The notes below the pieces were generated by a model. The model made no database searches, was not told where the DNA came from, and was given only the letters and a program-made list of their open reading frames with translations. DNA of 64,000 bases from an uncultured Pseudobdellovibrionaceae bacterium. GTDB lineage: Bacteria > Bdellovibrionota > Bdellovibrionia > Bdellovibrionales > JAGQZY01. The stretch covers positions 216,269 through 280,268 of the forward strand of contig CAYGNH010000002.1 in assembly GCA_964351315.1 (NCBI GenBank). The letters are read 5' to 3'. Both the position numbers and the translations under genes were made by a program. This document shows positions 1 to 64,000 of this stretch, piece after piece (the first letter of the stretch is position 1; every line of letters begins with the position of its first letter).

Positions 1-1
1 A

Positions 2-112
2 GACAACGGCTGTGCGGAATGTGAAATGGGAATTCCAGCTCCCTCGGCGGGCGGAGGCTATGGTGGCAGCGAAACTGTTTACACCACCATCACCTGCGTC
101 CGGTCTTCGTAA
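2..112 (+). CDS. 3' fragment of a CDS entering from the left edge, probably a paralog of the next (pilin-like) gene
   Basis: Open frame from the window edge to TAA at 110-112. Its C-terminus ...GSETVYTTITCVRSS* resembles the C-terminus of the 125..1231 product ...GSTLTRVTCIRKR*. Confidence 0.35.
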   Translation, partial: DNGCAECEMGIPAPSAGGGYGGSETVYTTITCVRSS

Positions 113-124
113 GGCGGCTGACAA

Positions 125-1231
125 GTGAAAGTTAGCAACCAAGGTTACTCATTAATCGAAATCATTGTGGTTCTGGCCATCGTCAGTCTTATGGGCCTCG
201 GAACAACAACCCTAGTGACAAACATGCTGAAGCTCAATAAACGAACTTTAGCGAAGTCCAATCTGATTTCGGTCAAAGACATGATTGAAAAGAATTTGAA
301 AAATGATTTGGCTTGGTTACGAACCACTTGCGGCGGGAATGACCCCACCCCTCCTCCCAATGGCCCTGGTGAGGCTTGCATACCCGCACCTGCACCAGGC
401 AACATTGGGTGCCTTTTCGACGGAGATGAAGTTCGTTGCAACCAACAACAATTAGTCAACCCGATCATTTATAATCGAAACGGAGAAGTTGTTTACAATC
501 CAGGAAATGCCAATGATGGGTGGACATTGGAAGGAGAGGCTTGCAACACTTACGGAACGCCTGATGACGATTGCCCGTTTCGATACACGATCACCGTGGA
601 TTTGATTTGTCCACCGACAGAAGACCCCTGTCTAAAGCCTGACATTAATATTACGGGGACCGCCACTATCAGTACCGCGACACCTTCAGCTTTGGCCAAC
701 CGAGTTGATCCCAATGACTATCTCATCAGTTATCAAAGAGATCAGGAAGTGCTCTATCAACCTTTACAGGTTGCTCACACTGTGACCACAAATTCCATCA
801 ATGCCAGTTGCACACCCGGTGTTCCCCAGGTCCGTCCTCTAAGTTCTACCGTTTACGATGTGGGAAATAATATTATTACAGAGGACTACGCGAATAACAG
901 ATTTCAACTGCAGGCAGGAGAGTATGACTGCGAAGTCTTTGCTACCGCCTTTGGAGCCGTCGGCGGATTCGCCATTGAGCTGCAAGCCGGCGCTCTTCCC
1001 TCGGTCATGGTCGGCTCTGGTTACAGTGCCAACAATTCCTCAACCTCAGTTTTGGGAACAGCCGAAATCAATTTGTCAGCCAATTCATGGGTTCAAGTTT
1101 TACACACATGTGGACCAGGGAGTGATCAGCCCCTATGGCCTGCTGGTGGACAATTCCAAATGGGCATCCCCTCACCATCTTACGCCGATGGCAGCACCCT
1201 CACTCGGGTTACTTGTATCCGTAAACGTTAG
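125..1231 (+). CDS. Prepilin-type N-terminal cleavage/methylation-domain protein with a large Cys/Pro-rich C-terminal region
   Basis: GTG start. N-terminus MKVSNQG|YSLIEIIVVLAIVSLMGL matches the G|(F/Y)(T/S)L(I/L)E prepilin motif plus a hydrophobic helix. About 340 aa follow, with many Cys. Confidence 0.75.
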   Translation: MKVSNQGYSLIEIIVVLAIVSLMGLGTTTLVTNMLKLNKRTLAKSNLISVKDMIEKNLKNDLAWLRTTCGGNDPTPPPNGPGEACIPAPAPGNIGCLFDGDEVRCNQQQLVNPIIYNRNGEVVYNPGNANDGWTLEGEACNTYGTPDDDCPFRYTITVDLICPPTEDPCLKPDINITGTATISTATPSALANRVDPNDYLISYQRDQEVLYQPLQVAHTVTTNSINASCTPGVPQVRPLSSTVYDVGNNIITEDYANNRFQLQAGEYDCEVFATAFGAVGGFAIELQAGALPSVMVGSGYSANNSSTSVLGTAEINLSANSWVQVLHTCGPGSDQPLWPAGGQFQMGIPSPSYADGSTLTRVTCIRKR

Positions 1232-1360
1232 TTGATTAATATCCCTTCAAAGACAGAAAAGGACGACCAACCCTCGAGGCGGCTCACGCCGCCGACTTGA
1301 TAAGACAAATTTAGAACTATAGGCGTAGTGAATGCGGAGCAGACGCTCCGGCTTTAAAGT

Positions 1361-1437
1361 TGGTCGGCCCGACTGGATTTGAACCAGCGACCTCCACCAC
1401 CCCAAGGTGGCGCGCTACCAGGCTGCGCCACGGGCCG
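1361..1437 (-). tRNA. tRNA-Pro (anticodon GGG)
   Basis: The reverse complement folds as a 77-nt cloverleaf: acceptor CGGCCCG/CGGGCCG, D stem GCGC/GCGC, anticodon stem CCACC/GGTGG with loop TTGGGGT, T arm GCTGG-TTCAAAT-CCAGT, and an encoded ACCA end. Confidence 0.92.
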
Positions 1438-1604
1438 ACAGATAATCTTCGGTGGACCTCCTTTTTCCTGGAAAGCGTAGATAAAGTCAACATTTAGGCC
1501 TAAAATCCAGTTTGTAGCCGCCGAAAGGCCTAAATCATCTCAGATTGCTTATAGTTGTCTCAATTCCACCCGATAGGGTCTTGAACGAATTTTTGGGAGG
1601 CCCC

Positions 1605-2165
1605 ATGAAAGCAACATTGAATATTCTTCTTATGATTTTCCTTGGCCTGAGCCTAAGCTTTTGCAGCAGCTCCAGCAAAGACACCGACGACTCTCAAGCC
1701 GCAGAGACTGAAGTCGATGGCTACAACTCCAGCAGCACTTACGACGACATCGCTGGCGCCGCTGGTGATGCGGAATTGGACGTCGACGGCGGATCTTCCG
1801 ACTATTCGAGCGAAGACTCTTACGGCAGTGCCGATGAAGAACCCGCCTCCGGAGGCAGCGACGACCTCTTTCTTGGCGGCACCGAGGACAGTTCCGCTGG
1901 GTCCGAAGCGGGAGAAGAACCTCTTCCTGTCGAAGCTATCGAGGAGTATAAAGACGCCCCTAGTGCCGCCGTGCCCACTGGCTTCAAAGATGGCTTCTAT
2001 AATATGTCTAGAAACTGCAACATGCGACAAGAACCGACCACTTCTTCTGCGAAGGCTGGAAAGGTGCAAGCTGGGAAAAGACTTTGGGTTGAAGGCTACA
2101 ATGATAAATGGGTTAAAGTTTTCAAGAAAAGCGGCCCCGTTTACCTTAGCAAGATCTGCCTTTAA
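1605..2165 (+). CDS. Lipoprotein with an acidic low-complexity linker and a C-terminal SH3b-like domain
   Basis: ATG at 1605 preceded by GGGAGG. Signal peptide with lipobox LSLSF|C. D/E/S/G-rich stretch. C-terminal ...GKRLWVEGYNDKWVKV... resembles bacterial SH3. Confidence 0.7.
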   Translation: MKATLNILLMIFLGLSLSFCSSSSKDTDDSQAAETEVDGYNSSSTYDDIAGAAGDAELDVDGGSSDYSSEDSYGSADEEPASGGSDDLFLGGTEDSSAGSEAGEEPLPVEAIEEYKDAPSAAVPTGFKDGFYNMSRNCNMRQEPTTSSAKAGKVQAGKRLWVEGYNDKWVKVFKKSGPVYLSKICL

Positions 2166-2194
2166 AACAAGAATTCAACAATGGAACCGTTAAC

Positions 2195-2218
2195 AGCCTG
2201 CAACTCTGCGGGCTTTTT
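2195..2218 (+). terminator. Rho-independent terminator after the lipoprotein gene
   Basis: Stem AGCCTGCA / TGCGGGCT (8 bp, one G-U pair), loop ACTC, followed by TTTTT. Confidence 0.6.
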
Positions 2219-2340
2219 AGCATTCAGCGACGCTGCCGCCCTCTTTCATAGAAATTACGAACCGAACCAACCCCCTGTTGAAGGACACATCGCTTTGTTT
2301 GATAGCTTGTCCTTTCCGGAAACAAGGACAAGCCTCTTTT

Positions 2341-3054
2341 TTAATTACGATTATCGGGATGCCAACCGTGAGAGGCTCGGCCGTAGCTGTCCGGAGTCAT
2401 CACAATTTGCATGTCTTCCGAATACACAAAGCAACGCATTTGGAACTGTCCTGGCGCCGCTGGAAAATCTCTGGCAACCAGAGCATCGCAATCGGCCAAG
2501 CTTTGGTTCCTTAGGTTATCATCAATGGGATTGGGTGAAAAAATCACCGTTGGATAGCGACCGAAGCGGGCCATCACCACTAAAAGATGTTCGGCCCCGG
2601 CCGAGGCGATCAGACGATCGTAGGCCGGACGAATTCGGTTCAGATAATCCTGGTTGGTCACAAAAGGAACGAGATTAACATCCACGGGATTCGGTTCAAA
2701 CCTCAACGAGACCGGCTGCCAATCGGTGTTGGCCGGATCCCACACTCGGTCCAGACCGACCGTGTGCAGAAAACAAGGACGCTCTCCGTAAGTGATGGCT
2801 TCACAAAACTCGAGGGCACGGCGGTTGGCCTCGTCCTGAGTCGCACCATTGTTGGGTCCAGTGGCATTCGCTCGGCTCCAGCCGGCCATCGTATTTCCAG
2901 CGTCATTGGCAGCAATCGCTCGTGGATTGCCGTTCGGATTGTCTAAATAATTGACCGCTTGAAAGGCCCTCCAATGATCGATAGCTCCTGGAAGTCGACT
3001 GGCATCAAAAGTGGTTGGCAAATCAAGAAAAAGATCCTGGAACTGTGCAGGCAA
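2341..3054 (-). CDS. Hypothetical protein with two Cys-pair repeats (DUF4189-like pattern by eye)
   Basis: 237-aa ORF with a TTG start, locally GC-richer. Repeats ...EANRRALEFCEAITYGERPCFLH... and ...NQSLADCDALV...QMRCFVY... No signal peptide. The start is uncertain (see finding). Confidence 0.5.
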   Translation of the reverse strand: MPAQFQDLFLDLPTTFDASRLPGAIDHWRAFQAVNYLDNPNGNPRAIAANDAGNTMAGWSRANATGPNNGATQDEANRRALEFCEAITYGERPCFLHTVGLDRVWDPANTDWQPVSLRFEPNPVDVNLVPFVTNQDYLNRIRPAYDRLIASAGAEHLLVVMARFGRYPTVIFSPNPIDDNLRNQSLADCDALVARDFPAAPGQFQMRCFVYSEDMQIVMTPDSYGRASHGWHPDNRN

Positions 3055-3277
3055 ATCACTTTCGCTGTATTTAATAAAATCGCCTTCGGCAAAAATAGCG
3101 CAGGGCTTGTTATTGAAGGCAAGCTGACCCTACGTGATATGTATTGCATCATTATATTGTAAACACCCGCCCATAACAATGACGCCTCAAAAAAGCACAG
3201 AAGGTGCAAGCCTCTGGTTACCTATCCATGGAATTATTTGATGGTGCGCTTGATTCTGAAACGGAGTCTGGCACCTT

Positions 3278-3826
3278 TTAAAGGTTGAGGTTGAGGCGGG
3301 CTTGGCGGATTGAGGCCAGAAGGTCCTCGGCAAATTGCAAATCGTCGACGCTTCCCACTGGGGCCTCCACGGCTTTTTTTGCCACTGCTTGTGGCTTGTC
3401 TTTGACCTGTTGGCGCAGCTTCTTCAAAGCCGATTGGGCGCCCTCGATCGAAAACCGATCATCATAAAGAAGTTTCTTAATCATTAAGGCCATTTCCACA
3501 TCTTTTTTGGTGTACATGCGTTGACCATTTTTAGATTTCTTGGGTTTTAATAAATCAAATTCCGTTTCCCAGTAGCGAAGAACATACTGCTTCACTCCGA
3601 CATAATCGGCGGCTTCTCCGATTTTGAAACCAAACTTATCCGGAATATTTTCGATTTTAGTTTGCAGTTTGTGAGTGGGAGAGATCCATTCAATTTCGGT
3701 ATTAATCGGTTCGCTTTTGACTTCTCGTTGGCTTTCGTTATCGATCGCTTGCTCCACTGTCATTAAAGATTGGAATTTTGGATGACTTTGCTCCAGCAAA
3801 GTTTTCCACTCATTCATCGTCACCAC
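3278..3826 (-). CDS. MerR-family transcriptional regulator
   Basis: The HTH region FKIGEAADYVGVKQYVLRYWETEFDLLKPKKSKNGQRMYTKKDVE is a typical MerR N-terminal domain. The gene overlaps the ihfA stop. Confidence 0.8.
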   Translation of the reverse strand: MVTMNEWKTLLEQSHPKFQSLMTVEQAIDNESQREVKSEPINTEIEWISPTHKLQTKIENIPDKFGFKIGEAADYVGVKQYVLRYWETEFDLLKPKKSKNGQRMYTKKDVEMALMIKKLLYDDRFSIEGAQSALKKLRQQVKDKPQAVAKKAVEAPVGSVDDLQFAEDLLASIRQARLNLNL

Positions 3827-4142
3827 CCGGCGCTTCTTGGCCGTTAAGCATGGCTTTTAAAACCTGACTGGGACTGAAGTTAAGGACGCGACGGGCACTG
3901 ATCGTGATGCGATCACCGGTCTGCGGGTTGCGTCCAATGCGCGATTTTTTTTCGCGCACTTCAAACTTTCCGAAGCCAGAGATTTTCACTTTCTCTCCGG
4001 CAACAAGTTTGTCTTTCAAGGCACCAAAAACCATTTCAACCAGTTCTGATGCTTCCTTCTTTGAAAAGCCAATCTTCTCGTAGACTCTTTCGACGATGTC
4101 GGCTTTTGTCATTGTTGATTTGGAAATATTCTTTCCTGCCAT
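3810..4142 (-). CDS. ihfA: Integration host factor subunit alpha (HU/IHF family)
   Basis: ...GFGKFEVREKKSRIGRNPQTGDRITISARRVLNFSPS... fits the IHF/HU fold. GGGAGG lies 7 nt before the ATG. The position after pheT matches ihfA. Confidence 0.85.
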   Translation of the reverse strand: MAGKNISKSTMTKADIVERVYEKIGFSKKEASELVEMVFGALKDKLVAGEKVKISGFGKFEVREKKSRIGRNPQTGDRITISARRVLNFSPSQVLKAMLNGQEAPGGDDE

Positions 4143-4206
4143 AAGGAAGCCTCCCTGCTGATCAATCTCAGTTATAGGCTACCAAGTTGTTGAAAACTTT
4201 CAAGTT

Positions 4207-6639
4207 TTATCGAATTTCCAGACCCAGCTTTTGACAGAGGGAGTTAACCACATTGTCGCGGATTCCGTTGATCTCATCGTCCTTCAAAGTCTCTTTGTCG
4301 CTTTGGAAGCGCAAACGAAAGGCAATGGACTTTCGGCCAGCGGCTTGCAAGTCTTTGTCTTGGTAAATATCAAAAACCTCAAAATGGCTCAGTAGAGGTC
4401 CAGCCGCTTTTTTGATTTCTGTGCCTATTTTATCAGCAGTTAGAGTTTCGTCAGCTAAAAAGGCGATATCTCTCTCCACGCCCGGAAACTTCGGCAAACT
4501 TTTGAATTTTGGATCGCGCGGCTGACGAGTCATCAAAGCATCAAAATTAAACTCGGCCCAAGCCACTTGAGTTCTAATTTTATTTTCATCTTTTAATAAC
4601 GGATGAAGGCTGCCCAGCAAACCAATGACTTTTCCTTCATAGAACAAACAGGCTGTTTGCGAAGGATGAAAACCATCGGGACACTCATCCATGTCCACGC
4701 TGTCCCAGCGCCAGTTGCGACCACCAAGGCTGCGCAATAGAGCTTCAACGGTGCTTTTTAACTCGTAGACAACTTCGTTTTTTTGCGGCTGGTCCCACAA
4801 CCCATCAGGCTGCCCCCAAAACACAAAGGCCAAGCGGCCTTCTTCTATAAAAGAATCACCCTGCTTATGGTGAGAAGGCGCCACTTCAAAAAGTCGTCCC
4901 TGATGATTTCCGTGGTGATCATTGTGCACAAGGTTTTTAAAAAGAGACGGCAACAAACTTTCACGCATCACTGACAGCTCTTCGCTAATCGGGTTCAACA
5001 AAGCGATAGGTGCTGCGCTCCGCTTTAAGCCCCACTTGTCATTGGGTTCTCCCCAAATTTTTTGATTTTGGTCTTTACCAATAAAAGCGTAGTTTAAAGT
5101 TTGATCCAACCCCAGGCCCGTCAATACAGCCGACACCTTGTTGGTGAACTGATAAGAAAAACCATGGGCCGTGGGCTCACTGTCTAAGGTGGGAAGCTTT
5201 TCTTCAATTTGGTCGTAGCCGTTCAAACGCGCATACTCTTCCACTAAGTCTTCTTTAATATGCAAATCCCAACGATAAGAAGGGGGCGACACTCGAAAGC
5301 CTTGTTCTTTTTTTGCCACCACACAATTCAAACGACTCATCCAGTTTTCAAAATCACCGTCGTCAACGGTGTACCCCACTCGTTCACTGACGTAGTCGGT
5401 TGTGACGAAAATGTCATGGCTTGGTACCGGGTGGGGGTAAATGTCGACATGCCCTTTTTGAATGTCACCACCGGCGACTTCCTGAATCAATGCCGCAGCA
5501 CGGTTCATGGCATTCAGAGTCTGCTCTGGGTCTACGCCTCGAGAAAAGCGATAACAAGCATCGGTTTCAATGCCGTGAGCGCGAGAGCTTCGACGTACCC
5601 CTTCGGCCACAAAAAAAGCGGCCTCCAAAAAAATATCTTTGGTGGACTCGGAAACACCGGTGTTTTTACCACCGACAACGCCCGCGATCCCCACCGATTT
5701 TTGACCATCTTTGATCATAAGATCCTGATCACTCATTTTAATTTCAGTGCCATCCAGACTGGTGAAGACTTCACCATCTTGGGCTTTCTCAATTCGAATG
5801 GTGGATTTTTCTAAATTATCAAAATCGTAGGCATGCAAAGGTTGACCGTACTCGAACAAAACATAGTTGGTAACATCCACTACATTGTTAACCGAATTCA
5901 CACCAATGGACGTTAAGGCCTTTTGCAACCAAGAGGGACTCGGACCCACTTGGACTCCAGAAATCATGCGGCCGCAAAAGCGAGGACAGGCCTCGTCATC
6001 TTTTAAGTCGACATGGATCCAATCATTAACCGACTTCCCTGTTTCCGAGATATTGACCTCTGGAAAATTCACCGGACGATCAAGGAGAGTCGACAACTCT
6101 CTGGCCAAGCCAAGGTGACTCAAACAGTCGGCCCGGTTGGGAGTGACATTGAGCTCAAACAGGATGTCAGCTTGTTTATAGGCTTCTGCAAATTTTTGTC
6201 CCAGTTTATAATCTCCAGAAAAAACCAAGATCCCTTGGCTTTCCTCACTAAGCCCCAATTCTGATTCACTACAAAGCATCCCGAATGACTCGACACCACG
6301 AATTTTGGATTTTTTAATTTTAAAATCGCCAGGCAAAACCGTCCCGACGGTGGCCACAGCCACATGATCTCCGGTTTTATGATTTTTGGCGCCACAAACA
6401 ATCTGCAAAGGCTCGTTGCCCCCGACATCGACCTGGCAAAGAGTCAGCTTATCGGCGTCTGGGTGTTTTCCAACCTCAAGAAGTTGACCGACAACCACAC
6501 CCTCCCAATTTTCGGCTGGGTTGATAAGATCTTCCACTTCAAGTCCGGCCTTGGTTAAAAGACTAGCTAAATCCGGAAGCTTTGATTTGTAATCTGAAAG
6601 ATCGATATAATTGTTCAACCAATTGAATGAAATTTTCAT
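4207..6639 (-). CDS. pheT: Phenylalanine--tRNA ligase beta subunit
   Basis: 810 aa. It has the N-terminal tRNA-binding domain ([14 protein letters not shown]...), B3/4 and B5 regions and the C-terminal FDX-ACB-like end. ATGA overlap with pheS. Confidence 0.97.
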
Positions 6640-7661
6640 AATTCGAACTGCCTTAAAAACCGAGTGTCATTTTCTACAAACAAACGAATATCATTGATTC
6701 CATATTTAATAATGGCCATTCGTTCGATTCCAAAACCAAAGGCAAAGCCTTGCCACAGTTCCGGATCAATCCCCGCTTGCCGCAAAACATTGGGGTGCAC
6801 CAAACCGGACCCCCCAATTTCAATCCAACCACTTTGACTGCACATGCGACAACCTTGGCCTTTACAAAGGGGACAAGAGCAGTCCACTTCTGCCGACGGT
6901 TCGGTGAAGGGAAAAAAACTAGGGCGAAAGCGTGTTTTAATTTCGGGACCAAAAAATTCTTTAACAAAAAACGAGATCGTTCCTTTAAGGTCGGCCATAG
7001 AAACTTTTTTATCAACCAAAAGGGCTTCAATTTGATGAAAATTTGGCGAGTGGGAAGCGTCACTATCACAACGAAAAACACCACCGGGAGCCAAAACTCG
7101 AATCGGTGGTTTTTCATTTTCCATCGTATGGATTTGCACGGGGCTGGTGTGGGTCCGTAGAACGGCTCCGCCTTCGACGTAGAATGTATCCTGCATATCA
7201 CGGGCCGGATGGTTCTCGGGAATGTTGAGAGCTGTAAAATTGTAATGGTCGGTTTCAATCATAGGACCTGAACGAACCGAAAAACCGACGCGACTAAGGA
7301 TGTCCACGATTTCATTAATCACTCGGGGAATCGGATGCAGAGCCCCGTGGGTGACGGCTGGCCCCGGCAGGGACAGGTCTAAAACTTCATTTTTAAGCTT
7401 AGCGTTCAATTCTGCCTTTTTCAGCTTTGACTCATTGGCCTCATACAGGGCTTGCAGGGTCGAACGGACCTCATTGACCTTCTGCCCGAAAGCGGGACGA
7501 TCTTCTTTGGGAAGCGCTCCAACCTCCCGCATTAACAGGGATAAACTCCCCTGTTTACCAAAAAACTGCACCTTGACCTGATAGAGTCCATCACTGGTTT
7601 TGGCCTCGCCGATAGCTTTTTCAGCCTGCTCTTTGATCTTTTCCAACTTTTCTATTAGCAT
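6636..7661 (-). CDS. pheS: Phenylalanine--tRNA ligase alpha subunit
   Basis: Class II motifs are present (...[17 protein letters not shown]..., ...[13 protein letters not shown]...). The true start is ATG at 7661 ([17 protein letters not shown]...). The 496-aa track ORF carries a spurious 155-aa extension. Confidence 0.95.
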
Positions 7662-7700
7662 GCCGACATATTTCGCTATTTGATGAATATTTTCAACTGA

Positions 7701-8486
7701 TTGGTTAGTGGCGTGGCGCATAAAAATGCAAGCAATTGGAGCCCTTATAAGGGCGGAAAAAAGGGACCAAAAAAAGGAACCCACAAGAAACCCGTGCGAA
7801 TTTTTAAATTCAACGAGGCCGACGATCGCCTCCAGGATTTGTTTCACAACCACGGCTACGACGACAAAATTGATCACGCCACACGTAAACTTTTTACAAA
7901 GTTTTATGTGCTGCTTATGGAAAACCAAAAAAAACAAAACTTCACACGCCTCACCTCCATTAAAGACGTGGCAATTCGACACTTCATTGATTCCATCATC
8001 GTTAATAAACTCACGCCTCTGAAATTCCCTCTTCTCGACATGGGCACCGGGCCTGGATTTCCTGGCATCCCTTTGAAGATAATCTTGGGGTCCGAGAAAA
8101 AAATCATCCTGGCTGAAGGGGTGCAAAAAAGAGTGAACTTTCTCAAGAAAGTTCGAGAAGAGTTACAACTGGAAAACTTAGACATCATTGGCCGCAACGT
8201 GAATCAGGATTTCAATTACCCCGTCGAAGGGGTGATCACTCGCGCCGTTGAAGACACCAGCAACACGATGTCAAATGTCATAAACTGCCTGCAAACCGGT
8301 GGTTGCATTTACTTAATGAAGGGCCCTAATGTGGATCCCGAAATCAAGGCCGCCTTGGACACTTGGGGCGACTATTTTAAGTTAGAAAAAGACAAGTTCT
8401 ATAGTCTACCCAACACCACTCACGAGCGACGCCTTTTGGTTTTTCGCAAACTAAAAAACCTTGAGGGCGGCGATGCAAAAAATTGA
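7701..8486 (+). CDS. rsmG: 16S rRNA (guanine527-N7)-methyltransferase RsmG/GidB
   Basis: ...RHFIDSIIV...[15 protein letters not shown]... is a SAM-binding motif typical of RsmG. The start is uncertain (TTG at 7701, or GTG at 7713 or 7794). Confidence 0.8.
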
Positions 8487-9192
8487 CAGCGCAAAAAATT
8501 CTCTTTTTAAAAGCCTCTTGTCCCTGACGAAAAACAAAGGGATTAAAAAAGAAAAGCAAGCCTTGGTCAGTGGCGAAAAAATTACCAATGAAATGGCTAA
8601 ACTAAACATCCCTGCTTTTTGGATCGTGACTGACAAATTAAAGCAATCTATCCATGATAACCCACGGACCATATTGTTGCCCGAGTCTTTGTTCTCTCAG
8701 TTGGATGTGTGTGGAACCCACTCCCCCCTTCTTTGCGTGGAAACACCCGAGCTGCCGCCCCTAAAGAATAGAGACAGCAGCAAAGCCACCCTGTTTGCCG
8801 CCCTCAGTGATCCCACCAATTTGGGGGCTCTGATCCGAACTTGTGCCGCCTTTGGATGGCCGCAGATCGTTCTTCTCAAAGAGTCCGCCAACCCCTTTCT
8901 GCCAAAAGCCATTCGGGCCGCCAGCGGAACCTGCTTTGCCACCTCTCTTTTCACCGGCCCCAGCATTGAAGATTTAAATGATCCTGAGATTTTGGCTTTG
9001 GACATGAAGGGGCAGAAACTACAGCCAGGAATGATTAAAAGTAATTTAAAGCTTCTGGTCGGAGAAGAGGGAAGAGGGGTTCCCGACAGCTTTTCTGGGC
9101 AAAGAGTCTCTATCCCCATTTCAAACAAAGTCGAGTCCCTCAACGCTACAATCGCCACCAGCCTCTTGGTTTATGAGTGGAGCAAAACCTAA
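8473..9192 (+). CDS. TrmH/SpoU-family RNA 2'-O-methyltransferase
   Basis: SpoU motifs are present: ...NLGALIRTCAAFG..., ...LLVGEEGRGVP..., ...IPISNKVESLNATIATSLLVYE. ATG at 8473 overlaps the rsmG end. Confidence 0.8.
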   Translation: MQKIDSAKNSLFKSLLSLTKNKGIKKEKQALVSGEKITNEMAKLNIPAFWIVTDKLKQSIHDNPRTILLPESLFSQLDVCGTHSPLLCVETPELPPLKNRDSSKATLFAALSDPTNLGALIRTCAAFGWPQIVLLKESANPFLPKAIRAASGTCFATSLFTGPSIEDLNDPEILALDMKGQKLQPGMIKSNLKLLVGEEGRGVPDSFSGQRVSIPISNKVESLNATIATSLLVYEWSKT

Positions 9193-10424
9193 TGCTACAG
9201 CTGCAAAGTTTCCTGGGGATTTTCTTCTTCATCGGCATCGCTTGGCTATTTTCAAACAATAAAAAAAGAATCTCATGGCGTATCGTTGTTTCTGGAATCC
9301 TATTCCAATTGTTTTTAGCCTTAGCCGTCCTAGGCGTCCCGGCCTTTGGCCTATCTGGCCCCTTGCAAGGTTTTTTTCAAGGTGCCAATGATGTCATCCT
9401 AAAACTGCTTAGCTTTACCGAGGCTGGCAGTGGCTTTCTTTTGGGCGATCTGATTAAGCAAGAGAAAAGTGGATTTATTATCGCTTTTCAAATATTGCCT
9501 ATTATTATTTTTCTCTCTTCTCTTATGACCGTTCTCTATCATATCGGTATTATGCAATGGGTGGTGAACGCCTTTGCTTGGGTGATGCAGAAACTGCTCA
9601 ATCTGAGTGGGGCCGAATCTTTGGCTGCAGCCGCCAACGTCTTCGTAGGGCAAACCGAAGCTCCCTTGATCGTGAAACCCTATTTAAAAAATATGACCTC
9701 AAGCGAGCTGTTTTCATTGATGACGGGAGGCATGGCGACTATTGCCGGATCGGTGATGGCAGCCTATGTTGGCTTACTGAAAGACGCCATCCCAAACATT
9801 GGCGGACACCTTCTGACCGCCAGCATTCTTTCGGCTCCGGCCGCCCTGGTGATTGCCAAAATTATGGTCCCCGAAACCGAGACTCCAGAAACCTTAGGGT
9901 CGATTCCGAACGAGACGACCAAAGAGCACGTCAATGTGATTGAAGCTGCAGCCAGTGGGGCCAGCGACGGTTTAAAGTTGGCGGCCAACGTGGCCGCCAT
10001 GCTGTTGGCTTTTGTTGCTATCATCGCCATGCTCGACGCCCTCATCGACTTCACGACCCAGGGGCACCTTTCGCTGGCAATGATTCTTAGCTGGCTGTTT
10101 ACGCCCTTTGCCTTCTTCTTGGGAATTCCCTTTGAAGACCTCTCGGTGGCAGGGACTCTGATTGGTAAGAAAATTGTTTTCAACGAATTCATCGCTTATT
10201 TGGACTTGGCTAAGCTGACCGATATCAACCCACGCAGCCGAATTATTCTTTCTTATGCTCTTTGTGGTTTCGCGAACTTTTCATCGATCGCCATTCAAAT
10301 AGGTGGAATCGGCCCAATGATTCCCGAAAGAAAAAAAGAACTGGCCCAGTTTGGCATTCGATCCGTCATCGGCGGAAGTCTGGCCGCGTTTATTACGGCC
10401 TGCATGGCCAGTCTCTTGATTTGA
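9192..10424 (+). CDS. nupC: NupC/CNT-family concentrative nucleoside transporter
   Basis: Polytopic membrane protein with ...FVGQTEAPLIVKPYLKNMT..LFSLMTGGMATIAGSVMAAY... TAATG overlap with the upstream gene. Confidence 0.85.
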   Translation: MLQLQSFLGIFFFIGIAWLFSNNKKRISWRIVVSGILFQLFLALAVLGVPAFGLSGPLQGFFQGANDVILKLLSFTEAGSGFLLGDLIKQEKSGFIIAFQILPIIIFLSSLMTVLYHIGIMQWVVNAFAWVMQKLLNLSGAESLAAAANVFVGQTEAPLIVKPYLKNMTSSELFSLMTGGMATIAGSVMAAYVGLLKDAIPNIGGHLLTASILSAPAALVIAKIMVPETETPETLGSIPNETTKEHVNVIEAAASGASDGLKLAANVAAMLLAFVAIIAMLDALIDFTTQGHLSLAMILSWLFTPFAFFLGIPFEDLSVAGTLIGKKIVFNEFIAYLDLAKLTDINPRSRIILSYALCGFANFSSIAIQIGGIGPMIPERKKELAQFGIRSVIGGSLAAFITACMASLLI

Positions 10425-10450
10425 CAAGATTGAGCCTCTAATATCGGTGC

Positions 10451-12892
10451 ATGAGAAATGAACGCTTTTGGCTTCTTGGCACCCTATTCGCTTTGTCTGG
10501 ATTCACCAGCCTTGTTTATGAAAGCCTTTGGATTCGCAGCTTTTCAATAGCCTTTGGTAGTACGACTTTATCCATGAGCCTAGTGATTGCTATTTTCTTT
10601 TTTGGACTGGCCGCCGGAAGCCTTCTAGGCGCCCAATGGAATTCAAGAATTCTGCGCCCTCGATTGGTTTACGCAGGCCTGGAAGCTTTCATTGGTGTCT
10701 ATTGTTTCTTCCTGTACTACACCTTCTCGGAACTGCCAGCCGTCCTGTCTTTTTTTGCAACCCTGAACACAAGCCCGCCAACCGTCTTAATCCTAAAATT
10801 TTTCTCAACCTTAATACTAATCACTCCACCGACTGTGGCCATGGGCATGACATTTCCATTGATGGTTCGTCTGTTGTCGCCAGCAGACAGAAGCGTTGCC
10901 CAGAATGTTTCGCGCGTTTATGCTATCAACACATTGGGTGCCCTTTGCGGCGCTTTCCTTTCTGGGTTTGCCCTTATACCTTGGTTCGGACTCTGGGGAA
11001 CCCATTCATTGATGGTCATTCTCAACCTAAATATATTTCTCGTCTTAGTTCGCCGTCCGACCGAATCTCCGATCCAGAAAAAAAACCTCATTCCTCCAGG
11101 GAACGTCGATAAGTCTGCTGATTTATTTCGAACCTTAGTTCTATTCTCCAGCGCTGTCGTGGGTTTCGTCGCCGTCGGTGCAGAAATTGTATGGAACAAA
11201 TACATAACTCTCTTTCTTGGAACTAATATTTATGGTGTCAGCCTCACACTCTCTATTTTTCTTTTCGGAATCTTCTTAGGCTCATTTCTTTTATCTCGTC
11301 TGAAAACCAAACATCGATCTTCGCGTCTTTATATCGGACTCTACGCCCTATCCTTAATTACTACCCTGCTCAGTAGCCATCTTCTCGATCAAGCTCCCCT
11401 GCTTGCTTACCAATGGAAAGACTTTTTCCACTCAGGACTTTTGAGTTCGAAAACTCTGGTCGTGACGTTAATATTGCTGCCACCGACAGCCCTTTTCGGA
11501 GCTCTTTTGCCTCTGACTATTCATCTATTGTGCGCCAACAATACTGACTCCCCAAAATTCAGTGGCCGGGTGTATTCCATAAACACTTTGGGCGGGATTC
11601 TCGGATCTTTGACTGTGGGTCTTTTTCTTATTCCCCGCTTCGGCTCGGCGACCTCTTTGTTTTACCTCGGTTGTCTGCAACTGGGGACATTGTTTTTCTT
11701 GGTTCTATCTCTTGTCAAAGAGAACAAACTTTTTTTAATTGGCCCGTTTTGGTTGGCCGCAACAGGCTTAACATTGCTATTGTTGCCCTTAGTGCAATTA
11801 CAAACCATTGTTCAATCAGCCGAGTACTCCTACACCCATCCAAAAGCCACTGCTGATAGTTTTGCCTCATACATAGATCAATCCGATTTTGATATGCGCT
11901 ATTGGGCGGAAGGCGAAAATAGTGTGGTTAGTCTTCACTATGACATCAATGACAAGGGTGAGTTCGAAACCCAACGTTTGATTTTAAAAAGCAACGGCCT
12001 CAGCGAAAGCTTCTTTAACCTATCAGAGCCAGGGCAAGTCCCAAAATACGAAGGCTTGTTGGCCGTCGTTCCTTACCTTTACCACCCGGAACCTAAAACG
12101 GCCTTTGTCGTCGGCTATGGCGGAGGCTACACCGTCGAAGTTCTATCCAGCCTGGGGCTTGATAAAATCCGAGTGGCTGAAATCGAACAGAAAATTGTAG
12201 AGGCCTCGGATTATGTTTACCTGGGAGGATCTTCAATTTTGCAGAGAGGCAACATTGACCTCAAAATTCAAGATGCGCGCTTTCTACTTAGTCTTTCCAA
12301 TCAAGACCCTTACGACATCATTGTGTCTCAGCCTTCGCACAGTTGGATGAGTGGAGTCGCCAATCTTTTTACCCAAGATTTTTTTCAAATCGTCAAAGGA
12401 CGCTTAAGTAAAAAAGGTCTTTTTTCACAGTGGCTTAATTTGTACAATATGGATCCTCTTACTTTACAAAGTATTATTAGAACCTTTTTTGAAGTTTTCC
12501 CACACGGCGCTATTTTTACAAACAGTGCCGATGATCAGTTGATCTTACTGGGTGGTATTTCTCCTCTATCCTTGCAATACCAAAAGCTGAAGAAGATGAC
12601 AGCGGACATCTATTGGCAGGAGCGCCTCAGTTTCATCCCATTTAATTCCGACTTGGCTCTTCTATCTTACTTCGCAATGGATCGCCAGCAAGCCTTGGTT
12701 CTGAGTGAGAAGGCCCCTTTGAATACCGATAACAATGCTTTTGCCGAAGTCAGGCAAAGTCAACTTTACTACCAAATGGATTCCTCCTCTTGGACCTTCC
12801 GAAAATTTTTATTTGACCACTTTTCACCCTCGATCGGCGAAACAGAGAAACTCTTGCAGCAAGAAATTCAGAAAGCCAACAAAGGCCTTTAA
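10451..12892 (+). CDS. Fused polytopic membrane domain / spermidine-synthase-like (aminopropyltransferase fold) protein
   Basis: 813 aa. The N-terminal region of about 450 aa is multi-TM. The C-terminal region has ...AFVVGYGGGYTVEVL...DIIVSQPSHSWMSGVANLFTQDFF... Confidence 0.75.
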   Translation: MRNERFWLLGTLFALSGFTSLVYESLWIRSFSIAFGSTTLSMSLVIAIFFFGLAAGSLLGAQWNSRILRPRLVYAGLEAFIGVYCFFLYYTFSELPAVLSFFATLNTSPPTVLILKFFSTLILITPPTVAMGMTFPLMVRLLSPADRSVAQNVSRVYAINTLGALCGAFLSGFALIPWFGLWGTHSLMVILNLNIFLVLVRRPTESPIQKKNLIPPGNVDKSADLFRTLVLFSSAVVGFVAVGAEIVWNKYITLFLGTNIYGVSLTLSIFLFGIFLGSFLLSRLKTKHRSSRLYIGLYALSLITTLLSSHLLDQAPLLAYQWKDFFHSGLLSSKTLVVTLILLPPTALFGALLPLTIHLLCANNTDSPKFSGRVYSINTLGGILGSLTVGLFLIPRFGSATSLFYLGCLQLGTLFFLVLSLVKENKLFLIGPFWLAATGLTLLLLPLVQLQTIVQSAEYSYTHPKATADSFASYIDQSDFDMRYWAEGENSVVSLHYDINDKGEFETQRLILKSNGLSESFFNLSEPGQVPKYEGLLAVVPYLYHPEPKTAFVVGYGGGYTVEVLSSLGLDKIRVAEIEQKIVEASDYVYLGGSSILQRGNIDLKIQDARFLLSLSNQDPYDIIVSQPSHSWMSGVANLFTQDFFQIVKGRLSKKGLFSQWLNLYNMDPLTLQSIIRTFFEVFPHGAIFTNSADDQLILLGGISPLSLQYQKLKKMTADIYWQERLSFIPFNSDLALLSYFAMDRQQALVLSEKAPLNTDNNAFAEVRQSQLYYQMDSSSWTFRKFLFDHFSPSIGETEKLLQQEIQKANKGL

Positions 12893-13136
12893 GTTTTAAA
12901 TTGAAACAACATTTACGAAAATCGGCTGGACCTTTGGTGTGTTTTTTAACCAAAACTTAAAGTTTATCCTTCAGTCTCCGAGTAGAAAAATAACGATAAT
13001 AACCGCCATTTGGGGGGATAAGTAACGAGGTGACTATACGACATCTTAGTTCTTTCAGCACGTGGCACGTCGTGCGGTTTTATCGTTTTTTTTCCAATTG
13101 AACTTCGGCAAAAATCAAATCAAAAATCAAACTTTT

Positions 13137-14027
13137 TTAGGCTTTTGTTAGGTTGCTCTTGCTCCATTCCGAGTTCGGTGCTTGGTTCCATAAGCTTAAA
13201 ACAAAACCACCATCGCCACTGCCCGTGGGTTTACAAGCGATAGCTCCCTCGTTGCTAAGATGGGCCATATGGTCGTGCAGGTCCTGACTAATGAGGCCCC
13301 AGGATTCAAAACAGTCATTCGCTAAATTTATAGACTCTCTTAGTAATGAAACCTGCTCTTTGGTTTGCAAGGCTCGCTTGGCTAGGGTCACGGCTTTTTG
13401 CATGCGCTGATCAATGTCCGCACCAAGCTCTGGTTTTTCAGAAATCAATTTTTGAACTCGAGCGATGCAGTCAGAAGTGACTCCCCTTTTTCCACAATAG
13501 GACAAATAAAAATGCGGGCGCCAGGTTCCCTCGAAAAATTGCATGGTGTTAGGTTTCTGGAAACAGAGTCCTTGGTTATTCAAAGCGACAGCCACATCAA
13601 CACCGGAACTTTCCCCATGAAACAGATTTTCTAGGGATTTGGAAAATTCAAATTGATTGGCCTCATCCAAGTGCCCCAAAGCAGTGAACCACTTAGCTAA
13701 ACTCACACACAGGGTCGCACTGGCTCCCATACCGGCTCCCACTGGAATATTACTGCTGAGTCGCAAGACTCCCGAGACATCTTCTCGACGCAAATGAAGA
13801 TTTTGCAATGCCTTTTCCAAGACACCCCAAAAGGCCATTTCTAAATCTGTGTTTTTATGCTGAATCTCTAGTTTGAGCTCAGAACCAGGAACAAATTCAA
13901 AATCAAGAAAACGACTGGCGACGGGAAAGACCAAAGCCGTTCCTCCCCGCAGAACGCTGTGTTCACCGGCTAAAATCCACTTGCCATGGGTTCTAAACTT
14001 GAGCAAAACCAATCTCCTTAATATCAC
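13137..14027 (-). CDS. mvk: Mevalonate kinase (GHMP family)
   Basis: ...HGKWILAGEHSVLRGG... and the GHMP motif ...IPVGAGMGASATLCVS... The alternative TTG start at 14006 has better AAGGAG spacing. Confidence 0.8.
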   Translation of the reverse strand: MILRRLVLLKFRTHGKWILAGEHSVLRGGTALVFPVASRFLDFEFVPGSELKLEIQHKNTDLEMAFWGVLEKALQNLHLRREDVSGVLRLSSNIPVGAGMGASATLCVSLAKWFTALGHLDEANQFEFSKSLENLFHGESSGVDVAVALNNQGLCFQKPNTMQFFEGTWRPHFYLSYCGKRGVTSDCIARVQKLISEKPELGADIDQRMQKAVTLAKRALQTKEQVSLLRESINLANDCFESWGLISQDLHDHMAHLSNEGAIACKPTGSGDGGFVLSLWNQAPNSEWSKSNLTKA

Positions 14028-14964
14028 TCAAACAAGTCCATTGGTCTTTAAGGGCTTGATTATAAAAAAGCAGGCTTAAGTCTTTCTGATCTTTTCGCCA
14101 CAGCAAATGGATATTTGGGCCCGCATCCATCGTTACTAAAGGTCCATCGCCATGGGCCTCCCAGAAGTCGCGAGTCAGATTCAAAAGTGTTACAGTTCCC
14201 GGCAAAAAGTAACCAAAAGGAGGAGCACTGGTTTCAAATAAAGCGTGCATATCCCAAAACTCGGACCATAGAACTTGATAAAGCTGGGGCCAATTCAAAT
14301 TGAGAGTGGCTTTCTCCACTTTCCTCAAGCGCTCTACTGACCGCTCGACCCGCCCTAGAAACAAATCGCTGTTCGCCACCCGCCGATGGGCTTCTGACGA
14401 CGAAACCCTTTTGGCCCCTGCACCAACAAGAATCACCATGTGCTGAAGACTCATGTTGTCTGAAGGGTAACTTCGCACGCCTTTGTCATCCCAAATCACC
14501 AAGCCGTCCATGAAAGACCGACAAGAAGATCCTGAACCCTGTGCGGACAACTTAACTTTTTCCTCTAGGGAAATATTTTTCCCAGAAATTTCTGAGAAGG
14601 CTATACAACAAGCCTCCGTTAATGCGGCGAAACTGGAGGCGCTGCTTGCTATCCCGCAGTCGGCTGGAAAATTGTTCGCCGACTGAACTTTGAACCCACT
14701 GGTGACTGAAAAATAGTTTTTCAGGCGCCCTAAGTGCTTCAGATACTTCTGTTTACCCTTATCACTCATTGCGAAAGGATAGTCGCTGGGCAGAGGACTC
14801 CAAGAATCCACATCCGCCTCTGTTAAAACCACCTCTGTTTTCAAATGCCCCAACGTCCATGATAGAGAGGGGTTGGTCGGAATATTTTTTTCATAATCCT
14901 TTTTCCCCATATACTTTATCCAAGCAATGTTGGAAGGTTTTTCGGATTTCCATTGCTTAGGCAT
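13993..14964 (-). CDS. mvaD: Diphosphomevalonate decarboxylase
   Basis: ...SNIAWIKYMGKKD...PTNPSLSWTL... and ...NFPADCGIASSASSFAALT... are typical of MVD. The gene overlaps grxB by 8 nt. Confidence 0.85.
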   Translation of the reverse strand: MPKQWKSEKPSNIAWIKYMGKKDYEKNIPTNPSLSWTLGHLKTEVVLTEADVDSWSPLPSDYPFAMSDKGKQKYLKHLGRLKNYFSVTSGFKVQSANNFPADCGIASSASSFAALTEACCIAFSEISGKNISLEEKVKLSAQGSGSSCRSFMDGLVIWDDKGVRSYPSDNMSLQHMVILVGAGAKRVSSSEAHRRVANSDLFLGRVERSVERLRKVEKATLNLNWPQLYQVLWSEFWDMHALFETSAPPFGYFLPGTVTLLNLTRDFWEAHGDGPLVTMDAGPNIHLLWRKDQKDLSLLFYNQALKDQWTCLSDIKEIGFAQV

Positions 14965-15634
14965 TCAGAGTCTCTCCAAGGGCTAAATCCCAATGCAGGG
15001 GGACCTTCGACTTCTCACTCATTTCATTCATATAAGTTTCTATTTTTTCGGGAAAATTGAAACCTTTGACCGTGGTCAAACAACGTAGCGAGGCGAAAAC
15101 ATGAAAGTCATCAATACTCAGTCGATCACCCCAAAAAAATGGGTCTCCAACAATCAGTTTTTCTAACTCAGACAAATGGACACTTGCTTGATTTATTAAG
15201 TTTTTTGAATTTGACAAGCTTTTTGAAAAGGGCCCAATGGATCTTTCTTTTTTTATGGTGAAATACTGCCGGGCTGATGCGGTGGCAAACTCTGGGAGAT
15301 TCATGGCCACCCACCGAGGCATGGCCAAGGCATAGTGATATTTCCGAATATCCAGCAACCACTGGTTAAGGGTTCCGTCGCCTTTGGAGGCCCCAACCCT
15401 GGGTGGACCAAAAGACTCTAGGCTATCCACATAAGAAATGATTTCAAGGCTTTCAGGAAGATAAGCCCCTTCAAGCGTTTGCAAAATAGGCAACATTTTT
15501 TGGCCAATCATTGAAATCGGCGAGTCTTCATCATCATTCAACAAAACTTTTTCAGTCACAGGAACAGCCTTTAAACCAAAAATCATTCTAGCTTTCACGC
15601 AATAGGGGCAGTGATCGTAATGAAACAAGGTCAA
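14957..15634 (-). CDS. grxB: Glutaredoxin 2 (GST-like two-domain glutaredoxin)
   Basis: ...LFHYDHCPYCVKARMIFGLKAVPV..VLLNDDEDSPISMIGQKMLPILQ... aligns along its length with E. coli GrxB as I recall it. The likely start is TTG at 15634 (GGAGG-N5-TTG), forming a TTGA overlap with the upstream stop. Confidence 0.85.
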   Translation of the reverse strand: MTLFHYDHCPYCVKARMIFGLKAVPVTEKVLLNDDEDSPISMIGQKMLPILQTLEGAYLPESLEIISYVDSLESFGPPRVGASKGDGTLNQWLLDIRKYHYALAMPRWVAMNLPEFATASARQYFTIKKERSIGPFSKSLSNSKNLINQASVHLSELEKLIVGDPFFWGDRLSIDDFHVFASLRCLTTVKGFNFPEKIETYMNEMSEKSKVPLHWDLALGETLNA

Positions 15635-16530
15635 TTTGACCTCCGAACGGTGGCCCCCGCATGAGCTTCGCTTAAACAACTGATGTACTGAAAGTCCTCA
15701 GCAAAGCAAAGAGCTTTGATTTCTTCACTCCGAGAGGACTCACCAACGACAATGACAGTGTCCATGCCCATCGCTCCACATCCCTTTGCCGCCAATACAG
15801 CTTCGTGTTCACGAAGCTGATAGACGCTTTTCTTTACGGTTTGATCACTTAAGCCCAACTCGTTAAGAAGATCATAATAGTAGTTCAGAGATTCACAAAA
15901 AACTTTTAAATTCTGCTGATCCAAAGAGGTTCGAGCCGCCAACAGAATTGGAATAAGGTTTTTCAAGTTTTTTGATTTTAAATCTTTGAGATGTTCATGA
16001 GTGGCCAGTTTTTTCCCGGTATGAAAAATAAAAATATCATAGCCTGGGAAGGGCCATGCCAATTTCTCAGCCAAATAATTCATTCCATCGTACCAACAAA
16101 GGCCACCACAGACTTGCGCCACCAAGTCAGCGCCACTGGGTTTATAGTCTCCACCCGCATGAGCTTGATACTGGGGAACAAAATCAGCCAAGGTATTCAA
16201 TATTGGAATGGTGCGATCACCCGCCCCTTCGCTGACAAAAGAATCATAGAGATAAACCGCAAGATACTCGGCGGTGGAACGACCAAAACCGCCTCGCCCT
16301 TCATGGGGATCTAAAACAGAAAAACCCACATCCTTATGATGAAGTTTAGAGCGCAGACGTCCCGCCGGACTGTCTTCGTGGAAACCAAAGGTGTTGTCTT
16401 TAATAGATTTAATAAAAAAAGCGGGTTCTGTCGCTGCGATCAATGAGGCTGTTCCATTGATTGCCAAGTATTCACCAACGATAAAGGTCTTACTTGGAAT
16501 TTCAAAAACCAAATCCAGTTGATTAGACAT
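15631..16530 (-). CDS. Phosphomevalonate kinase (GHMP / ERG8 type)
   Basis: The N-terminal ...PSKTFIVGEYLAINGTASLIAATEP... pattern, a GHMP-like core and operon context support the call. TAATG overlap with mvaA. Confidence 0.72.
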   Translation of the reverse strand: MSNQLDLVFEIPSKTFIVGEYLAINGTASLIAATEPAFFIKSIKDNTFGFHEDSPAGRLRSKLHHKDVGFSVLDPHEGRGGFGRSTAEYLAVYLYDSFVSEGAGDRTIPILNTLADFVPQYQAHAGGDYKPSGADLVAQVCGGLCWYDGMNYLAEKLAWPFPGYDIFIFHTGKKLATHEHLKDLKSKNLKNLIPILLAARTSLDQQNLKVFCESLNYYYDLLNELGLSDQTVKKSVYQLREHEAVLAAKGCGAMGMDTVIVVGESSRSEEIKALCFAEDFQYISCLSEAHAGATVRRSN

Positions 16531-17831
16531 TAACGAGCGCTATTCTCCGGCGCCGCCATTTGCTTTCGAAGACCTTGCAGGATCTGCCATGCATCCGTGT
16601 GAGTGATTCGTTTTTTCACCGCTAACAGTTGCTCCAATTTTCTTTGCAAGGGTCTAGTTTCATCAGGAGTGGCTCCCACTCCCAATGTCAGATTTTTAAT
16701 ATGAAGTTTCATATGCCCTTCGATGATACCAACCGTGGTCAGCGCATTTAAAGCTCCCAGGTTTTGCACCAAGCCGACAGCTCCACAAATTCGTGCCAGC
16801 TCGTTGGCACTGTGGACATCGAGCATTTCAAGACAGATGCGAGCTGTTGGGTGCAGCGATGTCACGCCTCCGACGGTCCCTACAATCAACGGCGCTTTAA
16901 ACATTCCAGTAAGAGTCCCATCCTGATAGCGCCACTGAGTGATCGAGCGGTACTGTCCGCTACGAGCCGCATAAGCGTGAACACCAGCTTCGACCGCACG
17001 CCAATCGTTACCGGTGGCGATCAAGATCGGATCAATTCCATTCAGAACACCCTTATTGTTGGTTGCCGCACGATAAGGATCATTCTCGGCAAAAAGAGAG
17101 GCCTCTTGAATTTTCTCACCCATTTCAGGACTCACGTTTCGCAGTTCAACGGTGGCGACAGTGAGTTTAGTATCAACCAGGTTCGAGAGAATGCACATGG
17201 TGACTTTCTCTCCGCTTAAATCTTGAATGGGGCCTTTCAAGTATTCACAGACTTGATTGATCATATTTGCACCCATAGCGTCGCAGGGATTGAACAGAAC
17301 ATGGAAGACCGCCATGGTGCCACCATCATTGCGATCAATCGATCGAAGCTGAATGTCTTCGACCCCTCCACCACGTTTGACCATAGTCGCGGCGACCTGT
17401 TCGTTAACCTCTTTAATCCACGTTGCCTTGGTTGCAGATAGCAGATTGTTTAGCTTTTCAAAGTTTGCCACTTTCGCGATTTGAATTTGGCCAATAATCG
17501 TGTCACCCATGGTGCGAGTTGTGATCGCTCCATCTTGCGCGACCCAACGAGCTGTTTTACTAGCGGCTGCAATAATAGAAGTCTCTTCCACCGCCATGGG
17601 TATCACCCGAGGGACATCGTCAATAACAAAATTGGTCGCCACTCCCAGAGGAAGCTGAAAGTAGCCAATGGAGTTCTCGATAAAGTTATCGGCCAGGTCG
17701 ATGTCATGGAGACCTCCGGAAGTCAGGTAATCGATGTCGGTTTTTGTTAAAGCGCCCATTTCCATCAATCTTTGAAATCTTTGGTGACGGTTCAATTTAG
17801 AAAAACCTTTAAACAATTCCTTTATGTCCAT
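16530..17831 (-). CDS. mvaA: Hydroxymethylglutaryl-CoA reductase, class II
   Basis: 433 aa with no membrane anchor. ...ENSIGYFQLPLGVATNFVIDD..., ...DAMGANMINQ..., ...GTVGG... are typical of class II HMGR. Confidence 0.9.
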   Translation of the reverse strand: MDIKELFKGFSKLNRHQRFQRLMEMGALTKTDIDYLTSGGLHDIDLADNFIENSIGYFQLPLGVATNFVIDDVPRVIPMAVEETSIIAAASKTARWVAQDGAITTRTMGDTIIGQIQIAKVANFEKLNNLLSATKATWIKEVNEQVAATMVKRGGGVEDIQLRSIDRNDGGTMAVFHVLFNPCDAMGANMINQVCEYLKGPIQDLSGEKVTMCILSNLVDTKLTVATVELRNVSPEMGEKIQEASLFAENDPYRAATNNKGVLNGIDPILIATGNDWRAVEAGVHAYAARSGQYRSITQWRYQDGTLTGMFKAPLIVGTVGGVTSLHPTARICLEMLDVHSANELARICGAVGLVQNLGALNALTTVGIIEGHMKLHIKNLTLGVGATPDETRPLQRKLEQLLAVKKRITHTDAWQILQGLRKQMAAPENSAR

Positions 17832-18871
17832 TTCAACAGCTTCCTTTTACCAACAAGAGATTCCACTTTATCAATTCCTAAACAAAACATAGCCACTTTT
17901 AATTCCTGATCCAACTGCTGCATGCGATCGATCAGTGTTTCCGGTCCGTCCACCGCGGCCTGCAAAATGGGTTTTGCAAATCCCACTTTTTCAGCTCCTA
18001 GAGCTAACAGCTTCGCCGCTTGCAGACCATCTCTGACGCCACCCGAGGCCCACAAAGGAAAACTTACCCCAGTTTTGAATCCATTTTCTAGAGAGTCAAC
18101 CGTGGAAATCCCCCAATCAAAAAATGTCCGAGCCACTCGGTGCCCAAACTCATTTTCATTCATACGAAAAGCTTCTACCCGACCCCAGTGGGTCCCACCC
18201 TGACCGCTGACATCAACAGCCGCCAGGTTCATTTCTTTCAATGAATCAAAGGACTGTTCCGAAAAACCGCAGCCTGTTTCCTTTAAAACCACAGGAACAG
18301 TCAAGTCTCCAATCAGTTGCTTCAGAGCCTCAAGCCCTCCCTTAAACTGTGGAGTTCCCTCGGGCTGAATCGCCTCCTGCAGCGGGTTGCAATGCACCAC
18401 CAAAAACTGGGCCTGTAAGGAGTCCACCAAAGCTTGAATATCGACGGTTGGTCGGCCAATAATTTGTGACAAGCCTATATTTCCAAAAATAATATTGTTT
18501 GGATATTGAGCGCGAAGCTTTTCGCACTCCAACCTTCCATTTGGATCAAACAACTGGCGCCGTTGCGACCCGACTCCCATCATCCAACCCAGCTCAGCAC
18601 AAGCCTTAAGAATGGTGTCATTCAGCGCTGTCGCTCCTTCATGACCCAAGGTCATTGAACTCACAAAAAGGGGTGACGCCAGGGCGTGGCCAAAAGCTTC
18701 ACAACCTAGGCTCACATCCTCAAGATTAATATTTGGAATGGGATTATGTTGAAACTGCAAACTAGAAAACTGGTCCAGCAAAGACTGGCTCTCATCGCGC
18801 AATGATATTTCGATGTGATCCTTCTTCCTCTGATTGAATAGTTCAGAGGAAGTCTGCTTTTCAGTTTCCAA
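17822..18871 (-). CDS. fni: Isopentenyl-diphosphate delta-isomerase, type 2 (FMN-dependent)
   Basis: ...RKKDHIEISL..., a TIM-barrel FMN pattern ...VVLKETGCGFS...DVSGQGGTHW..., and ...ASGGVRDG... TTG start. Confidence 0.85.
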   Translation of the reverse strand: METEKQTSSELFNQRKKDHIEISLRDESQSLLDQFSSLQFQHNPIPNINLEDVSLGCEAFGHALASPLFVSSMTLGHEGATALNDTILKACAELGWMMGVGSQRRQLFDPNGRLECEKLRAQYPNNIIFGNIGLSQIIGRPTVDIQALVDSLQAQFLVVHCNPLQEAIQPEGTPQFKGGLEALKQLIGDLTVPVVLKETGCGFSEQSFDSLKEMNLAAVDVSGQGGTHWGRVEAFRMNENEFGHRVARTFFDWGISTVDSLENGFKTGVSFPLWASGGVRDGLQAAKLLALGAEKVGFAKPILQAAVDGPETLIDRMQQLDQELKVAMFCLGIDKVESLVGKRKLLKWT

Positions 18872-18912
18872 TTCCTCTCCTCTGTAGAGAGACCTCTGCA
18901 GAAGGTTCGGCC

Positions 18913-19260
18913 TTACTTCGGCATCACCTGTTCGATAATTTTTGTAAACGCCTCGGGATCCGTCACTGCGATATCGGCAAGGACTTTCCGATCTAATTCA
19001 AGATCCGAATTAATCAAAGCACCCATGAATCTGGAGTAACTGGTTCCGTTCAATTTGGCCGCAGCAGAGATTCGAGTGATCCATAATTTACGGAACTCTC
19101 TTTTCTTAACTTTTCGATCCCGATAAGCATAGACCATTCCACGATCATTTTTTTCTTTAGCGACAGCATAGATCCGGCTACCAGCACCACGGTACCCTTC
19201 AGCACGGTTCAATACTTTATTACGACGTCGGCGAGCTTTAACTCCTCTTTTTACACGCAT
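18913..19260 (-). CDS. rplT: 50S ribosomal protein L20
   Basis: MRVKRGVKARRRRNKVLNRAEGYRGA... is a canonical L20 sequence. Confidence 0.97.
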   Translation of the reverse strand: MRVKRGVKARRRRNKVLNRAEGYRGAGSRIYAVAKEKNDRGMVYAYRDRKVKKREFRKLWITRISAAAKLNGTSYSRFMGALINSDLELDRKVLADIAVTDPEAFTKIIEQVMPK

Positions 19261-19273
19261 CTCTTAAGCCCTC

Positions 19274-19465
19274 CTAAAGATTAAAACACTTTTGAATAAG
19301 TGGAAGGTTAGCGCTATCAACATACTTCATATCACCAAGGTGACGTTTTCTTTTTGAACTTTTGTTCACAAGTATGTGGCGGAGTCCCTGCTGGGATCTT
19401 TTGATTTTTGTTCGGCTTTTTACGCGAAAGCGTTTTTTAGCACCAGAATGAGTCTTCTGTTTCAT
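19274..19465 (-). CDS. rpmI: 50S ribosomal protein L35
   Basis: MKQKTHSGAKKRFRVK... is a canonical L35 sequence. Confidence 0.95.
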   Translation of the reverse strand: MKQKTHSGAKKRFRVKSRTKIKRSQQGLRHILVNKSSKRKRHLGDMKYVDSANLPLIQKCFNL

Positions 19466-19771
19466 CTGAATTTCCTTTCCCTAGAGGCGAAGGGGATACC
19501 ATTAAGCCCTTGCTTTCATTAGCCTTTAGAAGATGTAAAGGGTTTTAACGCATTCAGGCGCCTTTGTCCACTCAAAGAAACTCATTTATTTATTAAAGAT
19601 TCTAATAGTTTAGGCTACATGAGTCCTAGCCAAGGGGCCTAAAACGGCCAGAAGCACTGGCGCCCGTGGCGACTCACAGAAGTTGGCTCCACCCCAGCCA
19701 ATGAAAATGACGAGGGGTGCACGGGACAACCAGTTTATTTTTTAACGACAAAAAATAAAACTCGCTGGACC

Positions 19772-20383
19772 TTAGGAGCTAGCCGCTTGTTTTTCGCTCG
19801 ATGCTGCTTTGGCTTTAGCCGCTTTGTATTCTTTCACCTTGGTGGCGTCAGGAGCCATCACCACAAATAGGTGCCGTCCCTCCATCTTAGGTTCTACCTC
19901 GGGAATTGCCAAGTCAGTCAACTGGGCCATCACTCGTTGCAGAACTTCTCGCCCCACTTCTTTGTGAGCCATCTCGCGACCTTGATAACGAAGGTTCACT
20001 TTTACCTTGTCACCTTCAAGTAAGAACTCGCGCGCCTTTTTCATTTTAGTCTCTAAATCATGATCGTCGGTGCGTGGTCGAATTTGAATTTCTTTAACTT
20101 GAATAACAGTCTGCTTTTTCTTGGCTTCCTGGGCTTGTTTCTTTTTTTCGTATTTCCACTTCCCATAATCCATCATTTTACAAGTGGGAGGATTGGCGTT
20201 GGGGGCAATCTCAATCAAGTCGAGGCCCTTTTCCTCTGCCACTTGCAAAGCTTGTGATGGCGTCATCACACCCAGCATCTGCCCTTCATCATCGATCACT
20301 CGCACCTCTCGGGCTGTGATCCGGTCATTCACTCTATACTTTTCTTTCGGTGGGGCTTGTCGCCCGCCACGGTGTTTTCTAAT
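19772..20383 (-). CDS. infC: Translation initiation factor IF-3
   Basis: ...NDRITAREVRVIDDEGQMLGV... The frame stays open upstream of the track's GTG start, back to an ATT codon at 20383 preceded by AAGGAGG. This gives the N-terminus (M)IRKHRGGRQAPPKEKYRVNDRI... Confidence 0.93.
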   Translation of the reverse strand: MRKHRGGRQAPPKEKYRVNDRITAREVRVIDDEGQMLGVMTPSQALQVAEEKGLDLIEIAPNANPPTCKMMDYGKWKYEKKKQAQEAKKKQTVIQVKEIQIRPRTDDHDLETKMKKAREFLLEGDKVKVNLRYQGREMAHKEVGREVLQRVMAQLTDLAIPEVEPKMEGRHLFVVMAPDATKVKEYKAAKAKAASSEKQAASS

Positions 20384-20395
20384 GAGGTCCTCCTT
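20381..20395 (-). promoter_or_regulatory. infC: infC translation initiation region: Shine-Dalgarno AAGGAGG plus a non-canonical ATT start codon
   Basis: The minus strand reads TAACCAAAGGAGGACCTCATTAGAAAACAC. The TAA is the thrS stop. ATT follows the SD by 5 nt and is in frame with IF-3. Confidence 0.8.
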
Positions 20396-20398
20396 TGG

Positions 20399-22339
20399 TT
20401 AAACCTTCACCAAACTCGTTAAACTTTTTGTTTCAATTTCTTTTTTCACAGTCTCAATAAAGGCTTCGATGGTCATGGGCTCCGTGGTTTCTCCGCTGCG
20501 GACTCGAACCGAAACTTTATTCTCTTCTAATTCCTTATCCCCAATGATCATCATATAGGGGACTTTCTGCAATTGGCTTTCGCGAATTTTATAACCCAGC
20601 TTTTCATTACGGTTGTCAAAGTGAACACGAATCCCCGCCTTTGCCATCTCGGCCTTCAGATTTTCGCAATATTCACTTTGTCGGTCAGTCACATTAAGAA
20701 TACTCACCTGAGTTGGGCATAGCCAAAGTGGAAATCGCCCATCAACATTTTCAATATAAATCCCAATAAAACGCTCTAAGGTGCCCAAAATCGCTCGATG
20801 CAGCATCACCGGTTGATGCTGGGAATTGTCTTCGCCCACGTAAGTCAGCTCAAAATTCTTTGGCATGTTGTAATCGGCCTGGATGGTTCCTAACTGCCAA
20901 GTTCGTTTCATCACATCGATAAAATGAATTTCCACTTTCGGACCATAAAAGGCTCCATCGCCAGGAGAAATCTCATACTCAATGCCAAGGTTTTTCAAGG
21001 CTTGCTCAAGAGCCTCTTCAGCCCGATCCCAATCCTCTTCACTACCAATGCGTTCAGCCGGACGTGTGGCTAAATAGACTTTAAAATCCTTCAGACCAAG
21101 AGTGTCGTAGGTTTCTTTCAGCATTCCCATAAAAGTGGCTATCTCTTGGGGAACCTGATCGTGAGTACAAAAAATGTGGGCGTCATCCTGACACATGGAT
21201 CGTACCCGAGTCAGCCCATGCAAAGCACCGCTAGCTTCGTAACGATGCAATCGTCCAAAGTCGGCGATTCTTAGAGGCAAATCACGATAAGAATGCTTGT
21301 CGGCTGCAAATAGTAAACAGTGAGAGGGACAATTCATAGGTTTAACACCTGTTACACCTTTTTCGCCCAAATCGCTAAAGTACATATTGTCTTGGTAGCA
21401 ATGATAATGTCCCGAGGTTTTATAAAGACTGACATCGAAAATCTGTGGAGTGATCACCTCTTGGTAACCATACTTGACGTAGAGTTCACGCATATAGTTT
21501 GTCAGTTCATTATAAATCGTGGTGCCCTTGCTGGTAAAAAAAGGCATCCCCGGCGCCACATCGTGGAACATAAAAAGACCCAAGTCTTTTCCCACTTTGC
21601 GATGGTCTCTTTTTTTCGCTTCCTCTAAGAAATGAAGATACTCACTCATCTCCTTTTTGTCATTGAAAGCAGTTCCGTAAACTCTTTGTAATTGCTTGTT
21701 ATTTTGATCGCCCCGCCAGTAAGCGCCAGCCAAGCTCATGACTTTGACGGCTTTCACTTGACCGGTGTGTTGCACATGAGGGCCTCGACAAAGATCAAAC
21801 CACTCACCCTGACGGTAAACTGAAATTTCTTTCTCTCCCAAGTCACGGATGATTTCTTCTTTGTAGTTTTCACCCATGTCTTTAAAAATTTGAATGGCTT
21901 TCTCCGAGGACCACACCTCTTTTTCAACAGGAAGGTTGCGTTTTACGATCTCTTTCATTTTCTTTTCGATTTTAGAAAGATCATCCTGGGTAAAAGGTGT
22001 CTCTGGATCGAAATCATAATAGAAACCCGATTCAACGACGGGACCAATGGTGACTTTTACATTTTTAAAAAGCTCTTGTACGGCTTGCGCCATAATGTGG
22101 GCCGCAGAATGTCGCAAAACCTCTTTACCCTCTTCGGACTGAGCGGTGACGATAGACAGTTGGTCGCCATCATGCAAAAGCGTGCGCAGATCTATGACTT
22201 CTTTACCACCATTGATCATTCCTCCCACCGTCGACTTTGCAAGTCCCTCACCAATAGATTGTGCCACTTCAAGAACTGTGGGTTCATGATCAAAAGTTTT
22301 TATTGAATTATCGGGCAAACGAATGTTGATTGAAGACAT
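20399..22339 (-). CDS. thrS: Threonine--tRNA ligase
   Basis: 646 aa from ATG at 22339. It has a TGS domain, an editing domain, class II core motifs (...FGRLHRYEASGALHGLTRVR...) and a C-terminal anticodon-binding domain. Confidence 0.97.
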   Translation of the reverse strand: MSSINIRLPDNSIKTFDHEPTVLEVAQSIGEGLAKSTVGGMINGGKEVIDLRTLLHDGDQLSIVTAQSEEGKEVLRHSAAHIMAQAVQELFKNVKVTIGPVVESGFYYDFDPETPFTQDDLSKIEKKMKEIVKRNLPVEKEVWSSEKAIQIFKDMGENYKEEIIRDLGEKEISVYRQGEWFDLCRGPHVQHTGQVKAVKVMSLAGAYWRGDQNNKQLQRVYGTAFNDKKEMSEYLHFLEEAKKRDHRKVGKDLGLFMFHDVAPGMPFFTSKGTTIYNELTNYMRELYVKYGYQEVITPQIFDVSLYKTSGHYHCYQDNMYFSDLGEKGVTGVKPMNCPSHCLLFAADKHSYRDLPLRIADFGRLHRYEASGALHGLTRVRSMCQDDAHIFCTHDQVPQEIATFMGMLKETYDTLGLKDFKVYLATRPAERIGSEEDWDRAEEALEQALKNLGIEYEISPGDGAFYGPKVEIHFIDVMKRTWQLGTIQADYNMPKNFELTYVGEDNSQHQPVMLHRAILGTLERFIGIYIENVDGRFPLWLCPTQVSILNVTDRQSEYCENLKAEMAKAGIRVHFDNRNEKLGYKIRESQLQKVPYMMIIGDKELEENKVSVRVRSGETTEPMTIEAFIETVKKEIETKSLTSLVKV

Positions 22340-22625
22340 CAAGGAATCAAAAGGTCATCGTATCTGTGTCGGTCGGATAAAGAATCATCTTTCTCTTTAT
22401 CTCTAAATTTGGCCTTGAAGGCAAGTCCAATTTCCCCCCAACTCAAAATTAGAGGCCTTTCAATGCTTAGATTAGCAAAATTCTCGTGCAAAACCCCCTT
22501 TACGCCCGATAGAACGGCTCTCAATGGGGGCACCGAAAAGACAACGGCCCCAGGTCAAGAGCTCCGATCTTTGGACTTCGCAGCTCTGAACGACTCACGC
22601 AATTCTACCCGGACGGATTTTGACC

Positions 22626-22655
22626 AAAAAAAAGGAGACCCAGGGTCTCCTTTTT
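22626..22655 (-). terminator. Rho-independent terminator downstream of actF
   Basis: Stem GGAGACC/GGTCTCC with a 3-nt loop. An A8 run precedes it and T5 follows on the plus strand. On the minus strand the stem is followed by T8. Confidence 0.7.
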
Positions 22656-22676
22656 GAATCAAAAAAGAACGTCTTA

Positions 22677-23879
22677 TTAATAGGTCACGTGATGATTGAG
22701 AGACTCATGGATACGCGGGTCTTTTATAGGAACCAAATTGTGTTTTTCCAACCAGCGACTCACCACAAACAAAAAAGCTCCAGCGAAGCCAAGGAAGACT
22801 AAAATTTCCATCCAAGAAAAAGCCACGAACTCGTTGGTATAGTTAGGATATACGATCCAAAAAATATCTACGTACTGCATAATCAAAACCAAAGAGCAAA
22901 CCATAACAAGATGCTTTGGAGTTCTCTTGGCCCAACGAGGAAGAAGCGCAATAAAAGGAACGATAAACTTAAAGATCAACAAAGCCACCGAAACTTCCAT
23001 CCACCCGCCATGGGTGCGGTGAAGATAGTACACCGTTTCTTCTGGAAGGTTGGCATACCAAATCAACATAAATTGGGAAAAAGCAATGTAAGCCCAAAAC
23101 ACAGTAAAGCCTTTAAGAAACTTGGCCAGATCATGCACATGCTCCATCGTCATCAATCCCGTCACCCAACCTTTTGACTGACAAAACAACGCCATCAAGA
23201 TCAAAAAGGCCAGCGTCGATTGAAAAAGGCCGGCAAAACAGTAGACCCCAAAAATCGTCGAGAACCAATGGGGTTCAAGGCTCATCAATAAATCCACACT
23301 AAACAAAGAGTAACTCAAAGCAAAAACCAAAAGAAAGGCCACTGACGCTGGAACCATCTTATGAGTCCAACTTTCATCACCATCGCTGTCTTGAGCCACG
23401 GAATAACCGACGATCTTCTTACCAAAGAAAAGCCAAAGACCAACAATAACCACCATACGCACAGCCCAAAAGCCCATGTTGAGGTAGGCGCTTTTGCCTT
23501 GAAGAATGGCATCTCCGGCTACGACATCGGCATCCAACCAGAGATAAAGGTTGGGGCCGGCTGCTAGCAGCACAAGTCCGCCTACAAAAACCACCGGCAT
23601 AAAGGCGGTCATGGCCTCGGCCAAACGGCGAATGTTCACGCTCCAACCAGCTCGCACCGCATGCTGAATGGCGGTAAAAAACAAACCGCCCAATGCTAAA
23701 GAGGCAAAATAAAAATAACTGGTTAAATAAGCATGCCAAACACGCTCTTTATCAACCGCAAAACCGGCCGCTAACCCGGCAAGCCCTAGCCCCATCAGAG
23801 CCATCAAAAAGATTTTTCCGTTCCCAGGAATTTCAAATTTTTTAGGCTCAACTTTTTCAACGTTAACTGAATGACCCAT
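22677..23879 (-). CDS. actF: Alternative complex III subunit ActF (polytopic membrane protein)
   Basis: About 10 predicted TM helices. It is the last gene of the act operon. ATG at 23879 forms a TAATG overlap with actE. Confidence 0.75.
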   Translation of the reverse strand: MGHSVNVEKVEPKKFEIPGNGKIFLMALMGLGLAGLAAGFAVDKERVWHAYLTSYFYFASLALGGLFFTAIQHAVRAGWSVNIRRLAEAMTAFMPVVFVGGLVLLAAGPNLYLWLDADVVAGDAILQGKSAYLNMGFWAVRMVVIVGLWLFFGKKIVGYSVAQDSDGDESWTHKMVPASVAFLLVFALSYSLFSVDLLMSLEPHWFSTIFGVYCFAGLFQSTLAFLILMALFCQSKGWVTGLMTMEHVHDLAKFLKGFTVFWAYIAFSQFMLIWYANLPEETVYYLHRTHGGWMEVSVALLIFKFIVPFIALLPRWAKRTPKHLVMVCSLVLIMQYVDIFWIVYPNYTNEFVAFSWMEILVFLGFAGAFLFVVSRWLEKHNLVPIKDPRIHESLNHHVTY

Positions 23880-24499
23880 TATTGTCCTCGTGGCGTTTGT
23901 TTTTGAAGTTGACGAACGTAATTGACGATGGCCCAACGATCGATCTCTTTGGGAGCTTGATGGATGTAACTTCCCATCAAACCTTGTCCAGCCGTGATAA
24001 TATGAAAAATACGGCCATCAGGAAAATCTCGAATTTTGTCCGATACTAAGGATGGCACCACAACAGGTTGCCATTTTTCAGCCACCGGTCCATCGCCTTT
24101 TCCGCCTTCACCATGGCAAACCATACAAAAGTTATTGAAGTGGGTTTTCCCACGTTGAGTGATCTCAGCATCACCGGCCACGGGGTTCTGCATCTTTTGC
24201 CCAGCCAACTCGGGCTGGGTCCAATACAAATAAGGCGTGCGGTTTTTTGGCCAACTGCCTACTGGCGGCGTCAACATCGAGCTCTTCTCTCTATCCTGTG
24301 GGTGAAAGTCCTGCGCCTTAAGGGCTGGCTGCTCCATCATATCTTGGATCACTTCAATGTTAGGCTCGTTTCCCTTAGGACCACAGCCGGTGATCAAAAG
24401 CCCTGCAACGGTCAGCGCCGTCAACAACGTCACACTACCGACCAAGGCCATCAGAAGAGTTTTCATAAATTTACATAGTTCAGAAAATACACTCATCAT
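23879..24499 (-). CDS. actE: Alternative complex III subunit ActE (monoheme cytochrome c lipoprotein)
   Basis: Signal peptide with lipobox LITG|C. It has a single CMVCH heme motif. Confidence 0.8.
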   Translation of the reverse strand: MMSVFSELCKFMKTLLMALVGSVTLLTALTVAGLLITGCGPKGNEPNIEVIQDMMEQPALKAQDFHPQDREKSSMLTPPVGSWPKNRTPYLYWTQPELAGQKMQNPVAGDAEITQRGKTHFNNFCMVCHGEGGKGDGPVAEKWQPVVVPSLVSDKIRDFPDGRIFHIITAGQGLMGSYIHQAPKEIDRWAIVNYVRQLQKQTPRGQ

Positions 24500-25023
24500 T
24501 AATACTCCGCCACTCGCTTCACTTCTTCAGCTCCAAGTTCTTTCAAAAAGGCTTCTACTTTCTCGACGCTGTACCCCTCTTCATCATCAGGAACCCACAA
24601 CGCAAACTTATGGGAAGTTAAGTCCGGATCAATGATTGGAGGGTTCACTTTTGGCAAACCATTCAGAAAAAACATGGTTCCCACCGAGAATAGGGCTGCG
24701 AATAAAATTGTTAACTCAAAAGTTACAGGGATGAAGGCCGGCAAAGAAAACAAAGGTTTCCCGCCCACGTTAATCGGCCAACTGACAGCACTGGTCCAAT
24801 ACTGCAGCAGCAGACCACAACCACAGCCAGTCAAGCCAGCAACAAATGTGACGTAGGGAATGCCCGACCTTTTTATGCCGACCGCCTCTTCCATGCCATG
24901 GACAGGAAAAGGAGTGATGGCATCAAACTTTTTATAACCGGCATCTCGCATTTTTGCAGCGGCCTCTAAAATTTTATCGTCGTCACTCCAAATTCCGGCG
25001 ACACCACTTTGACGTTTCGCCAT
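24499..25023 (-). CDS. actD: Alternative complex III subunit ActD (DUF3341-type)
   Basis: 174 aa with a soluble N-terminal part and two TM helices. It sits between the NrfD-like and cytochrome c subunits. Confidence 0.75.
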   Translation of the reverse strand: MAKRQSGVAGIWSDDDKILEAAAKMRDAGYKKFDAITPFPVHGMEEAVGIKRSGIPYVTFVAGLTGCGCGLLLQYWTSAVSWPINVGGKPLFSLPAFIPVTFELTILFAALFSVGTMFFLNGLPKVNPPIIDPDLTSHKFALWVPDDEEGYSVEKVEAFLKELGAEEVKRVAEY

Positions 25024-26378
25024 TAGTGACCTCCCTTTTTCTTACCGACATACAATACAGGCTTTACTTCGGCGATCGAAATCGCAGGGAAAGCACGCAG
25101 GTACAGCAAAAACAATGTTAAAAACATTCCAAAACTTCCGAACAGAATAGCCGCATCGTAAATACTCCAATCATACATCCCCCAGTTGGAAGGAAGGAAA
25201 TCACGATGGAGTGAAGTCACGGTGATCACAAAGCGTTCAAACCACATGCCGATATTCACGAAAATTGAAACGACGAACATAATCGGAATGCTCCGACGAG
25301 CGGCTCGGAACCAAAAAATTTGCGGAATAAATACGTTACAAGAAAACATGATCCAATAGGACCACCAGTAAGGACCTAGGGCTCTATTGATAAAAGCATA
25401 CTGTTCATACTTAACGCCAGAGTACCAAGCGATAAATAGCTCTGAGCAATACGCGTATCCCACCAACATTCCCGTGCACATGATAATTTTGTTCATGGCC
25501 TCCATATGATCAATGGTTATGTAATCTTTAAATTTTGGAAAGCCTATGCGGACCAAGGTTAAAAGAGTCACAACCATTCCGAAGCCAGAGAAAATGGCCC
25601 CAGCCACAAAGTAAGGCGGGAAAATGGTGGTGTGCCAACCGGGTAGAGAGGCCACCGCAAAGTCAAAAGATACGATGGTGTGAACCGAAAGGACCAGGGG
25701 TGTGGCTAATCCCGCCAACAACATATAGACCATTTCGTAATGGCTCCAGTTTCGGGTCGACCCACGCCACCCCAAAGAGAGAGCCCCATAAACAGTTTTT
25801 CTAATTTTGCTTTTAGCTCGATCTCGAACCGTCGCAAAATCTGGAACCAGCCCAACATACCAAAAAACAATAGAGACGGTCGCGTAAGTGGAGACCGCAA
25901 AAACGTCCCACAACAAAGGCGAGCGAAAATTCACCCACAAAGGTCCTCGCTGGTTAGGATAAGGTAAGAGCCAAAAATCCAACCAGGGACGCCCAGTGTG
26001 AATCAAAGGAAAAATCCCAGCAGTCATCACCGCGAAAACCGTCATCGCTTCCGCCGAACGGGCGACTGAGGTGCGCCACTTTTGTCGGAATAAAAAGAGA
26101 ATCGCAGAAATCAAAGTTCCGGCATGGCCGATACCAATCCAGAACACGAAGGTCACGATGTCAGTTCCCCAACCCACAGGATGGTTGGTTCCCATCAGTC
26201 CCATCCCTGTAAAAAGAATAGTGGCTACGCTGGCTAGATAAAACAATAAAAGTGACTTGGCTGAAAAGAACATCAGCATCCACTGTTTACCAGGAACCGT
26301 TTCTACCGGCTCACAAATATCGTCGGTAATATCTTTGTAAGTCTTATCACCAAGAATTAATGGGTTACGATCCATCAT
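25023..26378 (-). CDS. actC: Alternative complex III subunit ActC (NrfD/PsrC-like quinol-interacting membrane subunit)
   Basis: 451-aa polytopic protein of NrfD-like architecture. TAATG overlap with actB. Confidence 0.85.
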
Positions 26379-29300
26379 TAGTGACCTTCCTTGTGCTCTG
26401 TCTCGCCGTGCTTAGGAGCGTCGTGCCCACCACCATTGTGATGACCTCCGCCCAGTTCACGTTGGGTGTTTCTAATTTTAGCAAGGTATCTCACTCGAGG
26501 AGCCGCATTGAACTCTTCCAGCAAGGTGTAGTGTCTTTGGCTTTGGAACCATTTGTTGACTTCACTGTCCTTGTCGTTGAGATCGCCAAAAACAATGGCA
26601 TTCGTTGGACAAACAGACTGGCAAGCGGTTTGGATGTCGCCATCCTTCAGCTCACGATTCTCGTCTTTGGCAATATTTTTACCTTCTTTAATTCTTTGTA
26701 CACAGAAAGTGCACTTCTCCATAACCCCACGAGTTCGAACCGTAACATCTGGGTTCAAGGCCATGTGCATGGGTTCTTTGCGATGATGACCATCATAATA
26801 GAACCAATTGAATCGACGAACTTTGTAAGGACAGTTGTTTGAGCAATAACGGGTGCCCACACAGCGGTTATAAACCATGTCGTTGAGGCCCTCATCGCTA
26901 TGGACAGTGGCCAGTACCGGACAAACGGTTTCGCAGGGAGCATTTTCACAATGTTGACACATAACGGGCTGAAAAATGGCATCCACGGATTTTTTCTCGT
27001 CACCACTATAGTAACGATCGATCCGAATCCAGTGCATTTCTCGGCCACCGAGAACATATTTTTTTCCAACAACAGGAATATTATTTTCTGACTGACAAGC
27101 CACCATACAGGCAGAACATCCGGTACAGGAATTAAGGTCCACACCCAACCCCCATTTGTGACCCTTGTATTCATGTTGGCCCCAAATGCTGAAGATCTTG
27201 TGCTTGTGTAACCCTATGTCTCCCGACTGCTTATACAACTTCTCAGAAGTTTCAACCGCCAACTGTCGACCATGCATAGTGTGATGGCCTTGGGTCTGAG
27301 CTAAATCGTACAGCTTATCAAGCTTGGTAAGTTTCACAGAAAGGCCGGCATACTGCAACGTCCCCTCTTGGGCCACTGCAAAGTCTTGCACGTTAAAACC
27401 GACATCTTTTTGAATATCTCCGCCCTGGCGCCGACCATAGCCAATGGCCACAGCCACTGAGCCTGGGTTTTGCCCTGGTGAAACATAAACCGGTAAGTCG
27501 ACCGAGTTATTCTCGGTTTGAACTCGAACCATCGAACCATCGCGAAGTTTCATTTCATCGGCAAGGATTGGAGAAATAACTAAATAGTTATCCCAAACAA
27601 TTTTACTGACCGGATCTGGGAGCTCTTGCAGCCAAGAAACATTGGCTAGACTACCATCATGAATTCCCACCTTGGTATACAAAGAAAGTTCCAGATCAGA
27701 CTCTTCAGTCGCAATCGAGATTTTACTTAGTGCGGCTGGGTTAAATCCGTTGCCTCTTTCCATGCCATCAAAGGTGGTGCCACTAAAGCCTTTTTGTAAA
27801 AAGTCGAACCAAGCTTGCTCACTCCCCAGCTGGCTCATCCAGCGGGTTTTCAAATAATCGAAATAAGTCTCTTCATTGGTCACGGGTTTATTCATCGATT
27901 TCGACCAGGCCATTAGACTGTCGCCAAAAGATCGCGTGTTATGAAGAGGTTGAATCGTGGGCTGTTGAATGTTGACCAAACCGGGTTCAAACTCGTAGTC
28001 CCCCCAGTTTTCCATTTGATGACCGGCAGGAGCGACATAGTCAGCCATACCCGTGGTTTCATCCATCCAATTGTTGGTAGAGACCACCACTTCGACCTTA
28101 GCCATAGCTTCTGAGAAGCCAAACGAGGCCGGTAAACTGTAGGCCGGATTCACGTCATTGATAATCAATGTTTTCACTTGGCCGTCATTCATGGCCTTCA
28201 AAAGTTCCTGCAGGGAACGGTCGGAGGACTCAGTCGCCATCAAACCGTGATTCCAATGAATCGTGGCACCATTGTTACCAAGAAGATCGTTTAAAAAGTT
28301 AACCGCAATTTGCAAAGAAACGGCGTCTTTGGTTTTCGCTTGCAAACCACCAGCGACAACCATCCCTTGCCCCATATTATCAGCTAGGTCTTTAACAATC
28401 GCCGCGAAGTCCTCGTGGCTCATATCTAACTTTTCATAAATATTTTTATAGGGCTCTGTGAATTTCAAAGCAGCCGGACCGGCATTGGCCTTGTTTTGGA
28501 CAAAGGCCAACTCGTGAATCAAACCCAACACCAATGGCAGTTGCAGAGAGGGCTTGATACCGTAGTTATCGTCTGCATTGAAGGATGTTAAGCTGGGCAC
28601 CGACTGAAACGAAACCAACCTTGACATCTGTTGATCTGGGTTACGCCCTTCTACAAAGAGTTTACTGGACTCGGTTGGATTTAAGTAGGTCCCTAAAAAG
28701 TCAGCATCGATCGAAACAATCATCTTAGCTTTGTCGTAGCGGTATTTAGGGACGGCGGCTTTTCCAAAGCTGATCTCTGCCGCTTCACGAACTTCCGACT
28801 GATTCACCGGTGTCCAAGTGTGAACTTGGGCTCCTGTGTTTTGTGAAAATTTATTAAGGAGATTTTTCAAACTAGGAGAAGGCACTTCATTGGTCAGGAT
28901 GCGCACACTGCCTTTTTCCAGCTGCTCGGCAATTTTGGAATCCAAAGTGGCCCAGTCGCGAGGCACCGAGATCTTTTTACCCCGACGAACATCGTCGCCC
29001 TTTTTATATTGAGAGTTTATAATTGGAGTTCGAACCCGGTCTGGATCATAGAGGCTCAACAACTGCGAGCTGCCGCGCACACTAAGGCCTTTTCCGTTTC
29101 CTGGGTAGTCCTTGTTGCCTTGCAGATGCAAAGGTCGACCTTCGCGGGTTTTTACAGTCACCGCAAAGCCTTCGCGACCATCAAACACACTGGAAGCGTA
29201 GTAATTGGGAAGTCCAATCACCACTTCAGAGGGGCGCTTGTTATAGGGTATAATTTTTTGCACCGGTCGACGAACACAGGCCGCCGAAGAAAGCGCAATA

Positions 29301-29476
29301 CTGGCCCCCATCAGTTTCATAAACTGGCGACGAGCCAATCCGCTTTTATCGTCCTCATCTTTCAAAGGTGAGGTTTGAAATTCTTTTTCCGCTTGCTCGA
29401 TAAACTCGGGTGTCTGGTATTTTTCGTCCAAGCTTTTCCAGTAAGAGTTTTGCTTTGTTTCTTGATGATTTTCCAT
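26378..29476 (-). CDS. actB: Alternative complex III subunit ActB (molybdopterin-oxidoreductase-like domain fused to a 4Fe-4S ferredoxin domain)
   Basis: Tat motif ...[18 protein letters not shown]. The C-terminal third holds several Cys clusters ([39 protein letters not shown]). The tail is His-rich. Confidence 0.9.
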
Positions 29477-29494
29477 ATCTAACTTTTGCTCCTC

Positions 29495-30055
29495 TTATTG
29501 GTGACAGGTTGAGCAGTTCAACGGGCCTTTGGCATCATAAGTATTGTCGGGATGATTGTCGCGGTGACAATTCACACACCAGCCCATGCTCAAGCTACTG
29601 TGCTGACTGACGACATCCATTTGCTTGATGTCACCATGACAAGTTTTACAGGCCGGGTAACGGTCTTCGGCCGAACTAAACTTTTGCACATGGCGCTTGT
29701 GATTGAATTTCACATGATCGGGAAGCATATGAACTTTGACCCAGTTCACCGTTTCTCCAGCAAAATATTTTTCTTGCAACGTTTTAATGTAAGGACTGTC
29801 GGCTTTCACCACTTGGTGACAGTTCATACAAATATTGAGACTGGGAACCGCCGAGTGATTGGCTTGCTCCACTTGGGTGTGACAGTAAACACAAGCCATT
29901 TTGTATTGCCCGGCATGCAACTTGTGAGAAAAGGGAATGGGCTGCTCAGGTGCGTAACCCTGATTATAGCCTATAGACCCCCACTTACAATTGGCGAGCA
30001 TCAATGGGATCATGAGTAGTGGGATGAATTTATATGTTCGCTGAATCAAGAACAT
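29495..30055 (-). CDS. actA: Alternative complex III subunit ActA (pentaheme cytochrome c)
   Basis: Five CxxCH motifs: CVYCH, CMNCH, CKTCH, CVNCH, CSTCH. The ATG at 30055 is preceded by AAGGAG-N5. Confidence 0.88.
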   Translation of the reverse strand: MFLIQRTYKFIPLLMIPLMLANCKWGSIGYNQGYAPEQPIPFSHKLHAGQYKMACVYCHTQVEQANHSAVPSLNICMNCHQVVKADSPYIKTLQEKYFAGETVNWVKVHMLPDHVKFNHKRHVQKFSSAEDRYPACKTCHGDIKQMDVVSQHSSLSMGWCVNCHRDNHPDNTYDAKGPLNCSTCHQ

Positions 30056-30271
30056 CGACACTCCTTCAAATGTGACAACAGCGGTCACTAACGACCTTAA
30101 CCGTCCACCGGAACAAAAATTCCGATGGGAGCGGATTTAATTTTCAAAAGCCTTTCACTTTTAAAGTATTCCCGCACAGTTGTTAAGGAATTTAAGGAAC
30201 TGCTTTTGATTTAAGCAGTGATTGCTGCGCCCTAGCATCAAACAGGAATTGTGACTTTTTGGAGACGGTCT

Positions 30272-30310
30272 TTGAAAAAAATGAAGGGCGGTGTGGGAGC
30301 ACCGCCCTTA
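30272..30310 (-). terminator. Rho-independent terminator (minus strand)
   Basis: Stem AAGGGCGGTG/CACCGCCCTT (10 bp), 6-nt loop. On the minus strand it is followed by CATTTTTTTC. Confidence 0.72.
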
Positions 30311-30550
30311 AGGGGTAAATTGGGGTTGGGAGTTATAGGGTCAGGTTGTTGATTGGGTCGCTAACCTGTTGCCTTACTCTTATTTCACGAATGATGCCAT
30401 CTTCATGGGTCTTTGACCTTATATATAGACTTTGAAATCAAAGAAAAGGAGTGGGCCATGTCCGAGACATTTTTTGCGCCCACTTGTCAGCAAACAAACA
30501 GGCCTGCCTCATTTTGTAACGCACCAAAATGAGACAGTGATTTTAGATGT

Positions 30551-32599
30551 TTAAGGGTCAATACCACTGATCACAAGGGAAAAATCAGCATCGACTTCAG
30601 GTGTTTCCAGGTGCCCATCTTGGTTGACTTCTGCGGCCACAACCTCGATTTCCCAAGTTCCCGGAACAGGATTCTGGATTATAACGTTTTCCACAGTGTT
30701 TACAGAATCGGGCGCCCCACCAGGCTGACTGAAGTTGCTAGCATAAAGACCATTGTTTCCGAAATAAATCTGACCACTGGGGTCGCGCACGATCAGATCA
30801 AGATCATTCACTCGATGGATCTCCGCTCCCAACATTCCATCGGGATCCGTATAAACAAGAGTTGCGGCCAACTGAGGAGTTTCTGCTAAAATCTCTACTT
30901 CGTAGATTTTTTTCTCCAAAGCTTTTAATAAGTCGTCCTCGTCAACGATCAACATTTTATCTTTTGAATCGTAGAGACCTTGCAAGTTCGGGTGTCCCCA
31001 CCCCTGGTGAACGCGAGTCAAATCATGCCCCTCCCCTTGAAAAGCATATTGACGGGCCGAATTGATCAACAAAGCTTTGGCCGTCGAGGCGTGCGGCCGA
31101 TTGGCAAAGCGATCTTGCTTGGGAAAGTCCAAAGGGTTGCCAAAAATACCATCGGTAAACATTTCGATAATCAACCCAAGGTGACCATTCACAATGGGGG
31201 TGGCGGCACTGGTGCCACTAAAGGTGGAGTACTTTTCACTTCCCGTGGTGTGAATGGCGTCATAGTAAGAAACAATATCGGGCTTAATCCGATTGTCGGT
31301 GGCTGGTCCAATGCTGGCATTCCCCGCCGACCAGGTGTCATCAGAGAAATCGGTATTGTTGCCATGAAAGACCGCTCCCACTGAAATGATATTTTTCGCC
31401 CAGGCTTGGGGTCGCGAGAGTTTGCTCTTTCGGTTGCTTTGCGATTGGGTGATCGGCAAGTCCAATTCAAAAATAATCTTATCCATCTCTAGGGATCGAG
31501 CCGTGTACTCTTCGGTGACCGGTGATCCCCAAGAGGCTGTCTGCAACAAAATTTTATGGTCCTTGATTATTTTTTCTGTCAATTGGTAGCGATTGTCTTT
31601 TTCGTAAACAAAAATATGGTTGGTGTAATAACCTTGAGCTCTGGGCATCAAACCTCGCGCCGTGGGATCTCCCGCCCCGCTACCGTAAATGATGCCAAAG
31701 GTTTGCTGTCCATGCCAGCTGGCTTCACCGCTTTCGATCGCAACCGGAGCCTGTCGAAAATCATCGGCAACAAAATCTTGGTGATCTTTGTAAATACCCT
31801 CAAGCACATGACCACGAATTCCTTCTCCTTGATAATTTCCCGTGCTTTGCAACAATGACTGAGCCCCGCCTTGCACCAGAACAATATCCATGTCTTCTTC
31901 AATGCCCTCGGGACTTAACTCAATCCATAAAACTCGAGAGTCGGACGCCAAAGCTTGAACCTGCTGCAAACTTCCATGAACAGTTAATGCAAAGGAGTCT
32001 AATCCTGAGTGCAAAACCGGAAGCCCCATTTTTTTCGCCAACTCAAGGAGAGCCCCCCGATACGAGTCATGGATGGGCAAAACATCGTAGGCCGCCTGAG
32101 TGAAAGCTTCGGGGTGCACCCACAACGAGCTTGGTAAGCCGGCCACCTTGAATTCACCGCCAAACTCGACCACTTGGTTGATGTGCCTTTGGTTTTCCAG
32201 TGAGGTGATTCTGTCGACGGGCCCATGCACCAACAAGGCGTGGTCCGGAATGAATTTCAAAACCTCAAGGCCTTGGCTCTCGAGATCTTTAATGTAAGTT
32301 TGAAAGATTTGGGTCTGAAACTGCAGAATGTACAGCGAGTTTTCAGATTCAGAGTGCTGCAAACTTCCACTCCTGAAAACTTCGGACTTTTTCAAGCGAA
32401 GAGCTCCCGAGTGCGGATAGGATTTCCCATCCACTGTGTATTCTGATACTCCTCGAGTGGGCTCGAATTGAACAAGGTGTCCATCGACTTGGTATTCTAT
32501 GGCCTGAGCCCATGGTCCGAAAGTGAGAGAAATAAAAAATAGAGAGACGTTTAAACAAACATGAAACAAGAAAACCTCCATCCTTAGAGTCACAAACAT
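30551..32599 (-). CDS. Secreted subtilisin-like (S8) serine protease with a C-terminal P-domain-like beta-sandwich
   Basis: N-terminal signal peptide. His motif ...SWHGQQTFG... Ser motif ...FSGTSAATPIVNGH... C-terminal ...PGTWEIEVVAAEVNQDG...DFSLVISG. Confidence 0.8.
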   Translation of the reverse strand: MFVTLRMEVFLFHVCLNVSLFFISLTFGPWAQAIEYQVDGHLVQFEPTRGVSEYTVDGKSYPHSGALRLKKSEVFRSGSLQHSESENSLYILQFQTQIFQTYIKDLESQGLEVLKFIPDHALLVHGPVDRITSLENQRHINQVVEFGGEFKVAGLPSSLWVHPEAFTQAAYDVLPIHDSYRGALLELAKKMGLPVLHSGLDSFALTVHGSLQQVQALASDSRVLWIELSPEGIEEDMDIVLVQGGAQSLLQSTGNYQGEGIRGHVLEGIYKDHQDFVADDFRQAPVAIESGEASWHGQQTFGIIYGSGAGDPTARGLMPRAQGYYTNHIFVYEKDNRYQLTEKIIKDHKILLQTASWGSPVTEEYTARSLEMDKIIFELDLPITQSQSNRKSKLSRPQAWAKNIISVGAVFHGNNTDFSDDTWSAGNASIGPATDNRIKPDIVSYYDAIHTTGSEKYSTFSGTSAATPIVNGHLGLIIEMFTDGIFGNPLDFPKQDRFANRPHASTAKALLINSARQYAFQGEGHDLTRVHQGWGHPNLQGLYDSKDKMLIVDEDDLLKALEKKIYEVEILAETPQLAATLVYTDPDGMLGAEIHRVNDLDLIVRDPSGQIYFGNNGLYASNFSQPGGAPDSVNTVENVIIQNPVPGTWEIEVVAAEVNQDGHLETPEVDADFSLVISGIDP

Positions 32600-32713
32600 T
32601 TTACGGACGGAAATTCACAAGTGGCAAGCAATGAGTTTTACTTATAATGTCACTTATATACAAACGATCGGTCAGCAAGAATTATGTTACGATTTTGCGC
32701 AAATTGGGTTTTA

Positions 32714-33016
32714 CTAGGTGGAGCTTTGGTGACTTTTCCTCACATTGAGAATAAACGAATCTTTATCAAGATCTGAATTCAATCCGAACCCATTGATCAC
32801 TAGTCCTTTAAATTTGCCATCGAGACTTCGAACTCCATAAACAATCGACTGATTGTTTGGATCCGAGTCGTCTTCAATTCTCTTGGTAGCATCGATACTC
32901 ACTTGGTTAGGCAGGTATGAGCGGTCTTCGATATGGAGCTGACCATTCCTAATCACAAAATTTTTTGTATAGCCGGAATGCTTCAAATTTTTAATAACTT
33001 CTGACATTGTGTTCAT
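32714..33016 (-). CDS. Small conserved hypothetical protein (about 100 aa)
   Basis: ...LKHSGYTKNF...RIEDDSDPNNQSIVYGV.S.DGKFKGLVINGFG... resembles a widespread uncharacterised small-protein family as I recall it. Confidence 0.6.
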   Translation of the reverse strand: MNTMSEVIKNLKHSGYTKNFVIRNGQLHIEDRSYLPNQVSIDATKRIEDDSDPNNQSIVYGVRSLDGKFKGLVINGFGLNSDLDKDSFILNVRKSHQSST

Positions 33017-33090
33017 AGACTCATTATAGGCTCTTCAACCCATCGAGTATAATTGATAAAAACAATAGATTCGATTAAGAAAAATCGAAT

Positions 33091-34731
33091 CTATTTGGTC
33101 GACTGGCTAGGAGCAACGTACTCCGCGAACCAAGCGTAACCCACGTAGATAAGATGGATGGCTACAAAGCCCATAACATACTCAATGCCGCCCGCCCCAA
33201 AACCGTAAGAGTGCAGCCCGGCACCTAGAACAAAATTCACACCGTACCAAGCCATAATCACCAAACTAAATGAGACGATACTTCCCGCCAGCATTCCAAA
33301 GTCTTTCACCCAGCCAACGAGGCGGGCGTGAAGAATAGCCAAATAACCCATCAGTGCAATGAAAGCCCAAGTCTCTTTTGGGTCCCAGCCCCAAAAACGA
33401 CCCCATGAGTAATCGGCCCAAACCCCACCAAGAATGGTACCAGCCGTTAACAACACAACTCCCACTTGAATACAGTTGTAAGCCACTTGCGCCAGTTCCT
33501 TGATCTTCTTTCGGTTCCCCACCTTGTCTTTGACATGCAAGAAAACACCATAGTCACCAATTCCAAAGGCTAAGAAAAAGGCCGCATAACTTAAAGTGAT
33601 CGTCATCACATGAATAGTGAGCCAAAGATTGCTGCGAAGAACAGGCTCTAGGGGCTGCAAGGTGCTATCTAAAATCACGGGTGCAAAATCGGCAACAATC
33701 ATACACAAAGTCGCAACAATGGCGCCGACCAGCGGAATCCAACGTAGTTTTTTAAAAAAACCAAAAATCCCAGCGAACAAGACGACACCCCAGCCCACCC
33801 ATACAACAGTTTCGTACATATTCGAAACTGGGGGCCTACCGGTGATCAGGCATCGTAAGACGAAACCATAGCTGTGCATTCCAAAAGCGGCGACAAAACA
33901 ACCACTTCCCAACTTCGTCATAATCGAAGGCGCAAACAAAAATGAGAAGGTAAAAAACAAAGCGGCAATTAAATAAAGGATCCATGTCCACAAGAAAGGT
34001 TCTAGTTTTTGGTAATGAACCTCAGTCCACATAGCCTCCGGCCCTGGGTACTTGTCCCCCCCAACCGCCATCGCCATTTCAGTGTAAACAGTCAGAGCCT
34101 CATCCAATTTTTTCTTACCTTCCGCTTTATCAGCCTCGTTTTGGCTAACAAACTGAGTCGAGTAAGCGGTTAAAATATTGAAAAAAGCTTCGGACTGTTT
34201 TTCATCCAACTCCCTAAGGGATTTCCAACTCGTGCTCTCGTCGTCAGCTGCCGGAGGAAAAATTTTAATTCCTCCTTGGGAAATTCCAAAAAAAGTCAGA
34301 AGTTGGCTTTCCAATCTTTGGATGGCTTGATAATAAGCGTTCAGTTTTTCTTTACGAGCCGTTCGCACCTGAAGGTCACTAAACAAAACATTCAACCGTT
34401 GGTGAGTGCTAATTTCATTGGGAGTGAAGTATTTTTTGTCTTTTGGAAAACCCAAAGCCTCTTTTAGACCGTGGTGGTCGATCTTGATGATTTCAGAATC
34501 CATCCAGGGCTTGGGCAAAACAATCCAGGTTGTTAAAATATCCAGGGCGGGCTTGCCTTTGTATTTTGATTTACCATAAATCAACTGCAGCATCTCTTGG
34601 GCCACGGTCACCATAGGCTTCACTCGCCCCGATTCTTGTACCGGCAGAGACTCGAAACTGTGGTGGGCTTTTGCAAACACTAAACTTGGCAAAAAAACCA
34701 ACAGCATAAGAAAACTTTTTTTCATAATCAT
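33091..34731 (-). CDS. ccsA: Cytochrome c biogenesis protein CcsA/ResC (system II heme handling)
   Basis: WWD motif ...WGRFWGWDPKETWAF... in a polytopic C-terminal half. A long periplasmic N-terminal extension follows a signal peptide. Confidence 0.9.
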   Translation of the reverse strand: MIMKKSFLMLLVFLPSLVFAKAHHSFESLPVQESGRVKPMVTVAQEMLQLIYGKSKYKGKPALDILTTWIVLPKPWMDSEIIKIDHHGLKEALGFPKDKKYFTPNEISTHQRLNVLFSDLQVRTARKEKLNAYYQAIQRLESQLLTFFGISQGGIKIFPPAADDESTSWKSLRELDEKQSEAFFNILTAYSTQFVSQNEADKAEGKKKLDEALTVYTEMAMAVGGDKYPGPEAMWTEVHYQKLEPFLWTWILYLIAALFFTFSFLFAPSIMTKLGSGCFVAAFGMHSYGFVLRCLITGRPPVSNMYETVVWVGWGVVLFAGIFGFFKKLRWIPLVGAIVATLCMIVADFAPVILDSTLQPLEPVLRSNLWLTIHVMTITLSYAAFFLAFGIGDYGVFLHVKDKVGNRKKIKELAQVAYNCIQVGVVLLTAGTILGGVWADYSWGRFWGWDPKETWAFIALMGYLAILHARLVGWVKDFGMLAGSIVSFSLVIMAWYGVNFVLGAGLHSYGFGAGGIEYVMGFVAIHLIYVGYAWFAEYVAPSQSTK

Positions 34732-36119
34732 GACTTGGCCCTCGTTGATCTAAAGTAAAACAAATGGATAATTCCAAAAACGATAAGTATACAGCCTAAA
34801 TATTTCCATATTCGGCCAGGATCACGATTAACTGAGAGAATGGACATCGTCGGCCGCCCCATCTCGTCTTCCTGGAAACTGGATTGATAAAAAGTGAAAC
34901 CCGAGTACTTCAAGGGCTCGTTCATTGAGATAGTGGTCGATAAAGGTTCTCGGCTCGAGTCTTTCACGCTGACATCGCTCTCGTAAGAGGCCGCTCGCCG
35001 CGTTCCTTGGTAACGTCCGACTCGAAACTCATCCAACTTGAGAGCAAAATCCAGCTCGATTTGCCGGTTGGCAAAAACCAAAACATGGTGAGCCTGATTC
35101 GAAAAAAGTCGTACTGAGGAATTCAACCCAGTCCAATACTCGTTGCCATTAAACTGAAAACGAATAGCTTGAATTGTTCCCTCAGCCTTGCTCTCCAGAG
35201 GTTCATATTCCCACCTCTGTTTGGCGTGAGGTAAGAACTTTAGGATTCTAAAAGTCAAACCCATCCAACCGGTCTGCACCGAGTCCCCGGCTTTGACGAC
35301 TCCCGAATCGGTTAAGCCATTTTTACTGTCGGTAAAAACTTGGTATTCCAGTCTTTCGGTTTTACTATCGGTTTCAATCAACAGAACATTTCCACCCGTG
35401 TATTTAAACAGTCCTTTGCGACCTAAAACAATCTTGGCTGGCCCCATGTTTTTGATATCAAAGGACTCTCTTCCCAAAAGTAACCAGTCCGACTCACTCA
35501 CCCTTTCGTTGGCAATTTGAAAACGCAAGCCAGCCCCATCGGTTTCTTTGTCTGAAGCTTCAATTTTGTTTTGCGGGATCGCATAAGGACGATAGCCGTC
35601 AATGACAATCTCGTCTTCTCCGGCCTGAATTTTAAAGGGGTTTTCGGGTGACGGAGGCGATTTAATAAACCGCACCTCTTTTTCAAAGGTTTTGCGCATG
35701 CTTCCATTCATCAAACCACTGTAGAGGATCAAATCCGTCTCACCCACCGTGACTCGGTTGCGAGACTCATTGATTCCGAAAGCCATGGAACCATCGACAC
35801 CATAGTAACGAGTTAAGATGGAGCCAGCGATTAAAATTAAAATTCCGATATGAGCCGAAATAAAACCGACATGACGTTTTTTCCAAGGGTATCGATCGAT
35901 TATGACAGCAGTCAAATTCAACGACAGCAGGAAGAAAATACCGTAGGAGTACCAAGAATGATAAACAGTCTCTTGAGCGCGCTTAGCGTCTTGGTAGATA
36001 GACTCGACGATGGTTCCCCACGCCGACATTGTTCCCATACCTAAAATGACAAACACGGCAATTTTTAAAGACGCAAATTTTTTATTGATTTTTCTAAAGG
36101 TCGATTGCGTTTTAGCCAT
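34728..36119 (-). CDS. resB: Cytochrome c biogenesis protein ResB/CcsB (Ccs1)
   Basis: ResB architecture: N-terminal TM helices, a large periplasmic loop and a C-terminal TM. ATGA-type overlap with ccsA. Confidence 0.85.
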   Translation of the reverse strand: MAKTQSTFRKINKKFASLKIAVFVILGMGTMSAWGTIVESIYQDAKRAQETVYHSWYSYGIFFLLSLNLTAVIIDRYPWKKRHVGFISAHIGILILIAGSILTRYYGVDGSMAFGINESRNRVTVGETDLILYSGLMNGSMRKTFEKEVRFIKSPPSPENPFKIQAGEDEIVIDGYRPYAIPQNKIEASDKETDGAGLRFQIANERVSESDWLLLGRESFDIKNMGPAKIVLGRKGLFKYTGGNVLLIETDSKTERLEYQVFTDSKNGLTDSGVVKAGDSVQTGWMGLTFRILKFLPHAKQRWEYEPLESKAEGTIQAIRFQFNGNEYWTGLNSSVRLFSNQAHHVLVFANRQIELDFALKLDEFRVGRYQGTRRAASYESDVSVKDSSREPLSTTISMNEPLKYSGFTFYQSSFQEDEMGRPTMSILSVNRDPGRIWKYLGCILIVFGIIHLFYFRSTRAKS

Positions 36120-36930
36120 TAAGCCTCTCTCTTAACCCACGTTGAATGGCATGCAAAGCCTCTTGGAGTTTCTTTTGCATCTCTCCGAATGTTGCAGCTT
36201 TGAGTTGTTTTGTTTCCTCGTTCATATATTGTGCCCTATTCAACTCAATTTGAATAGTGTGGAAGCCCTTTTCCGGCTCTCCGTAAGTTTTGGTGATTCC
36301 CCCGCCCACATAGGGCCAATTGTAGGCCACCTGAAATCCAACCTCTTGAAAGGCCTTCATCACCAGATCTTTAAATTCTGGGTCCGCACTTTTTCCGTTT
36401 TGATCGCTGATCACCACCTCGGCTCGAGTCTCCCCGGGATCAGGGTGAAAGGAGGTGCCTAGCGAAGGCATACTGTGCAAATCCAAATGAAACACAGGGC
36501 CAAATTGTTTCTTCAACTGGTCTCGCATCGAAAGAACGGAATCGTGGAAAGGCTGATAGTAATGACTCACCAAATATTGATGTAATGACTGACTCATCGG
36601 TTCGAGAATCAGTTTTTCTCCGTGGGTGGTGACGCTCCAGTGCAAACCTTTGGGATGGACGCCGGACGGATGGGGCGCCTGTTTAACGGCATCGGTATCG
36701 TACTCATCCACCTCTCGGTTGAGGTCGACCACATAGCGATGCCAGGGAGTGATCAAAGCGGGGAGCTCCAGATTTTCTATGGCTGGCCCATACAGCTGGT
36801 CCACAAAGCGATCCACATCGCGCATCAATTTTTCTTCAGAGAGGTTTTGCAGCCAGGTCACCTCAGCGGGAACCTTTTCGCCAGAATGGGGAATCGATAC
36901 AAAAAACGGCAAATCGGTCGCTAAAGCCAT
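36112..36930 (-). CDS. N-formylglutamate amidohydrolase-family protein
   Basis: ...IPHSGEKVP..., ...RYVVDLNRE..., ...HLDLHSM..., ...NWPYVGGG...IQIELNR... match the FGase-family pattern. It overlaps the resB start by 8 nt. Confidence 0.75.
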   Translation of the reverse strand: MALATDLPFFVSIPHSGEKVPAEVTWLQNLSEEKLMRDVDRFVDQLYGPAIENLELPALITPWHRYVVDLNREVDEYDTDAVKQAPHPSGVHPKGLHWSVTTHGEKLILEPMSQSLHQYLVSHYYQPFHDSVLSMRDQLKKQFGPVFHLDLHSMPSLGTSFHPDPGETRAEVVISDQNGKSADPEFKDLVMKAFQEVGFQVAYNWPYVGGGITKTYGEPEKGFHTIQIELNRAQYMNEETKQLKAATFGEMQKKLQEALHAIQRGLRERLNG

Positions 36931-37038
36931 AGGAAATCAATAATTTGGATCGAGCCCAAAAACAATGGATTTCCCTAAATTGACCCCCTATTGCGCATAG
37001 GATAAATTGATCTTCTTTGCGTCCAAAAGGAAGTGCCT

Positions 37039-37593
37039 ATGAAAATTTACACCAAAAATGGAGATCGCGGACAAACCACATTGGTGGACGGCAGCCCCAT
37101 AGCAAAATCGGACGCTCGCCTCAAAACCTATGGAACCGTCGATGAGCTCAATGCCCATGTTGGACTCCTACAAACAATGCTGGATAAAGAGGCAAAACTA
37201 AACGGCTTCCACCCCCAATTGTTTGAAATTCAAAATTGGTTGTTTCAACTTGGAAGCCAGCTGGCCTGTGGGAATTCGGAGTTTTCTAAAAAACTGCCCA
37301 CGATTTCAGATAAAAACACCACTCAACTGGAAAGCTGGATGGACCAGTGGGATCAAGAATTACCCGAACTAAAAAACTTTATCCTTCCCGGCGGACACGA
37401 AGCTTCAGCCCAAGCCCATGTTTGTCGAACCGTTGCTCGCCGAGCCGAACGAGCTTGTGTTGTTCTCGATGAAATGACGGAGCTGTCGGTGCCTGCCATT
37501 GCCTTCCTCAATCGTCTGTCAGATTACTTTTTTATGATCTCTCGCTCGATCAACCAAAAAATGGATATTGATTCTGTGATTTGGAACCCCTAA
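37039..37593 (+). CDS. ATP:cob(I)alamin adenosyltransferase, PduO/MMAB type
   Basis: MKIYTKNGDRGQTTL...YGTVDELNAHVGL...LPGG... is canonical PduO-type. An AAGGAAG SD precedes the ATG at 37039. Confidence 0.85.
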   Translation: MKIYTKNGDRGQTTLVDGSPIAKSDARLKTYGTVDELNAHVGLLQTMLDKEAKLNGFHPQLFEIQNWLFQLGSQLACGNSEFSKKLPTISDKNTTQLESWMDQWDQELPELKNFILPGGHEASAQAHVCRTVARRAERACVVLDEMTELSVPAIAFLNRLSDYFFMISRSINQKMDIDSVIWNP

Positions 37594-37596
37594 CCC

Positions 37597-38709
37597 ATGA
37601 AACTTTTTCTTGCGAACAACCAAGACGACGAAGACCTTAAACGCTTCTTCGGAGATCAAACCGTTCCTGGTATTTACGATTATCGAGTGATTCGACCCAA
37701 TTCGTTTTTTGACCAGTACAAACTAACTACCGATGACTATCAAACCTATTTGTTACGTGACGACAACCAGAAAATACAGGCCATGGCTTCCATTTTGTTT
37801 CGCAAAGCTTACGTCAATGCCCAAGAGCAAACCGTTGGCTACGTGACCGACCTGCGAGTTTCTGGATCTCGAAAAGCCACTCTGACTTGGGGTAAAGAGT
37901 TTATTCCGGTGATGCATCAAGAACGGGATAAAAGAAATTGCCAGTTCGTGTTTTCGGACCTGGAACAATACGAAAACAAGGCCTACAACACTCTTCTTCG
38001 CCGACGCAGTCGCAACAGCCGCATGCCGCGCTACCATTTGTTTCGCAAGTTCAATTTGATTGTCGTTTACGGCAAAACATTTTTTGCAACCCCACCCCTA
38101 AAAAGCATTCGAATTGAACATGGTCGGACTGAAGACGCCGAGACCATCACCCGCTATCTGATGGAAAAATCCGTACGCCGACCTCTACGTTATCATTTGA
38201 CCGTAGAAGAACTCGAGCGACGGTGCCGCCTTTGGCCCAACTTTTCCTTGCAAAATTTTTTGGTTGCCCGCAATGCTAAAAACAAGATCATCGGCTGTAT
38301 GGCTCCCTGGAACAATCGTGATGTGCAAAGGATCATCGCTGAAAAATATCATCTAAAATCTTTCCAAGTCTATTCAACAAGCCGAACCCTTTCGGCCTTT
38401 CGTTTGACTCGCCCCTTACCAAAACCTGGTGACCCCTTCCAAGTCAAACATATCACCCATGGCGCCTACGATAATCCAGATATTTTTAATTCCTTATTGA
38501 GTCGGGCTTACGATGAGTGCCTCAACCATGAGTTGTTGGTTTACCCGAATTACTACGGCGACTATGCCACCCGCCCTCCCAGCTCCTTTATCCACGTCAA
38601 AGTCCCCTACGGTTTTTACACCCTGCTGGACAACGAAGTGACTCTTCCCCGCTTCCTCCACCCGAACCCCTTTACCCCCACTCCGGATTTTCAATACAGC
38701 TATTTTTAA
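37597..38709 (+). CDS. Hypothetical protein, 370 aa, possibly a two-lobed GNAT/Fem-like fold (weak)
   Basis: Long ORF starting 3 nt after the adenosyltransferase stop. I recognise no motif with confidence. Confidence 0.6.
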   Translation: MKLFLANNQDDEDLKRFFGDQTVPGIYDYRVIRPNSFFDQYKLTTDDYQTYLLRDDNQKIQAMASILFRKAYVNAQEQTVGYVTDLRVSGSRKATLTWGKEFIPVMHQERDKRNCQFVFSDLEQYENKAYNTLLRRRSRNSRMPRYHLFRKFNLIVVYGKTFFATPPLKSIRIEHGRTEDAETITRYLMEKSVRRPLRYHLTVEELERRCRLWPNFSLQNFLVARNAKNKIIGCMAPWNNRDVQRIIAEKYHLKSFQVYSTSRTLSAFRLTRPLPKPGDPFQVKHITHGAYDNPDIFNSLLSRAYDECLNHELLVYPNYYGDYATRPPSSFIHVKVPYGFYTLLDNEVTLPRFLHPNPFTPTPDFQYSYF

Positions 38710-38936
38710 GGCCTAAGCCCCCCCTCCTTTGCTGTAATGCGCTACACTTAATAAAACCAAGATTTTTCTAATAGTTTAGCTCTGTATAAAGAATAGTGGC
38801 ACCTGAAGCTCGAAAGTATAAACAATTGTAATAAATTTAATGACCGTGAAATCTTTTTCGTACAATTCCACACAAAACTTTGGTTGATTGGGGTCGGGAC
38901 AACAAGACAACAAACAAACATCAATAAGGGGCGTAC

Positions 38937-39620
38937 ATGCAAAACATCTGCTTACTCTACTCTGGTCGAAGAGGGTTGGATGATCAATCGACAAGAATTT
39001 CTGTATTAAGAATTCCAGAGGTTTCTCGCAAACTCAAAGATGCGCAAAGATGGATTGATAACATTTTAGGAACGGATCTTAAAATCGATCTCTACTCTTT
39101 CGTTCAATCTATTGAGTCCGATTTCAACTCCCAATCCAGTTTAAAATCACTGGTAGCAGCGACTGTGCAAATTGGACTGTTCGAACGTTTCGTCAAATAT
39201 CGCAGTCGTCCACAATTTTTAGTTGGCCCCATCAACGGCAACTCAGCCATGAAAGTTTGCGCCGGCTTACAAAACTTTCAGGACTTTATTGAGACCAGCG
39301 ACTTTTGTAAGGAAAACACTTTGATGGCCCGCTTCACTCAGCAAGGCACAAAGTTGTCTGGAGTCAAACTTGAAGATTATGGCGCCTTGATGTGGAACCC
39401 TGAAGGTTTCTACCAAAATTTGGAAATTGAGAAAAAAGAAGCCACAAAGATTATTGAAGAACTCAATTTGCACAACCTTCTGACCCAATGTGTTCACCTC
39501 GGCCCCACTTTCGAATTCCGCAAGGATGAGTTCGAAACGGCTGGCCTAAGTCATCTGGCCTCGATGAGCTCCATTGAAACAGATCCCATTCTTAACAGCT
39601 TTTGGAAATCAGCCATCTAG
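38937..39620 (+). CDS. FabD-like acyltransferase-fold protein lacking the Ser nucleophile (putative pseudoenzyme)
   Basis: By-eye alignment to E. coli FabD. ICLLYSGRRGL aligns with FVFPGQGSQ. GPINGNSAMKVCAGLQNFQDF aligns with GHSLGEYSALVCAGVIDFADA. MARFTQ aligns with MRGKFMQ. LSHLASM aligns with PSHCALM. Confidence 0.55.
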   Translation: MQNICLLYSGRRGLDDQSTRISVLRIPEVSRKLKDAQRWIDNILGTDLKIDLYSFVQSIESDFNSQSSLKSLVAATVQIGLFERFVKYRSRPQFLVGPINGNSAMKVCAGLQNFQDFIETSDFCKENTLMARFTQQGTKLSGVKLEDYGALMWNPEGFYQNLEIEKKEATKIIEELNLHNLLTQCVHLGPTFEFRKDEFETAGLSHLASMSSIETDPILNSFWKSAI

Positions 39621-39632
39621 GAGTTCCTTAAA

Positions 39633-40172
39633 ATGAACTGGAAATTTTTTGCAGTTGTTCTTTTATTTTTCTCGGCTAGCGCGCAAGCTCTCGATTATCA
39701 ATCGGTCTCTGAGCAGTTGGAAGGGTCTTATCGAGTTTTACTGGCGCCTTCTAACGAAGGGACTTATTTGAATTGCCAAACTGGACAAACAGTTCAAGTT
39801 CATTTTAATGATGACCTCATCGAGGTTGCTGGACTCACCCCGTCGTCACCCCTATCCTTTAGCGATATCAATGAAGGTGTCGTCGGTATTTCTGGACCCA
39901 TCATTGGCTATGCGCAACGACGTACAGTATTTAGAGAAGTCGGCGTGGATTTCTATTTGCTAAAAAGTGAGCATCGCAGATGCGAACCCCTTCTTGGAAA
40001 GCTGGGCTGTGTCGGTAAAAAGTGGCGAACCTCGGTCGAAATTAAATTCTTTTTAAACAACTCAGAGGAACAGGATTCTGTTGTTAATTTGGAGTTAGCC
40101 TACCAACCTTTTGAGAACGTGACTCGCGAGGTTTGTTCCTTGGAACAGTCTCCGCTGAGTCTCGACGAATAA
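39633..40172 (+). CDS. Secreted hypothetical protein (4 Cys)
   Basis: Signal peptide MNWKFFAVVLLFFSASAQA. It starts 12 nt after the upstream gene. Confidence 0.6.
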   Translation: MNWKFFAVVLLFFSASAQALDYQSVSEQLEGSYRVLLAPSNEGTYLNCQTGQTVQVHFNDDLIEVAGLTPSSPLSFSDINEGVVGISGPIIGYAQRRTVFREVGVDFYLLKSEHRRCEPLLGKLGCVGKKWRTSVEIKFFLNNSEEQDSVVNLELAYQPFENVTREVCSLEQSPLSLDE

Positions 40173-40176
40173 ATTG

Positions 40177-40668
40177 TTATTCACTTAAAGGAACAAAGTT
40201 GGCACGGCGGTTTTTGGCATGCGCATCTTCAGAGTCCGAGCTGTCCAAAGGTTTTTCTTCTCCATAACTCAAAATTGACAAGCGATTGCCATCGACTCCT
40301 AAACTGACAAGATGATTCTTCACCTTGCGAGCTCGCCTCTCTCCCAGAGTCAAATTGTATTCAATCGATCCCCTAGAGTCACAATGCCCCTCGATCTGAA
40401 GTTTGGTATCGGCATTGGCTTGCATCCATTGGGCGTTTTGTTGCAGTTTGGACTCGGCTTCAGCTGTCAATTTGGTTTGGTCATAGGGGAAGTTGATAGA
40501 AAACAGACCGTCGACCTTACCGCTATCTGATCCCACACCTTCTCCTAAGGCGAGGTTGCCATCGACAATACCAGGAGCGACTTCGTCTCCTCCCCTATCT
40601 TTCGGTTTGGATGAGCAAGCTGCGATCGTAAACATACAAAGCAAAACCGTTAATAGTTTTTTAAGCAA
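40177..40668 (-). CDS. Pal-like peptidoglycan-associated lipoprotein (OmpA C-terminal domain)
   Basis: Lipobox TIAA|C. ...LQIEGHCDSRGSIEYNLTLGERRARKVKNHLVSLGV...LSYGEEKP...NRRANF is very close to the Pal/OmpA_C pattern. Confidence 0.85.
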   Translation of the reverse strand: MLKKLLTVLLCMFTIAACSSKPKDRGGDEVAPGIVDGNLALGEGVGSDSGKVDGLFSINFPYDQTKLTAEAESKLQQNAQWMQANADTKLQIEGHCDSRGSIEYNLTLGERRARKVKNHLVSLGVDGNRLSILSYGEEKPLDSSDSEDAHAKNRRANFVPLSE

Positions 40669-40678
40669 GGGGACCTCC

Positions 40679-42370
40679 TTATAGGTCTTCTTGGGTGTTT
40701 GAAAGTAGTTCTTCTATAGTCGTAATACCTTGAATCACCTTTTGCAAACCGTGATCTCGGAAAGACTTCATCCCTTGTTCAACGGCTTTCTTTTTGATAG
40801 CACCAGAGTCTTTTCTTTGCATGACTAAGGTTCTCACCTCTTCTGTCACCGTCAATAGTTCTTGAATCAGGGTTCGACCAATATAGCCTTTATTGTTGCA
40901 CTTGTTACAGCCCACAGCCTTGTGAATGTTATGGCCCTCGATTTGTTCGGGTGACAGTCCGAGATTGCGCATTTCAATGTCCGAGGGCTTATGGGGCTCT
41001 TTACAGTGAGGGCAAAGAACTCGAACAAGACGTTGAGAAATAACCCCCAAAAGCGAGGTTGCGATTAGAAAAGGCTCACAACCCATATCGATCAAACGCG
41101 GAAAAGCTCCAGCAGCATCATTGGTGTGAATTGTGGAGAGAACCAAGTGACCGGTGAGAGACGAGTTAATCGCAATTTCGGCCGTTTCCAAGTCACGAAT
41201 CTCCCCGATCATAATAGTGTCTGGATCTTGCCTTAGAATAGCCCGCAGTCCGCTGGCAAAAGTCAGCCCGATTTTAGAGTTCACCTGAATTTGACCAATC
41301 CCATGGATTCGCTGTTCGACCGGATCTTCAACTGTAATAATGTTGGTATCGATCGAGTTGAGTTTTTGCAAACCCGCGTAGAGAGTCGTCGACTTTCCTG
41401 AACCGGTGGGACCTGTTACCAAAACAATACCGTAGGTTCTCGACAGCAAATCATCCAGTTTCGTTAAGTTCTCTTCAGAAAAGCCCAACTGATTCAAATT
41501 AAGAATCACGTTAGAGCGATCTTGCAAACGCATCACGCAACGCTCACCGTGAGAAGTGGGAACCGTATTCAGACGAACATCGATGTCCTTACCGCCAATC
41601 TTTAGCGGAATCCGACCATCTTGAGGCAATCGTTTTTCGGCAATATTTAAATTGCCCATGACTTTGATTCTCGACGTGATGGCATTTTGCAATTTCTTGG
41701 GTGGTTTAAAGACATCGTACAGAACGCCATCGACTCGAAACCGTACAACCATGTCTTTCTCATAGGGCTCAACATGAATATCCGAAGCCTTTTCTTTAAC
41801 GGCTCTCGATAATAATGTGTTCACCAACCGAATCACGGGAGCGTCATCATCGGCCGCCTCAAGCAAATCGATAATAGGTTCGTCTAAATCGTAGTCTTCC
41901 TCTTCGATCTCATCCAAACCTTCTAATGCTGTTGTACCTTTTTCATAAACTCGGTTTATTGCATCGAGAAGCTTCACTTTTGTGGTCAAGATCGGAGTCA
42001 CTCGTTTTTTGAATAGTAAACGCAAATCATCCAAAACCGTAATATTCAGCGGGTTGGTGGTGAGAACCAAAACATGATTTTGATCCTCTTTATACGGTAA
42101 AACCTCAAAGGTCTTGGCGTAGTTAATTGAAATTCCACGGATCATATCCATTGCGATATCATTGATAATAATATCTTTGGCAAATTCAATACCAATGCGT
42201 TGACTGAGCTTTTCCATCACCTTGTCGGTGGTCGGATCGACAATCTCTTCTAAACTTTGACGAACAGTTTTGGTTCCCCCAAAATCCGAGTCAAGCAAGG
42301 TATGAACTTGCTCAGCCGTCAGACTGGTGGATTTTTGAATGATATTTTCAACACCGGTTGCTTGTGCCAT
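40679..42370 (-). CDS. gspE: Type II secretion system ATPase GspE
   Basis: Walker A GPTGSGKST, Asp and His boxes, and the C-terminal tetracysteine CPHC...CNKC. Confidence 0.93.
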   Translation of the reverse strand: MAQATGVENIIQKSTSLTAEQVHTLLDSDFGGTKTVRQSLEEIVDPTTDKVMEKLSQRIGIEFAKDIIINDIAMDMIRGISINYAKTFEVLPYKEDQNHVLVLTTNPLNITVLDDLRLLFKKRVTPILTTKVKLLDAINRVYEKGTTALEGLDEIEEEDYDLDEPIIDLLEAADDDAPVIRLVNTLLSRAVKEKASDIHVEPYEKDMVVRFRVDGVLYDVFKPPKKLQNAITSRIKVMGNLNIAEKRLPQDGRIPLKIGGKDIDVRLNTVPTSHGERCVMRLQDRSNVILNLNQLGFSEENLTKLDDLLSRTYGIVLVTGPTGSGKSTTLYAGLQKLNSIDTNIITVEDPVEQRIHGIGQIQVNSKIGLTFASGLRAILRQDPDTIMIGEIRDLETAEIAINSSLTGHLVLSTIHTNDAAGAFPRLIDMGCEPFLIATSLLGVISQRLVRVLCPHCKEPHKPSDIEMRNLGLSPEQIEGHNIHKAVGCNKCNNKGYIGRTLIQELLTVTEEVRTLVMQRKDSGAIKKKAVEQGMKSFRDHGLQKVIQGITTIEELLSNTQEDL

Positions 42371-42376
42371 AGCTCC

Positions 42377-44956
42377 TTAAAAATCCTCGAGTTCTTCTTC
42401 GACAGCATCAAAGTTACCGTCTGCAGGCTCCAACATCATGGGGGCCGGAGACTCTGGTGCTGGAGGCTCACCAAGAGGGATCGCATCTTCTAAGTCCAAC
42501 TCAACTTCGGCAGGGCTCGGAATATAGGTTTTGGCTGAGGCACTTGAATCTTGAATCATTTTATTGAACTTTTCACCGTAAGGATCACGTCCACCAGAAT
42601 TCTCTTTGATCCAATCGATTCGCTCTGTCATTTTTTGCTGAAGAATCTTTCGATGCCCCTGGGAGTTCCGAATAATTGTGGGTGTTAAAAATACAACCAA
42701 GTTCTTTTTAACTTTTCTAGACGTACTATTTTTGAATAGCCACCCAAGGATTGGGATGTCGCCTAAAAGAGGAATTTTGGACTCAGTGATTGTGTCCTCG
42801 TCTTCCATCAAACCACCAAGTACGGCTGTCTGACCTGACTCAAGAACAATATTGGTTTTTAAAGACTTCTTCGTCAAAGACTGGGCATTGTCCGCCAAAT
42901 TTTGAGCTTGAATGGCCTTTGTACTGACCTTTTGGATTTTTTGCTCCACATTCAAGCGAACAATATTGGAGTCCGGCGAGATGAAGGGTTTGATCTTAAG
43001 CAAGATCGTCGCGTCCTTAAATTGAGGGGTAAAGGTACTCAAGCCTGCGTTGGTCGCACTTTGGGTTGCACCCACTGGAACTTCATCCCCCACTTCGATT
43101 TCGGACTCTTCATTGTCCATAGCTAAAATATTAGGAGTCGATAAAATATTCCCGTTGGTTTTCTCTTTGAGAAAGGAAATCAAAGCAATCAAACTAGGGA
43201 TTTCGATGGTCTGTCCCCCGGCGTTGATTTGAATGGTTTCGCTGGGGTCACCCAAATTGAGAATGGCTCCTTTGCCACCGACAGGGTTGACCAAATCCCC
43301 CAAAGAACTGGATCCTCCTGAAAATCCAATTCGAGCCACGCCTTCACCATTGACGTTAGCGGTTCCATCGTCCGGTCCTTTAAAGAATTTCATGTAGTTC
43401 ATATTCCAGACGTTTTGGTTGGAAGCATCCATTTCCATAATCACAGCTTCCACGAACACTTGATCCTTTGGAATATCAATTTTAGCTAACAAATTCTTCA
43501 CAACCTTATAATCCTGCTTGCTCGCAGTGACGATCAAACTGTTGGTGTTTTCATCAGCTTTAATAACCACGTTGCCATCAAAAATAGATTTTTGAATTTT
43601 TGGTGCCTGAAAGGAGGATTTGTCATCGCTCTTAGCACTTTTCTCTGCAGCTTTCTCCGATTCTTGAGCGATACCAGAAAGAGTTTCTGCAATTTTAACA
43701 GCTTCGCCATGTTTCACATAGTAGACATAAACTCCACCGGCATCCGCAGGATCCAAAGGGTAGTCCAGCCGTTTGACCAAGTTTTCAATCCGATCAATGC
43801 CCTGCTTGTTACCAACAACAATGATCGAGTTAGTTCTCTCATCGGGAGCGACCAATTTTAAGTTTTCTGTTTTCCCGCCATCATTTTTACTAAATCGAGA
43901 GCGACTAAATCGACTCGAGCTCTTTCCTTTTTCTTCTCCGTCTTTAATGATTTTTTCGATCAACTCGGCAATGTCTTTGGACTTGGCATGGCGAATTGGG
44001 ATGACTTCAAGTCGCTCTTCAAAACCAGGCTTATCCAGTTCTTCAATGATACGAGAGATTCTCTCGATACTCGAACCGTAACCGGAAACAATCAACGAGT
44101 TAGTGTTTTCATAGGATTCGACATTGCCCGCTTTTTTCGAAACGAACTTCTCTAAACTCTTTTTTAGACTTTCGGCATCAATGTATTTGAGATTGATAAT
44201 TCGAGTGATCAACTGATCTGAGGTCGGATAGTAGGCACCTGAGTAGGTTTCGATAGAGTCATCTTTAGCGTTGGTTTCTTTGCGAATCTTTAAATAGCCA
44301 TCACCAGTGGGAACCACAGTGTAGCTATTCATAGAGAGGGCGGTTAAGAAAAGCTTCCAGGCCTGCGCCACAGTGACTGGCGTCGGAGCCACAATAGTGA
44401 TTTTTCCACTGATCCCAGGCTCCATAATAAAGTTCTTTTTAGTCAGCTTACTGATCGCATTGGCCACGTCCATAATATTCGCATTAGGGTAGTCGAAGCT
44501 TTCGATGATGTCTGGGAAATTTTCATCGGTGATGTCCTCGGGTTGTGCCTCCGCAAAAGTGAGGCCCTTCTTTTTCGCTCCTGAGTTTTCCACTTTTTTA
44601 ACCTGGATATCTTTCACAGGCGTAGTCGGTCGATTGTTCGTTGGAACAGGCGCCGAAGAACTGTTGCCATTGTTTTGTCCAAAACGAGAGCGACGATTAC
44701 CAAAACGGGATGGTCGCTCCGACTCGTCGGCCACAGGCTCAGGCTCTATCTCAGGCTCTTCGATCACTGGCGGCTCTTCAATTTCCACTTCATTGATTTC
44801 TGGATTTTGCTCGTCATCAAAAAAATCTTCTTGAGCCAATGTATAAATAGGCGCGGGCAAAATATTTTCTGAATTCGTTTCTGACTTTTCAGCTTGTGAT
44901 GTTTGATTAAAACTGATCACAAGAATCGCAATCGTCATGATTCGCATTGTCTTCAT
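42377..44956 (-). CDS. gspD: Type II secretion system secretin GspD
   Basis: Signal peptide, N0-N3-like repeats, and the secretin core ...IPLLGDIPILGWLFKN....VVFLTPTII. Acidic/Pro-rich N- and C-terminal extensions. Confidence 0.92.
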   Translation of the reverse strand: MKTMRIMTIAILVISFNQTSQAEKSETNSENILPAPIYTLAQEDFFDDEQNPEINEVEIEEPPVIEEPEIEPEPVADESERPSRFGNRRSRFGQNNGNSSSAPVPTNNRPTTPVKDIQVKKVENSGAKKKGLTFAEAQPEDITDENFPDIIESFDYPNANIMDVANAISKLTKKNFIMEPGISGKITIVAPTPVTVAQAWKLFLTALSMNSYTVVPTGDGYLKIRKETNAKDDSIETYSGAYYPTSDQLITRIINLKYIDAESLKKSLEKFVSKKAGNVESYENTNSLIVSGYGSSIERISRIIEELDKPGFEERLEVIPIRHAKSKDIAELIEKIIKDGEEKGKSSSRFSRSRFSKNDGGKTENLKLVAPDERTNSIIVVGNKQGIDRIENLVKRLDYPLDPADAGGVYVYYVKHGEAVKIAETLSGIAQESEKAAEKSAKSDDKSSFQAPKIQKSIFDGNVVIKADENTNSLIVTASKQDYKVVKNLLAKIDIPKDQVFVEAVIMEMDASNQNVWNMNYMKFFKGPDDGTANVNGEGVARIGFSGGSSSLGDLVNPVGGKGAILNLGDPSETIQINAGGQTIEIPSLIALISFLKEKTNGNILSTPNILAMDNEESEIEVGDEVPVGATQSATNAGLSTFTPQFKDATILLKIKPFISPDSNIVRLNVEQKIQKVSTKAIQAQNLADNAQSLTKKSLKTNIVLESGQTAVLGGLMEDEDTITESKIPLLGDIPILGWLFKNSTSRKVKKNLVVFLTPTIIRNSQGHRKILQQKMTERIDWIKENSGGRDPYGEKFNKMIQDSSASAKTYIPSPAEVELDLEDAIPLGEPPAPESPAPMMLEPADGNFDAVEEELEDF

Positions 44957-45351
44957 TCGGACCTTCCTATGGTACTGCTTTTTCTATTAAAACCTATATA
45001 TATTGAGAACTTAAGTAAACTCGGCCCACCAAGGCCCGGATCGCGGCCTAGGTCGAGAGGTCATAGCGGTCGGATCAACAATCGCGCCGCATCATTTTAA
45101 AAATTTCAAGTTTTGCAACCGAAGACCCTTAAAATTTCTCTTGTTCCTCTAAAATCAATTTTTTGGATTGCCACTGCCGAAAGAGTTCTGCATTTATTTT
45201 TTTCGGCGCCAAAGATGGCTCATAAAAAAAAAAGAGGCAACAAAACCAACATTCGCTATAAGCGAGACCATTAACAACAGTGTTTTCATGTAGACTTTCC
45301 CGCTAGAAACTTTCTATAGAATACATGGATTATTTTATGGGGATGAATGAA

Positions 45352-46293
45352 TTATTCTAAAGTGTAATTTAAAGTAGTTGAACTGCCACCACGATTGACA
45401 TCGAGCTGGATGCTGTCGGCACTTTTTAGAGCCGAATAAAGCTCCATGGCTTTTTGAGGCGAGTCGACCGGCTCGCCATTCACACCTTTAATAATATCCC
45501 CTCGTTTGAGGCCTAGAGTCTCGTAAATACTCCCTGCCTTGATCGCCACCAGCTTAAAACCACTGATCTCACCACCCGAGCCGGGGGCGACATAGGGCAC
45601 GGCTTTGGCGTCTTGTAAAACCCGCGGCAAATTCTCTAAATACTTATTGAGTTCAGCGCGCTTGAAATTGAAATTGGTCTTGTCGACTTGACCAAATTGC
45701 TCCGGAGTTTTGCTCTGGGAGACACCCATTTGAATGGTGTTTTCCTCTTTGATCTCTATATACTCTAACTTTCGATTGCGAAGATTACGAAACACCACTT
45801 TATGGCGCTGAATATCGCGAATTTTGGCCATCCCTTCCAATTCTTCTCCATCCATCACAGCAAAAATATCTTTGCCACTGACTTGAATAGTGGCCACTGA
45901 CATCTCTCGACGTCCATGAATAATGGTTCCCACTAAACTCAATGGCAAACTGGACAGCACCGGCTGGGTGTTGTCTTCCCCGCCCGGTCCACCGGATTTC
46001 TTTTCACTCATTGAATCTGGAATAAAATGATCAGCATTGAAAATATTTTTGTCTTTCACTCCGGTAAAAACCGACGCCACTTGCGACTTCATTCCGCGGT
46101 TCTTGGCCATCAAGTTTGCTTTCGTAATCCCACCTACGGGTAACATATAGGCGCGGGTATAAGTCGCGATATATTTGGATGTGAGCATCCCCACTAAAAA
46201 CAGGAAGATATAGATATAGGCTCCCTCATAGGGAGGCCGTGGGTTTTTTAAACCGTCCATACCACCAAAAAGAGATCCCAAATTGAATGCCAT
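45352..46293 (-). CDS. gspC: Type II secretion system protein GspC (TM + PDZ)
   Basis: N-terminal TM helix and a C-terminal PDZ-like ...GFKLVAIKAGSIYETLGLKRGDIIKGVNGEPV... It sits upstream of gspD. Confidence 0.75.
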   Translation of the reverse strand: MAFNLGSLFGGMDGLKNPRPPYEGAYIYIFLFLVGMLTSKYIATYTRAYMLPVGGITKANLMAKNRGMKSQVASVFTGVKDKNIFNADHFIPDSMSEKKSGGPGGEDNTQPVLSSLPLSLVGTIIHGRREMSVATIQVSGKDIFAVMDGEELEGMAKIRDIQRHKVVFRNLRNRKLEYIEIKEENTIQMGVSQSKTPEQFGQVDKTNFNFKRAELNKYLENLPRVLQDAKAVPYVAPGSGGEISGFKLVAIKAGSIYETLGLKRGDIIKGVNGEPVDSPQKAMELYSALKSADSIQLDVNRGGSSTTLNYTLE

Positions 46294-46372
46294 AGATTAA
46301 AGTTTAGCAAAGACTAGGGGTAATTATTAGAAAAAAGTCTCTGGACTGTTGAATAGTTTTCCTTGGACCGCA

Positions 46373-47002
46373 TCAGCCACGATAAATATTGATCAAAAAA
46401 GAGATCATCGGCGTAAAAACATCGTGCTGAGAGGAGGCATCGGCCGTGACGTTGGTGCTGGCACTTTCAGCTTTCCCGTAACGAAAACTTTTATAGACAA
46501 GTTGAGGCCCGATAGAAAGAAAGCGACCCAGACGGAAATAATAAGTGGCGTCGACCTGGAACCCCAATCCCTCGGTGTAGTCTGATTCTGCCACATTTTC
46601 TAGGGCTTGCTTGGAATAAGGGAAAAAGGTTCCTTTTAAAGCCCATCCGTATTTGACGTAGCCGAAACTGGCCCCCAAAGACGTCCGCGAAGTCAATGGT
46701 GCACTGCCATCAATATCCTGGGTTTCGCCGGTATACAGGACACCAAAATAAAAGCCGTTTCGAAAAATATAGCCTAACTGAATGTCGTAGAATAAAAAGC
46801 TTCGAGTGCGATCAGCGACACCTCCTCCGGTGACCTGATTGTTCTCATCAATCCGGTTGTAGAAAAGGGAAGGACTAAAAACCAAGCCATAGTCTCGCTG
46901 CCATTTATCCAGATCCGAAAAGGTTTCGTAGGATTTGTAGTCTTCGTACTGAGCCTGGACGGCAGAATGGGCAAACAGGATAATAAAGAGAAAAATACGC
47001 AT
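46373..47002 (-). CDS. Small outer-membrane beta-barrel protein
   Basis: Signal peptide MRIFLFIILFAHSAVQA. Alternating aromatic/hydrophilic beta-strand pattern throughout. Confidence 0.65.
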   Translation of the reverse strand: MRIFLFIILFAHSAVQAQYEDYKSYETFSDLDKWQRDYGLVFSPSLFYNRIDENNQVTGGGVADRTRSFLFYDIQLGYIFRNGFYFGVLYTGETQDIDGSAPLTSRTSLGASFGYVKYGWALKGTFFPYSKQALENVAESDYTEGLGFQVDATYYFRLGRFLSIGPQLVYKSFRYGKAESASTNVTADASSQHDVFTPMISFLINIYRG

Positions 47003-47134
47003 GCCCTATTATTTGATGGACTCGCGATAGAATCAAGCCATTCGTTGGTCAGCCTCACCAAACCAGCGCAATCGCCATTGAACTCCAGGATCTTTGTGAT
47101 TAAACTAGAAAGGTTCGCGGAGGAAGGTCCAGTC

Positions 47135-48349
47135 ATGCCAATCTATGAATACAAAGGGCTGAATAAAGCCGGCAAAAACGTCAAAGGCACTGTCGATGCG
47201 GACAATCTGCGTAATGCCCGAGTCAAACTGAAAAAAGATGGCATTTATGTGGTTGATCTGGCGGATAAGACCAAACGGCTTCGAAAAAAGAAAAGCAAAG
47301 GCGGTAACAACAAAGGTATCAGCGTTGATGACCTTTCGAATATGACTCGTCAGATGGCTTCTTTGATTAAAGCAAACATCCCTCTAGTTGATGCCCTTGG
47401 CGCCTGCTCAGACCAAATGGATAATCCCATGTTGAAAGAGGTTTTGGCCGATTGTAAAAATCATGTCAACGAAGGGAGCCCTTTCCACAAAACCCTTCGT
47501 AAATACCCAAAGATCTTTGATAAGATTTTTGTTTCCATGATTGAAGCCGGTGAGATGTCCGGAACCTTAGACACCATTCTTCTAAGGCTGGCAGAATTTA
47601 CCGAAGACAAAGCAGAACTCAACTCTAAAATAAAATCTGCCATGCTTTATCCTATTATTATGATTTTTTTCATGGTGGGTATTTTGGCGGTGATGTTTGT
47701 GTTTGTCGTTCCACAGATGGTGAGCATTTTTGAGGATGCCGAAAAAGCTCTGCCTTGGTACACCCAGATTGTGATCAGCATGAGTGGTGCCATCGTCAAT
47801 TACTGGTGGTTGATCTTGTTGGGAGTGGGCTCCTTAATCTTTGTTTTTATTCAATGGACCAGATCGGAAACCGGGCGCCCCAAATGGGACGCCATCAAGC
47901 TGGTTCTCCCGGTCTCAGGACCTTTGACACGGATGATTGCGGTGTCGAGATTCACACGAACCCTCTCCACCTTACTGGCTGGTGGCGTTCCCATGCTCAA
48001 TGCCATGGACATTGTTAAAAATGTAGTCAATAACGAAGTCTTGGCGAAAGCCATTCGCGAAGCCAGAGATAACATTAGCGAAGGGGAATCCATCGCCGGT
48101 CCGCTGAAGAAATCAGAACAGTTCCCCCCGATTGTGATTCACATGGTTGGAATTGGTGAAAAAACAGGCGATTTGGAAAAAATGTTGAATCAGGTGAGTG
48201 ACACCTACGATTTTCAGGTGAAAAACAAAGTGGCGGGCCTGACCTCGGTCCTTGAGCCGGTCATGATCATTTTTATGGGGGGTGTCATTGGTATGATTGT
48301 ATTTTCTCTCATGGTGCCAATGTTTGAACTCGCCAACATCGCAGAGTAG
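47135..48349 (+). CDS. gspF: Type II secretion system inner-membrane platform protein GspF
   Basis: MPIYEYKGLNKAGKNVKG... and two GspF repeats with 3 TM helices. GGAGGAAGG lies upstream of the ATG at 47135. Confidence 0.92.
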   Translation: MPIYEYKGLNKAGKNVKGTVDADNLRNARVKLKKDGIYVVDLADKTKRLRKKKSKGGNNKGISVDDLSNMTRQMASLIKANIPLVDALGACSDQMDNPMLKEVLADCKNHVNEGSPFHKTLRKYPKIFDKIFVSMIEAGEMSGTLDTILLRLAEFTEDKAELNSKIKSAMLYPIIMIFFMVGILAVMFVFVVPQMVSIFEDAEKALPWYTQIVISMSGAIVNYWWLILLGVGSLIFVFIQWTRSETGRPKWDAIKLVLPVSGPLTRMIAVSRFTRTLSTLLAGGVPMLNAMDIVKNVVNNEVLAKAIREARDNISEGESIAGPLKKSEQFPPIVIHMVGIGEKTGDLEKMLNQVSDTYDFQVKNKVAGLTSVLEPVMIIFMGGVIGMIVFSLMVPMFELANIAE

Positions 48350-48382
48350 TATGGTGCAATTAAACAGTTGAGGAGTGAGTTT

Positions 48383-48802
48383 ATGTTTTTAAACAATCGA
48401 AACGGGTTTTCACTTGTGGAAATTATGATCGTGGTCGTAATTATTGGAATTATTGGTGCCACCATGGGGAACCGACTTTTTGGTGGATTAGACCGAGCCA
48501 AAGTGAAGGACGCCCAAAATATGATGCGAAACTTTGCGGATGCTTTGGAGATGTATGCCACCGATTGCAACTCCTACCCCACCACGGACCAAGGCCTAGA
48601 GGCATTAATCGATGAGCCCGGTGGAGACCCGGCCTGTGAAGCCTGGGGCCCCCAATATCTAAAGAAACTTCCTAAAGATCCTTGGGGTCGTCCTTATATC
48701 TACGAGTCTGATGGAGTGGAGTTCAATATTATTTCTCTCGGAAAAGACAAAAGAGAAAATGGCGATGGATTCGGGAAGGACATCCATTACAACCAACTTT
48801 AA
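48383..48802 (+). CDS. gspG: Type II secretion major pseudopilin GspG
   Basis: MFLNNRNG|FSLVEIMIVVVIIGII..., ...KDPWGRPYIY......SLGKD is canonical GspG. Confidence 0.93.
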   Translation: MFLNNRNGFSLVEIMIVVVIIGIIGATMGNRLFGGLDRAKVKDAQNMMRNFADALEMYATDCNSYPTTDQGLEALIDEPGGDPACEAWGPQYLKKLPKDPWGRPYIYESDGVEFNIISLGKDKRENGDGFGKDIHYNQL

Positions 48803-49481
48803 TCTGAAGAGGTTCTTCACGTCCTCAAACACATCCCATTCACCTTCTTGGGTTTCGGCCGGTTTCTCGCTGGTCGAAATCATGATTGTCATCGTTATAA
48901 TTGGCTTTTTTGTTGCCTACGGGGCCCGTCGAATTTCAGATCGTACCGATAATGTAAAAACTCAGGTTCGTCGTTTTGCGACTATCACTAAAAAATTAAG
49001 AAATCGTGCCCGCCTCGACAACCAAACCTATCGTCTTGTTTTTGATCTGCCTGTAGAACGCAACAAACAGCAAAGCTACTGGATTGAGTCGACCAGCAAA
49101 CCAGCTCTTTTACTCAATCAAGAGCAGCGAGAAGAATTGGAAGAGGACCTTGAAGACAAAGAGACACAAGACGGAAAAAAGTATCGCCCCGACCCTCAGG
49201 GTTTCGCTCAAGACACTCGCGTTTTAAAGGAGGCCCCAGCCACCTTGCCGGACGGATTATTTTTTGATTCCATTGAACTGATGGGCGATCCTATTGAAAA
49301 ATTGAGTGAGGGTCGTATTTACATCTATTTTTTTCCCCAGGGTTATGTTCAAGGCAGTGCCATTCACTTCACCGATCGTGATAAAGTGAATTGGACTGTG
49401 GTCCTCGAAGGACTGACAGGTCGGGTCAGCGTGTTTGCAAGAGACCGCAGCCTTAGCGACTTTAAAATCGAAGAGGAGTGA
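48759..49481 (+). CDS. gspH: Minor pseudopilin, GspH-like, with an unusually long predicted leader
   Basis: ...SAG|FSLVEIMIVIVIIGFFVAYG... The only in-frame ATG/GTG/TTG starts lie inside the gspG 3' end (48759 or 48765). Confidence 0.7.
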   Translation: MAMDSGRTSITTNFNLKRFFTSSNTSHSPSWVSAGFSLVEIMIVIVIIGFFVAYGARRISDRTDNVKTQVRRFATITKKLRNRARLDNQTYRLVFDLPVERNKQQSYWIESTSKPALLLNQEQREELEEDLEDKETQDGKKYRPDPQGFAQDTRVLKEAPATLPDGLFFDSIELMGDPIEKLSEGRIYIYFFPQGYVQGSAIHFTDRDKVNWTVVLEGLTGRVSVFARDRSLSDFKIEEE

Positions 49482-50023
49482 TTTTTTTGAAGACATTTAA
49501 AGCCAAAAACCATGGCTTTTCTCTTTTTGAAGTTTTAATTGCAATGGCGATCATGTCATCGGCATCCATGCTTATTTATACGGCGTGGACCGGCAATCAA
49601 CTGCGGGTGCGAAAAATGGCGATTAACAACAAGTCGGCGATTTTACTTGAGCAAATCATGGCTGAACTTGAGATCAAGTACGCTGAAAGACTCACCCAAT
49701 TGCCAGACTCCGAAGGAGGTGTTTTTGAAGATCATCCCAAGTTTTCTTGGACCATGGTTTCTCGAGATTTTGAAATGCCTGACCTGCGATCGGTTTTAAT
49801 TTCTGGTGGTGATGGAGATGAAGCCATGCTTCTTATTGTCGATAAGTTGACCGAGTACCTCAACCAGAGCGTGAAAGAGATGAAGGTCACCGTCGAATAC
49901 AACTTTGGTGGCAAAGGTAAAAAAACTAGCGTTAAGTATTCTGCTACAACCTTTCTCGTGGATTTTAACCAGGCTCTCCCCCTCGGCGGCGGTGTTCCTA
50001 GTGGCGGAGGGCTCGGCCCATGA
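49478..50023 (+). CDS. gspI: Minor pseudopilin GspI
   Basis: ...KNHG|FSLFEVLIAMAIMS... Size and position match GspI. Confidence 0.8.
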   Translation: MIFLKTFKAKNHGFSLFEVLIAMAIMSSASMLIYTAWTGNQLRVRKMAINNKSAILLEQIMAELEIKYAERLTQLPDSEGGVFEDHPKFSWTMVSRDFEMPDLRSVLISGGDGDEAMLLIVDKLTEYLNQSVKEMKVTVEYNFGGKGKKTSVKYSATTFLVDFNQALPLGGGVPSGGGLGP

Positions 50024-50826
50024 AAAAGGGATTCACACTTGTTGAAGTTCTTATTTCAATGCTGATTATGTCGATGCTCACCGTATTAATTTCCACATCC
50101 ATCCGCACCGGCGTTCGCAACAAAAAGAATTTGGAAGCCAAAATCGAAGCCGAAACTGATCTTTATGATGCCCTTCGTGTCATCAAGCAAGATGTAGAGC
50201 GAGCTTTCCACTACCAAGATGTGTTTTTTGAAATTGAAAACCTAGCGATCCAGCAATTGGAGGCAGAAAAACAAAAACAGGGGCAAAACCCTCAAGGGCA
50301 ACAAAGATCAGCCCCACGCCTCCCCCCACTGCAATTGACTCAGTTTTTGGGAGAAGCTCAGAGTATGCACTTTACCACCCTCAATCACTTTCGCACCAAA
50401 TACAATGCCCCTGAAAGTGATCAGATGGAGGTGGGTTATTATATGGATGGTTGCGACCGACGAGACGGCAAAGGTAGCACTAAGTGTTTGTGGCGACGGG
50501 GAAATCCACAAATAGACGATGAGGTCGATAAAGGAGGAGCCCGCGTGGTGGTCGCCTACGATGTGACCAAGTTTTCTTTGCAGTACCGAAGCAACCAAGA
50601 ACAAGATGAATGGGTTGATCAATGGCGATCCGATAATAAAGGACGGCCGGATCATCGCAATAAATTTCCCCACTTTGTAAAAATTAACTTAGAAATTGAA
50701 GACAAAGAAAAGAAAGATTCGAAATCCATCTCTCAATCCATGGTTGCTCGATTGGCCTTTCCGAACAACGACCCTCATGTCATGCAACGACCGCAAAACC
50801 AACAGCAACGGCCGGGCGGAAACTGA
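50020..50826 (+). CDS. gspJ: Minor pseudopilin GspJ
   Basis: MKKG|FTLVEVLISMLIMS... ATGA overlap with gspI. Confidence 0.8.
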   Translation: MKKGFTLVEVLISMLIMSMLTVLISTSIRTGVRNKKNLEAKIEAETDLYDALRVIKQDVERAFHYQDVFFEIENLAIQQLEAEKQKQGQNPQGQQRSAPRLPPLQLTQFLGEAQSMHFTTLNHFRTKYNAPESDQMEVGYYMDGCDRRDGKGSTKCLWRRGNPQIDDEVDKGGARVVVAYDVTKFSLQYRSNQEQDEWVDQWRSDNKGRPDHRNKFPHFVKINLEIEDKEKKDSKSISQSMVARLAFPNNDPHVMQRPQNQQQRPGGN

Positions 50827-52145
50827 TGAAAAAACTGTATAGAATGCAGAAAAATGAAAAAGGGTCAGCCATCATGTTGGCGGTTTTTACGGTCACTTTT
50901 GTGATGTTCCTCGCTATGGAAATTTCTCAATCGACCATTATGGAGTATTTAACCTCCGCCACTGAGGTCAAAAAGGTTCAAGCTCACTATGCGGCGGAAG
51001 CCTGCATGCGCCTTAACCTTCTGAGAATCAAAGGCTACCAGCAAGCCACTCGCCTACTGGGGGACAAAGTTCCCGCCGCACAACTGCAAATGATGGATAT
51101 GATTTGGCAGTTCCCTTTGTCCTGGCCGCCAAGCTTGCCCCAAGAAATCAGTTCCTTCGACAGTTCGACTATCCAAAAAACAGTAAGTGGATCCCTTTTA
51201 AAACAGCAGTTTGTTTCATCGATTGTGGCTGAAGGTGGGAAAATTGATATCAATGACCTTGGCTCTCCTTCGGAAGGTTTACGGCTTAAAACCAAAAGCC
51301 AAATTCTACAGAGGCTACAAGCTCGAGTGCTAAATGGCGAAGACACCTTCGCAGAACGCTATGCCAACTTTAACTTTGAAGAGCTTATTAACAATATCGC
51401 AGACTGGATCGACGACGGTGATGAGAGTCTCAATGGAGGCAGTGAAAAAGCCTACTATACCGATTTCCGAAACGAATTTATCCCCCCCAATCGCCCCTTC
51501 AAAACCATGGAAGAAATGCATATGGTCGCCGGCATGACCGACGAGATTTTTGAAATTTTAGCACCACAAATCACCCTTTATGGAGTCAAAGGGATCAATG
51601 TAAATCAGGCGGAAAGAGATGTTTTACTGAGTCTCTTCAATAACTATGATCCAGAGACCTCGAACGAAGTGGTCACAGAGATCTTAAAGCGCCGGAACAA
51701 CCCAGAGTTAGGCGGTCCCTTTCAGGACGAAAAAGAGTTTATTTCTTTTTTAGGGGCCTATATTGACCCCGATAAATTCAATGATGAAGAAAATAAAGTC
51801 CCTTTATTCTTTGGCGTCGAGCTCAACTTTAGAGTGAATTGCATTGGTGTCTCAGGAAAAATGACTCGAGAAATTGAAGGTGTGGTGTATAACGCCGATT
51901 CTGTAAAAATTCGCCTCAAAGAAGCGCTAATGAAAGAAATGGAGGGCCAAACCAACCCGCGCTGCCAAAACTTCACGGGCGACGAACTTTTCGAGTGTCT
52001 CTGCGATGACGAGCCAGATGATGCCAAACGCAAAAAATGCATCGACAACAAGAAAGCAGCCACCCAAAAACAGGACCAAGGTAGTAGTCAACCACCCCCA
52101 CTTCCCCCAGGTCCACCGAGAATGATTATCCAGCAGATCAAATAG
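50826..52145 (+). CDS. gspK: Minor pseudopilin GspK
   Basis: ...KGSAIMLAVFTVTFVMFLAM... (no Glu5, as expected) and ...ADWIDDGDESLNGGSEKAYY... Confidence 0.85.
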   Translation: MKKLYRMQKNEKGSAIMLAVFTVTFVMFLAMEISQSTIMEYLTSATEVKKVQAHYAAEACMRLNLLRIKGYQQATRLLGDKVPAAQLQMMDMIWQFPLSWPPSLPQEISSFDSSTIQKTVSGSLLKQQFVSSIVAEGGKIDINDLGSPSEGLRLKTKSQILQRLQARVLNGEDTFAERYANFNFEELINNIADWIDDGDESLNGGSEKAYYTDFRNEFIPPNRPFKTMEEMHMVAGMTDEIFEILAPQITLYGVKGINVNQAERDVLLSLFNNYDPETSNEVVTEILKRRNNPELGGPFQDEKEFISFLGAYIDPDKFNDEENKVPLFFGVELNFRVNCIGVSGKMTREIEGVVYNADSVKIRLKEALMKEMEGQTNPRCQNFTGDELFECLCDDEPDDAKRKKCIDNKKAATQKQDQGSSQPPPLPPGPPRMIIQQIK

Positions 52146-52215
52146 GGTGCAATAGACAGCAAACCCTTGATATCATAGAATAACTTTTAGAAGCCTCGGA
52201 CTTAAAAGGGATTTT

Positions 52216-53853
52216 ATGAGAAGCCTCGGAATAGACATCGGTCGTTATAGCATTAAAGTGGTTGAGATTCTCGCCAACAATCGAACTTACGAAATCACCA
52301 ATGCTAAAGAATATAAAATTCTTAATATGGAAACCAGCAATCAAGAAATTGATATTTTGCAAACGCTGGATACCATTTCAAAAGAATTTGACACAGAAAC
52401 AGCGAAAGTAACTTGTTCAATTCGACAACAGTACGTCAGTACAAGAAAACTTTTTTTCCCTTTTAAAGAGCGAGTCAAAATCCACAAAAGTTTAGCCTTT
52501 GAACTTGAAGACGATATGCCACTAGCCGTTGATAAAGCGATCTATGATTCAAAGATCATAAAATTTCACGAGAAAACAGCTGAAGTGGTGGCCATGGCTT
52601 GCGTCGCCGAGGAAGTGGAAAAAACATTGGATATCTTTGCCAGAGGTCATATCGATCCGGATATCATCACGCCCGAGTTTTGTGCTATCGCCAACCTTTA
52701 TGAAAAATGGTACAAGTCCCCAGAAGAAGCCGTTGAGGATGAAAACTCAGACAAACAACCTGATAAAATGATTGTTCATATCGGACATTCGAAGTCTTTT
52801 GTCGGTGTCGTCAGTGATGGGTACCTGGTATGGGGACGCAGCATAATGTGGGGAGTTGAGCGCGTGGCCTCTTCTATCTCGCAAAGCTTTCAAGTGCCCT
52901 TCTCCACTGCTTTAGACATGATGCCCAGTAAAGCTTTTCTGCTGTTGTCTTCACAAGAGGCCAACAAGGATCAAATTAAAATGTCCGATGCCGTCATCAG
53001 ATCTCTGGCACCAATCATTCAGGATCTTCGACTCTCAATTATGTTGGCCAACACCGAGTATGGAGCCAATATCGAAAAAATTGAAATGATTGGTGGTGCC
53101 TCTAAGATCAAAAACCTGGCCGCCTATTTTACTCAAGAGCTGGAGTGCCCCGCCAACATCAGCAATCCCATCACGGATTTGAGCGGTCAACCCATGAAGA
53201 ACAACGAACGGCTGGCCGAGGTTTTCGTTGTTTCGATGGGCTTGGCCATCGAAGGACTTCGACGCCCGTTTAATCCACCCGTCAACTTTAGACAAGGCGA
53301 CTTAGCCAAGAAAAATCTTTCCTTCGATAAATTTTGGGAAAAATGGAGTTACACCGCAAAAATGGTGGCCGCCCTTTACCTTTGTTTTTGCGTTTACGGA
53401 GTGGCCATGGACACGATTGCCACACAGCTTGAAACGGCCTCTTATGATGTGTTAACCACCCAGGCTAGTAAAATTGCAAAGCTTAAAACAAAAACTGGAA
53501 TCGAGTCTAAAATTAGCGCTTTTATTCGTAAAAACAAAAAGAAGGCAGAGCTTGTACAAGTTTACGATAAACTGGGTGAGATCAACTCGCCTTTGAAGTT
53601 TGTCAATGACGTCAGTCAAACACTTCCCAACAATAAGGCCGATAAGAGCTTTGAAATTCGACGATTTGTAGTCGATAACACAAAGGTCAATATTCAGGGC
53701 GTGGCCGCTGACTCTAAAACCATTCAAAAACTAAACAAAGCGTTAAAAGGTGTGGCATTGAACGGACAAGTCAAAACCGTTCCAGCTGTGATCCAACCCG
53801 AAGACGGTCGACAGGTCTTCGGTTTCGAATTCAATGTAAAGAGAAAGAACTGA
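52216..53853 (+). CDS. gspL: GspL-like assembly protein with a PilM/actin-like N-terminal domain
   Basis: MRSLGIDIGRYSIKVVEI... (an actin-fold phosphate-1-like start), a central TM helix (...MVAALYLCFCVYGVAM...) and a periplasmic C-terminal domain. Confidence 0.7.
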   Translation: MRSLGIDIGRYSIKVVEILANNRTYEITNAKEYKILNMETSNQEIDILQTLDTISKEFDTETAKVTCSIRQQYVSTRKLFFPFKERVKIHKSLAFELEDDMPLAVDKAIYDSKIIKFHEKTAEVVAMACVAEEVEKTLDIFARGHIDPDIITPEFCAIANLYEKWYKSPEEAVEDENSDKQPDKMIVHIGHSKSFVGVVSDGYLVWGRSIMWGVERVASSISQSFQVPFSTALDMMPSKAFLLLSSQEANKDQIKMSDAVIRSLAPIIQDLRLSIMLANTEYGANIEKIEMIGGASKIKNLAAYFTQELECPANISNPITDLSGQPMKNNERLAEVFVVSMGLAIEGLRRPFNPPVNFRQGDLAKKNLSFDKFWEKWSYTAKMVAALYLCFCVYGVAMDTIATQLETASYDVLTTQASKIAKLKTKTGIESKISAFIRKNKKKAELVQVYDKLGEINSPLKFVNDVSQTLPNNKADKSFEIRRFVVDNTKVNIQGVAADSKTIQKLNKALKGVALNGQVKTVPAVIQPEDGRQVFGFEFNVKRKN

Positions 53854-53854
53854 T

Positions 53855-54544
53855 ATGGATTTTGAAGCTTTAAAAGAACAATTTCTCGATCGTTTCCAAG
53901 CCTACAAGTCACAGCTTGAAGACACTGGAATCTATATTCAACTGAAAGAGCGCTACGACAATTTAAGTCCAGGCATTCAGCAAGCGGTCAAATACGCCGG
54001 GTTGCTTTTTGTTATTTACTTTTTTTACTCGATACCAGCCTCCTTTATCGACTCAGCCAACCAAAAATTGACTTACTTCGAAGACAATCGACAAATGACT
54101 CGAGAACTGATTCGAGCCGGTCGTATAGCGCAAACGGTTCAGCTCCCGCCTCCGGCTCCGACCGCCACATCCCTTTCAAGCCACGTTGAGAGAGTTCTTG
54201 CCGCTGAACAGATTTTGCCGGAACAAAAAATGTCATCCACTCAAAAAGAAAATGTGGCCGCAAAAACCCTGGCTCCAGCCAGTATTAAGCAGTCAGGCAT
54301 TAAACTCAGTTTGAAAAAATTGAATCTCCGGCAGCTGGTGCGAGTCGGAGAGGCTCTGGATCAGATCGACAGCACAAAACTGATCAACCTCGCCATTCAG
54401 GCCGATGCCCAGGACCCTCACTATTTTGCGGTCGACTATGAGGTCGCTGCATTTGAAGTTCCTAGAGACAGTGAAGAGGATGTCGGCGGCGACAAAAAGA
54501 AGTCTCGATTTAAATCTCGCGGGAAAGGAACGAAAAATAAATGA
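53855..54544 (+). CDS. gspM: GspM-like bitopic protein
   Basis: Single TM (...YAGLLFVIYFFYSI...). It sits between the gspL-like and gspN-like genes, with an ATGA overlap downstream. Confidence 0.6.
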   Translation: MDFEALKEQFLDRFQAYKSQLEDTGIYIQLKERYDNLSPGIQQAVKYAGLLFVIYFFYSIPASFIDSANQKLTYFEDNRQMTRELIRAGRIAQTVQLPPPAPTATSLSSHVERVLAAEQILPEQKMSSTQKENVAAKTLAPASIKQSGIKLSLKKLNLRQLVRVGEALDQIDSTKLINLAIQADAQDPHYFAVDYEVAAFEVPRDSEEDVGGDKKKSRFKSRGKGTKNK

Positions 54545-55542
54545 AACCCTTTTTGAACTTTATCCTCGATATCTTTCGTTTTCATAAAAAGAAGATTCTT
54601 TTCTTGTCTGCATCCATCGTATTTTGGTTGGTTGCGCTTTTCCCCTACGATGATTTGAGCGACTTTTTTACTTATAAAACAACCCAGCTCACGCAAAGCC
54701 AAGTGTATTTACAATTTGATGGCCTTTCTTTCGGCTTGCTTCCGCAGCTAGGTATAAAAATGGAAAATGTCTTGGTTGAAATGGTAAATATCCCCCCATT
54801 CAATGTGAACACTCTAGGCTTTGCGCCTCGTTTTGGGTTGATCTTTGGCCAACCGGCGGGAATTCTTAAAGCCTATGGGTTATTTGGCGGCGATGCCTCA
54901 GTCTACATTAACCCCTCCAACGAATTGGACGTGGATGGTCTTGAGGTCGGATTGGATTTAAATTTGGAAAATGTTGCTTTAAAAGAACTTTCAAAGTTTT
55001 TACAGAAGACTTCGAATTTTCCGTTCACCGTTTCTGGGAATACCAACTTTGATTCCAATTTATTTGTTGATACAACCTACAAAGTTCAACCGAAAGGTGA
55101 ACTCAACCTTAGTATAAAGGACTTGGACATCCCCTCATCCAACATCCCACTCCCGATGGGAGCCGGCGCTTCGATGAGTATGTCTTTTCCCGCTTTAAAG
55201 CTCACCAACCTTGAAATGGAAGGCAACGTTCGCGAGGGAATTCTGAACATTAAAAAGGGCAATATCGGCGATCAGAAAAATGATCTTTTTGGCACGATAA
55301 CTGGTGACCTTTTCTTTGAAGTTGTAAAGGGCGGAAAAGTGAAAATGGGTGGATACGACCTTCGAGTGAATTTAAATATTAGCGAAAACCTTAAACGCCA
55401 ATTGGGAACTGTACTTGGATTTATCGATCTTTACGAGGGAATCGGGGAGAAGTACAAGTACGATTCTTTACGTGGCGTACGCTATTCCATGCGTTTAAAA
55501 GCTCGAAATATGCAGATGCCCCCACAGGTTTCTTCGAACTAA
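54541..55542 (+). CDS. gspN: GspN-like protein (long form)
   Basis: N-terminal TM (...ILFLSASIVFWLVALF...) followed by a beta-rich periplasmic domain. It is the last gene of the gsp plus-strand operon. Confidence 0.6.
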   Translation: MKPFLNFILDIFRFHKKKILFLSASIVFWLVALFPYDDLSDFFTYKTTQLTQSQVYLQFDGLSFGLLPQLGIKMENVLVEMVNIPPFNVNTLGFAPRFGLIFGQPAGILKAYGLFGGDASVYINPSNELDVDGLEVGLDLNLENVALKELSKFLQKTSNFPFTVSGNTNFDSNLFVDTTYKVQPKGELNLSIKDLDIPSSNIPLPMGAGASMSMSFPALKLTNLEMEGNVREGILNIKKGNIGDQKNDLFGTITGDLFFEVVKGGKVKMGGYDLRVNLNISENLKRQLGTVLGFIDLYEGIGEKYKYDSLRGVRYSMRLKARNMQMPPQVSSN

Positions 55543-56739
55543 TTACCAAACCGCACTTTCAAAAATCACACCTGGAACACCGTTGAGTTGGCTGTATCGC
55601 AAGGCTGGCAACTCAATTTGCGGGTGATTTACATAGTTGTAGAGCCTTGCAAAGGACCAATGTAAATTCTGATCAATAAAAATAGAGTCACGCCGCCCTC
55701 CCTGACGGGCCTTGCCATTGGCGCCGTAACGAAGACCAAATGCTTTTCGCAAAGGCAATGCAAAGGAATCTGGAAACAATTGAGGTTTTTCCATTTGGGC
55801 TCGGCGAATCATAGAGTCTAGGGTGAATGTGATTAATTCGGGATCATAAACCTCGGCCACCACATCCTGACTACGGCGCGAGACCACAGGCAGTATTCCC
55901 ATTTGGAACATGTCGGTCCTATTTTCTGTAAACTTTTCTTCAAACATCCAAGTTGGGAGCTCCGTGTTTTCCGGCAAACGCTGTCGATTCGCAATATAGT
56001 ACCAAGGAATTTTAAACTGGGTTTTCCATGCATTGATCAAAGTGGCCCGCATCATCCCAAACTGAAAAAGCAGTTCGGATGCAAAACTGGTACAGCCCCC
56101 TCCTTCTAGTTTGTTCGGGTCAAGAACAAACGAAAAGTTTTGATAAGCTTCACTTTTAATGTAACGATCCAAAAAGTAAATTCCATTGGCGCAATCATCA
56201 TCACTGATTTCAAAGGCCACCCAGGAAAAGCCATGGTCGTCGGGAGAGTCCCAGACACGAACAGCCGAAGCCTCTGAACTTTGTAAATATCCGTCCGTAA
56301 AATTAGCGAACATCAATGACATTCCATAACCGAGTTCTAAAAGCATGCGCTTGCCTTGGTAGGTCTGCTCACCGGTTTGTCCGGTCATCCCATAGTAACG
56401 TCCCGTTTTCCCGGGAACCCGGCACGACCAGGCCACCTGAAAATGCCCCAACTGCCCATGGGAATCATTTCGCAATTGTTTCCGAGCGGCTAAAACACTG
56501 CCTCGAAACCAGTAGATGTCTTGAAACAAAAACGCATTCACTGGTTTATGTAATACTGCGATCACATAGTTTTTTCCTGCAGGCAGTTGATTTTTGAAGT
56601 CTTCCAGGGGACCGTGCCAGCCATGCAGTGATTGACCATCGACAGGGTCACGATAGTTCATATAACCGCTGTATTCAGAAGCCTGGGCAAATAGACTGAA
56701 GAAAAGAGAAAGCGATATTATTAGGACGAATGACTTCAC
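55543..56739 (-). CDS. Secreted hypothetical protein (about 398 aa)
   Basis: The likely GTG start at 56739 (GAGGAG-N6-GTG) gives the signal peptide MKSFVLIISLSLFFSLFAQA. I recognise no family. Confidence 0.65.
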   Translation of the reverse strand: MKSFVLIISLSLFFSLFAQASEYSGYMNYRDPVDGQSLHGWHGPLEDFKNQLPAGKNYVIAVLHKPVNAFLFQDIYWFRGSVLAARKQLRNDSHGQLGHFQVAWSCRVPGKTGRYYGMTGQTGEQTYQGKRMLLELGYGMSLMFANFTDGYLQSSEASAVRVWDSPDDHGFSWVAFEISDDDCANGIYFLDRYIKSEAYQNFSFVLDPNKLEGGGCTSFASELLFQFGMMRATLINAWKTQFKIPWYYIANRQRLPENTELPTWMFEEKFTENRTDMFQMGILPVVSRRSQDVVAEVYDPELITFTLDSMIRRAQMEKPQLFPDSFALPLRKAFGLRYGANGKARQGGRRDSIFIDQNLHWSFARLYNYVNHPQIELPALRYSQLNGVPGVIFESAVW

Positions 56740-56930
56740 AGGCGGCTCCTCTTTAATGACCACCCGCGAAATTTAGTAGAGCAACCGCCTGAATCCAATA
56801 CATTTTGCAATAGTTTCAGACCCCTGTAATAGGTCGTTCTGACTTAATTACATTCTTAGACCCAAGCCGTTTATTTTTACCCAATTAAGAAGGCCCTGTG
56901 CTACCCCCTAAAAGTCAAAAGGGAGGCGCA

Positions 56931-57671
56931 ATGAGATCTATTACTTTTATCGCGACAATTTTATTAACTGGGGCCGCAATGGCCATATCGAGTTCAACGC
57001 CCGTAGGCGATGGCTCTTCTTCTTACAATCAATTGAGTGTGCGACTTTACAACAATTTCTCTATGGCCGACGGTAACCTCGTTCAACAGGGAAGCATTTC
57101 GCAAATTTCTTATTCTGATGTTTGGTTGGGAGGTCAATCTATGATCTTAAAAGTCAATGGCGACAATTACCGATTTAAACTAAAGCAAAATATTGCCATT
57201 CAAAAGGGTTATGCCACCGCAGCGGGCACGACCAGTGCGGGTTCGACCGGTCAAGGTATTGGTGTTGCGATCAACGAACGCGCCAATGGCCCTTGGAACA
57301 CCTATGAAGAACTCAAAGAAAGAACTTGCTCTGGACGAAGGGTGGAAGCTTGCATCATCCTCGATGGGGGCCAACAAGTTTGTGACTCCGAAAGAACCTC
57401 GGGATACCAAACAGACCTTGTCGAATACGGTGACAGAAACTTGGCGGCGACGGTCAGTTTGACTTCTGGCAGCGGAACTCGATTGGCCGATATTTCTTAC
57501 TCGACTAAAGAGTTTCGCACTCGAACACTGGTTTCAGAATACTATCCTTGTGATGCCGATTCGTATTCAAATGTTCGCGCAACCCGTCGTGCCATTCGCC
57601 AACGTCTTCGCGAGAAATACAACGTCGACCAAAATGGTGTACAGAACGGTGAAAAAATTAAAAGTCACTAA
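56931..57671 (+). CDS. Secreted hypothetical protein (246 aa)
   Basis: GGGAGG SD and signal peptide MRSITFIATILLTGAAMA. A clean terminator follows. Confidence 0.65.
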   Translation: MRSITFIATILLTGAAMAISSSTPVGDGSSSYNQLSVRLYNNFSMADGNLVQQGSISQISYSDVWLGGQSMILKVNGDNYRFKLKQNIAIQKGYATAAGTTSAGSTGQGIGVAINERANGPWNTYEELKERTCSGRRVEACIILDGGQQVCDSERTSGYQTDLVEYGDRNLAATVSLTSGSGTRLADISYSTKEFRTRTLVSEYYPCDADSYSNVRATRRAIRQRLREKYNVDQNGVQNGEKIKSH

Positions 57672-57703
57672 TCTAAACAGTCGTCTGTATTTCCGTTTCA
57701 AAT

Positions 57704-57730
57704 AGCCAGGAGAATTCCTGGCTTTTTTTT
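57704..57730 (+). terminator. Rho-independent terminator
   Basis: Stem AGCCAGGA/TCCTGGCT (8 bp), loop GAAT, followed by a T-run of 7. Confidence 0.8.
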
Positions 57731-57770
57731 GCAGTGACAGAGCCAAGGCAGTTTTAGTAAAGATAACAAT

Positions 57771-58223
57771 ATGAGAACCGATCGACAGTGGTTTTCTCTT
57801 TACGGAGAAAGCCATCAAAATAAAACCAACAAAATGATTCACTATGTCTGCGTGCCATTGATTCTGTATTCTGTCCTCGGACTCTTAGATGCGGTTTCTC
57901 AACCAGGATTCTTAGGCCTGCCCCTGTCGCTCACTTATCCCTTGTTGATTGGCGGTGGAATCTTTTATTTGCGATTGAACTGGAAACTGGGATTGGTGGC
58001 GTTAGCGGTTTGTTTTCTAATGGTGACTAGCTTTCAGTTTTATCCTGGGGCTGTCTTCCAACTTTATTTTCACTTAGTTTTATTTGTTGTCGCTTGGATT
58101 TTCCAATTTATAGGCCACAAAATCGAAGGTAAAAAGCCCTCGTTTTTACAGGATTTGGCTTTTCTTTTTATTGGCCCCCTTTGGATTCTCAACCAGTGGA
58201 CTGGAGAACGCCTTATTGATTGA
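57771..58223 (+). CDS. DUF962 / Mpo1-like membrane protein
   Basis: ...YGESHQNKTNKMIHYVCVPLI... and ...FIGHKIEGKKPSFLQD... match the DUF962 pattern. Confidence 0.75.
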   Translation: MRTDRQWFSLYGESHQNKTNKMIHYVCVPLILYSVLGLLDAVSQPGFLGLPLSLTYPLLIGGGIFYLRLNWKLGLVALAVCFLMVTSFQFYPGAVFQLYFHLVLFVVAWIFQFIGHKIEGKKPSFLQDLAFLFIGPLWILNQWTGERLID

Positions 58224-58421
58224 CGCAACTCATTCAAAATCAGGCCAATATCTGAAATCTGTTTAAGATAGTGGCAACCTTTCTGGAAATGCAGCTTGGC
58301 ATGTCCGGTATTTCTTTGGCTCACTAGGACATTCTCAGGTATCTGTAAGAATTCTTCAGGGTAAGACTGGCCTAGCAAGTGCTTATTCGGTACAACAAAA
58401 AATCTTAAAAGGGGGATTTAT

Positions 58422-58847
58422 ATGTCAGGAGTTAATAAAGCTATCATCGTTGGACGTCTCGGGTCGGATCCTGAAATGAAAACTGTGACTTCCGGCCAGA
58501 CCGTCTGCCGCTTAAGCGTCGCCACCAGTGAAAATTGGACCGATCGCGATGGTCAAAAGCAAGAGCGTACAGAGTGGCACCGCGTGGTCGTTTGGGGTCG
58601 TATGGCCGAGGTTTGTGGACAACACCTTGCAAAAGGTCGTCAGGTTTATTTAGAGGGACGCTTGCAGACTCGTTCTTGGGAAGACCCCCAAGGTGTAAAA
58701 AAATACACGACTGAAATCGTCGCCAGCACCGTTCAGTTTCTTGGCGCCAATGACCGTAGTCAGTCTCAGAGTACAGGTGGAGGTATGGGGTCCCAAGATT
58801 TTGGTCCAGAACCCTCATTTGATAGCTCTGAAGAAATTCCTTTCTAA
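58422..58847 (+). CDS. ssb: Single-stranded DNA-binding protein
   Basis: [18 protein letters not shown]...[11 protein letters not shown]... forms an OB fold. A Gly/Gln-rich linker leads to the acidic tip ...SSEEIPF. Confidence 0.95.
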
Positions 58848-59027
58848 GTCATTGATTCGAGCCACCAACAAGCGTTTGGTGGCTTAAGTCCTTAAAAACT
58901 CTGATTAATTAAACCTTTTGGACTTGGCCGCAGCCCGTTCTTTTTCTATTCTATTGAATAAGAGAGCACTGGATTTATGGAGGCTTTGACCTCACCTAAT
59001 ATCAGTGCCCTTTTTAAAGGAGTGACT

Positions 59028-59927
59028 ATGCATCGTCTGGGATCCATCTCGAAACTCACGCTATTGTTTACGATCGCGATTCTTTTTGTCGTTCAGCCCT
59101 CTTGGGCCGGGCGGGTGGTAAAAGTGAAAGGAAAAAAAGTTTACATTCTTCTTGATAAAGAAGAAGTGAACTCCACTTTCAAGGGCGACAATCTTTACAC
59201 CACAACACGCAGTGGAAAGAAACGTGGGATTGTTACGGTACGAGCCATCAAAGGCAATAAAGTTGTGGGCCAACTGCGTAAAGGTAAGGCCGCCAATAAA
59301 ATGTTAACCAAAGCCCGCAAAGGCAAAAAGAAAAAGCAGCGCACAGAAGATCCAATGATGATGGAAGATGCCAGCGAAGTGGCGCAAACAGAACAAGAAG
59401 ACCGCGGCGAATTTCCTGAAATGATGTTTGGAATTGTCGGAAGCTTTGGGCAGGTGACACAAAATGTAGCCAACGTCGCCGACATGTCCGGCTCCCTTAT
59501 TGGAGTCAAAGCCGTTTTTGATTACGAGTTGTTTAGTAACTTAGGAGTCAAAGCTCGCTTAGGGATGGATATGCTTTCGGTGACAGGAACTGGCAACTCC
59601 ATTGATTATCAAACCGACATCAATTATTTAACTTTGGATTTTCTGCTTCGTTACTATGTCATGCGCAGCAGCAGTTTTGGGTTGTTCGTCAATGGAGGGA
59701 TGGGTATATACTCGCCGATGTCCACGGAACTAGGAACAGCCGGCAACGAAGCTCTGCAAGAAGACTCCATTTCTACCACTAGCGTTGGAATTTTTGGGGT
59801 GGGCATCTCGGTTCCGATCGGTGGTATCGAAGTTCAATTGGGCGCTGATTACTATTTGTTCCCACCGTCCGACGATGTCGACACCAGTGCCTTTGGGGCC
59901 AAGGTGGGAATCCTCTTCGGTATCTAA
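59028..59927 (+). CDS. Outer-membrane beta-barrel-like protein with an N-terminal soluble domain and a Lys-rich linker
   Basis: AAGGAG-N5-ATG start and signal peptide ...LLFTIAILFVVQPSWA. The C-terminal half has an alternating beta-strand pattern ending ...KVGILFGI. Confidence 0.6.
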   Translation: MHRLGSISKLTLLFTIAILFVVQPSWAGRVVKVKGKKVYILLDKEEVNSTFKGDNLYTTTRSGKKRGIVTVRAIKGNKVVGQLRKGKAANKMLTKARKGKKKKQRTEDPMMMEDASEVAQTEQEDRGEFPEMMFGIVGSFGQVTQNVANVADMSGSLIGVKAVFDYELFSNLGVKARLGMDMLSVTGTGNSIDYQTDINYLTLDFLLRYYVMRSSSFGLFVNGGMGIYSPMSTELGTAGNEALQEDSISTTSVGIFGVGISVPIGGIEVQLGADYYLFPPSDDVDTSAFGAKVGILFGI

Positions 59928-59944
59928 ATTAGTGAACTGAGGGC

Positions 59945-59978
59945 AAAAAAAAACGACCAGGCTTTGGGTTCCTGGTCG
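59945..59978 (-). terminator. Rho-independent terminator (minus strand)
   Basis: Stem CGACCAGG/CCTGGTCG (8 bp), 9-nt loop. On the minus strand it is followed by T9. Confidence 0.65.
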
Positions 59979-60216
59979 AAAAAGGGGGATATGGGATCGT
60001 ACCCTCTATATAAGCAATCGCAAGGCCAGGCCAGGCCACTAAAACTTCTAATAATATCAACAATATAGAAAACCGGTGATTTTTCAGCGCTGTCAAAGTT
60101 GTGGAAAAGTGACGTAAATTGTTAGTCAAATTTGGCTCCGCTCTCCCGACCAATTCCTATCGTTGTAGAGCTCGACTGGAACACGCCTGCCAAATCCGAT
60201 ATTAAAACCCATCGCC

Positions 60217-60774
60217 TTAAAGACAGTTGTTTTGAAGCTGGAAAAAGCGGCGACAGGCTTGGCTGGGGCTATCGCAAAGATTTTGGTCGGAAGTGGTTTC
60301 CGAATAATCCTGGCACTGGCGAAGACCGCCGTCATTCACTTTGACGTTAACAACTCCCGTCTCCACAGAGGTTTGGTCGACCCACAACTCATAGGAAATT
60401 TGATTGTCGCCCATTTCAAGTAAGGGATTTTGCAAAAGGGTCTCAACCCAAAGGTTGATTTTCTTTTCGCTTCTATTGTTCGAGGCATCCCATTGGGATT
60501 TCTTGCGAACGGTTTTTCCATTTTGTTTTTGGTTGGTCAGTTCCACTCTTGTAACCGGTTTATTGGTGACGTGATTGAAGTGGGCCCAACTAAAGGGGTG
60601 CAATAAATAACCTCGACAAAAATGAGTTTGAGATTTGGTCTGTTGACCACCGAAGCAAGTCACGCGGTAACGACCCTCGAGCTCGACATGGGTGAATTCC
60701 CGTTGTCCTTGAAAGTCGGCCCCACTGGCTAAAATAGGCATTAAAAATACAGTTAGAAGTGTGAGTATTTTCAT
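60217..60774 (-). CDS. Secreted hypothetical protein (185 aa, Cys-containing)
   Basis: ATG at 60774 and signal peptide MKILTLLTVFLMPILASGA. Confidence 0.6.
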   Translation of the reverse strand: MKILTLLTVFLMPILASGADFQGQREFTHVELEGRYRVTCFGGQQTKSQTHFCRGYLLHPFSWAHFNHVTNKPVTRVELTNQKQNGKTVRKKSQWDASNNRSEKKINLWVETLLQNPLLEMGDNQISYELWVDQTSVETGVVNVKVNDGGLRQCQDYSETTSDQNLCDSPSQACRRFFQLQNNCL

Positions 60775-60841
60775 AAAATCCCCCATGACAACCCTATTGT
60801 CGCCCCACCCCGGACAAGAGGCCAGTCACAACGCACCATCT

Positions 60842-60895
60842 CTGCTAGAAAAGGTACGCCGTTCTGTTTGAGCAGAACGGCGTACCTTTTCTAGC
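60842..60895. repeat. Perfect 24-bp inverted repeat with a 6-nt spacer
   Basis: TGCTAGAAAAGGTACGCCGTTCTG-tttgag-CAGAACGGCGTACCTTTTCTAGCA. I checked it base by base. Confidence 0.95.
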
Positions 60896-60958
60896 ACCTT
60901 GGACTGGAACTGGGGCCTTTCGTTTCACTCTCGGCCTTTGAAGGCTAAAATAGAAACT

Positions 60959-61711
60959 ATGAAAATCCTTTTCGCCAGCCTTATTTTCCTCTGTACGCCT
61001 TGCTGGGGCGCCCTTCGTATCACCATCGATCCGGGGCACGGAGGGGACGAAAAAGGTGCCGTTCATCAGGGTGTGGTGGAATCGCAGTTGGCCCTGCAAA
61101 TTTCGAAACGCCTGTTTCGTCGATTGAGTCAGGATAAAAAATTTCAGGTACAAATCCTTCGCGAAAACGACGCCAACGTGGAGTTAGAAGATCGGGTGAA
61201 AAAGTCAGAGAAATTTGCCACCGACCTGTTTATTTCAATTCACGCCAATGCCAATCCCAATCAAAATATTTCTGGGATTGAATTTTACATTCAAAATCAG
61301 CTCCCGGTAGAAGAAGAGGCTTTGTTTCTTGCTCATATGGAACACAGTGAATCCAGCTCAGAGAAATCCCGACCCATGGGAGATGTGGACAGCATTATTT
61401 ACGACTTAGAGAAATCCCACAAAATTTTGACGAGCTATCAGATTGGCGGATATCTGCGAAAAAAATGGTCACAAAAAAAACGCTATCCCATTCGACAAGG
61501 CCCCTTCTACGTTTTAAGTCAAACCGAAATACCCGCGGTTCTCATTGAAGTTGGGTACCTGACCAATCGCCAAGAACGGACTCGTTTGACTCACAAGGAT
61601 TATCAAGAGGATTTAGCAAAGAAAATTCATTTAGCCCTTTCGGACTATGCGAAAAACATGGACAAACTTCCCTCGGGCATTCTAAAAACACAGAATGCAA
61701 AGACACGATAA
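60959..61711 (+). CDS. N-acetylmuramoyl-L-alanine amidase (Amidase_3 family)
   Basis: Signal peptide, then ...ITIDPGHGGDEKGA..., ...DLFISIHANA..., ...PAVLIEVGYLTN... Confidence 0.85.
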   Translation: MKILFASLIFLCTPCWGALRITIDPGHGGDEKGAVHQGVVESQLALQISKRLFRRLSQDKKFQVQILRENDANVELEDRVKKSEKFATDLFISIHANANPNQNISGIEFYIQNQLPVEEEALFLAHMEHSESSSEKSRPMGDVDSIIYDLEKSHKILTSYQIGGYLRKKWSQKKRYPIRQGPFYVLSQTEIPAVLIEVGYLTNRQERTRLTHKDYQEDLAKKIHLALSDYAKNMDKLPSGILKTQNAKTR

Positions 61712-62417
61712 TAGAACTCTCGATCAACTTCGCCCCGTCAAAATAACCACCCAATTCAATCGTTACGCTGAAGGCAGTGCTCTGGTTGAGTTTGGACACA
61801 CCAAAGTCGCCTGCAGCGCCTCTGTCGAAACCAGTATTCCAAAATGGCTGCAGGGACAAGATCAAGGCTGGGTCACAGCAGAGTATGGAATGCTTCCCCG
61901 CTCCACTCACGATCGTATGCGCCGAGACAAAACCAGTACCTCAGGTCGGTCGCAAGAGATTTCCCGATTGATTGCCCGCTCGCTGCGAAGCTGTGTCGAC
62001 CTCTACAAACTGAAAGATGTGCAAATCACAGTCGACTGCGATGTTTTACAAGCAGACGGAGGCACTCGCACAGCCGCGATCACAGGCGGTTATGTGGCTC
62101 TGGCTCAAGCCATTGATTACCTTCTAGAGAAAAAGCAAATTCCAGAAAATCCCCTTTTAAATAAAGTGGCCGCAATCAGCGTCGGACTCCTAGAAAATCA
62201 AGCCTACCTTGATCTGTGCTACCAAGAAGACAGCAACGCCGAAACCGATTGCAACTTCGTGATCAATGACCAAGGTGGATTGGTAGAAATTCAAGGAACC
62301 GCTGAAGAGGGGTCTTTTTCACGAGATCAGTTCAACACCATGCTCGATTTAGCTATTAAGGGTTGTGAAGAATTGCACCAAATGCAAGGTTTGGCTTTGC
62401 AAGGGAGACACACTTGA
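61695..62417 (+). CDS. rph: Ribonuclease PH
   Basis: ...LRPVKITTQFNRYAEGSALVEFGHTKV...GWVTAEYGMLPRSTH...CDVLQADGGTRTAAITG... is canonical. Confidence 0.95.
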   Translation: MQRHDNRTLDQLRPVKITTQFNRYAEGSALVEFGHTKVACSASVETSIPKWLQGQDQGWVTAEYGMLPRSTHDRMRRDKTSTSGRSQEISRLIARSLRSCVDLYKLKDVQITVDCDVLQADGGTRTAAITGGYVALAQAIDYLLEKKQIPENPLLNKVAAISVGLLENQAYLDLCYQEDSNAETDCNFVINDQGGLVEIQGTAEEGSFSRDQFNTMLDLAIKGCEELHQMQGLALQGRHT

Positions 62418-63010
62418 TGGAGTTGTGGCTGGCCACTGGGAACAAAGGGAAAATTGACGAAATTAAAAATCTATTAAAAGATCTCCCCATTGAGATTCAC
62501 ACCCAAGATGAGATGAGCTACTTTTCACAACCGCCCGAAGATGGTGACAGCTTCATCGCCAATGCGAAAATCAAAGCCAAATCTCTGCACGCCATGCAAC
62601 CGGAATCTTGGACACTCGCAGATGATTCCGGTTTGGTGGTGGAAGGATTGGGAGGTCTCCCCGGCATTCACTCGGCCCGCTACGCGGGCCCCCAAGCTCG
62701 CTCGTCTGAAAACAACGCCAAATTGTTGAAAATGATGCAACTTCGAAGCGCCACCAATCGGAAAGCCCACTACCACTGCGCCCTTTTCGCCATTGACCCC
62801 TCAGGACAAGAGCACGTTTTTGAAGGCCAACTTTTAGGAGAAATTTCCAAGTCGGCTCGTGGTGAAGGGGGATTTGGTTATGATCCGGTTTTTATCCCTG
62901 AAGGCGAAGACAGAACGGTCGCCGAAATGAGCGCCGCTGAAAAAAATGCAATATCCCACCGTTCTATAGCTTTAAAAGCTTTCGTTGAAGCTTTAAAAAC
63001 AACTTTCTAA
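62417..63010 (+). CDS. rdgB: dITP/XTP pyrophosphatase (RdgB/Ham1 family)
   Basis: ...LATGNKGKIDEI..., ...DDSGLVVEGLGGLPGIHSARY..., ...GFGYDPVFIP..., ...ISHRS... Confidence 0.9.
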   Translation: MELWLATGNKGKIDEIKNLLKDLPIEIHTQDEMSYFSQPPEDGDSFIANAKIKAKSLHAMQPESWTLADDSGLVVEGLGGLPGIHSARYAGPQARSSENNAKLLKMMQLRSATNRKAHYHCALFAIDPSGQEHVFEGQLLGEISKSARGEGGFGYDPVFIPEGEDRTVAEMSAAEKNAISHRSIALKAFVEALKTTF

Positions 63011-63055
63011 TTCAAATATTTACAAGGTCGCCGAAGGGTGATAACAGGGTGAGTC

Positions 63056-64000
63056 ATGTCGCAAATAAAAATGTTCTCCGGAACCTCCAACCCCCCATTC
63101 GCCCAAGCCGTCGCCAAATCGGCCGGTGTGAAGCTGGGAAGTTCTGAAATCACTCGATTCGCCGATGGCGAAGTTCAGGTGGAAATACACGAAAGCGTTC
63201 GTGGCGACAGTGTCTTTGTCATTCAAAGCGCTTGCCCCCCGGTCAACGAGAATTACATGGAGCTTTTTGTGATGCTAGACGCCCTAAAACGCGCCTCAGC
63301 CAAGGAAGTCACTGCCGTCATCCCCTACTATGGATACGCTCGCCAGGACCGAAAAGTCGCCCCTAGAGCCCCGATTTCAGCAAAATGTATGGCCGACTTG
63401 GTCACCGCCGCTGGGGCCACACGAGTGGTTTGTGTGGACCTGCACGCCGCTCAGATCCAAGGCTTCTTCAACTGCCCTGTGGACCATCTTTACGCTATCC
63501 CCACCTTGGCCAATCAGTGGAAAAGCCGTTACGGAAGCGGTGATGAGTTTGTTGTCGTCAGTCCGGATGCTGGTGGAGTCGAGCGAGCCCGAGCTTTTGC
63601 CAAAAAAATCAATTGCTCCATGGCCATTATCGATAAGCGGCGAAGCAGCCCCAATGAAGCCAAGGCTTTACGTTTGATCGGAGAGGTCACCGGAAAAACG
63701 GCCATCATCGTTGATGACATGATCGACACCGCCGGCACATTAACACAAGCTGTTGACAGTCTTATCAAAAATGGGGCAAAAAGGGTCTTCGCAGTCGCAA
63801 CGCATGCCCTTTTCTCAGGCCCCGCAGTGGGACGTTTGACTGAAAGTGGTGTGGAAAAGGTTTTGGTGTCTGACACCATTCCTTTAAGTGAAGAGGCCAT
63901 AGCCTGCGGCAAAATGGAGGTCATCAGTATGGCCCCCGTGGTTGCAGAAGCTTTATTGCGAATATACGGAAATGCGTCGGTCTCATCACTGTTTAATGAC
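63056..64000 (+). CDS. prs: Ribose-phosphate pyrophosphokinase (3' end runs off the window)
   Basis: Hand translation from ATG at 63056 gives MSQIKMFSGTSNPPFAQAVA...YYGYARQDRK...IIVDDMIDTAGT...SVSSLFND. No stop occurs before position 64000. This gene is absent from the ORF track. Confidence 0.93.
   Translation, partial: MSQIKMFSGTSNPPFAQAVAKSAGVKLGSSEITRFADGEVQVEIHESVRGDSVFVIQSACPPVNENYMELFVMLDALKRASAKEVTAVIPYYGYARQDRKVAPRAPISAKCMADLVTAAGATRVVCVDLHAAQIQGFFNCPVDHLYAIPTLANQWKSRYGSGDEFVVVSPDAGGVERARAFAKKINCSMAIIDKRRSSPNEAKALRLIGEVTGKTAIIVDDMIDTAGTLTQAVDSLIKNGAKRVFAVATHALFSGPAVGRLTESGVEKVLVSDTIPLSEEAIACGKMEVISMAPVVAEALLRIYGNASVSSLFND

Follow-up and report, generated by a model that had tools for sequence, protein, structure and literature searches.

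In Escherichia coli K-12, the genes thrS-infC-rpmI-rplT-pheM-pheS-pheT-ihfA are contiguous, as the initial annotation of the locus described here had stated, and the 450 nt that separate rplT from pheS contain the pheM attenuator. L20-mediated feedback acts on rpmI-rplT in this species. The E. coli "macromolecular synthesis" operon rpsU-dnaG-rpoD combines, on one transcript, a strongly expressed ribosomal protein gene with genes for low-abundance enzymes, which are set off from it by an intercistronic hairpin or a partial terminator. In Gram-positive bacteria, mevalonate (MVA) operons comprise mvk-mvaD-pmk with fni, and mvaS and mvaA are located separately. A different arrangement is present in Bdellovibrio bacteriovorus HD100, where the locus Bd1617-Bd1640 carries a thrS-like gene, infC, rpmI, rplT, the genes for an IPP isomerase, an HMG-CoA reductase (HMGR), a kinase, a decarboxylase, a kinase and a SpoU methylase, and then gidB, pheS, pheT, ihfA and a regulator (PMC3627812 Table S1).

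The same order is found in the window, by which we mean the whole stretch of 64,000 nt analysed here, from a genome of the predatory order Bdellovibrionales. The layout is an old, vertically inherited Bdellovibrionales gene order, already in the HD100 genome, and not a recent insertion. The window proteins share 34-63% identity with their counterparts in two B. bacteriovorus strains (L032, L035). HD100 differs in that its operon is without grxB, nupC and the spermidine-synthase fusion are absent, and an 11.5-kb insert (Bd1619-1623, RTX protein included) lies between infC and rpmI. Both halves of the cluster agree with E. coli in gene content, order and common strand, but rplT and pheS are 11.25 kb apart in the window, a MerR gene comes after ihfA, and a search of the window for pheM or a Phe leader found neither. 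The features are the following:

20399..22342, minus strand: thrS, threonine-tRNA ligase (TIGR00418, 727.6 bits, above cut-off)
19772..20332, minus strand: infC, IF-3 (TIGR00168, 223 bits; ORF listed from GTG)
19466..19771, minus strand: infC-rpmI spacer, 306 nt, with the candidate rpmI promoter and leader
19542..19570, minus strand: candidate sigma-70-like promoter, TGGACA (19570-19565), 17 nt, TAAAAC (19547-19542)
19481..19530, minus strand: candidate L20-type r-protein leader, GGC 19524-19522, AAG 19515-19513, hairpin, CGCC 19489-19486
19274..19465, minus strand: rpmI, ribosomal protein L35 (TIGR00001, 60.9 bits, above cut-off)
18913..19260, minus strand: rplT, ribosomal protein L20 (TIGR01032, 141 bits, above cut-off)
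18872..18912, minus strand: rplT-fni junction, 41 nt
17822..18871, minus strand: fni, type 2 isopentenyl-diphosphate isomerase (TIGR02151, 311.9 bits, cut-off 281.3 exceeded)
16530..17831, minus strand: mvaA, class II HMG-CoA reductase (TIGR00532, 315.7 bits, cut-off 259.95 exceeded)
15631..16530, minus strand: divergent GHMP kinase, putative phosphomevalonate kinase (pmk)
14957..15634, minus strand: grxB, glutaredoxin 2, embedded in the MVA operon (NF007702, 238 bits, cut-off 133 exceeded)
13993..14964, minus strand: mvaD, mevalonate diphosphate decarboxylase family (TIGR01240, 146 bits, under the 171 cut-off)
13137..14027, minus strand: mvk, mevalonate kinase (TIGR00549, 135 bits, under the 163 cut-off; Pfam GHMP_kinases_N)
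12893..13136, no strand assigned: intergenic region between converging genes, hairpin at 13058-13075
10451..12892, plus strand: MFS/spermidine-synthase fusion protein (NF037959, 110 bits, cut-off 40 exceeded)
9177..10424, plus strand: nupC, NupC-family nucleoside transporter (TIGR00804, 412 bits, under the 442 cut-off)
8461..9192, plus strand: trmH, SpoU/TrmH-family RNA 2'-O-methyltransferase (PF00588)
7701..8486, plus strand: rsmG/gidB-like 16S rRNA methyltransferase (TIGR00138, 105 bits, cut-off 99.5 exceeded)
6636..7661, minus strand: pheS (TIGR00468, 335.6 bits)
4207..6639, minus strand: pheT (TIGR00472, 814.9 bits)
3810..4142, minus strand: ihfA (NF001401, 135.8 bits)
3278..3826, minus strand: MerR-family regulator, which comes after ihfA throughout Bdellovibrionales

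The gene calls of the window, including both halves of the cluster, the MVA genes between them and the four plus-strand genes, were upheld by NCBIfam and Pfam. The six minus-strand genes from fni to mvk overlap their neighbours in the block as first described, by 1-14 nt. The mvaA product matches 1qax and other PDB entries at 1e-85 to 1e-90. For the originally called mvk and mvaD, Pfam domains were identified in both (MVD-like_N and MDD_C in mvaD), but the scores fall short of the NCBIfam equivalog cut-offs; the gene caller places the mvk start at 14006 (289 aa). The naming of a phosphomevalonate kinase can be retained as putative, on the grounds of operon position and a profile built from 37 orthologues, which matches 3k17 (1.6e-9), mevalonate kinases and the PMK 1k47 (8e-4); GHMP motifs are kept in the orthologues, but the ORF itself gave no hit in the Pfam search and a weak NCBIfam match. 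Between pmk and mvaD, grxB is translationally coupled, a feature specific to this lineage, and is probably an insertion in the window's clade. The TTG with which it starts shares bases with the pmk stop (TTGA), 8 nt at its other end are common to the beginning of mvaD, and the product called on the source contig has 225 aa. The enzyme families are those of the Gram-positive operons, namely class II HMGR, type 2 IDI and three enzymes of the GHMP fold. The window differs from these operons in the order fni-mvaA-pmk-mvaD-mvk, in its very divergent PMK, in the fusion to an r-protein operon, and in that the ORFs tested within and around the operon yielded no HMG-CoA synthase.

Comparison with relatives, all within Bdellovibrionales, revealed the recurring order thrS-infC-rpmI-rplT-fni-mvaA-pmk-mvaD-mvk, followed after an interval by trmH and rsmG, divergent from pheS-pheT-ihfA-merR. 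Among 32 related loci that include rplT, the gene directly after it is fni in 31 and mvaA in one. Of the 46 loci that extend 9 kb or more upstream of pheS, 34 have MVA genes in that region. The full layout is repeated in L084, L085 and L088; L086 keeps the rplT-MVA part and has no pheS within the locus. The linkage is dispensable, since one related genome (pheS 76% identical) carries mvaD alone, 1.2 Mb from pheS, and in one locus mvaA is all that follows rplT. On the other side, rsmG adjoins pheS divergently in 68 of 73 loci, and the position of trmH upstream of pheS is kept across the order; the true start of rsmG in the window is probably downstream of 7701. The genes in between are lineage-specific cargo: nupC occurs in L001-L006, L008, L084 and L085, and the MFS/spermidine-synthase fusion in close relatives only. 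The 11-kb block is thus a composite of an MVA operon joined to rplT, variable cargo, and a trmH-rsmG pair divergent from pheS; in at least one related genome, over 1 Mb separates these parts. The predicted hairpin at 13058-13075 could serve as the end of both converging transcripts. Insertion hot-spots in relatives are the infC-rpmI spacer, which ranges from 150 nt to 11.5 kb, and the mvk-trmH spacer.

The block had been proposed to be an insertion into an ancient cluster, suggesting lateral acquisition of the mevalonate route. In order and strand, both halves still follow the widespread thrS...ihfA(-merR) cluster, which indeed makes the splitting of an ancestral cluster the natural reading; the ancestral adjacency of rplT and pheS may be assumed by analogy with E. 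coli and from general knowledge of Proteobacteria. However, the layout is order-wide and the block is not one unit, its middle being variable. On a recent timescale, lateral insertion of an ~11-kb MVA island into the cluster of this genome is hardly credible, although the layout resembles an interruption of genes contiguous in E. coli and the MVA pathway is uncommon in bacteria (PMC4451040). The suggested comparison of the MVA block with its flanks gave GC, GC3 and tetranucleotide values inside the window's background, and the pooled MVA codon usage was only about 2 SD above blocks with the same number of ORFs. No flanking repeats, tRNA, integrase or mobile-element traces were seen around the block. 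The concatenated MVA tree has 21 of 27 splits in common with the pheS+pheT tree, against 0.18 expected by chance, and the Mantel correlation is 0.80, a value reached by none of 2000 permutations; such congruence had been named in the initial annotation itself as evidence against lateral origin. The ordinary composition, the lack of repeats and mobile traces, and the matching trees together indicate that the split is old and was passed on by vertical descent. A very early lateral acquisition of the MVA genes, no later than the origin of the order, as members of an operon lineage shared with Legionellales-type MVA genes, can be entertained tentatively. For MvaD, the one gene examined, identity to PDB 3lto, which we take to be the Legionella pneumophila enzyme, is ~46% over the full length (E 6.6e-78) and equals the divergence of MvaD inside the order (44-50%), and the remaining solved decarboxylases score 1e-32 or worse. 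An early acquisition is compatible with the vertical-order explanation and not exclusive of it.

The transcription of the MVA genes was approached through the rplT-fni junction, which was set against 31 other junctions. As initially reported, the 41-nt gap contains no terminator; there is only a weak imperfect hairpin without a T run, and a GGAGAGG Shine-Dalgarno precedes the fni TTG start. Gaps of 3-30 nt, found in about half of the lineages (13 of 29 listed junctions, with L085 and L086 as two more), are too short to accommodate a terminator or a promoter, and in the shortest, of 3-12 nt, any promoter must be inside rplT. A stable hairpin is present in the gap of the B. bacteriovorus strains L032 and L035. 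In eight lineages, a canonical intrinsic terminator follows rplT, with about 20-45 nt remaining before fni, a stretch in which a promoter would hardly fit; such strong terminators also imply that co-transcription is not obligatory. A consensus promoter scan of the coding strand from rpmI to fni returned none, but this simple scan is insensitive and also missed the proposed rpmI promoter. RNA-seq of HD100 showed growth-phase-only expression with a stepwise fall from rplT (PMC3627812, Karunker et al. 2013). The growth-phase RPKM values were 11494 for L35, 12393 for L20, 1181 for fni, 436 for mvaA, 57 for pmk, 95 for mvaD and 68 for mvk, and in attack phase these genes were at about 0-20 (PMC3627812). 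In addition, Bd1626 is induced at the shift to predatory growth (PMC2797640). Read-through from the r-protein operon, as first suspected, is therefore plausible, given the terminator-free junction here, the 3-12 nt gaps in relatives and the matching HD100 gradient, and the MVA genes are probably co-expressed with rpmI-rplT, at the tail end of that operon. A separate growth-phase promoter of lesser strength, within rplT or immediately behind it, would fit the HD100 gradient as well. An ancient but neutral synteny, in which the MVA operon has its own promoter in the rplT 3' end or the junction and adjacency is without regulatory meaning, would accommodate the 10-fold drop of HD100 expression at the junction, the strong terminators of eight lineages and the loss of linkage in one genome. 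We regard it as rather unlikely, because adjacency of rplT and MVA genes persists in 32 of 32 loci despite the two hot-spot spacers, the shortest gaps force any promoter into rplT, and even terminator-bearing junctions offer only the short remaining stretch before fni.

Upstream of rpmI, a promoter may be proposed from conservation: TGGACA is invariant in the window and four close relatives, and little variation is seen in the -10 hexamer (TAAAAC/TAAAAA; L086 has TAAGTT), although the site scores under the threshold of the consensus scan. Between this site and rpmI, a conserved, candidate L20-leader-like RNA without an Rfam match was observed. Its hairpin, AAGGG/CCCTT (19511-19507/19494-19490), precedes CGCC, the Shine-Dalgarno and the rpmI ATG. 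The motif is present in about 26-28 Bdellovibrionales lineages, with entirely different hairpin sequences between lineages and compensatory changes at all 6 predicted pairs. Like Rfam L20_leader of Firmicutes, the E. coli L20 operator and the Deltaproteobacteria L20 candidate of Eckert & Weinberg 2020, it is located upstream of rpmI-rplT, with G-C pairs and an AA dinucleotide separated by a helix; it differs in that no Rfam model matched the leader, whether in the window or in the loci of three relatives, at an E value of 1-10 or lower, and L20 binding is a prediction. The E. coli L20 feedback is a likely analogue. The leader fits the hallmarks given for L20 leaders in PMC7247131. Co-transcription is supported by this conserved site and the covarying leader before rpmI, together with the insertions that break the infC-rpmI spacer in many relatives.

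An ancestral, vertically inherited Bdellovibrionales order, with the MVA genes mainly as the distal part of the rpmI-rplT operon, is the reading we consider likely. A proteobacterial-type cluster thrS-infC-rpmI-rplT-pheS-pheT-ihfA-merR would have been opened between rplT and pheS in early Bdellovibrionales; the five-gene operon fni-mvaA-pmk-mvaD-mvk would have joined the rplT 3' end, and the divergent rsmG-trmH pair would have been placed beside pheS on the other side. The stretch between the two junctions would then take up variable cargo, here nupC and the MFS/spermidine-synthase fusion, and grxB would have entered between pmk and mvaD, with translational coupling, in the window's clade. Transcription from rpmI to mvk would start ahead of rpmI, at the promoter and L20-type leader. 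The rplT-fni junction may act as a lineage-specific throttle that lowers MVA enzyme expression relative to r-proteins: it is terminator-free here, contains a hairpin in B. bacteriovorus and carries a complete intrinsic terminator in Pseudobdellovibrio-like lineages. The plan is alike to that of rpsU-dnaG-rpoD, with different genes; co-transcription is demonstrated there and inferred here. If such a throttle and read-through operate, the predator's supply of isoprenoid precursors would be tied to its growth phase.

The E. coli-type cluster is present in the window with an identical gene set, order and strand (thrS-infC-rpmI-rplT-pheS-pheT-ihfA). The reference thrS...ihfA cluster is contiguous in E. 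coli K-12; in the window, rplT does not stand directly before the pheS leader or pheS, and an interruption of 11.25 kb separates them. This layout, described in the initial annotation, was borne out by the ORF listing and family searches, which gave the following features.

20399-22342, minus strand: thrS (ORF listing and family searches)
19772-20332, minus strand: infC (ORF listing and family searches)
19274-19465, minus strand: rpmI (ORF listing and family searches)
18913-19260, minus strand: rplT (ORF listing and family searches)
17822-18871, minus strand: fni, type 2 IPP isomerase (TIGR02151, 311.9 bits, above the 281.3 cut-off)
16530-17831, minus strand: mvaA, class II HMG-CoA reductase (TIGR00532, 315.7 bits, above the 259.95 cut-off)
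15631-16530, minus strand: GHMP-kinase-like ORF, putative pmk (position, GHMP motifs, orthologue profile)
14957-15634, minus strand: grxB (NF007702, 238 bits, above the 133 cut-off)
13993-14964, minus strand: mvaD (Pfam MVD-like_N and MDD_C)
13137-14006/14027, minus strand: mvk (GHMP_kinases_N; TIGR00549, 135 bits, below the 163 cut-off)
beyond the mevalonate block, plus strand: four genes, namely rsmG-like, SpoU/TrmH methylase, nupC and an MFS/spermidine-synthase fusion (813 aa)
past the plus-strand genes, minus strand: pheS (6636-7661), then pheT, ihfA and a MerR regulator

The six genes of the mevalonate (MVA) block overlap one another and start 41 nt past rplT. Most of the gene names first proposed for them stood, with reservations for three of the enzymes. 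MvaA matched the class II HMG-CoA reductases of the PDB at 1e-85 to 1e-90. Mvk and MvaD fell below their NCBIfam equivalog cut-offs, the latter with 146 bits against the 171 of TIGR01240; MvaD, which carries both Pfam domains and matches PDB 3lto at 6.6e-78, is predicted to be a decarboxylase of the diphosphomevalonate type. The ORF initially named phosphomevalonate kinase had no Pfam match, and a single-sequence search of the PDB was empty. A profile built from 37 of its orthologues matched 3k17 (1.6e-9), mevalonate kinases and the phosphomevalonate kinase 1k47 (8e-4), and the GHMP motifs are conserved in the alignment of these orthologues. Its position, these motifs and the profile match make it a putative phosphomevalonate kinase. 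Evolution of this kinase, the third in the operon, is very rapid, with 27-36% identity within the order vs 62-65% for MvaA. No gene of the upper pathway, for HMG-CoA synthase or thiolase, was found in the operon or among 10 other window ORFs of appropriate size.

Several other features were observed around the cluster. The rsmG ORF as listed (7662-7935 region) has a TTG start 40 nt from pheS and an N-terminal lysine-rich extension of ~60 aa that is missing in the gene calls of relatives (148-184 aa in the related loci L084 and L085). The true start is probably further downstream, in which case pheS and rsmG would be separated by a divergent promoter region of ~270 nt. The only tRNA of the window is a tRNA-Pro (GGG) at 1361-1437 on the minus strand; in B. 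bacteriovorus (locus L032) a tRNA likewise lies downstream of ihfA-merR. Upstream of thrS, the minus strand of 22677-29476 encodes a 419-aa membrane protein without a family match, a cytochrome c, an NrfD/DsrP-like protein and a 1032-aa ORF. In a related locus (L088, 1-2076), the corresponding syntenic stretch contains an ActD domain, and these genes suggest an alternative-complex-III-like cluster. Such genes upstream of thrS are shared with a related genome of 2.17 Mb. A type II secretion gene cluster was found at 45352-55542, in which GspC (delta type), GspF, GspK and GspN-like proteins were identified.

The synteny around rplT and pheS was compared by a PheS scan over species-representative genomes, which gave 80 loci onto which 20 proteins of the window were mapped. 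The matches came from Bdellovibrionales-type genomes only, with identities of up to 92% in uncultured lineages and 63% in B. bacteriovorus. The MVA genes were found between rplT and pheS order-wide. Throughout Bdellovibrionales the order is rpmI-rplT-fni-mvaA-pmk-mvaD-mvk, followed, past a variable stretch, by trmH and rsmG, which are divergent from pheS, and then by pheS, pheT, ihfA and merR. Among all 32 loci containing rplT, the gene directly after it is fni in 31 and mvaA in one. MVA genes lie upstream of pheS in 34 of the 46 loci with at least 9 kb there, and rsmG is divergent from and adjoins pheS in 68/73. In all 30 relatives showing both genes, rplT and pheS are at least 5.7 kb apart, with distances extending beyond 9.8 kb. 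The rplT-MVA junction is likewise present on contigs found via GrxB and MvaD homologues, and L084, L085 and L088 have the full arrangement as far as pheS. The order is the same in B. bacteriovorus HD100 (Bd1617-Bd1640; Table S1, Karunker et al. 2013, PMC3627812), so that the layout became public with the first Bdellovibrio genome. Possession of the mevalonate pathway has been described as a signature of predatory bacteria (PMC4646340, PMC4451040).

There are exceptions to this arrangement. In the locus L054 (1885-8344), rplT is followed by mvaA only and then by a FAD oxidoreductase and unknown genes. A related genome of 3.04 Mb, whose PheS is 76% identical, has a solo mvaD 1.2 Mb away from rsmG-SpoU-pheS (L087, 10001-11011; L089, 10001-11026), and 12 loci lack MVA genes within 10 kb of pheS. 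These cases could be taken to mean that the layout is not ancestral. That reading was rejected because the junction is kept in each of the loci with rplT and because in L004, one of the seemingly negative loci, the operon lies further off on the same contig.

Judged from these gene orders, the block is a composite of two conserved junctions, rplT-fni and trmH-rsmG-pheS, and a variable middle. The stretch from mvk to trmH is as short as 40 bp in L076, exceeds 7 kb elsewhere and differs in gene content by lineage; nupC and the spermidine-synthase fusion are restricted to near relatives of the window. The fusion (10451-12892) combines a multi-pass, MFS-like membrane domain with a spermidine-synthase-like one (NF037959). 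Insertions have also accumulated order-wide at a second hot-spot, the infC-rpmI spacer. It measures 306 nt in the window (19466-19771) and between 150 nt and 2.2 kb in relatives, includes one or two genes in L084 (3653-6165) and L085 (447-6181), and reaches 11.5 kb in HD100, where it contains Bd1619-Bd1623 with an RTX exoprotein (PMC3627812). In Bdellovibrionales, then, the classic infC-rpmI-rplT operon is interrupted as well. An AT-rich hairpin lies directly past the infC stop in the window, at ~19726-19770.

The initial annotation had seen in the interruption a suggestion of lateral acquisition of the mevalonate route. A split of the ancestral thrS...ihfA cluster remains plausible; a gain on any recent timescale found no support. 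The composition of the block is ordinary, with a GC of 0.466, a GC3 of 0.464 and tetranucleotide z-scores of -1.2 to +1.7, all within the background of the window, and the pooled MVA codon usage lies ~2 SD from ORF blocks of similar size. When direct or inverted repeats were sought on the flanks of the block, only short chance matches came up, no tRNA is near it, and no integrase or transposase occurs among the annotated ORFs of the window. A distance tree of concatenated Fni, MvaA, MvaD and Mvk from 30 taxa was compared with a PheS+PheT tree. They have 21/27 splits in common, against 0.18 expected after label shuffling, and the Mantel r of 0.80 was reached by none of 2000 permutations; the initial annotation had itself named congruence of this kind as evidence against lateral acquisition. 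Neither patchy presence among close relatives nor tree incongruence, as expected of an island, was observed. Composition, the absence of mobile traces and tree congruence together argue for vertical inheritance from the last ancestor shared by the Bdellovibrionales sampled here, and the MVA operon is, on these sequence comparisons, old and vertically inherited in the order.

A deeper origin is hinted at by MvaD, which over its full length is ~46% identical to PDB 3lto (E 6.6e-78), other solved decarboxylases reaching 1e-32 or worse. This closeness hints at a mevalonate gene lineage common to Legionellales and Bdellovibrionales, 3LTO being the Legionella pneumophila enzyme. If so, one operon lineage would be common to both orders, and an old inter-phylum transfer in either direction would be likely. 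Named Legionellales sequences did not occur in the best 120 matches of the MvaD homologue search, all of which were closer entries, unnamed or from Bdellovibrionales, and no relevant link between Bdellovibrio and Legionella was found in the literature for MVA genes.

A later change concerns grxB. The protein is recognized by NF007702, by TIGR02182 (236 bits, above the 187 cut-off) and by PF04399; its translation contains HCPYC, with the CPYC active site, and the Grx2 C-terminal domain. The TTG start of the gene overlaps the pmk stop (TTGA), and at the 3' end there is an overlap with the start of mvaD. The same position between pmk and mvaD was found in L003, L084, L085 and L086 and on the source contig of the window (L082), and grxB was absent from all the more distant MVA operons compared. 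In the 3.04-Mb genome, a 58%-identical GrxB is encoded by a solitary gene flanked by topA and secF (L083, 8001-8657). Presence in the clade of the window and absence from distant operons indicate recruitment, and by this distribution grxB joined the operon in one clade only.

The expression of the operon may depend on its ribosomal-protein neighbours. The initial annotation had noted a 41-nt rplT-fni gap without a terminator, and the gap (18872-18912, minus strand) indeed has a weak imperfect hairpin and no T run; GGAGAGG, a Shine-Dalgarno sequence, precedes the TTG start of fni. Crude scans found no consensus promoter on the coding strand between rpmI and fni in the window, and no terminator in its rplT-fni junction. 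The gap was compared at 29 junctions and in L085 and L086. It is 3-30 nt in 13/29 lineages and likewise in L085 and L086, a length that accommodates neither a terminator nor a promoter. A group including the window and B. bacteriovorus has gaps of 33-61 nt, with or without a hairpin and lacking a clear T run. A canonical GC-hairpin and T-run terminator follows rplT in eight lineages (L014, L047, L051, L058, L059, L065, L068 and L071), mostly ~20-45 nt before the fni start and more than 100 nt before it in L047.

Upstream of rpmI, the minus strand of 19481-19570 contains a promoter-like sequence (TGGACA-17 nt-TAAAAC) common to close relatives, followed by a 5' UTR element. Its pattern, GGC-N4-7-AAG, a 6-9-bp hairpin of unrelated sequence, then CGCC and the Shine-Dalgarno sequence, recurs in ~26-28 lineages (loci L003, L012, L022, L026-L030, L038-L044, L047, L051, L058, L059, L065-L072, L076, L077 and L084-L086), and compensatory changes affect all six predicted pairs. 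L20 leaders are characterized by G-C pairs and an AA dimer with a helix between them (PMC7247131). The element fits these hallmarks by its location in the rpmI-rplT 5' UTR, its G-C pairs and AA dimer separated by a helix, and its covariation. Rfam searches covering the entire window, the rplT/rpmI region with E up to 10, and the loci of three relatives gave no L20, Thr or Phe leader match, and only a tRNA was found. The element is a candidate Bdellovibrionales L20/L35 leader outside the Rfam families.

Published transcriptomes of HD100 are consistent with a common unit. Growth-phase RPKM values are 11494 for L35, 12393 for L20, 1181 for fni, 436 for mvaA, 57 for pmk, 95 for mvaD and 68 for mvk (Karunker et al. 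2013, PMC3627812); all these genes are growth-phase specific, and the values drop stepwise. Induction of Bd1626 accompanies the onset of predatory growth (PMC2797640); a literature search on Bd1625-Bd1629 gave this one expression remark only. Read-through from rplT into the MVA genes, raised in the initial annotation, is plausible. The short gaps, the HD100 gradient and the promoter-like site and candidate leader upstream of rpmI favour one unit, rpmI-rplT-fni-...-mvk, whose co-transcription we regard as moderately likely. Such a unit would begin at its own promoter and leader and would pass a lineage-specific attenuating element after rplT. An analogous arrangement is the rpsU-dnaG-rpoD operon of E. 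coli.

A wider reading, in which isoprenoid-precursor synthesis is wired to ribosome biogenesis in Bdellovibrionales and GrxB has been recruited as a functional partner of the pathway, seems doubtful as a whole. A single mRNA would then run from an L20-sensing leader upstream of rpmI via rplT into the MVA genes, so that free L20 and growth-phase ribosomal-protein promoters would set the output of the mevalonate pathway. The hairpin or terminator after rplT might serve as an evolvable dial for the ratio of enzymes to ribosomal proteins, and in the clade of the window GrxB would have been brought into the operon as a partner of the pathway.

Apart from lineage-specific additions the locus is ordinary, and its gene order has been public since HD100. 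Possibly new are the grxB within the operon, the putative phosphomevalonate kinase with its strong divergence, and the uncurated L20-type leader upstream of rpmI. Vertical inheritance corrects the idea of a recent island: in Bdellovibrionales the MVA operon is welded to the rpmI-rplT ribosomal-protein genes and is probably expressed by read-through, in the growth phase only. This provides a testable model in which an obligate predator would couple the supply of membrane and cell-wall lipid carriers to growth.

Follow-up and report, generated by a model that had tools for sequence, protein, structure and literature searches.

The window analysed here, a 64,000-nucleotide stretch of DNA from an uncultured bacterium, carries a glutaredoxin 2 gene (grxB) inside a mevalonate operon, between a kinase resembling phosphomevalonate kinase (PMK) and the gene for diphosphomevalonate decarboxylase (MVD). 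The explanation we favour, at about an even chance, is that grxB, which would encode a common glutathione-dependent disulfide reductase, was caught in a housekeeping operon and is expressed along with it, without any pathway-specific partnership. The arrangement would go back to the ancestor of one uncultured Bdellovibrionales clade, in which a catalytically intact grxB was inserted, a single time, between the PMK-like kinase and mvaD, and would have been inherited vertically ever since. The original prediction took the linkage to mean that a pathway enzyme is redox-controlled or repaired. That step is not supported: the linkage has a single origin, is absent elsewhere, is undone in one genome, comes with no specialisation of the protein and lies among flanking genes that are equally syntenic.

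Features of the operon

18913..19260, minus strand: rplT (L20), 41 nt upstream of IDI-2
17822..18871, minus strand: type 2 IPP isomerase (IDI-2), 349 aa, first gene of the operon; TIGR02151 312 bits, above cut-off
16530..17831, minus strand: class II HMG-CoA reductase (HMGR), 433 aa; TIGR00532 316 bits, above cut-off; PF00368
15631..16530, minus strand: PMK-like GHMP kinase, 299 aa, stop TGA at 15633-15631; GHMP-kinase fold, putative role from position
15644-15640, minus strand: Shine-Dalgarno GGAGG of grxB, 5-nt spacer to TTG, inside the 3' end of the kinase gene; read from the sequence
14957..15634, minus strand: grxB (glutaredoxin 2), 225 aa; NCBIfam, TIGR, Pfam and PDB matches, and the starts of homologues
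13993..14964, minus strand: mvaD, diphosphomevalonate decarboxylase-like (MVD), 323 aa; Pfam MVD-like_N and MDD_C; TIGR01240
13137..14027, minus strand: mevalonate kinase (MK); TIGR00549; GHMP_kinases_N

The glutaredoxin

Judged by its sequence, the grxB product is a genuine full-length glutaredoxin 2, its matches being far above chance; NCBIfam, TIGR02182, Pfam and PDB thus agree with the predicted presence of a complete CPYC-type GrxB within a mevalonate operon. The protein scores 240.3 bits on NCBIfam NF007702 'glutaredoxin 2' over residues 1-218 of 225, and 236.7 bits on TIGR02182 GrxB (curated equivalog cut-offs, 133 and 186.65 bits, respectively). A thioredoxin/GST-N fold (PF13417, GST_N_3, residues 3-73) is followed by a helical, GST-like C-terminal half (PF04399, Glutaredoxin2_C, residues 89-217, 133 bits), and the CPYC dithiol site occupies residues 9-12 (C9-P10-Y11-C12). 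The PDB entries 3IR4, 4KX4 and 1G7O are collinear with the protein at E ~1e-51 (3IR4, 2e-52 over residues 1-215). These E. coli and Salmonella GrxB proteins resemble it in length, in the placement of CPYC within a YDHCPYC-VKAR motif, and in the pairing of GST_N with Glutaredoxin2_C. By analogy with E. coli Grx2, we infer a glutathione-dependent reductase activity, in which mixed disulfides would be reduced via CPYC throughout the cytoplasm. Grx2 is abundant in E. coli, and its physiological clients are poorly defined.

Read directly on the minus strand, the gene starts with TTG at 15634-15632 and stops with TAA at 14959-14957. The TTG start is credible because homologues in 11 related loci begin at the equivalent codon, mostly as ATG and in L013 likewise as TTG. 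The GC content of grxB (42.6%) is near that of the window (45.8%), and therefore gives no sign of recent import. Horizontal import was considered and rejected, since both GC and GC3 resemble those of neighbouring genes and the clade falls within the GrxB proteins of Bdellovibrionales and not within those of proteobacteria.

The mevalonate enzymes

The co-directional genes for IDI-2, class II HMGR, MVD and MK identify a bacterial mevalonate operon. MVD (146 bits on TIGR01240, cut-off 171) and MK (135 bits on TIGR00549, cut-off 163) score under the curated thresholds, and both have the expected Pfam domains. The longest MK reading frame begins at GTG 14027, and gene callers choose 14006; either start overlaps the end of mvaD.

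The gene upstream of grxB had been called phosphomevalonate kinase. Its product does adopt a GHMP-kinase fold in an AF2 model (pLDDT 94) whose nearest structures are mevalonate kinases (TM 0.77, 8TEB), and a PDB profile search returned weak matches to MK and Lin0012. No Pfam or NCBIfam model matches it above cut-off, the mevalonate kinase model reaching 22 bits only. The specific PMK role is a putative assignment, drawn from operon position and the presence of a separate MK. Genes for glutathione synthesis, HMG-CoA synthase and thiolase were absent from the 30 window ORFs screened.

Related metagenomic Bdellovibrio-like loci have an operon of these five enzymes with identical order and strand (IDI2-HMGR-PMK-MVD-MK), often directly downstream of rplT. 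The mevalonate pathway has been described as a hallmark of predatory bacteria (PMC4646340).

Conservation and single origin of the linkage

The order IDI2-HMGR-kinase-GrxB-MVD-MK was read in 10 distinct lineages (window/L012, L013/14, L001, L015, L099/100, L095, L096, L097, L098 and L106-109). Two more lineages (L002 and L101) carry a split form, IDI2-HMGR-kinase-GrxB, that ends in GrxB, and about 20 additional cases are likely from contigs shared by the genes. Relatives with a name carry the label Bdellovibrionales or Pseudobdellovibrionaceae. Across the linked clade, identity falls to ~51% for GrxB and to 30-44% for the kinase.

The unrelated flanks are conserved in the same loci, with thrS-infC-rpmI-rplT upstream and a nucleoside transporter and SpoU methylase downstream. 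Their synteny equals that of grxB, so the linkage is not kept more strictly than its surroundings, and retention alone therefore says little. Other unrelated insertions are tolerated as well, in or behind the operon: L097 and L102 have a cold-shock gene there, and L098 has a PDDEXK_2 gene.

In a neighbour-joining tree of 120 GrxB homologues, the linked GrxB proteins all group in one clade, which indicates a single insertion event; recurrence of the linkage in independent lineages was not encountered. The linkage can also be lost. In one genome nested within the clade, grxB (L003) and the operon (L102) lie 1.2 Mb apart, and both the pathway genes and grxB have been kept. The sister GrxB clade and other Bdellovibrionales have grxB in contexts unrelated to mevalonate genes; neighbours outside the clade include topA/secF, a Na:Ala symporter, transaldolase/RNase H, nrdA, a GNAT gene and BCCT. 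A survey of gene neighbourhoods, proposed with the original prediction on the understanding that unlinked relatives would tell against it, therefore gives a divided answer: the linkage is conserved within the clade, and grxB is separate in the nested genome, the sister clade and other Bdellovibrionales. Near the sister-clade grxB (L103, L105) lie a spermine synthase and a SpoU methylase, which had raised the idea of a local origin for the insertion; by tblastn they are not homologous to those of the window, and the resemblance is a coincidence.

Outside the clade, the 65 informative distant mevalonate operons that share this gene order contained neither GrxB nor any inserted gene, in agreement with the view that canonical operons hold pathway enzymes only. 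In 41 of these, MVD comes directly after the kinase (gap at most 192 nt), and 24 further ones extend at least 900 nt past the kinase without GrxB. The window clade differs from all of them in having grxB between kinase and MVD. No internal ORF was found in any of 79 distant operons. When ORFs of at least 70 aa from the loci then collected were searched with a GrxB profile HMM, no distant-operon match fell below E = 0.28. The idea that other mevalonate loci had recruited GrxB, GST or Grx-like genes independently was accordingly rejected after these searches. Enterobacterial and Neisseria grxB genes lie far from mevalonate genes (L007, L009, L010), whereas that of the window is an internal operon cistron whose TTG overlaps the preceding stop. 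In enterobacteria and Neisseria, grxB is monocistronic. The original prediction knew of no description of the linkage, and no paper describing it was found among those searched.

For a generally useful gene, a place in an essential and very syntenic operon would offer a route to housekeeping-level expression. Operon membership generally predicts functional relatedness, which counts against a merely trapped gene. Two observations also stand as counterpoints to it: the position of grxB has been kept across deep divergence, and grxB stays joined to the kinase half where the operon is split (L002, L101). Should the link be one of position only, the operon offers a case of an unrelated housekeeping gene captured and retained by an essential operon, and a warning that function should not be read from a single-origin neighbourhood.

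Cysteines and the case for a proposed dedicated partner

The strongest competitor to a trapped general reductase, although we consider it unlikely, is a dedicated redox guardian: GrxB produced at a constant ratio to the mevalonate enzymes would keep their cysteines reduced. In the detailed and equally unlikely form of this proposal, GrxB would strip glutathione adducts or disulfides off the PMK-like kinase, MVD, MK or IDI-2, protecting the sole route to IPP during the oxidative episodes of a predatory life style. The tight coupling of the genes, the unchanged place of grxB between kinase and MVD across 10 lineages, and its retention beside the kinase where operons are split all fit such a role. 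These features carry the weight of one event, however, since the linkage arose only once, and grxB left the operon in the nested genome.

The cysteines of the pathway enzymes provide a second line of evidence. Five fixed, clade-specific cysteines occur in four of the five enzymes (IDI2 C116, kinase C145 and C212, MVD C311 and MK C167), and the position of IDI2 C116 is Trp in 39 of 40 others. Cysteine gains in the clade run 3.6-fold over composition with no cysteine losses, but they all come from that one clade, which confounds them, and Tyr is 3.3-fold enriched likewise. Low-mutability residues, of which Tyr is an example, are generally enriched among clade-specific gains. An invariant cysteine in the phosphate-loop motif of the kinase, KGCGAMGxD, also speaks for a guardian role; it is equally present in 73 kinases from unlinked operons. 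That Grx2 is a built-in, stoichiometrically co-translated thiol-repair subunit for the newly acquired cysteines of the kinase, MVD, MK or IDI-2 is doubtful.

Third, there is precedent for thiol modification of these enzymes. In Staphylococcus aureus under diamide stress, MvaD and MvaS are S-thiolated by CoA (PMC5989533), and mevalonate enzymes can therefore be thiol-redox targets. This CoAlation is a reversible modification of the type of damage that a glutaredoxin would reverse. The S. aureus system nonetheless differs in its thiol, which is CoA and not glutathione, and its operon lacks a de-thiolating enzyme. The modified MvaD cysteine, moreover, is not conserved in the MVD of the window (GDGPLVTMDAGPN versus GYPCYFTMDAGPN).

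Fourth, and against a dedicated role, GrxB bears no specialised surface. The YDHCPYC motif is invariant in 58 of 58 clade members, and a single residue, W215, is clade-specific. Neofunctionalisation of GrxB was rejected on these grounds, the motif residues being intact.

We know of no description of the bacterial mevalonate pathway being under thiol-based control. If Grx2 did act as a thiol-repair subunit, no earlier example would be known of a bacterial operon for isoprenoid precursors that encodes its own glutathione-based redox control module, and the enigmatic GrxB family would gain a rare defined set of physiological clients.

A further proposal, which we consider very improbable, would tie a non-classical, GST-like activity of GrxB to the isoprenoid end products, as a quinone or dehydroascorbate reductase or in a membrane-associated, CLIC-like role. 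It draws on the two-domain, GST-like architecture, on the quinones among the downstream products of the pathway, and on a preprint attributing dehydroascorbate reductase and ion-channel activities to E. coli Grx2 (bioRxiv 10.1101/2021.08.28.458008). Beyond that one preprint the proposal proceeds by analogy; the sequence of the protein is unchanged relative to ordinary GrxB, and the window operon has no quinone or prenyl-transferase gene alongside grxB.

Transcription and translation signals

Under the favoured reading of a general reductase caught in the operon, grxB would most likely be transcribed with IDI2-HMGR-kinase-MVD-MK. The start at TTG 15634, the GGAGG 5 nt upstream of it, the TTGA in which the kinase TGA and grxB TTG share bases, and the 8-nt overlap between the mvaD ATG (14964-14962) and the grxB TAA had all been predicted and are confirmed by the sequence. 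A start/stop overlap with a Shine-Dalgarno inside the upstream gene is the layout of a translationally coupled cistron, and the packing of grxB is consistent with co-transcription and translational coupling. Ribosomes terminating at the kinase stop probably go on to translate grxB from the TTGA or ATGA overlap. Overlaps occur at all five operon junctions (IDI2/HMGR, HMGR/kinase, kinase/grxB, grxB/mvaD and mvaD/MK); grxB is therefore packed like the pathway genes, without special packing. Among relatives, the kinase stop and grxB start overlap (as ATGA, TTGA or TGATG) in L013, L015, L099, L095, L001 and L106-109, as they do in the window, which makes seven lineages in all. A hairpin that would sequester the ribosome-binding site (GAGGTCA-AAT-TGACCTT, covering Shine-Dalgarno and start) was rejected, given a fold energy of z -0.44 relative to shuffles and its absence in L013, L099 and L095.

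Least probable of all is that grxB belongs to the operon in appearance only, with an internal promoter and independent (e.g. stress) regulation and with overlaps reflecting mere compaction: weak sigma-70-like matches do occur within the kinase gene (15898-15871 and 16062-16033), and gaps of 107-145 nt precede grxB in L096 and L002, but promoter-like matches are no commoner than in shuffled sequence and the grxB start overlaps the upstream stop in most lineages. A consensus scan near grxB, using a consensus that may not be that of the phylum, gave 11 promoter-like sites against 8.7 in shuffles; for terminator-like sites, the corresponding numbers were 11 and 9.7. Neither a promoter nor a terminator specific to grxB stood out.

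Transcription of the trapped grxB may also begin further upstream, with infC-rpmI-rplT. The 41-nt interval between rplT and IDI-2 contains no convincing terminator, and read-through from infC-rpmI-rplT is therefore possible. A position of rplT directly upstream of the operon is shared by 17 of 35 distant loci.

Layout of the operon

The window carries a standard bacterial mevalonate operon with one extra cistron, grxB, which encodes glutaredoxin 2:

17822-18871, minus strand: type 2 IPP isomerase (IDI-2; TIGR02151, 312 bits)
16530-17831, minus strand: class II HMG-CoA reductase (HMGR; TIGR00532, 316 bits)
15631-16530, minus strand: GHMP kinase, 299 aa (no curated family match)
14957-15634, minus strand: grxB, glutaredoxin 2, 225 aa (NCBIfam, Pfam and PDB matches)
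13993-14964, minus strand: diphosphomevalonate decarboxylase-like gene (MVD)
13137-14027, minus strand: mevalonate kinase (MK)

Neighbouring genes overlap at all five operon junctions, by 1-14 nt or more, so grxB is packed like any pathway gene. Its Shine-Dalgarno sequence GGAGG (15644-15640) lies 5 nt from a TTG start (15634-15632) that overlaps the kinase stop TGA (15633-15631) as TTGA, and its stop TAA (14959-14957) overlaps the ATG of the next gene (14964-14962) by 8 nt, all as originally predicted. The TTG start is confirmed by eleven related loci in which grxB begins at the equivalent codon, mostly ATG; a longer ORF from 15679 was rejected, as homologues' starts match TTG 15634. Half of the six operon genes start with TTG (IDI-2, grxB and MK as called), whereas grxB of relatives mostly has ATG. 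A hairpin over the grxB Shine-Dalgarno sequence and start was tried as a feature and abandoned.

In consensus scans, promoter- and terminator-like matches were no commoner than in shuffled sequence. Co-transcription of grxB with the mevalonate enzymes follows from the operon anatomy as a prediction, and translational coupling is probable. The operon starts 41 nt past rplT, behind thrS-infC-rpmI, and no convincing terminator separates rplT from IDI-2 in this stretch (18872-19465). Of 35 distant mevalonate loci (among L016-L094), 17 likewise have a co-oriented rplT no more than 200 nt upstream of IDI-2, which suggests an old ribosomal-protein/mevalonate super-operon in the phylum.

The encoded proteins

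In E. coli, Grx2 acts as a GST-like reductase of broad specificity that uses glutathione to reduce mixed disulfides. Judged by its sequence, the window GrxB is an ordinary Grx2 and a GrxB family member, with all testable defining features present. The expected full-length protein with a CPYC site (residues 9-12) and a GST-like C-terminal half was borne out by NCBIfam NF007702 (240 bits, cut-off 133), TIGR02182 (237 bits, cut-off 187), the Pfam domains GST_N_3 and Glutaredoxin2_C, and collinearity with the solved Grx2 structures 3IR4, 4KX4 and 1G7O (E about 1e-51). The GC content of grxB, 42.6%, is similar to that of neighbouring genes.

The original prediction placed grxB between phosphomevalonate kinase (PMK) and MVD. 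The position holds, but the upstream gene can be named only a GHMP kinase, whose PMK role we infer from its operon position and the separate MK. The kinase has no Pfam match, reaches only 22 bits with the mevalonate kinase model, and gives weak matches in a PDB profile search; its structural model (pLDDT 94) has a GHMP-kinase fold closest to mevalonate kinases. Source annotations call the family 'mevalonate kinase' or 'hypothetical'. Its invariant KGCGAMGxD motif has Cys in place of the Ser/Thr of other GHMP kinases, and the window protein carries a CGGLC pair at residues 141-145.

Distribution and origin of the linkage

The MAGs that hold the closest GrxB homologues carry the labels Bdellovibrionales, Pseudobdellovibrionaceae or Oligoflexia. 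The neighbourhood survey that the original prediction called for found the linkage kept in ten distinct lineages, where the order IDI2-HMGR-kinase-GrxB-MVD-MK was read directly in the DNA (the window and its matching locus L012, L013/L014, L001, L015, L099/L100, L095, L096, L097, L098 and L106-L109), and in two more with a split form (L002 and L101: IDI2-HMGR-kinase-GrxB, with MVD and MK elsewhere). Among the ten, identity to the window drops to about 51-55% for GrxB and 30-44% for the kinase. About twenty further cases are implied because GrxB and kinase matches share the same longest contig, some contigs being just 1.6-3.4 kb. The grxB start codon runs into the kinase stop as ATGA, TTGA or TGATG in seven of these lineages (the window, L013, L015, L099, L095, L001 and L106-109); linked loci elsewhere have gaps of 20-145 nt.

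The original prediction that canonical mevalonate operons contain pathway enzymes only held in the informative distant operons. A metagenome scan with the kinase profile gave 79 distant operons (kinase 28-37% identical). MVD directly follows the kinase in 41 (gap at most 192 nt), at least 900 nt after the kinase lack GrxB in 24, and 14 are uninformative; none of the 79 had an inserted ORF, and a GrxB profile HMM found no match in them.

In a neighbour-joining tree of 120 homologues, all linked GrxB proteins fall in a single clade nested within Bdellovibrionales GrxB, with enterobacterial and Neisseria proteins outside. Unlinked grxB, which counts in part against the original prediction, is found in the sister clade (L103, L105), in other Bdellovibrionales and in P0048, the GrxB of L003, which is nested in the linked clade. 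The mevalonate operon of the P0048 genome (L102) reads rplT-IDI2-HMGR-kinase and then a cold-shock-domain gene (9263-9457), about 1.2 Mb from grxB. Unlinked contexts include topA/secF (L003), a Na:Ala symporter (L004), transaldolase and RNase H (L005), nrdA downstream (L006) and a GNAT gene (L008). A neighbourhood shared between the window and the sister-clade loci was only apparent and was dropped. The simplest history would be one intragenomic insertion of grxB into the mevalonate operon, followed by vertical inheritance, two or three later operon breaks and one grxB separation.

Captured gene or pathway partner

Most likely, the grxB-mevalonate link is positional. We give roughly an even chance to the reading that a housekeeping operon captured a general Grx2, which is now expressed along with it.

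A dedicated redox guardian of mevalonate pathway enzymes is distinctly less probable, although grxB has kept its position over deep divergence and stays with the kinase in split operons. The original prediction took the linkage to imply redox control or repair of a pathway enzyme; this step is not supported by a linkage of single origin, missing from every other operon examined and undone in one nested genome, with a GrxB that shows no specialisation. The motif YDHCPYC-VKAR is unchanged in 58 of 58 clade members, and W215 is the only residue setting them apart from other GrxB proteins. Unrelated neighbours (thrS-infC-rpmI-rplT, a nucleoside transporter, a SpoU methylase) are equally conserved in the same loci, and relatives tolerate other unrelated insertions, such as a PDDEXK_2 transposase-like gene between grxB and MVD (L098, 8989-9855). 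Two leads, neither amounting to evidence, favour a guardian. First, fixed clade-specific Cys residues (IDI2 C116, kinase C145 and C212, MVD C311, MK C167) make up 5 of 80 clade-specific columns, a modest 3.6-fold excess over composition with no Cys losses, but the single clade confounds this signal, and tyrosine shows a comparable excess (3.3-fold). Second, MvaD and MvaS of S. aureus are S-thiolated by CoA under diamide stress (PMC5989533), but the MvaD cysteine is not conserved in the window protein. The small remaining probability is shared by independent expression and a GST-like small-molecule role of GrxB (compare a preprint on E. coli Grx2).

A full-text literature search of incomplete coverage found no description of the linkage, in agreement with the original prediction. 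Enzyme and operon are each of a known kind; their combination is restricted to one clade of uncultured bacteria. A single-origin neighbourhood is weak evidence of function; the clients of the GrxB family are obscure, and the layout offers a cheap, well-defined experiment.

Further observations

IDI-2 residue 116 is Trp in 39 of 40 unlinked-operon proteins and Cys in all nine from the grxB-linked clade. In L097 a gene for a cold-shock-domain protein (4239-4463) separates IDI-2 from HMGR. A GCS2-family (PF04107) carboxylate-amine/glutamate-cysteine ligase-like gene, 5.5 kb from grxB in L101 (14160-15617), may be relevant to thiol supply. In L006 (10001-13539), grxB lies ~440 nt upstream of, and in the same orientation as, the gene for the large subunit of a class I ribonucleotide reductase, a curious pairing because E. 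coli Grx2 is not known to be a reductant of that enzyme. The Bdellovibrionales MAG chromosomes OZ245336.1 (L005), OZ242172.1 (L006; 1.56 Mb) and OZ240230.1 (L008) are small for the group (1.40-1.56 Mb).

Among 30 ORFs screened in the window, no glutathione-synthesis, HMG-CoA synthase or thiolase gene was found. The gene at 10451-12892 converges on the operon end and keeps its place in L013; it encodes a multi-pass membrane protein of 813 aa in which a spermine-synthase domain is weakly recognised. Further clusters resemble alternative complex III (22677-29476; NrfD, ActD and cytochrome c, annotated on the matching L012) and type II secretion/type IV pilus systems (40679-55542; T2SSE, secretin, T2SSF, pseudopilins and PilM).

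Follow-up and report, generated by a model that had tools for sequence, protein, structure and literature searches.

A truncated relative of FabD in the Bdellovibrionales with a degenerate nucleophile elbow and a probably non-catalytic acyltransferase fold

The gene at 38937..39620 of the window (the whole 64,000-nucleotide stretch of DNA analyzed here) raises the question of what remains of an acyltransferase (AT) when its nucleophile elbow no longer carries a serine. Its 227-aa product, AT227, had been described in a sequence-only reading as a truncated, non-transferring AT-fold protein related to E. coli malonyl-CoA:ACP transacylase (FabD), with G-P-I-N-G in place of the catalytic GHSxG motif and with most other AT motifs kept. 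Homology searches, structure prediction, family alignments and comparison of orthologous loci were used to follow up this description.

A conserved gene family of the Bdellovibrionales

38937..39620, + strand: AT227 coding sequence, 227 aa with an ATG start, supported by the ORF list, orthologs, dN/dS, the structural model and Foldseek

The open reading frame was confirmed, including its length relative to FabD: AT227 is 82 aa shorter (227 versus 309 aa), against the earlier estimate of about 80. A Shine–Dalgarno-like AAGGGG lies upstream of the ATG, and the protein is cytoplasmic, without a signal peptide. A search of 5.8 billion proteins returned 39 relatives that were 35–100% identical to AT227. 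These orthologs share the start Met and a conserved length, mostly 222–243 aa, with three carrying N-terminal extensions that bring them up to 260 aa; none is assigned a Pfam domain, and all are annotated as "hypothetical protein." A profile was also run exhaustively against 1.84 billion representatives of clusters formed at 50% identity and recovered 241 clusters at E ≤ 1e-3, 110 of them at E ≤ 1e-30, with representatives mostly of 215–255 aa. One apparent member, P0162 (1802 aa, 23 matched stretches), was discarded as a tandem-repeat artefact. Synonymous sites were mostly saturated between close orthologs; two pairs gave a dS that was finite and under 2, and their dN/dS values were 0.09 and 0.03. 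Judged from these comparisons, AT227 is a real gene and is under strong purifying selection. A pseudogene or decaying reading frame was ruled out by the conserved length, the 241 clusters and the dN/dS of at most 0.09.

All 36 AT227 loci, drawn from GTDB contigs with one genome per species, belong to Bdellovibrionales or to Bdellovibrionia metagenome-assembled genomes, and the family is present in every Bdellovibrionales lineage sampled. AT227 had no family match in Pfam-A (2025 copy), NCBIfam 20, PADLOC or PHROGs, and neither AT227 alone nor a profile of the 39 orthologs matched any PDB sequence by phmmer or hmmsearch. Direct database searches with AT227 or that profile gave noise only, such as DUF4367, RFXAP and MsrR. 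The family had no name but "hypothetical protein" in any database source checked, and a literature search found neither a stand-alone serine-less AT-like protein nor a link to Bdellovibrio, the only relevant reports being of AT-like domains in PUFA synthases.

Homology to FabD

Single-sequence comparison with FabD gave little signal. BLASTP of AT227 against E. coli FabD scored 22 bits (E = 0.008 as a single comparison), and PF00698 gave no match for AT227 itself at E ≤ 1 (gathering score 32.7 bits), which places the protein outside that profile family. Among 104 short-family members, 10 produced weak, sub-threshold PF00698 matches (best E = 4.5e-4), and no other Pfam family recurred more than twice.

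The relationship to FabD was established through three longer proteins, P0167, P0180 and P0183, which are metagenomic, uncharacterized and 310–331 aa in length. The short-family profile built from the 39 orthologs matched them at 9e-24 to 1e-19. They carry GCSLGD at the elbow, PLHSP opposite FabD P-S-H-C-A and IGPAxTL near the C terminus. Their matches to Pfam Acyl_transf_1 were 7e-14, 8e-9 and 4e-7, the first two exceeding the curated cut-off, and P0183 matched FabD in the PDB (3im8) at 1.8e-11, along with twenty further AT chains. Two short-family alignments were used: A1, with the 39 orthologs, and A3, with 104 sequences at a mean identity of 25%. When A3 was compared by hhalign with an alignment of the three long forms and E. 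coli FabD (A7), a probability of 99.8% and E = 6e-30 were obtained over residues 1–120; the 104-sequence profile against E. coli FabD alone gave E = 7e-4. No canonical fabD, from which an independent AT profile might be built, was found within the window or the 45 fetched loci.

An AlphaFold2 model of AT227 was built from the 39-sequence alignment, with a mean pLDDT of 88.9 and a pTM of 0.88. When this model was compared with the PDB by Foldseek, AT domains (FabD, PKS and FAS) made up 47 of the 50 best matches, headed by V. cholerae FabD (3hjv_B, E = 1e-3, probability 1.0), with local alignments of ∼120 residues at an rmsd of 3–4 Å. The AT-fold relationship that the sequence-only reading had proposed to look for by structure and profile searches was thus found. 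Because an unbroken sequence chain leads from the short family through P0183 to the Pfam AT family and FabD in the PDB, and the fold search points the same way, shared AT ancestry of AT227 is nearly certain. For the C-terminal 100 residues, where no significant profile match was obtained, homology to AT is suggested by motif alignment with MAFFT and by high-rmsd global Foldseek alignments. A fold and an evolutionary origin can now be assigned to a family of at least 241 clusters for which neither Pfam nor NCBIfam has a model.

Retained and missing parts of the AT fold

For comparison of the folds, a MAFFT alignment combined AT227, FabD and the long forms, and it was read alongside the secondary structure of the model. 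The following parts were delineated.

38946..38978, + strand: strand β1 and degenerate oxyanion loop, residues 4–14 (ICLLYSGRRGL), opposite FabD FAFVFPGQGSQ
38994..39047, + strand: family signature R20-x4-R25-I-P-E-V...Q37 on helices 17–23 and 27–44, from column counts
39165..39188, + strand: core helix motif V-Q78-I-G-L-F-E-R84, aligned with FabD helix 63–77
39225..39239, + strand: vestigial nucleophile elbow G97-P-I99-N-G101, opposite FabD G90-H-S92-L-G94
39240..39290, + strand: helix after the elbow, NSAMKVCAGLQNFQDFI, opposite FabD EYSALVCAGVIDFADAV
39297..39431, + strand: variable replacement segment, residues 121–165, from MAFFT, AlphaFold2 and family column entropy
39492..39509, + strand: strand and G-P turn V-H-L-G189-P190-T, opposite FabD Y-E-V-G-P-G
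39582..39605, + strand: C-terminal helix signature D216-P-I-L-N-S-F-W223, family consensus DPMLxWFW

The N-terminal ∼120 residues of AT227 retain strand β1, helices α1–α5, strand β2, the elbow and the helix that follows it, and the end of the large subdomain is also retained as a final helix–strand(GP)–helix–strand–helix. Between these two parts, ∼120 residues of FabD (about 125–255) are reduced to ∼45 variable residues. With this, AT227 has lost the whole ferredoxin-like small subdomain and some 50 additional residues of the large subdomain. The replacement segment faces roughly residues 120–255 of FabD, which comprise the end of the Arg117 helix, the small subdomain, two helices and the His201 loop. 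In the model it consists of short helices, a disordered loop at 137–141 (pLDDT <50) and a β-hairpin (148–153 and 159–162), and no other part of the family alignment is as gap-rich or as high in column entropy.

Conservation is concentrated in the retained parts. Across the 104 sequences R25, P27 and R84 are invariant, and R20, I26, E28, V29, Q37, Q78, L81, G189, D216, P217 and L219 are each kept in at least 92%. Within the first signature the counts are 104 for R25 and P27, 100 for R20, 96 for E28, 101 for V29 and 102 for Q37. Here P27 and V29 are common to FabD and R20, R25, E28 and Q37 are family-specific, with the R20–Q37 block largely shared by the long, Ser/His-bearing relatives. In the core helix Q78 is kept in 100 of 104, L81 in 101 and R84, which is again family-specific, in all; Q78-x-G/A-L is, we take it, the "QVAL" motif of canonical PKS AT sequences. 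At the G-P turn, FabD G276 and P277 are invariant in alignment A2, and their counterparts G189 and P190 are kept in 99 and 90 of the 104. The C-terminal signature, with a helix at 217–226 in the model, combines D216 (103/104), P217 (100/104) and L219 (102/104) with an aromatic cluster. General AT structural motifs (P27/V29, Q78-x-G-L and the G-P turn) are thus among the conserved positions. Selection acts, besides, on a distinct invariant polar set (R20, R25, E28, Q37, Q78, R84 and D216-P217), carried by the helices near the N terminus and by the last, C-terminal one.

Degeneration of the catalytic residues

BLASTP, hhalign and MAFFT agreed on the register of the elbow: Ile99 faces FabD Ser92 and VCAG faces VCAG. 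The proposed replacement of GHSxG by G-P-I-N-G, at residues 97–101, and the preservation of the post-nucleophile helix were both borne out; in that helix S103 is kept in 78 and G110 in 80 of the 104 sequences. The remaining motif assignments of the sequence-only reading did not hold up. Arg132 of MARFTQ, proposed as the malonate-binding Arg region, lies in the gap-rich part of the alignment that varies most (gaps in 32/104, commonest residues V, E and P), and FabD Arg117 itself aligns to a gap. His206 of LSHLASM, proposed as the His motif, is replaced by D, E or R in most of the family; by MAFFT, AT227 has no counterpart of the FabD His201 loop, and no column of the 104-sequence alignment contains His at above 19%. 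G149 and the residues following it in GALMWN, likened to the GAMAAI strand, are unconserved, and the strand predicted at 148–153 could be a topological remnant. The oxyanion-loop position was not kept either: the loop reads GRRGL against GQGSQ in FabD, with only Gly10 moderately conserved (69/104) and the Gln11 equivalent not, next to an F8 kept in 95/104.

The elbow itself is variable across the family. Position 99 is Ser in 21 of the 104 sequences, Ile in 13, Val in 12 and any of many others in the rest, and G101 is kept in just 48. An intact GxSxG occurs in 13 representatives, typically as G-N-S-N-G and in distant members, and residual chemistry could persist in some of these; among the 39 orthologs of A1, four have Ser at the elbow position. 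The proposed check on whether loss of Ser is conserved thus had a divided outcome, Ser being mostly gone and no single substitution having taken its place. Since the long forms carry GCSLG while the elbow of the short family varies, the alignments indicate an ancestral Ser that has drifted ever since the middle of the protein, His included, was deleted. With the elbow evolving almost freely family-wide, catalysis there would have been lost upon that deletion, and the pattern is that of a site on which catalysis no longer imposes constraint. If so, the family offers a natural example of the decay of a fold to a pseudoenzyme, from a long form with Ser and His, through deletion of the middle, to a drifting elbow beside another surface that stays invariant.

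AT domains use a Ser–His dyad in a ping-pong mechanism of acyl transfer, and because they rely on this dyad AT227 is quite likely to be without AT-type catalysis. Even a divergent AT-like thioesterase domain still needs both Ser and His (PMC8003026). Relative to PF00698/FabD enzymes, AT227 lacks the elbow Ser, the catalytic His, Arg117, the Gln11 oxyanion loop and the small subdomain; it has superfamily homology by profile and intermediate sequences, and its predicted structure is closest to AT domains. It is accordingly classed as a derivative of the FabD/AT superfamily and not as a member of the PF00698/FabD enzyme family. The original description of a truncated, non-transferring AT-fold protein is upheld by the homology and fold searches, and it underestimated the degeneration, as the Arg, the His and the small subdomain are gone too. 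Its suggestion of a decarboxylase-like enzyme found no support, no catalytic constellation being conserved.

Genomic context

AT227 lies in a housekeeping region with genes for cytochrome c maturation (ResB/CcsA), N-formylglutamate amidohydrolase, a PduO-type adenosyltransferase, type II secretion and tRNA synthetases. Gene order is broadly syntenic across loci, and the operon structure around AT227 is unconserved. In the near clade, to which the window belongs, PduO, the gene for a 370-aa protein (GNAT370) and AT227 run in one direction and are followed by gspE and gspD in the other. In the distant clade AT227 is divergent from a gspC–gspD–gspE type II secretion system (T2SS) operon on one side and convergent with GNAT370, followed by PduO, on the other. 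At P0250, the homolog that diverges most, the flanking genes are gspC and one for an aldehyde dehydrogenase. No conserved operon partner of AT227 was found across the loci examined, and genomic context gives no reliable partner for it.

The 370-aa protein encoded at 37597..38709, which had been noted as an unknown preceding AT227, is a tandem GNAT. Its AlphaFold2 model (pLDDT 92) matched N-myristoyltransferases at 1e-11 by Foldseek, as well as the tandem GNAT MAB_4324 and Eis. Its gene starts 4 nt past the PduO stop, and the two open reading frames overlap in locus L046; this spacing and overlap suggest that GNAT370 is coupled to PduO rather than to AT227. In L046, from a 3-Mb genome, the PduO–GNAT pair occurs without AT227 within ∼5 kb downstream, and the GNAT gene is missing beside AT227 in at least six loci (L014, L022, L032, L036, L039 and L040) and also in L045. 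An obligate operon of AT227 with the 370-aa protein was ruled out by L046 and by the loci in which the GNAT gene is convergent or absent.

39633..40172, + strand: ORF for a 179-aa secreted protein with a signal-peptide-like N terminus, starting 12 nt past the AT227 stop

The 179-aa protein is probably co-transcribed with AT227 in the window. It had no family match in Pfam, NCBIfam, PADLOC or PHROGs, and its homologs (38–48% identity) were found downstream of AT227 only in L001 and L005–L008; it is unrelated to the 171-aa protein encoded downstream of a long AT form. The unit with a secreted protein that had been proposed earlier therefore holds for the closest relatives and is not conserved beyond them, and the proposed co-occurrence analysis identified neither neighbor as a conserved partner across loci. 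A split enzyme, with a neighboring protein supplying the small subdomain and the His, was likewise rejected, as the downstream protein is secreted and restricted to the closest relatives and the upstream one is a tandem GNAT.

38826..38902, + strand: conserved non-coding block with TTGTAAT, TGAAATCTTTTTCGTA, CTTTGGTTGATTG and GGGACAA, ending ∼35 nt before the ATG

This block was identified in alignments of 8–10 orthologous upstream regions of the near clade. Its exact 12-mer occurs once per locus in 13 near-clade loci, always upstream of the AT227 ortholog; in the 64-kb window it likewise occurs once, with a second site carrying one mismatch. The block is a poor match to σ70, and it is probably AT227's own promoter or operator. 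The 228-bp gap upstream was also considered as a 5' leader RNA or riboswitch; this was ruled out, as there was no Rfam match and the ortholog alignment revealed no conserved RNA structure.

Proposed function and alternatives

We propose that AT227 is a non-catalytic, AT-derived binding or adaptor module. It would have lost the chemistry of an ancestral stand-alone acyltransferase and retained its partner- or ligand-docking surface. This surface might, for example, bind a protein, such as a carrier protein, or a moiety such as phosphopantetheine or CoA, and could serve to sequester, recruit or regulate. A retained docking or ligand surface is the most economical idea because the invariant residues are common to the long relatives, which are probably active. 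As one package, AT-derived relic, absence of Ser–His catalysis and a binding or adaptor role, the last of which we infer, this reading seems reasonably likely to us; any specific partner would have to be named with much less confidence than the loss of AT-type catalysis. The invariant polar cluster could instead be structural, as a buried network of salt bridges, or could form a new active site.

The last of these would make AT227 a neo-enzyme, in which a remodeled AT scaffold has formed a new active site from R20, R25, E28, Q37, Q78, R84 and D216, possibly with D102/S103; its substrate could be an acyl-thioester or phospho-ligand and its activity that of a hydrolase, lyase or decarboxylase. 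For a family of 25% mean identity, seven charged or polar residues under strict conservation are typical of active or ligand sites, and S103 of the "D-S-A" motif is widely kept, but there is no universal nucleophile (S103 is at 75%, His columns reach at most 19% and no Cys is conserved) and no enzyme family other than AT was matched. Most of the family-specific residues (R20, R25, E28, Q37, R84 and D216) already occur in the long relatives, which possess a Ser/His site of their own, and are therefore older than the truncation and not a replacement active site; we regard a neo-enzyme as unlikely. A more radical objection, that the resemblance to FabD is due to chance and the fold of AT227 is unrelated, could appeal to the 22-bit BLASTP score and to the lack of any direct Pfam, NCBIfam or PDB sequence match for AT227 or its close-ortholog profile. 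It is scarcely credible in view of the strong transitive homology statistics, the dominance of AT domains in the fold search and the agreement of three methods on the register, and is already contradicted by the profile, PDB, hhalign and Foldseek results.

Two further alternatives take their cue from the neighboring genes. AT227 might be an acyl-donor adaptor that passes acyl-ACP or acyl-CoA to the tandem GNAT at 37597–38709; AT and GNAT folds both handle acyl thioesters, the neighbor is a tandem GNAT resembling N-myristoyltransferases, and the two genes are adjacent in 23 loci of two clades. Against such an adaptor, the convergent genes of the distant clade are not co-transcribed, the GNAT gene is absent beside AT227 in the loci listed above, L046 has the PduO–GNAT pair on its own, the GNAT gene seems coupled to PduO, and AT227 has its own conserved upstream block, all of which makes this role improbable. 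An accessory or regulatory factor of the adjacent T2SS (gspC–gspD–gspE) is an idea to which we likewise give little weight. The T2SS cluster adjoins AT227 in most loci of both clades, and in the distant clade and at P0250 AT227 shares an intergenic region with the divergent gspC–gspD genes; orientation varies, however, being convergent in the window, L017 and L038 have no secretin within 6 kb upstream, and in a broadly syntenic housekeeping region adjacency may only reflect conserved gene order. We know of no T2SS component with an AT fold.

The non-catalytic binding or adaptor module thus remains our preferred reading. In its boldest form, AT227 would represent a family of AT-fold pseudoenzymes that stand alone and are spread across the predatory Bdellovibrionales; from an ancestral trans-acting acyltransferase the family would have kept the docking face only, and it would now act as a regulator or adaptor. 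It might, for example, bind acyl carrier protein or another partner and so link acyl or lipid metabolism to a lineage-specific process such as secretion or the predatory cycle. We hold this form to be speculative and somewhat doubtful. To our knowledge, no stand-alone bacterial pseudo-acyltransferase with a signaling or scaffolding role has been described. If the conserved surface is a docking site for a carrier protein or other partner, the AT227 family would add a new kind of regulator to those of predatory bacteria, and PKS and FAS engineers would gain a minimal module for AT docking; if it is not, the gain is a modest one in annotation.

Comparison with known systems

Megasynthases contain vestigial or pseudo-domains, such as the AT-docking remnants that follow KS in trans-AT PKS and the pseudo-KR and pseudo-ME domains of FAS and PKS. 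AT227 resembles these as a truncated, probably catalytically dead derivative of a catalytic fold of the kind kept for structural or docking roles, but differs in being free-standing, single-domain and conserved order-wide, with no synthase nearby. The AT-like domain of Thraustochytrium PUFA synthase subunit B (PMC8003026) is similar in being an AT-fold module that is no longer a malonyl transacylase. That domain has retained its full length together with Ser96 and His220, on both of which its thioesterase activity depends (PMC8003026), whereas AT227 has neither residue.

With FabD itself (E. coli b1092; PDB 3hjv, 3im8 and 4rr5), AT227 shares its ancestry, the large-subdomain architecture of residues 1–120, the C-terminal β–α–β–α unit, and the motifs P27/V29, Q-x-(G/A)-L, P92, the elbow Gly, VCAG and the G-P turn. 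It differs in being 82 aa shorter, in lacking the small subdomain, His201, Arg117 and Gln11, and in having Ile as the equivalent of Ser92. It is also a stand-alone protein confined to one bacterial order and encoded outside any fab operon.

The closest sequence relatives outside the short family are P0183, P0180 and P0167, which share with AT227 the motifs G-I-D-x-L-D, R-L-x-V-L-(K/S)-x-P-x-V, Q37, V-Q-(V/I)-G-L-(F/Y)-(D/E)-R and I-G-P-A. Unlike AT227, they are full-length ATs that have the small subdomain, keep Ser and His in GCSLGD and PLHSP, and lie in other genomic contexts. These long forms are presumably active enzymes, of which AT227 would be a truncated derivative.

Conserved block 5′ of AT227 and genes 3′ of it

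Upstream of the gene for AT227 (the 227-aa FabD-derived AT-fold relic protein), alignment of orthologous loci revealed a conserved non-coding block, and the gene is followed by one for a protein with a predicted Sec signal peptide.

38826–38902, +, conserved non-coding block 5′ of AT227
39633–40172, +, 179-aa protein gene

The elements of the block run in the order TTGTAAT, TGAAATCTTTTTCGTA, CTTTGGTTGATTG and GGGACAA. Protein identity among the orthologous loci is just 40–82%, yet the block is almost invariant. It does not fit a canonical sigma-70 promoter, and neither RNA structure nor an Rfam match was found for it; candidate roles are those of an operator and of a promoter for an alternative sigma factor. 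AT227 and the 179-aa gene are probably co-transcribed. The signal peptide of the 179-aa protein has a predicted cleavage site after AQA, and the protein, which contains four Cys residues and for which no family match was found, is limited to the closest relatives.

The type II secretion cluster of the window is made up of two divergent operons.

40679–46293, −, operon 1: gspC-like 313-aa gene, secretin and ATPase
46967–55542, +, operon 2: gspF, gspK and PilM-like gene

In orthologous loci, the ATPase of the gspC-D-E operon carries an N-terminal MshEN domain (c-di-GMP-binding type). With respect to AT227, this operon lies in opposite orientations in different Bdellovibrionales clades. Elsewhere in the window, an 813-aa protein (10451–12892, +) has a weak spermidine-synthase-like domain (residues 533–684) as its sole Pfam match, which leaves its large N-terminal part without an assignment.

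Long AT-like relatives

Three metagenomic full-length AT-like genes were compared with the AT227 short family.

L041:556–1551, P0183
L042:8001–8963, P0180
L044:671–1603, P0167

All three products keep both GCSLGD and PLHSP but have neither the Arg that binds malonyl nor a GQGSQ oxyanion loop. They form an uncharacterised subfamily of stand-alone full-length, presumably active AT enzymes, to which the short family is sister. The genomic setting of their genes varies: either 3′ of a cbb3-oxidase/FixG cluster and accompanied by a gene for a 171-aa membrane protein, or overlapping an alpha/beta-hydrolase gene. P0162 (1802 aa), in which 23 stretches match the AT227 family profile (E = 4e-26), was rejected as a family member, being a tandem-repeat artefact (repeats of about 50 aa); it exemplifies how multi-stretch matches inflate scores.

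Tandem GNAT beside a PduO-type gene

Two further genes lie 5′ of AT227, the first ending 4 nt before the start of the second.

37033–37593, +, PduO-type cob(I)alamin adenosyltransferase gene
37597–38709, +, 370-aa tandem-GNAT gene (AF2 model and Foldseek)

They are paired throughout Bdellovibrionales, including at a locus with no AT227 within about 5 kb 3′ of the pair (L046). The 370-aa protein, left as unknown by the sequence-only reading and without a match in Pfam or NCBIfam, is a predicted tandem-GNAT acyltransferase on the basis of a confident AF2 model (pLDDT 92). The top Foldseek matches of this model were eukaryotic N-myristoyltransferases (E about 1e-11, TM about 0.55), followed by the tandem GNAT MAB_4324 and Eis.
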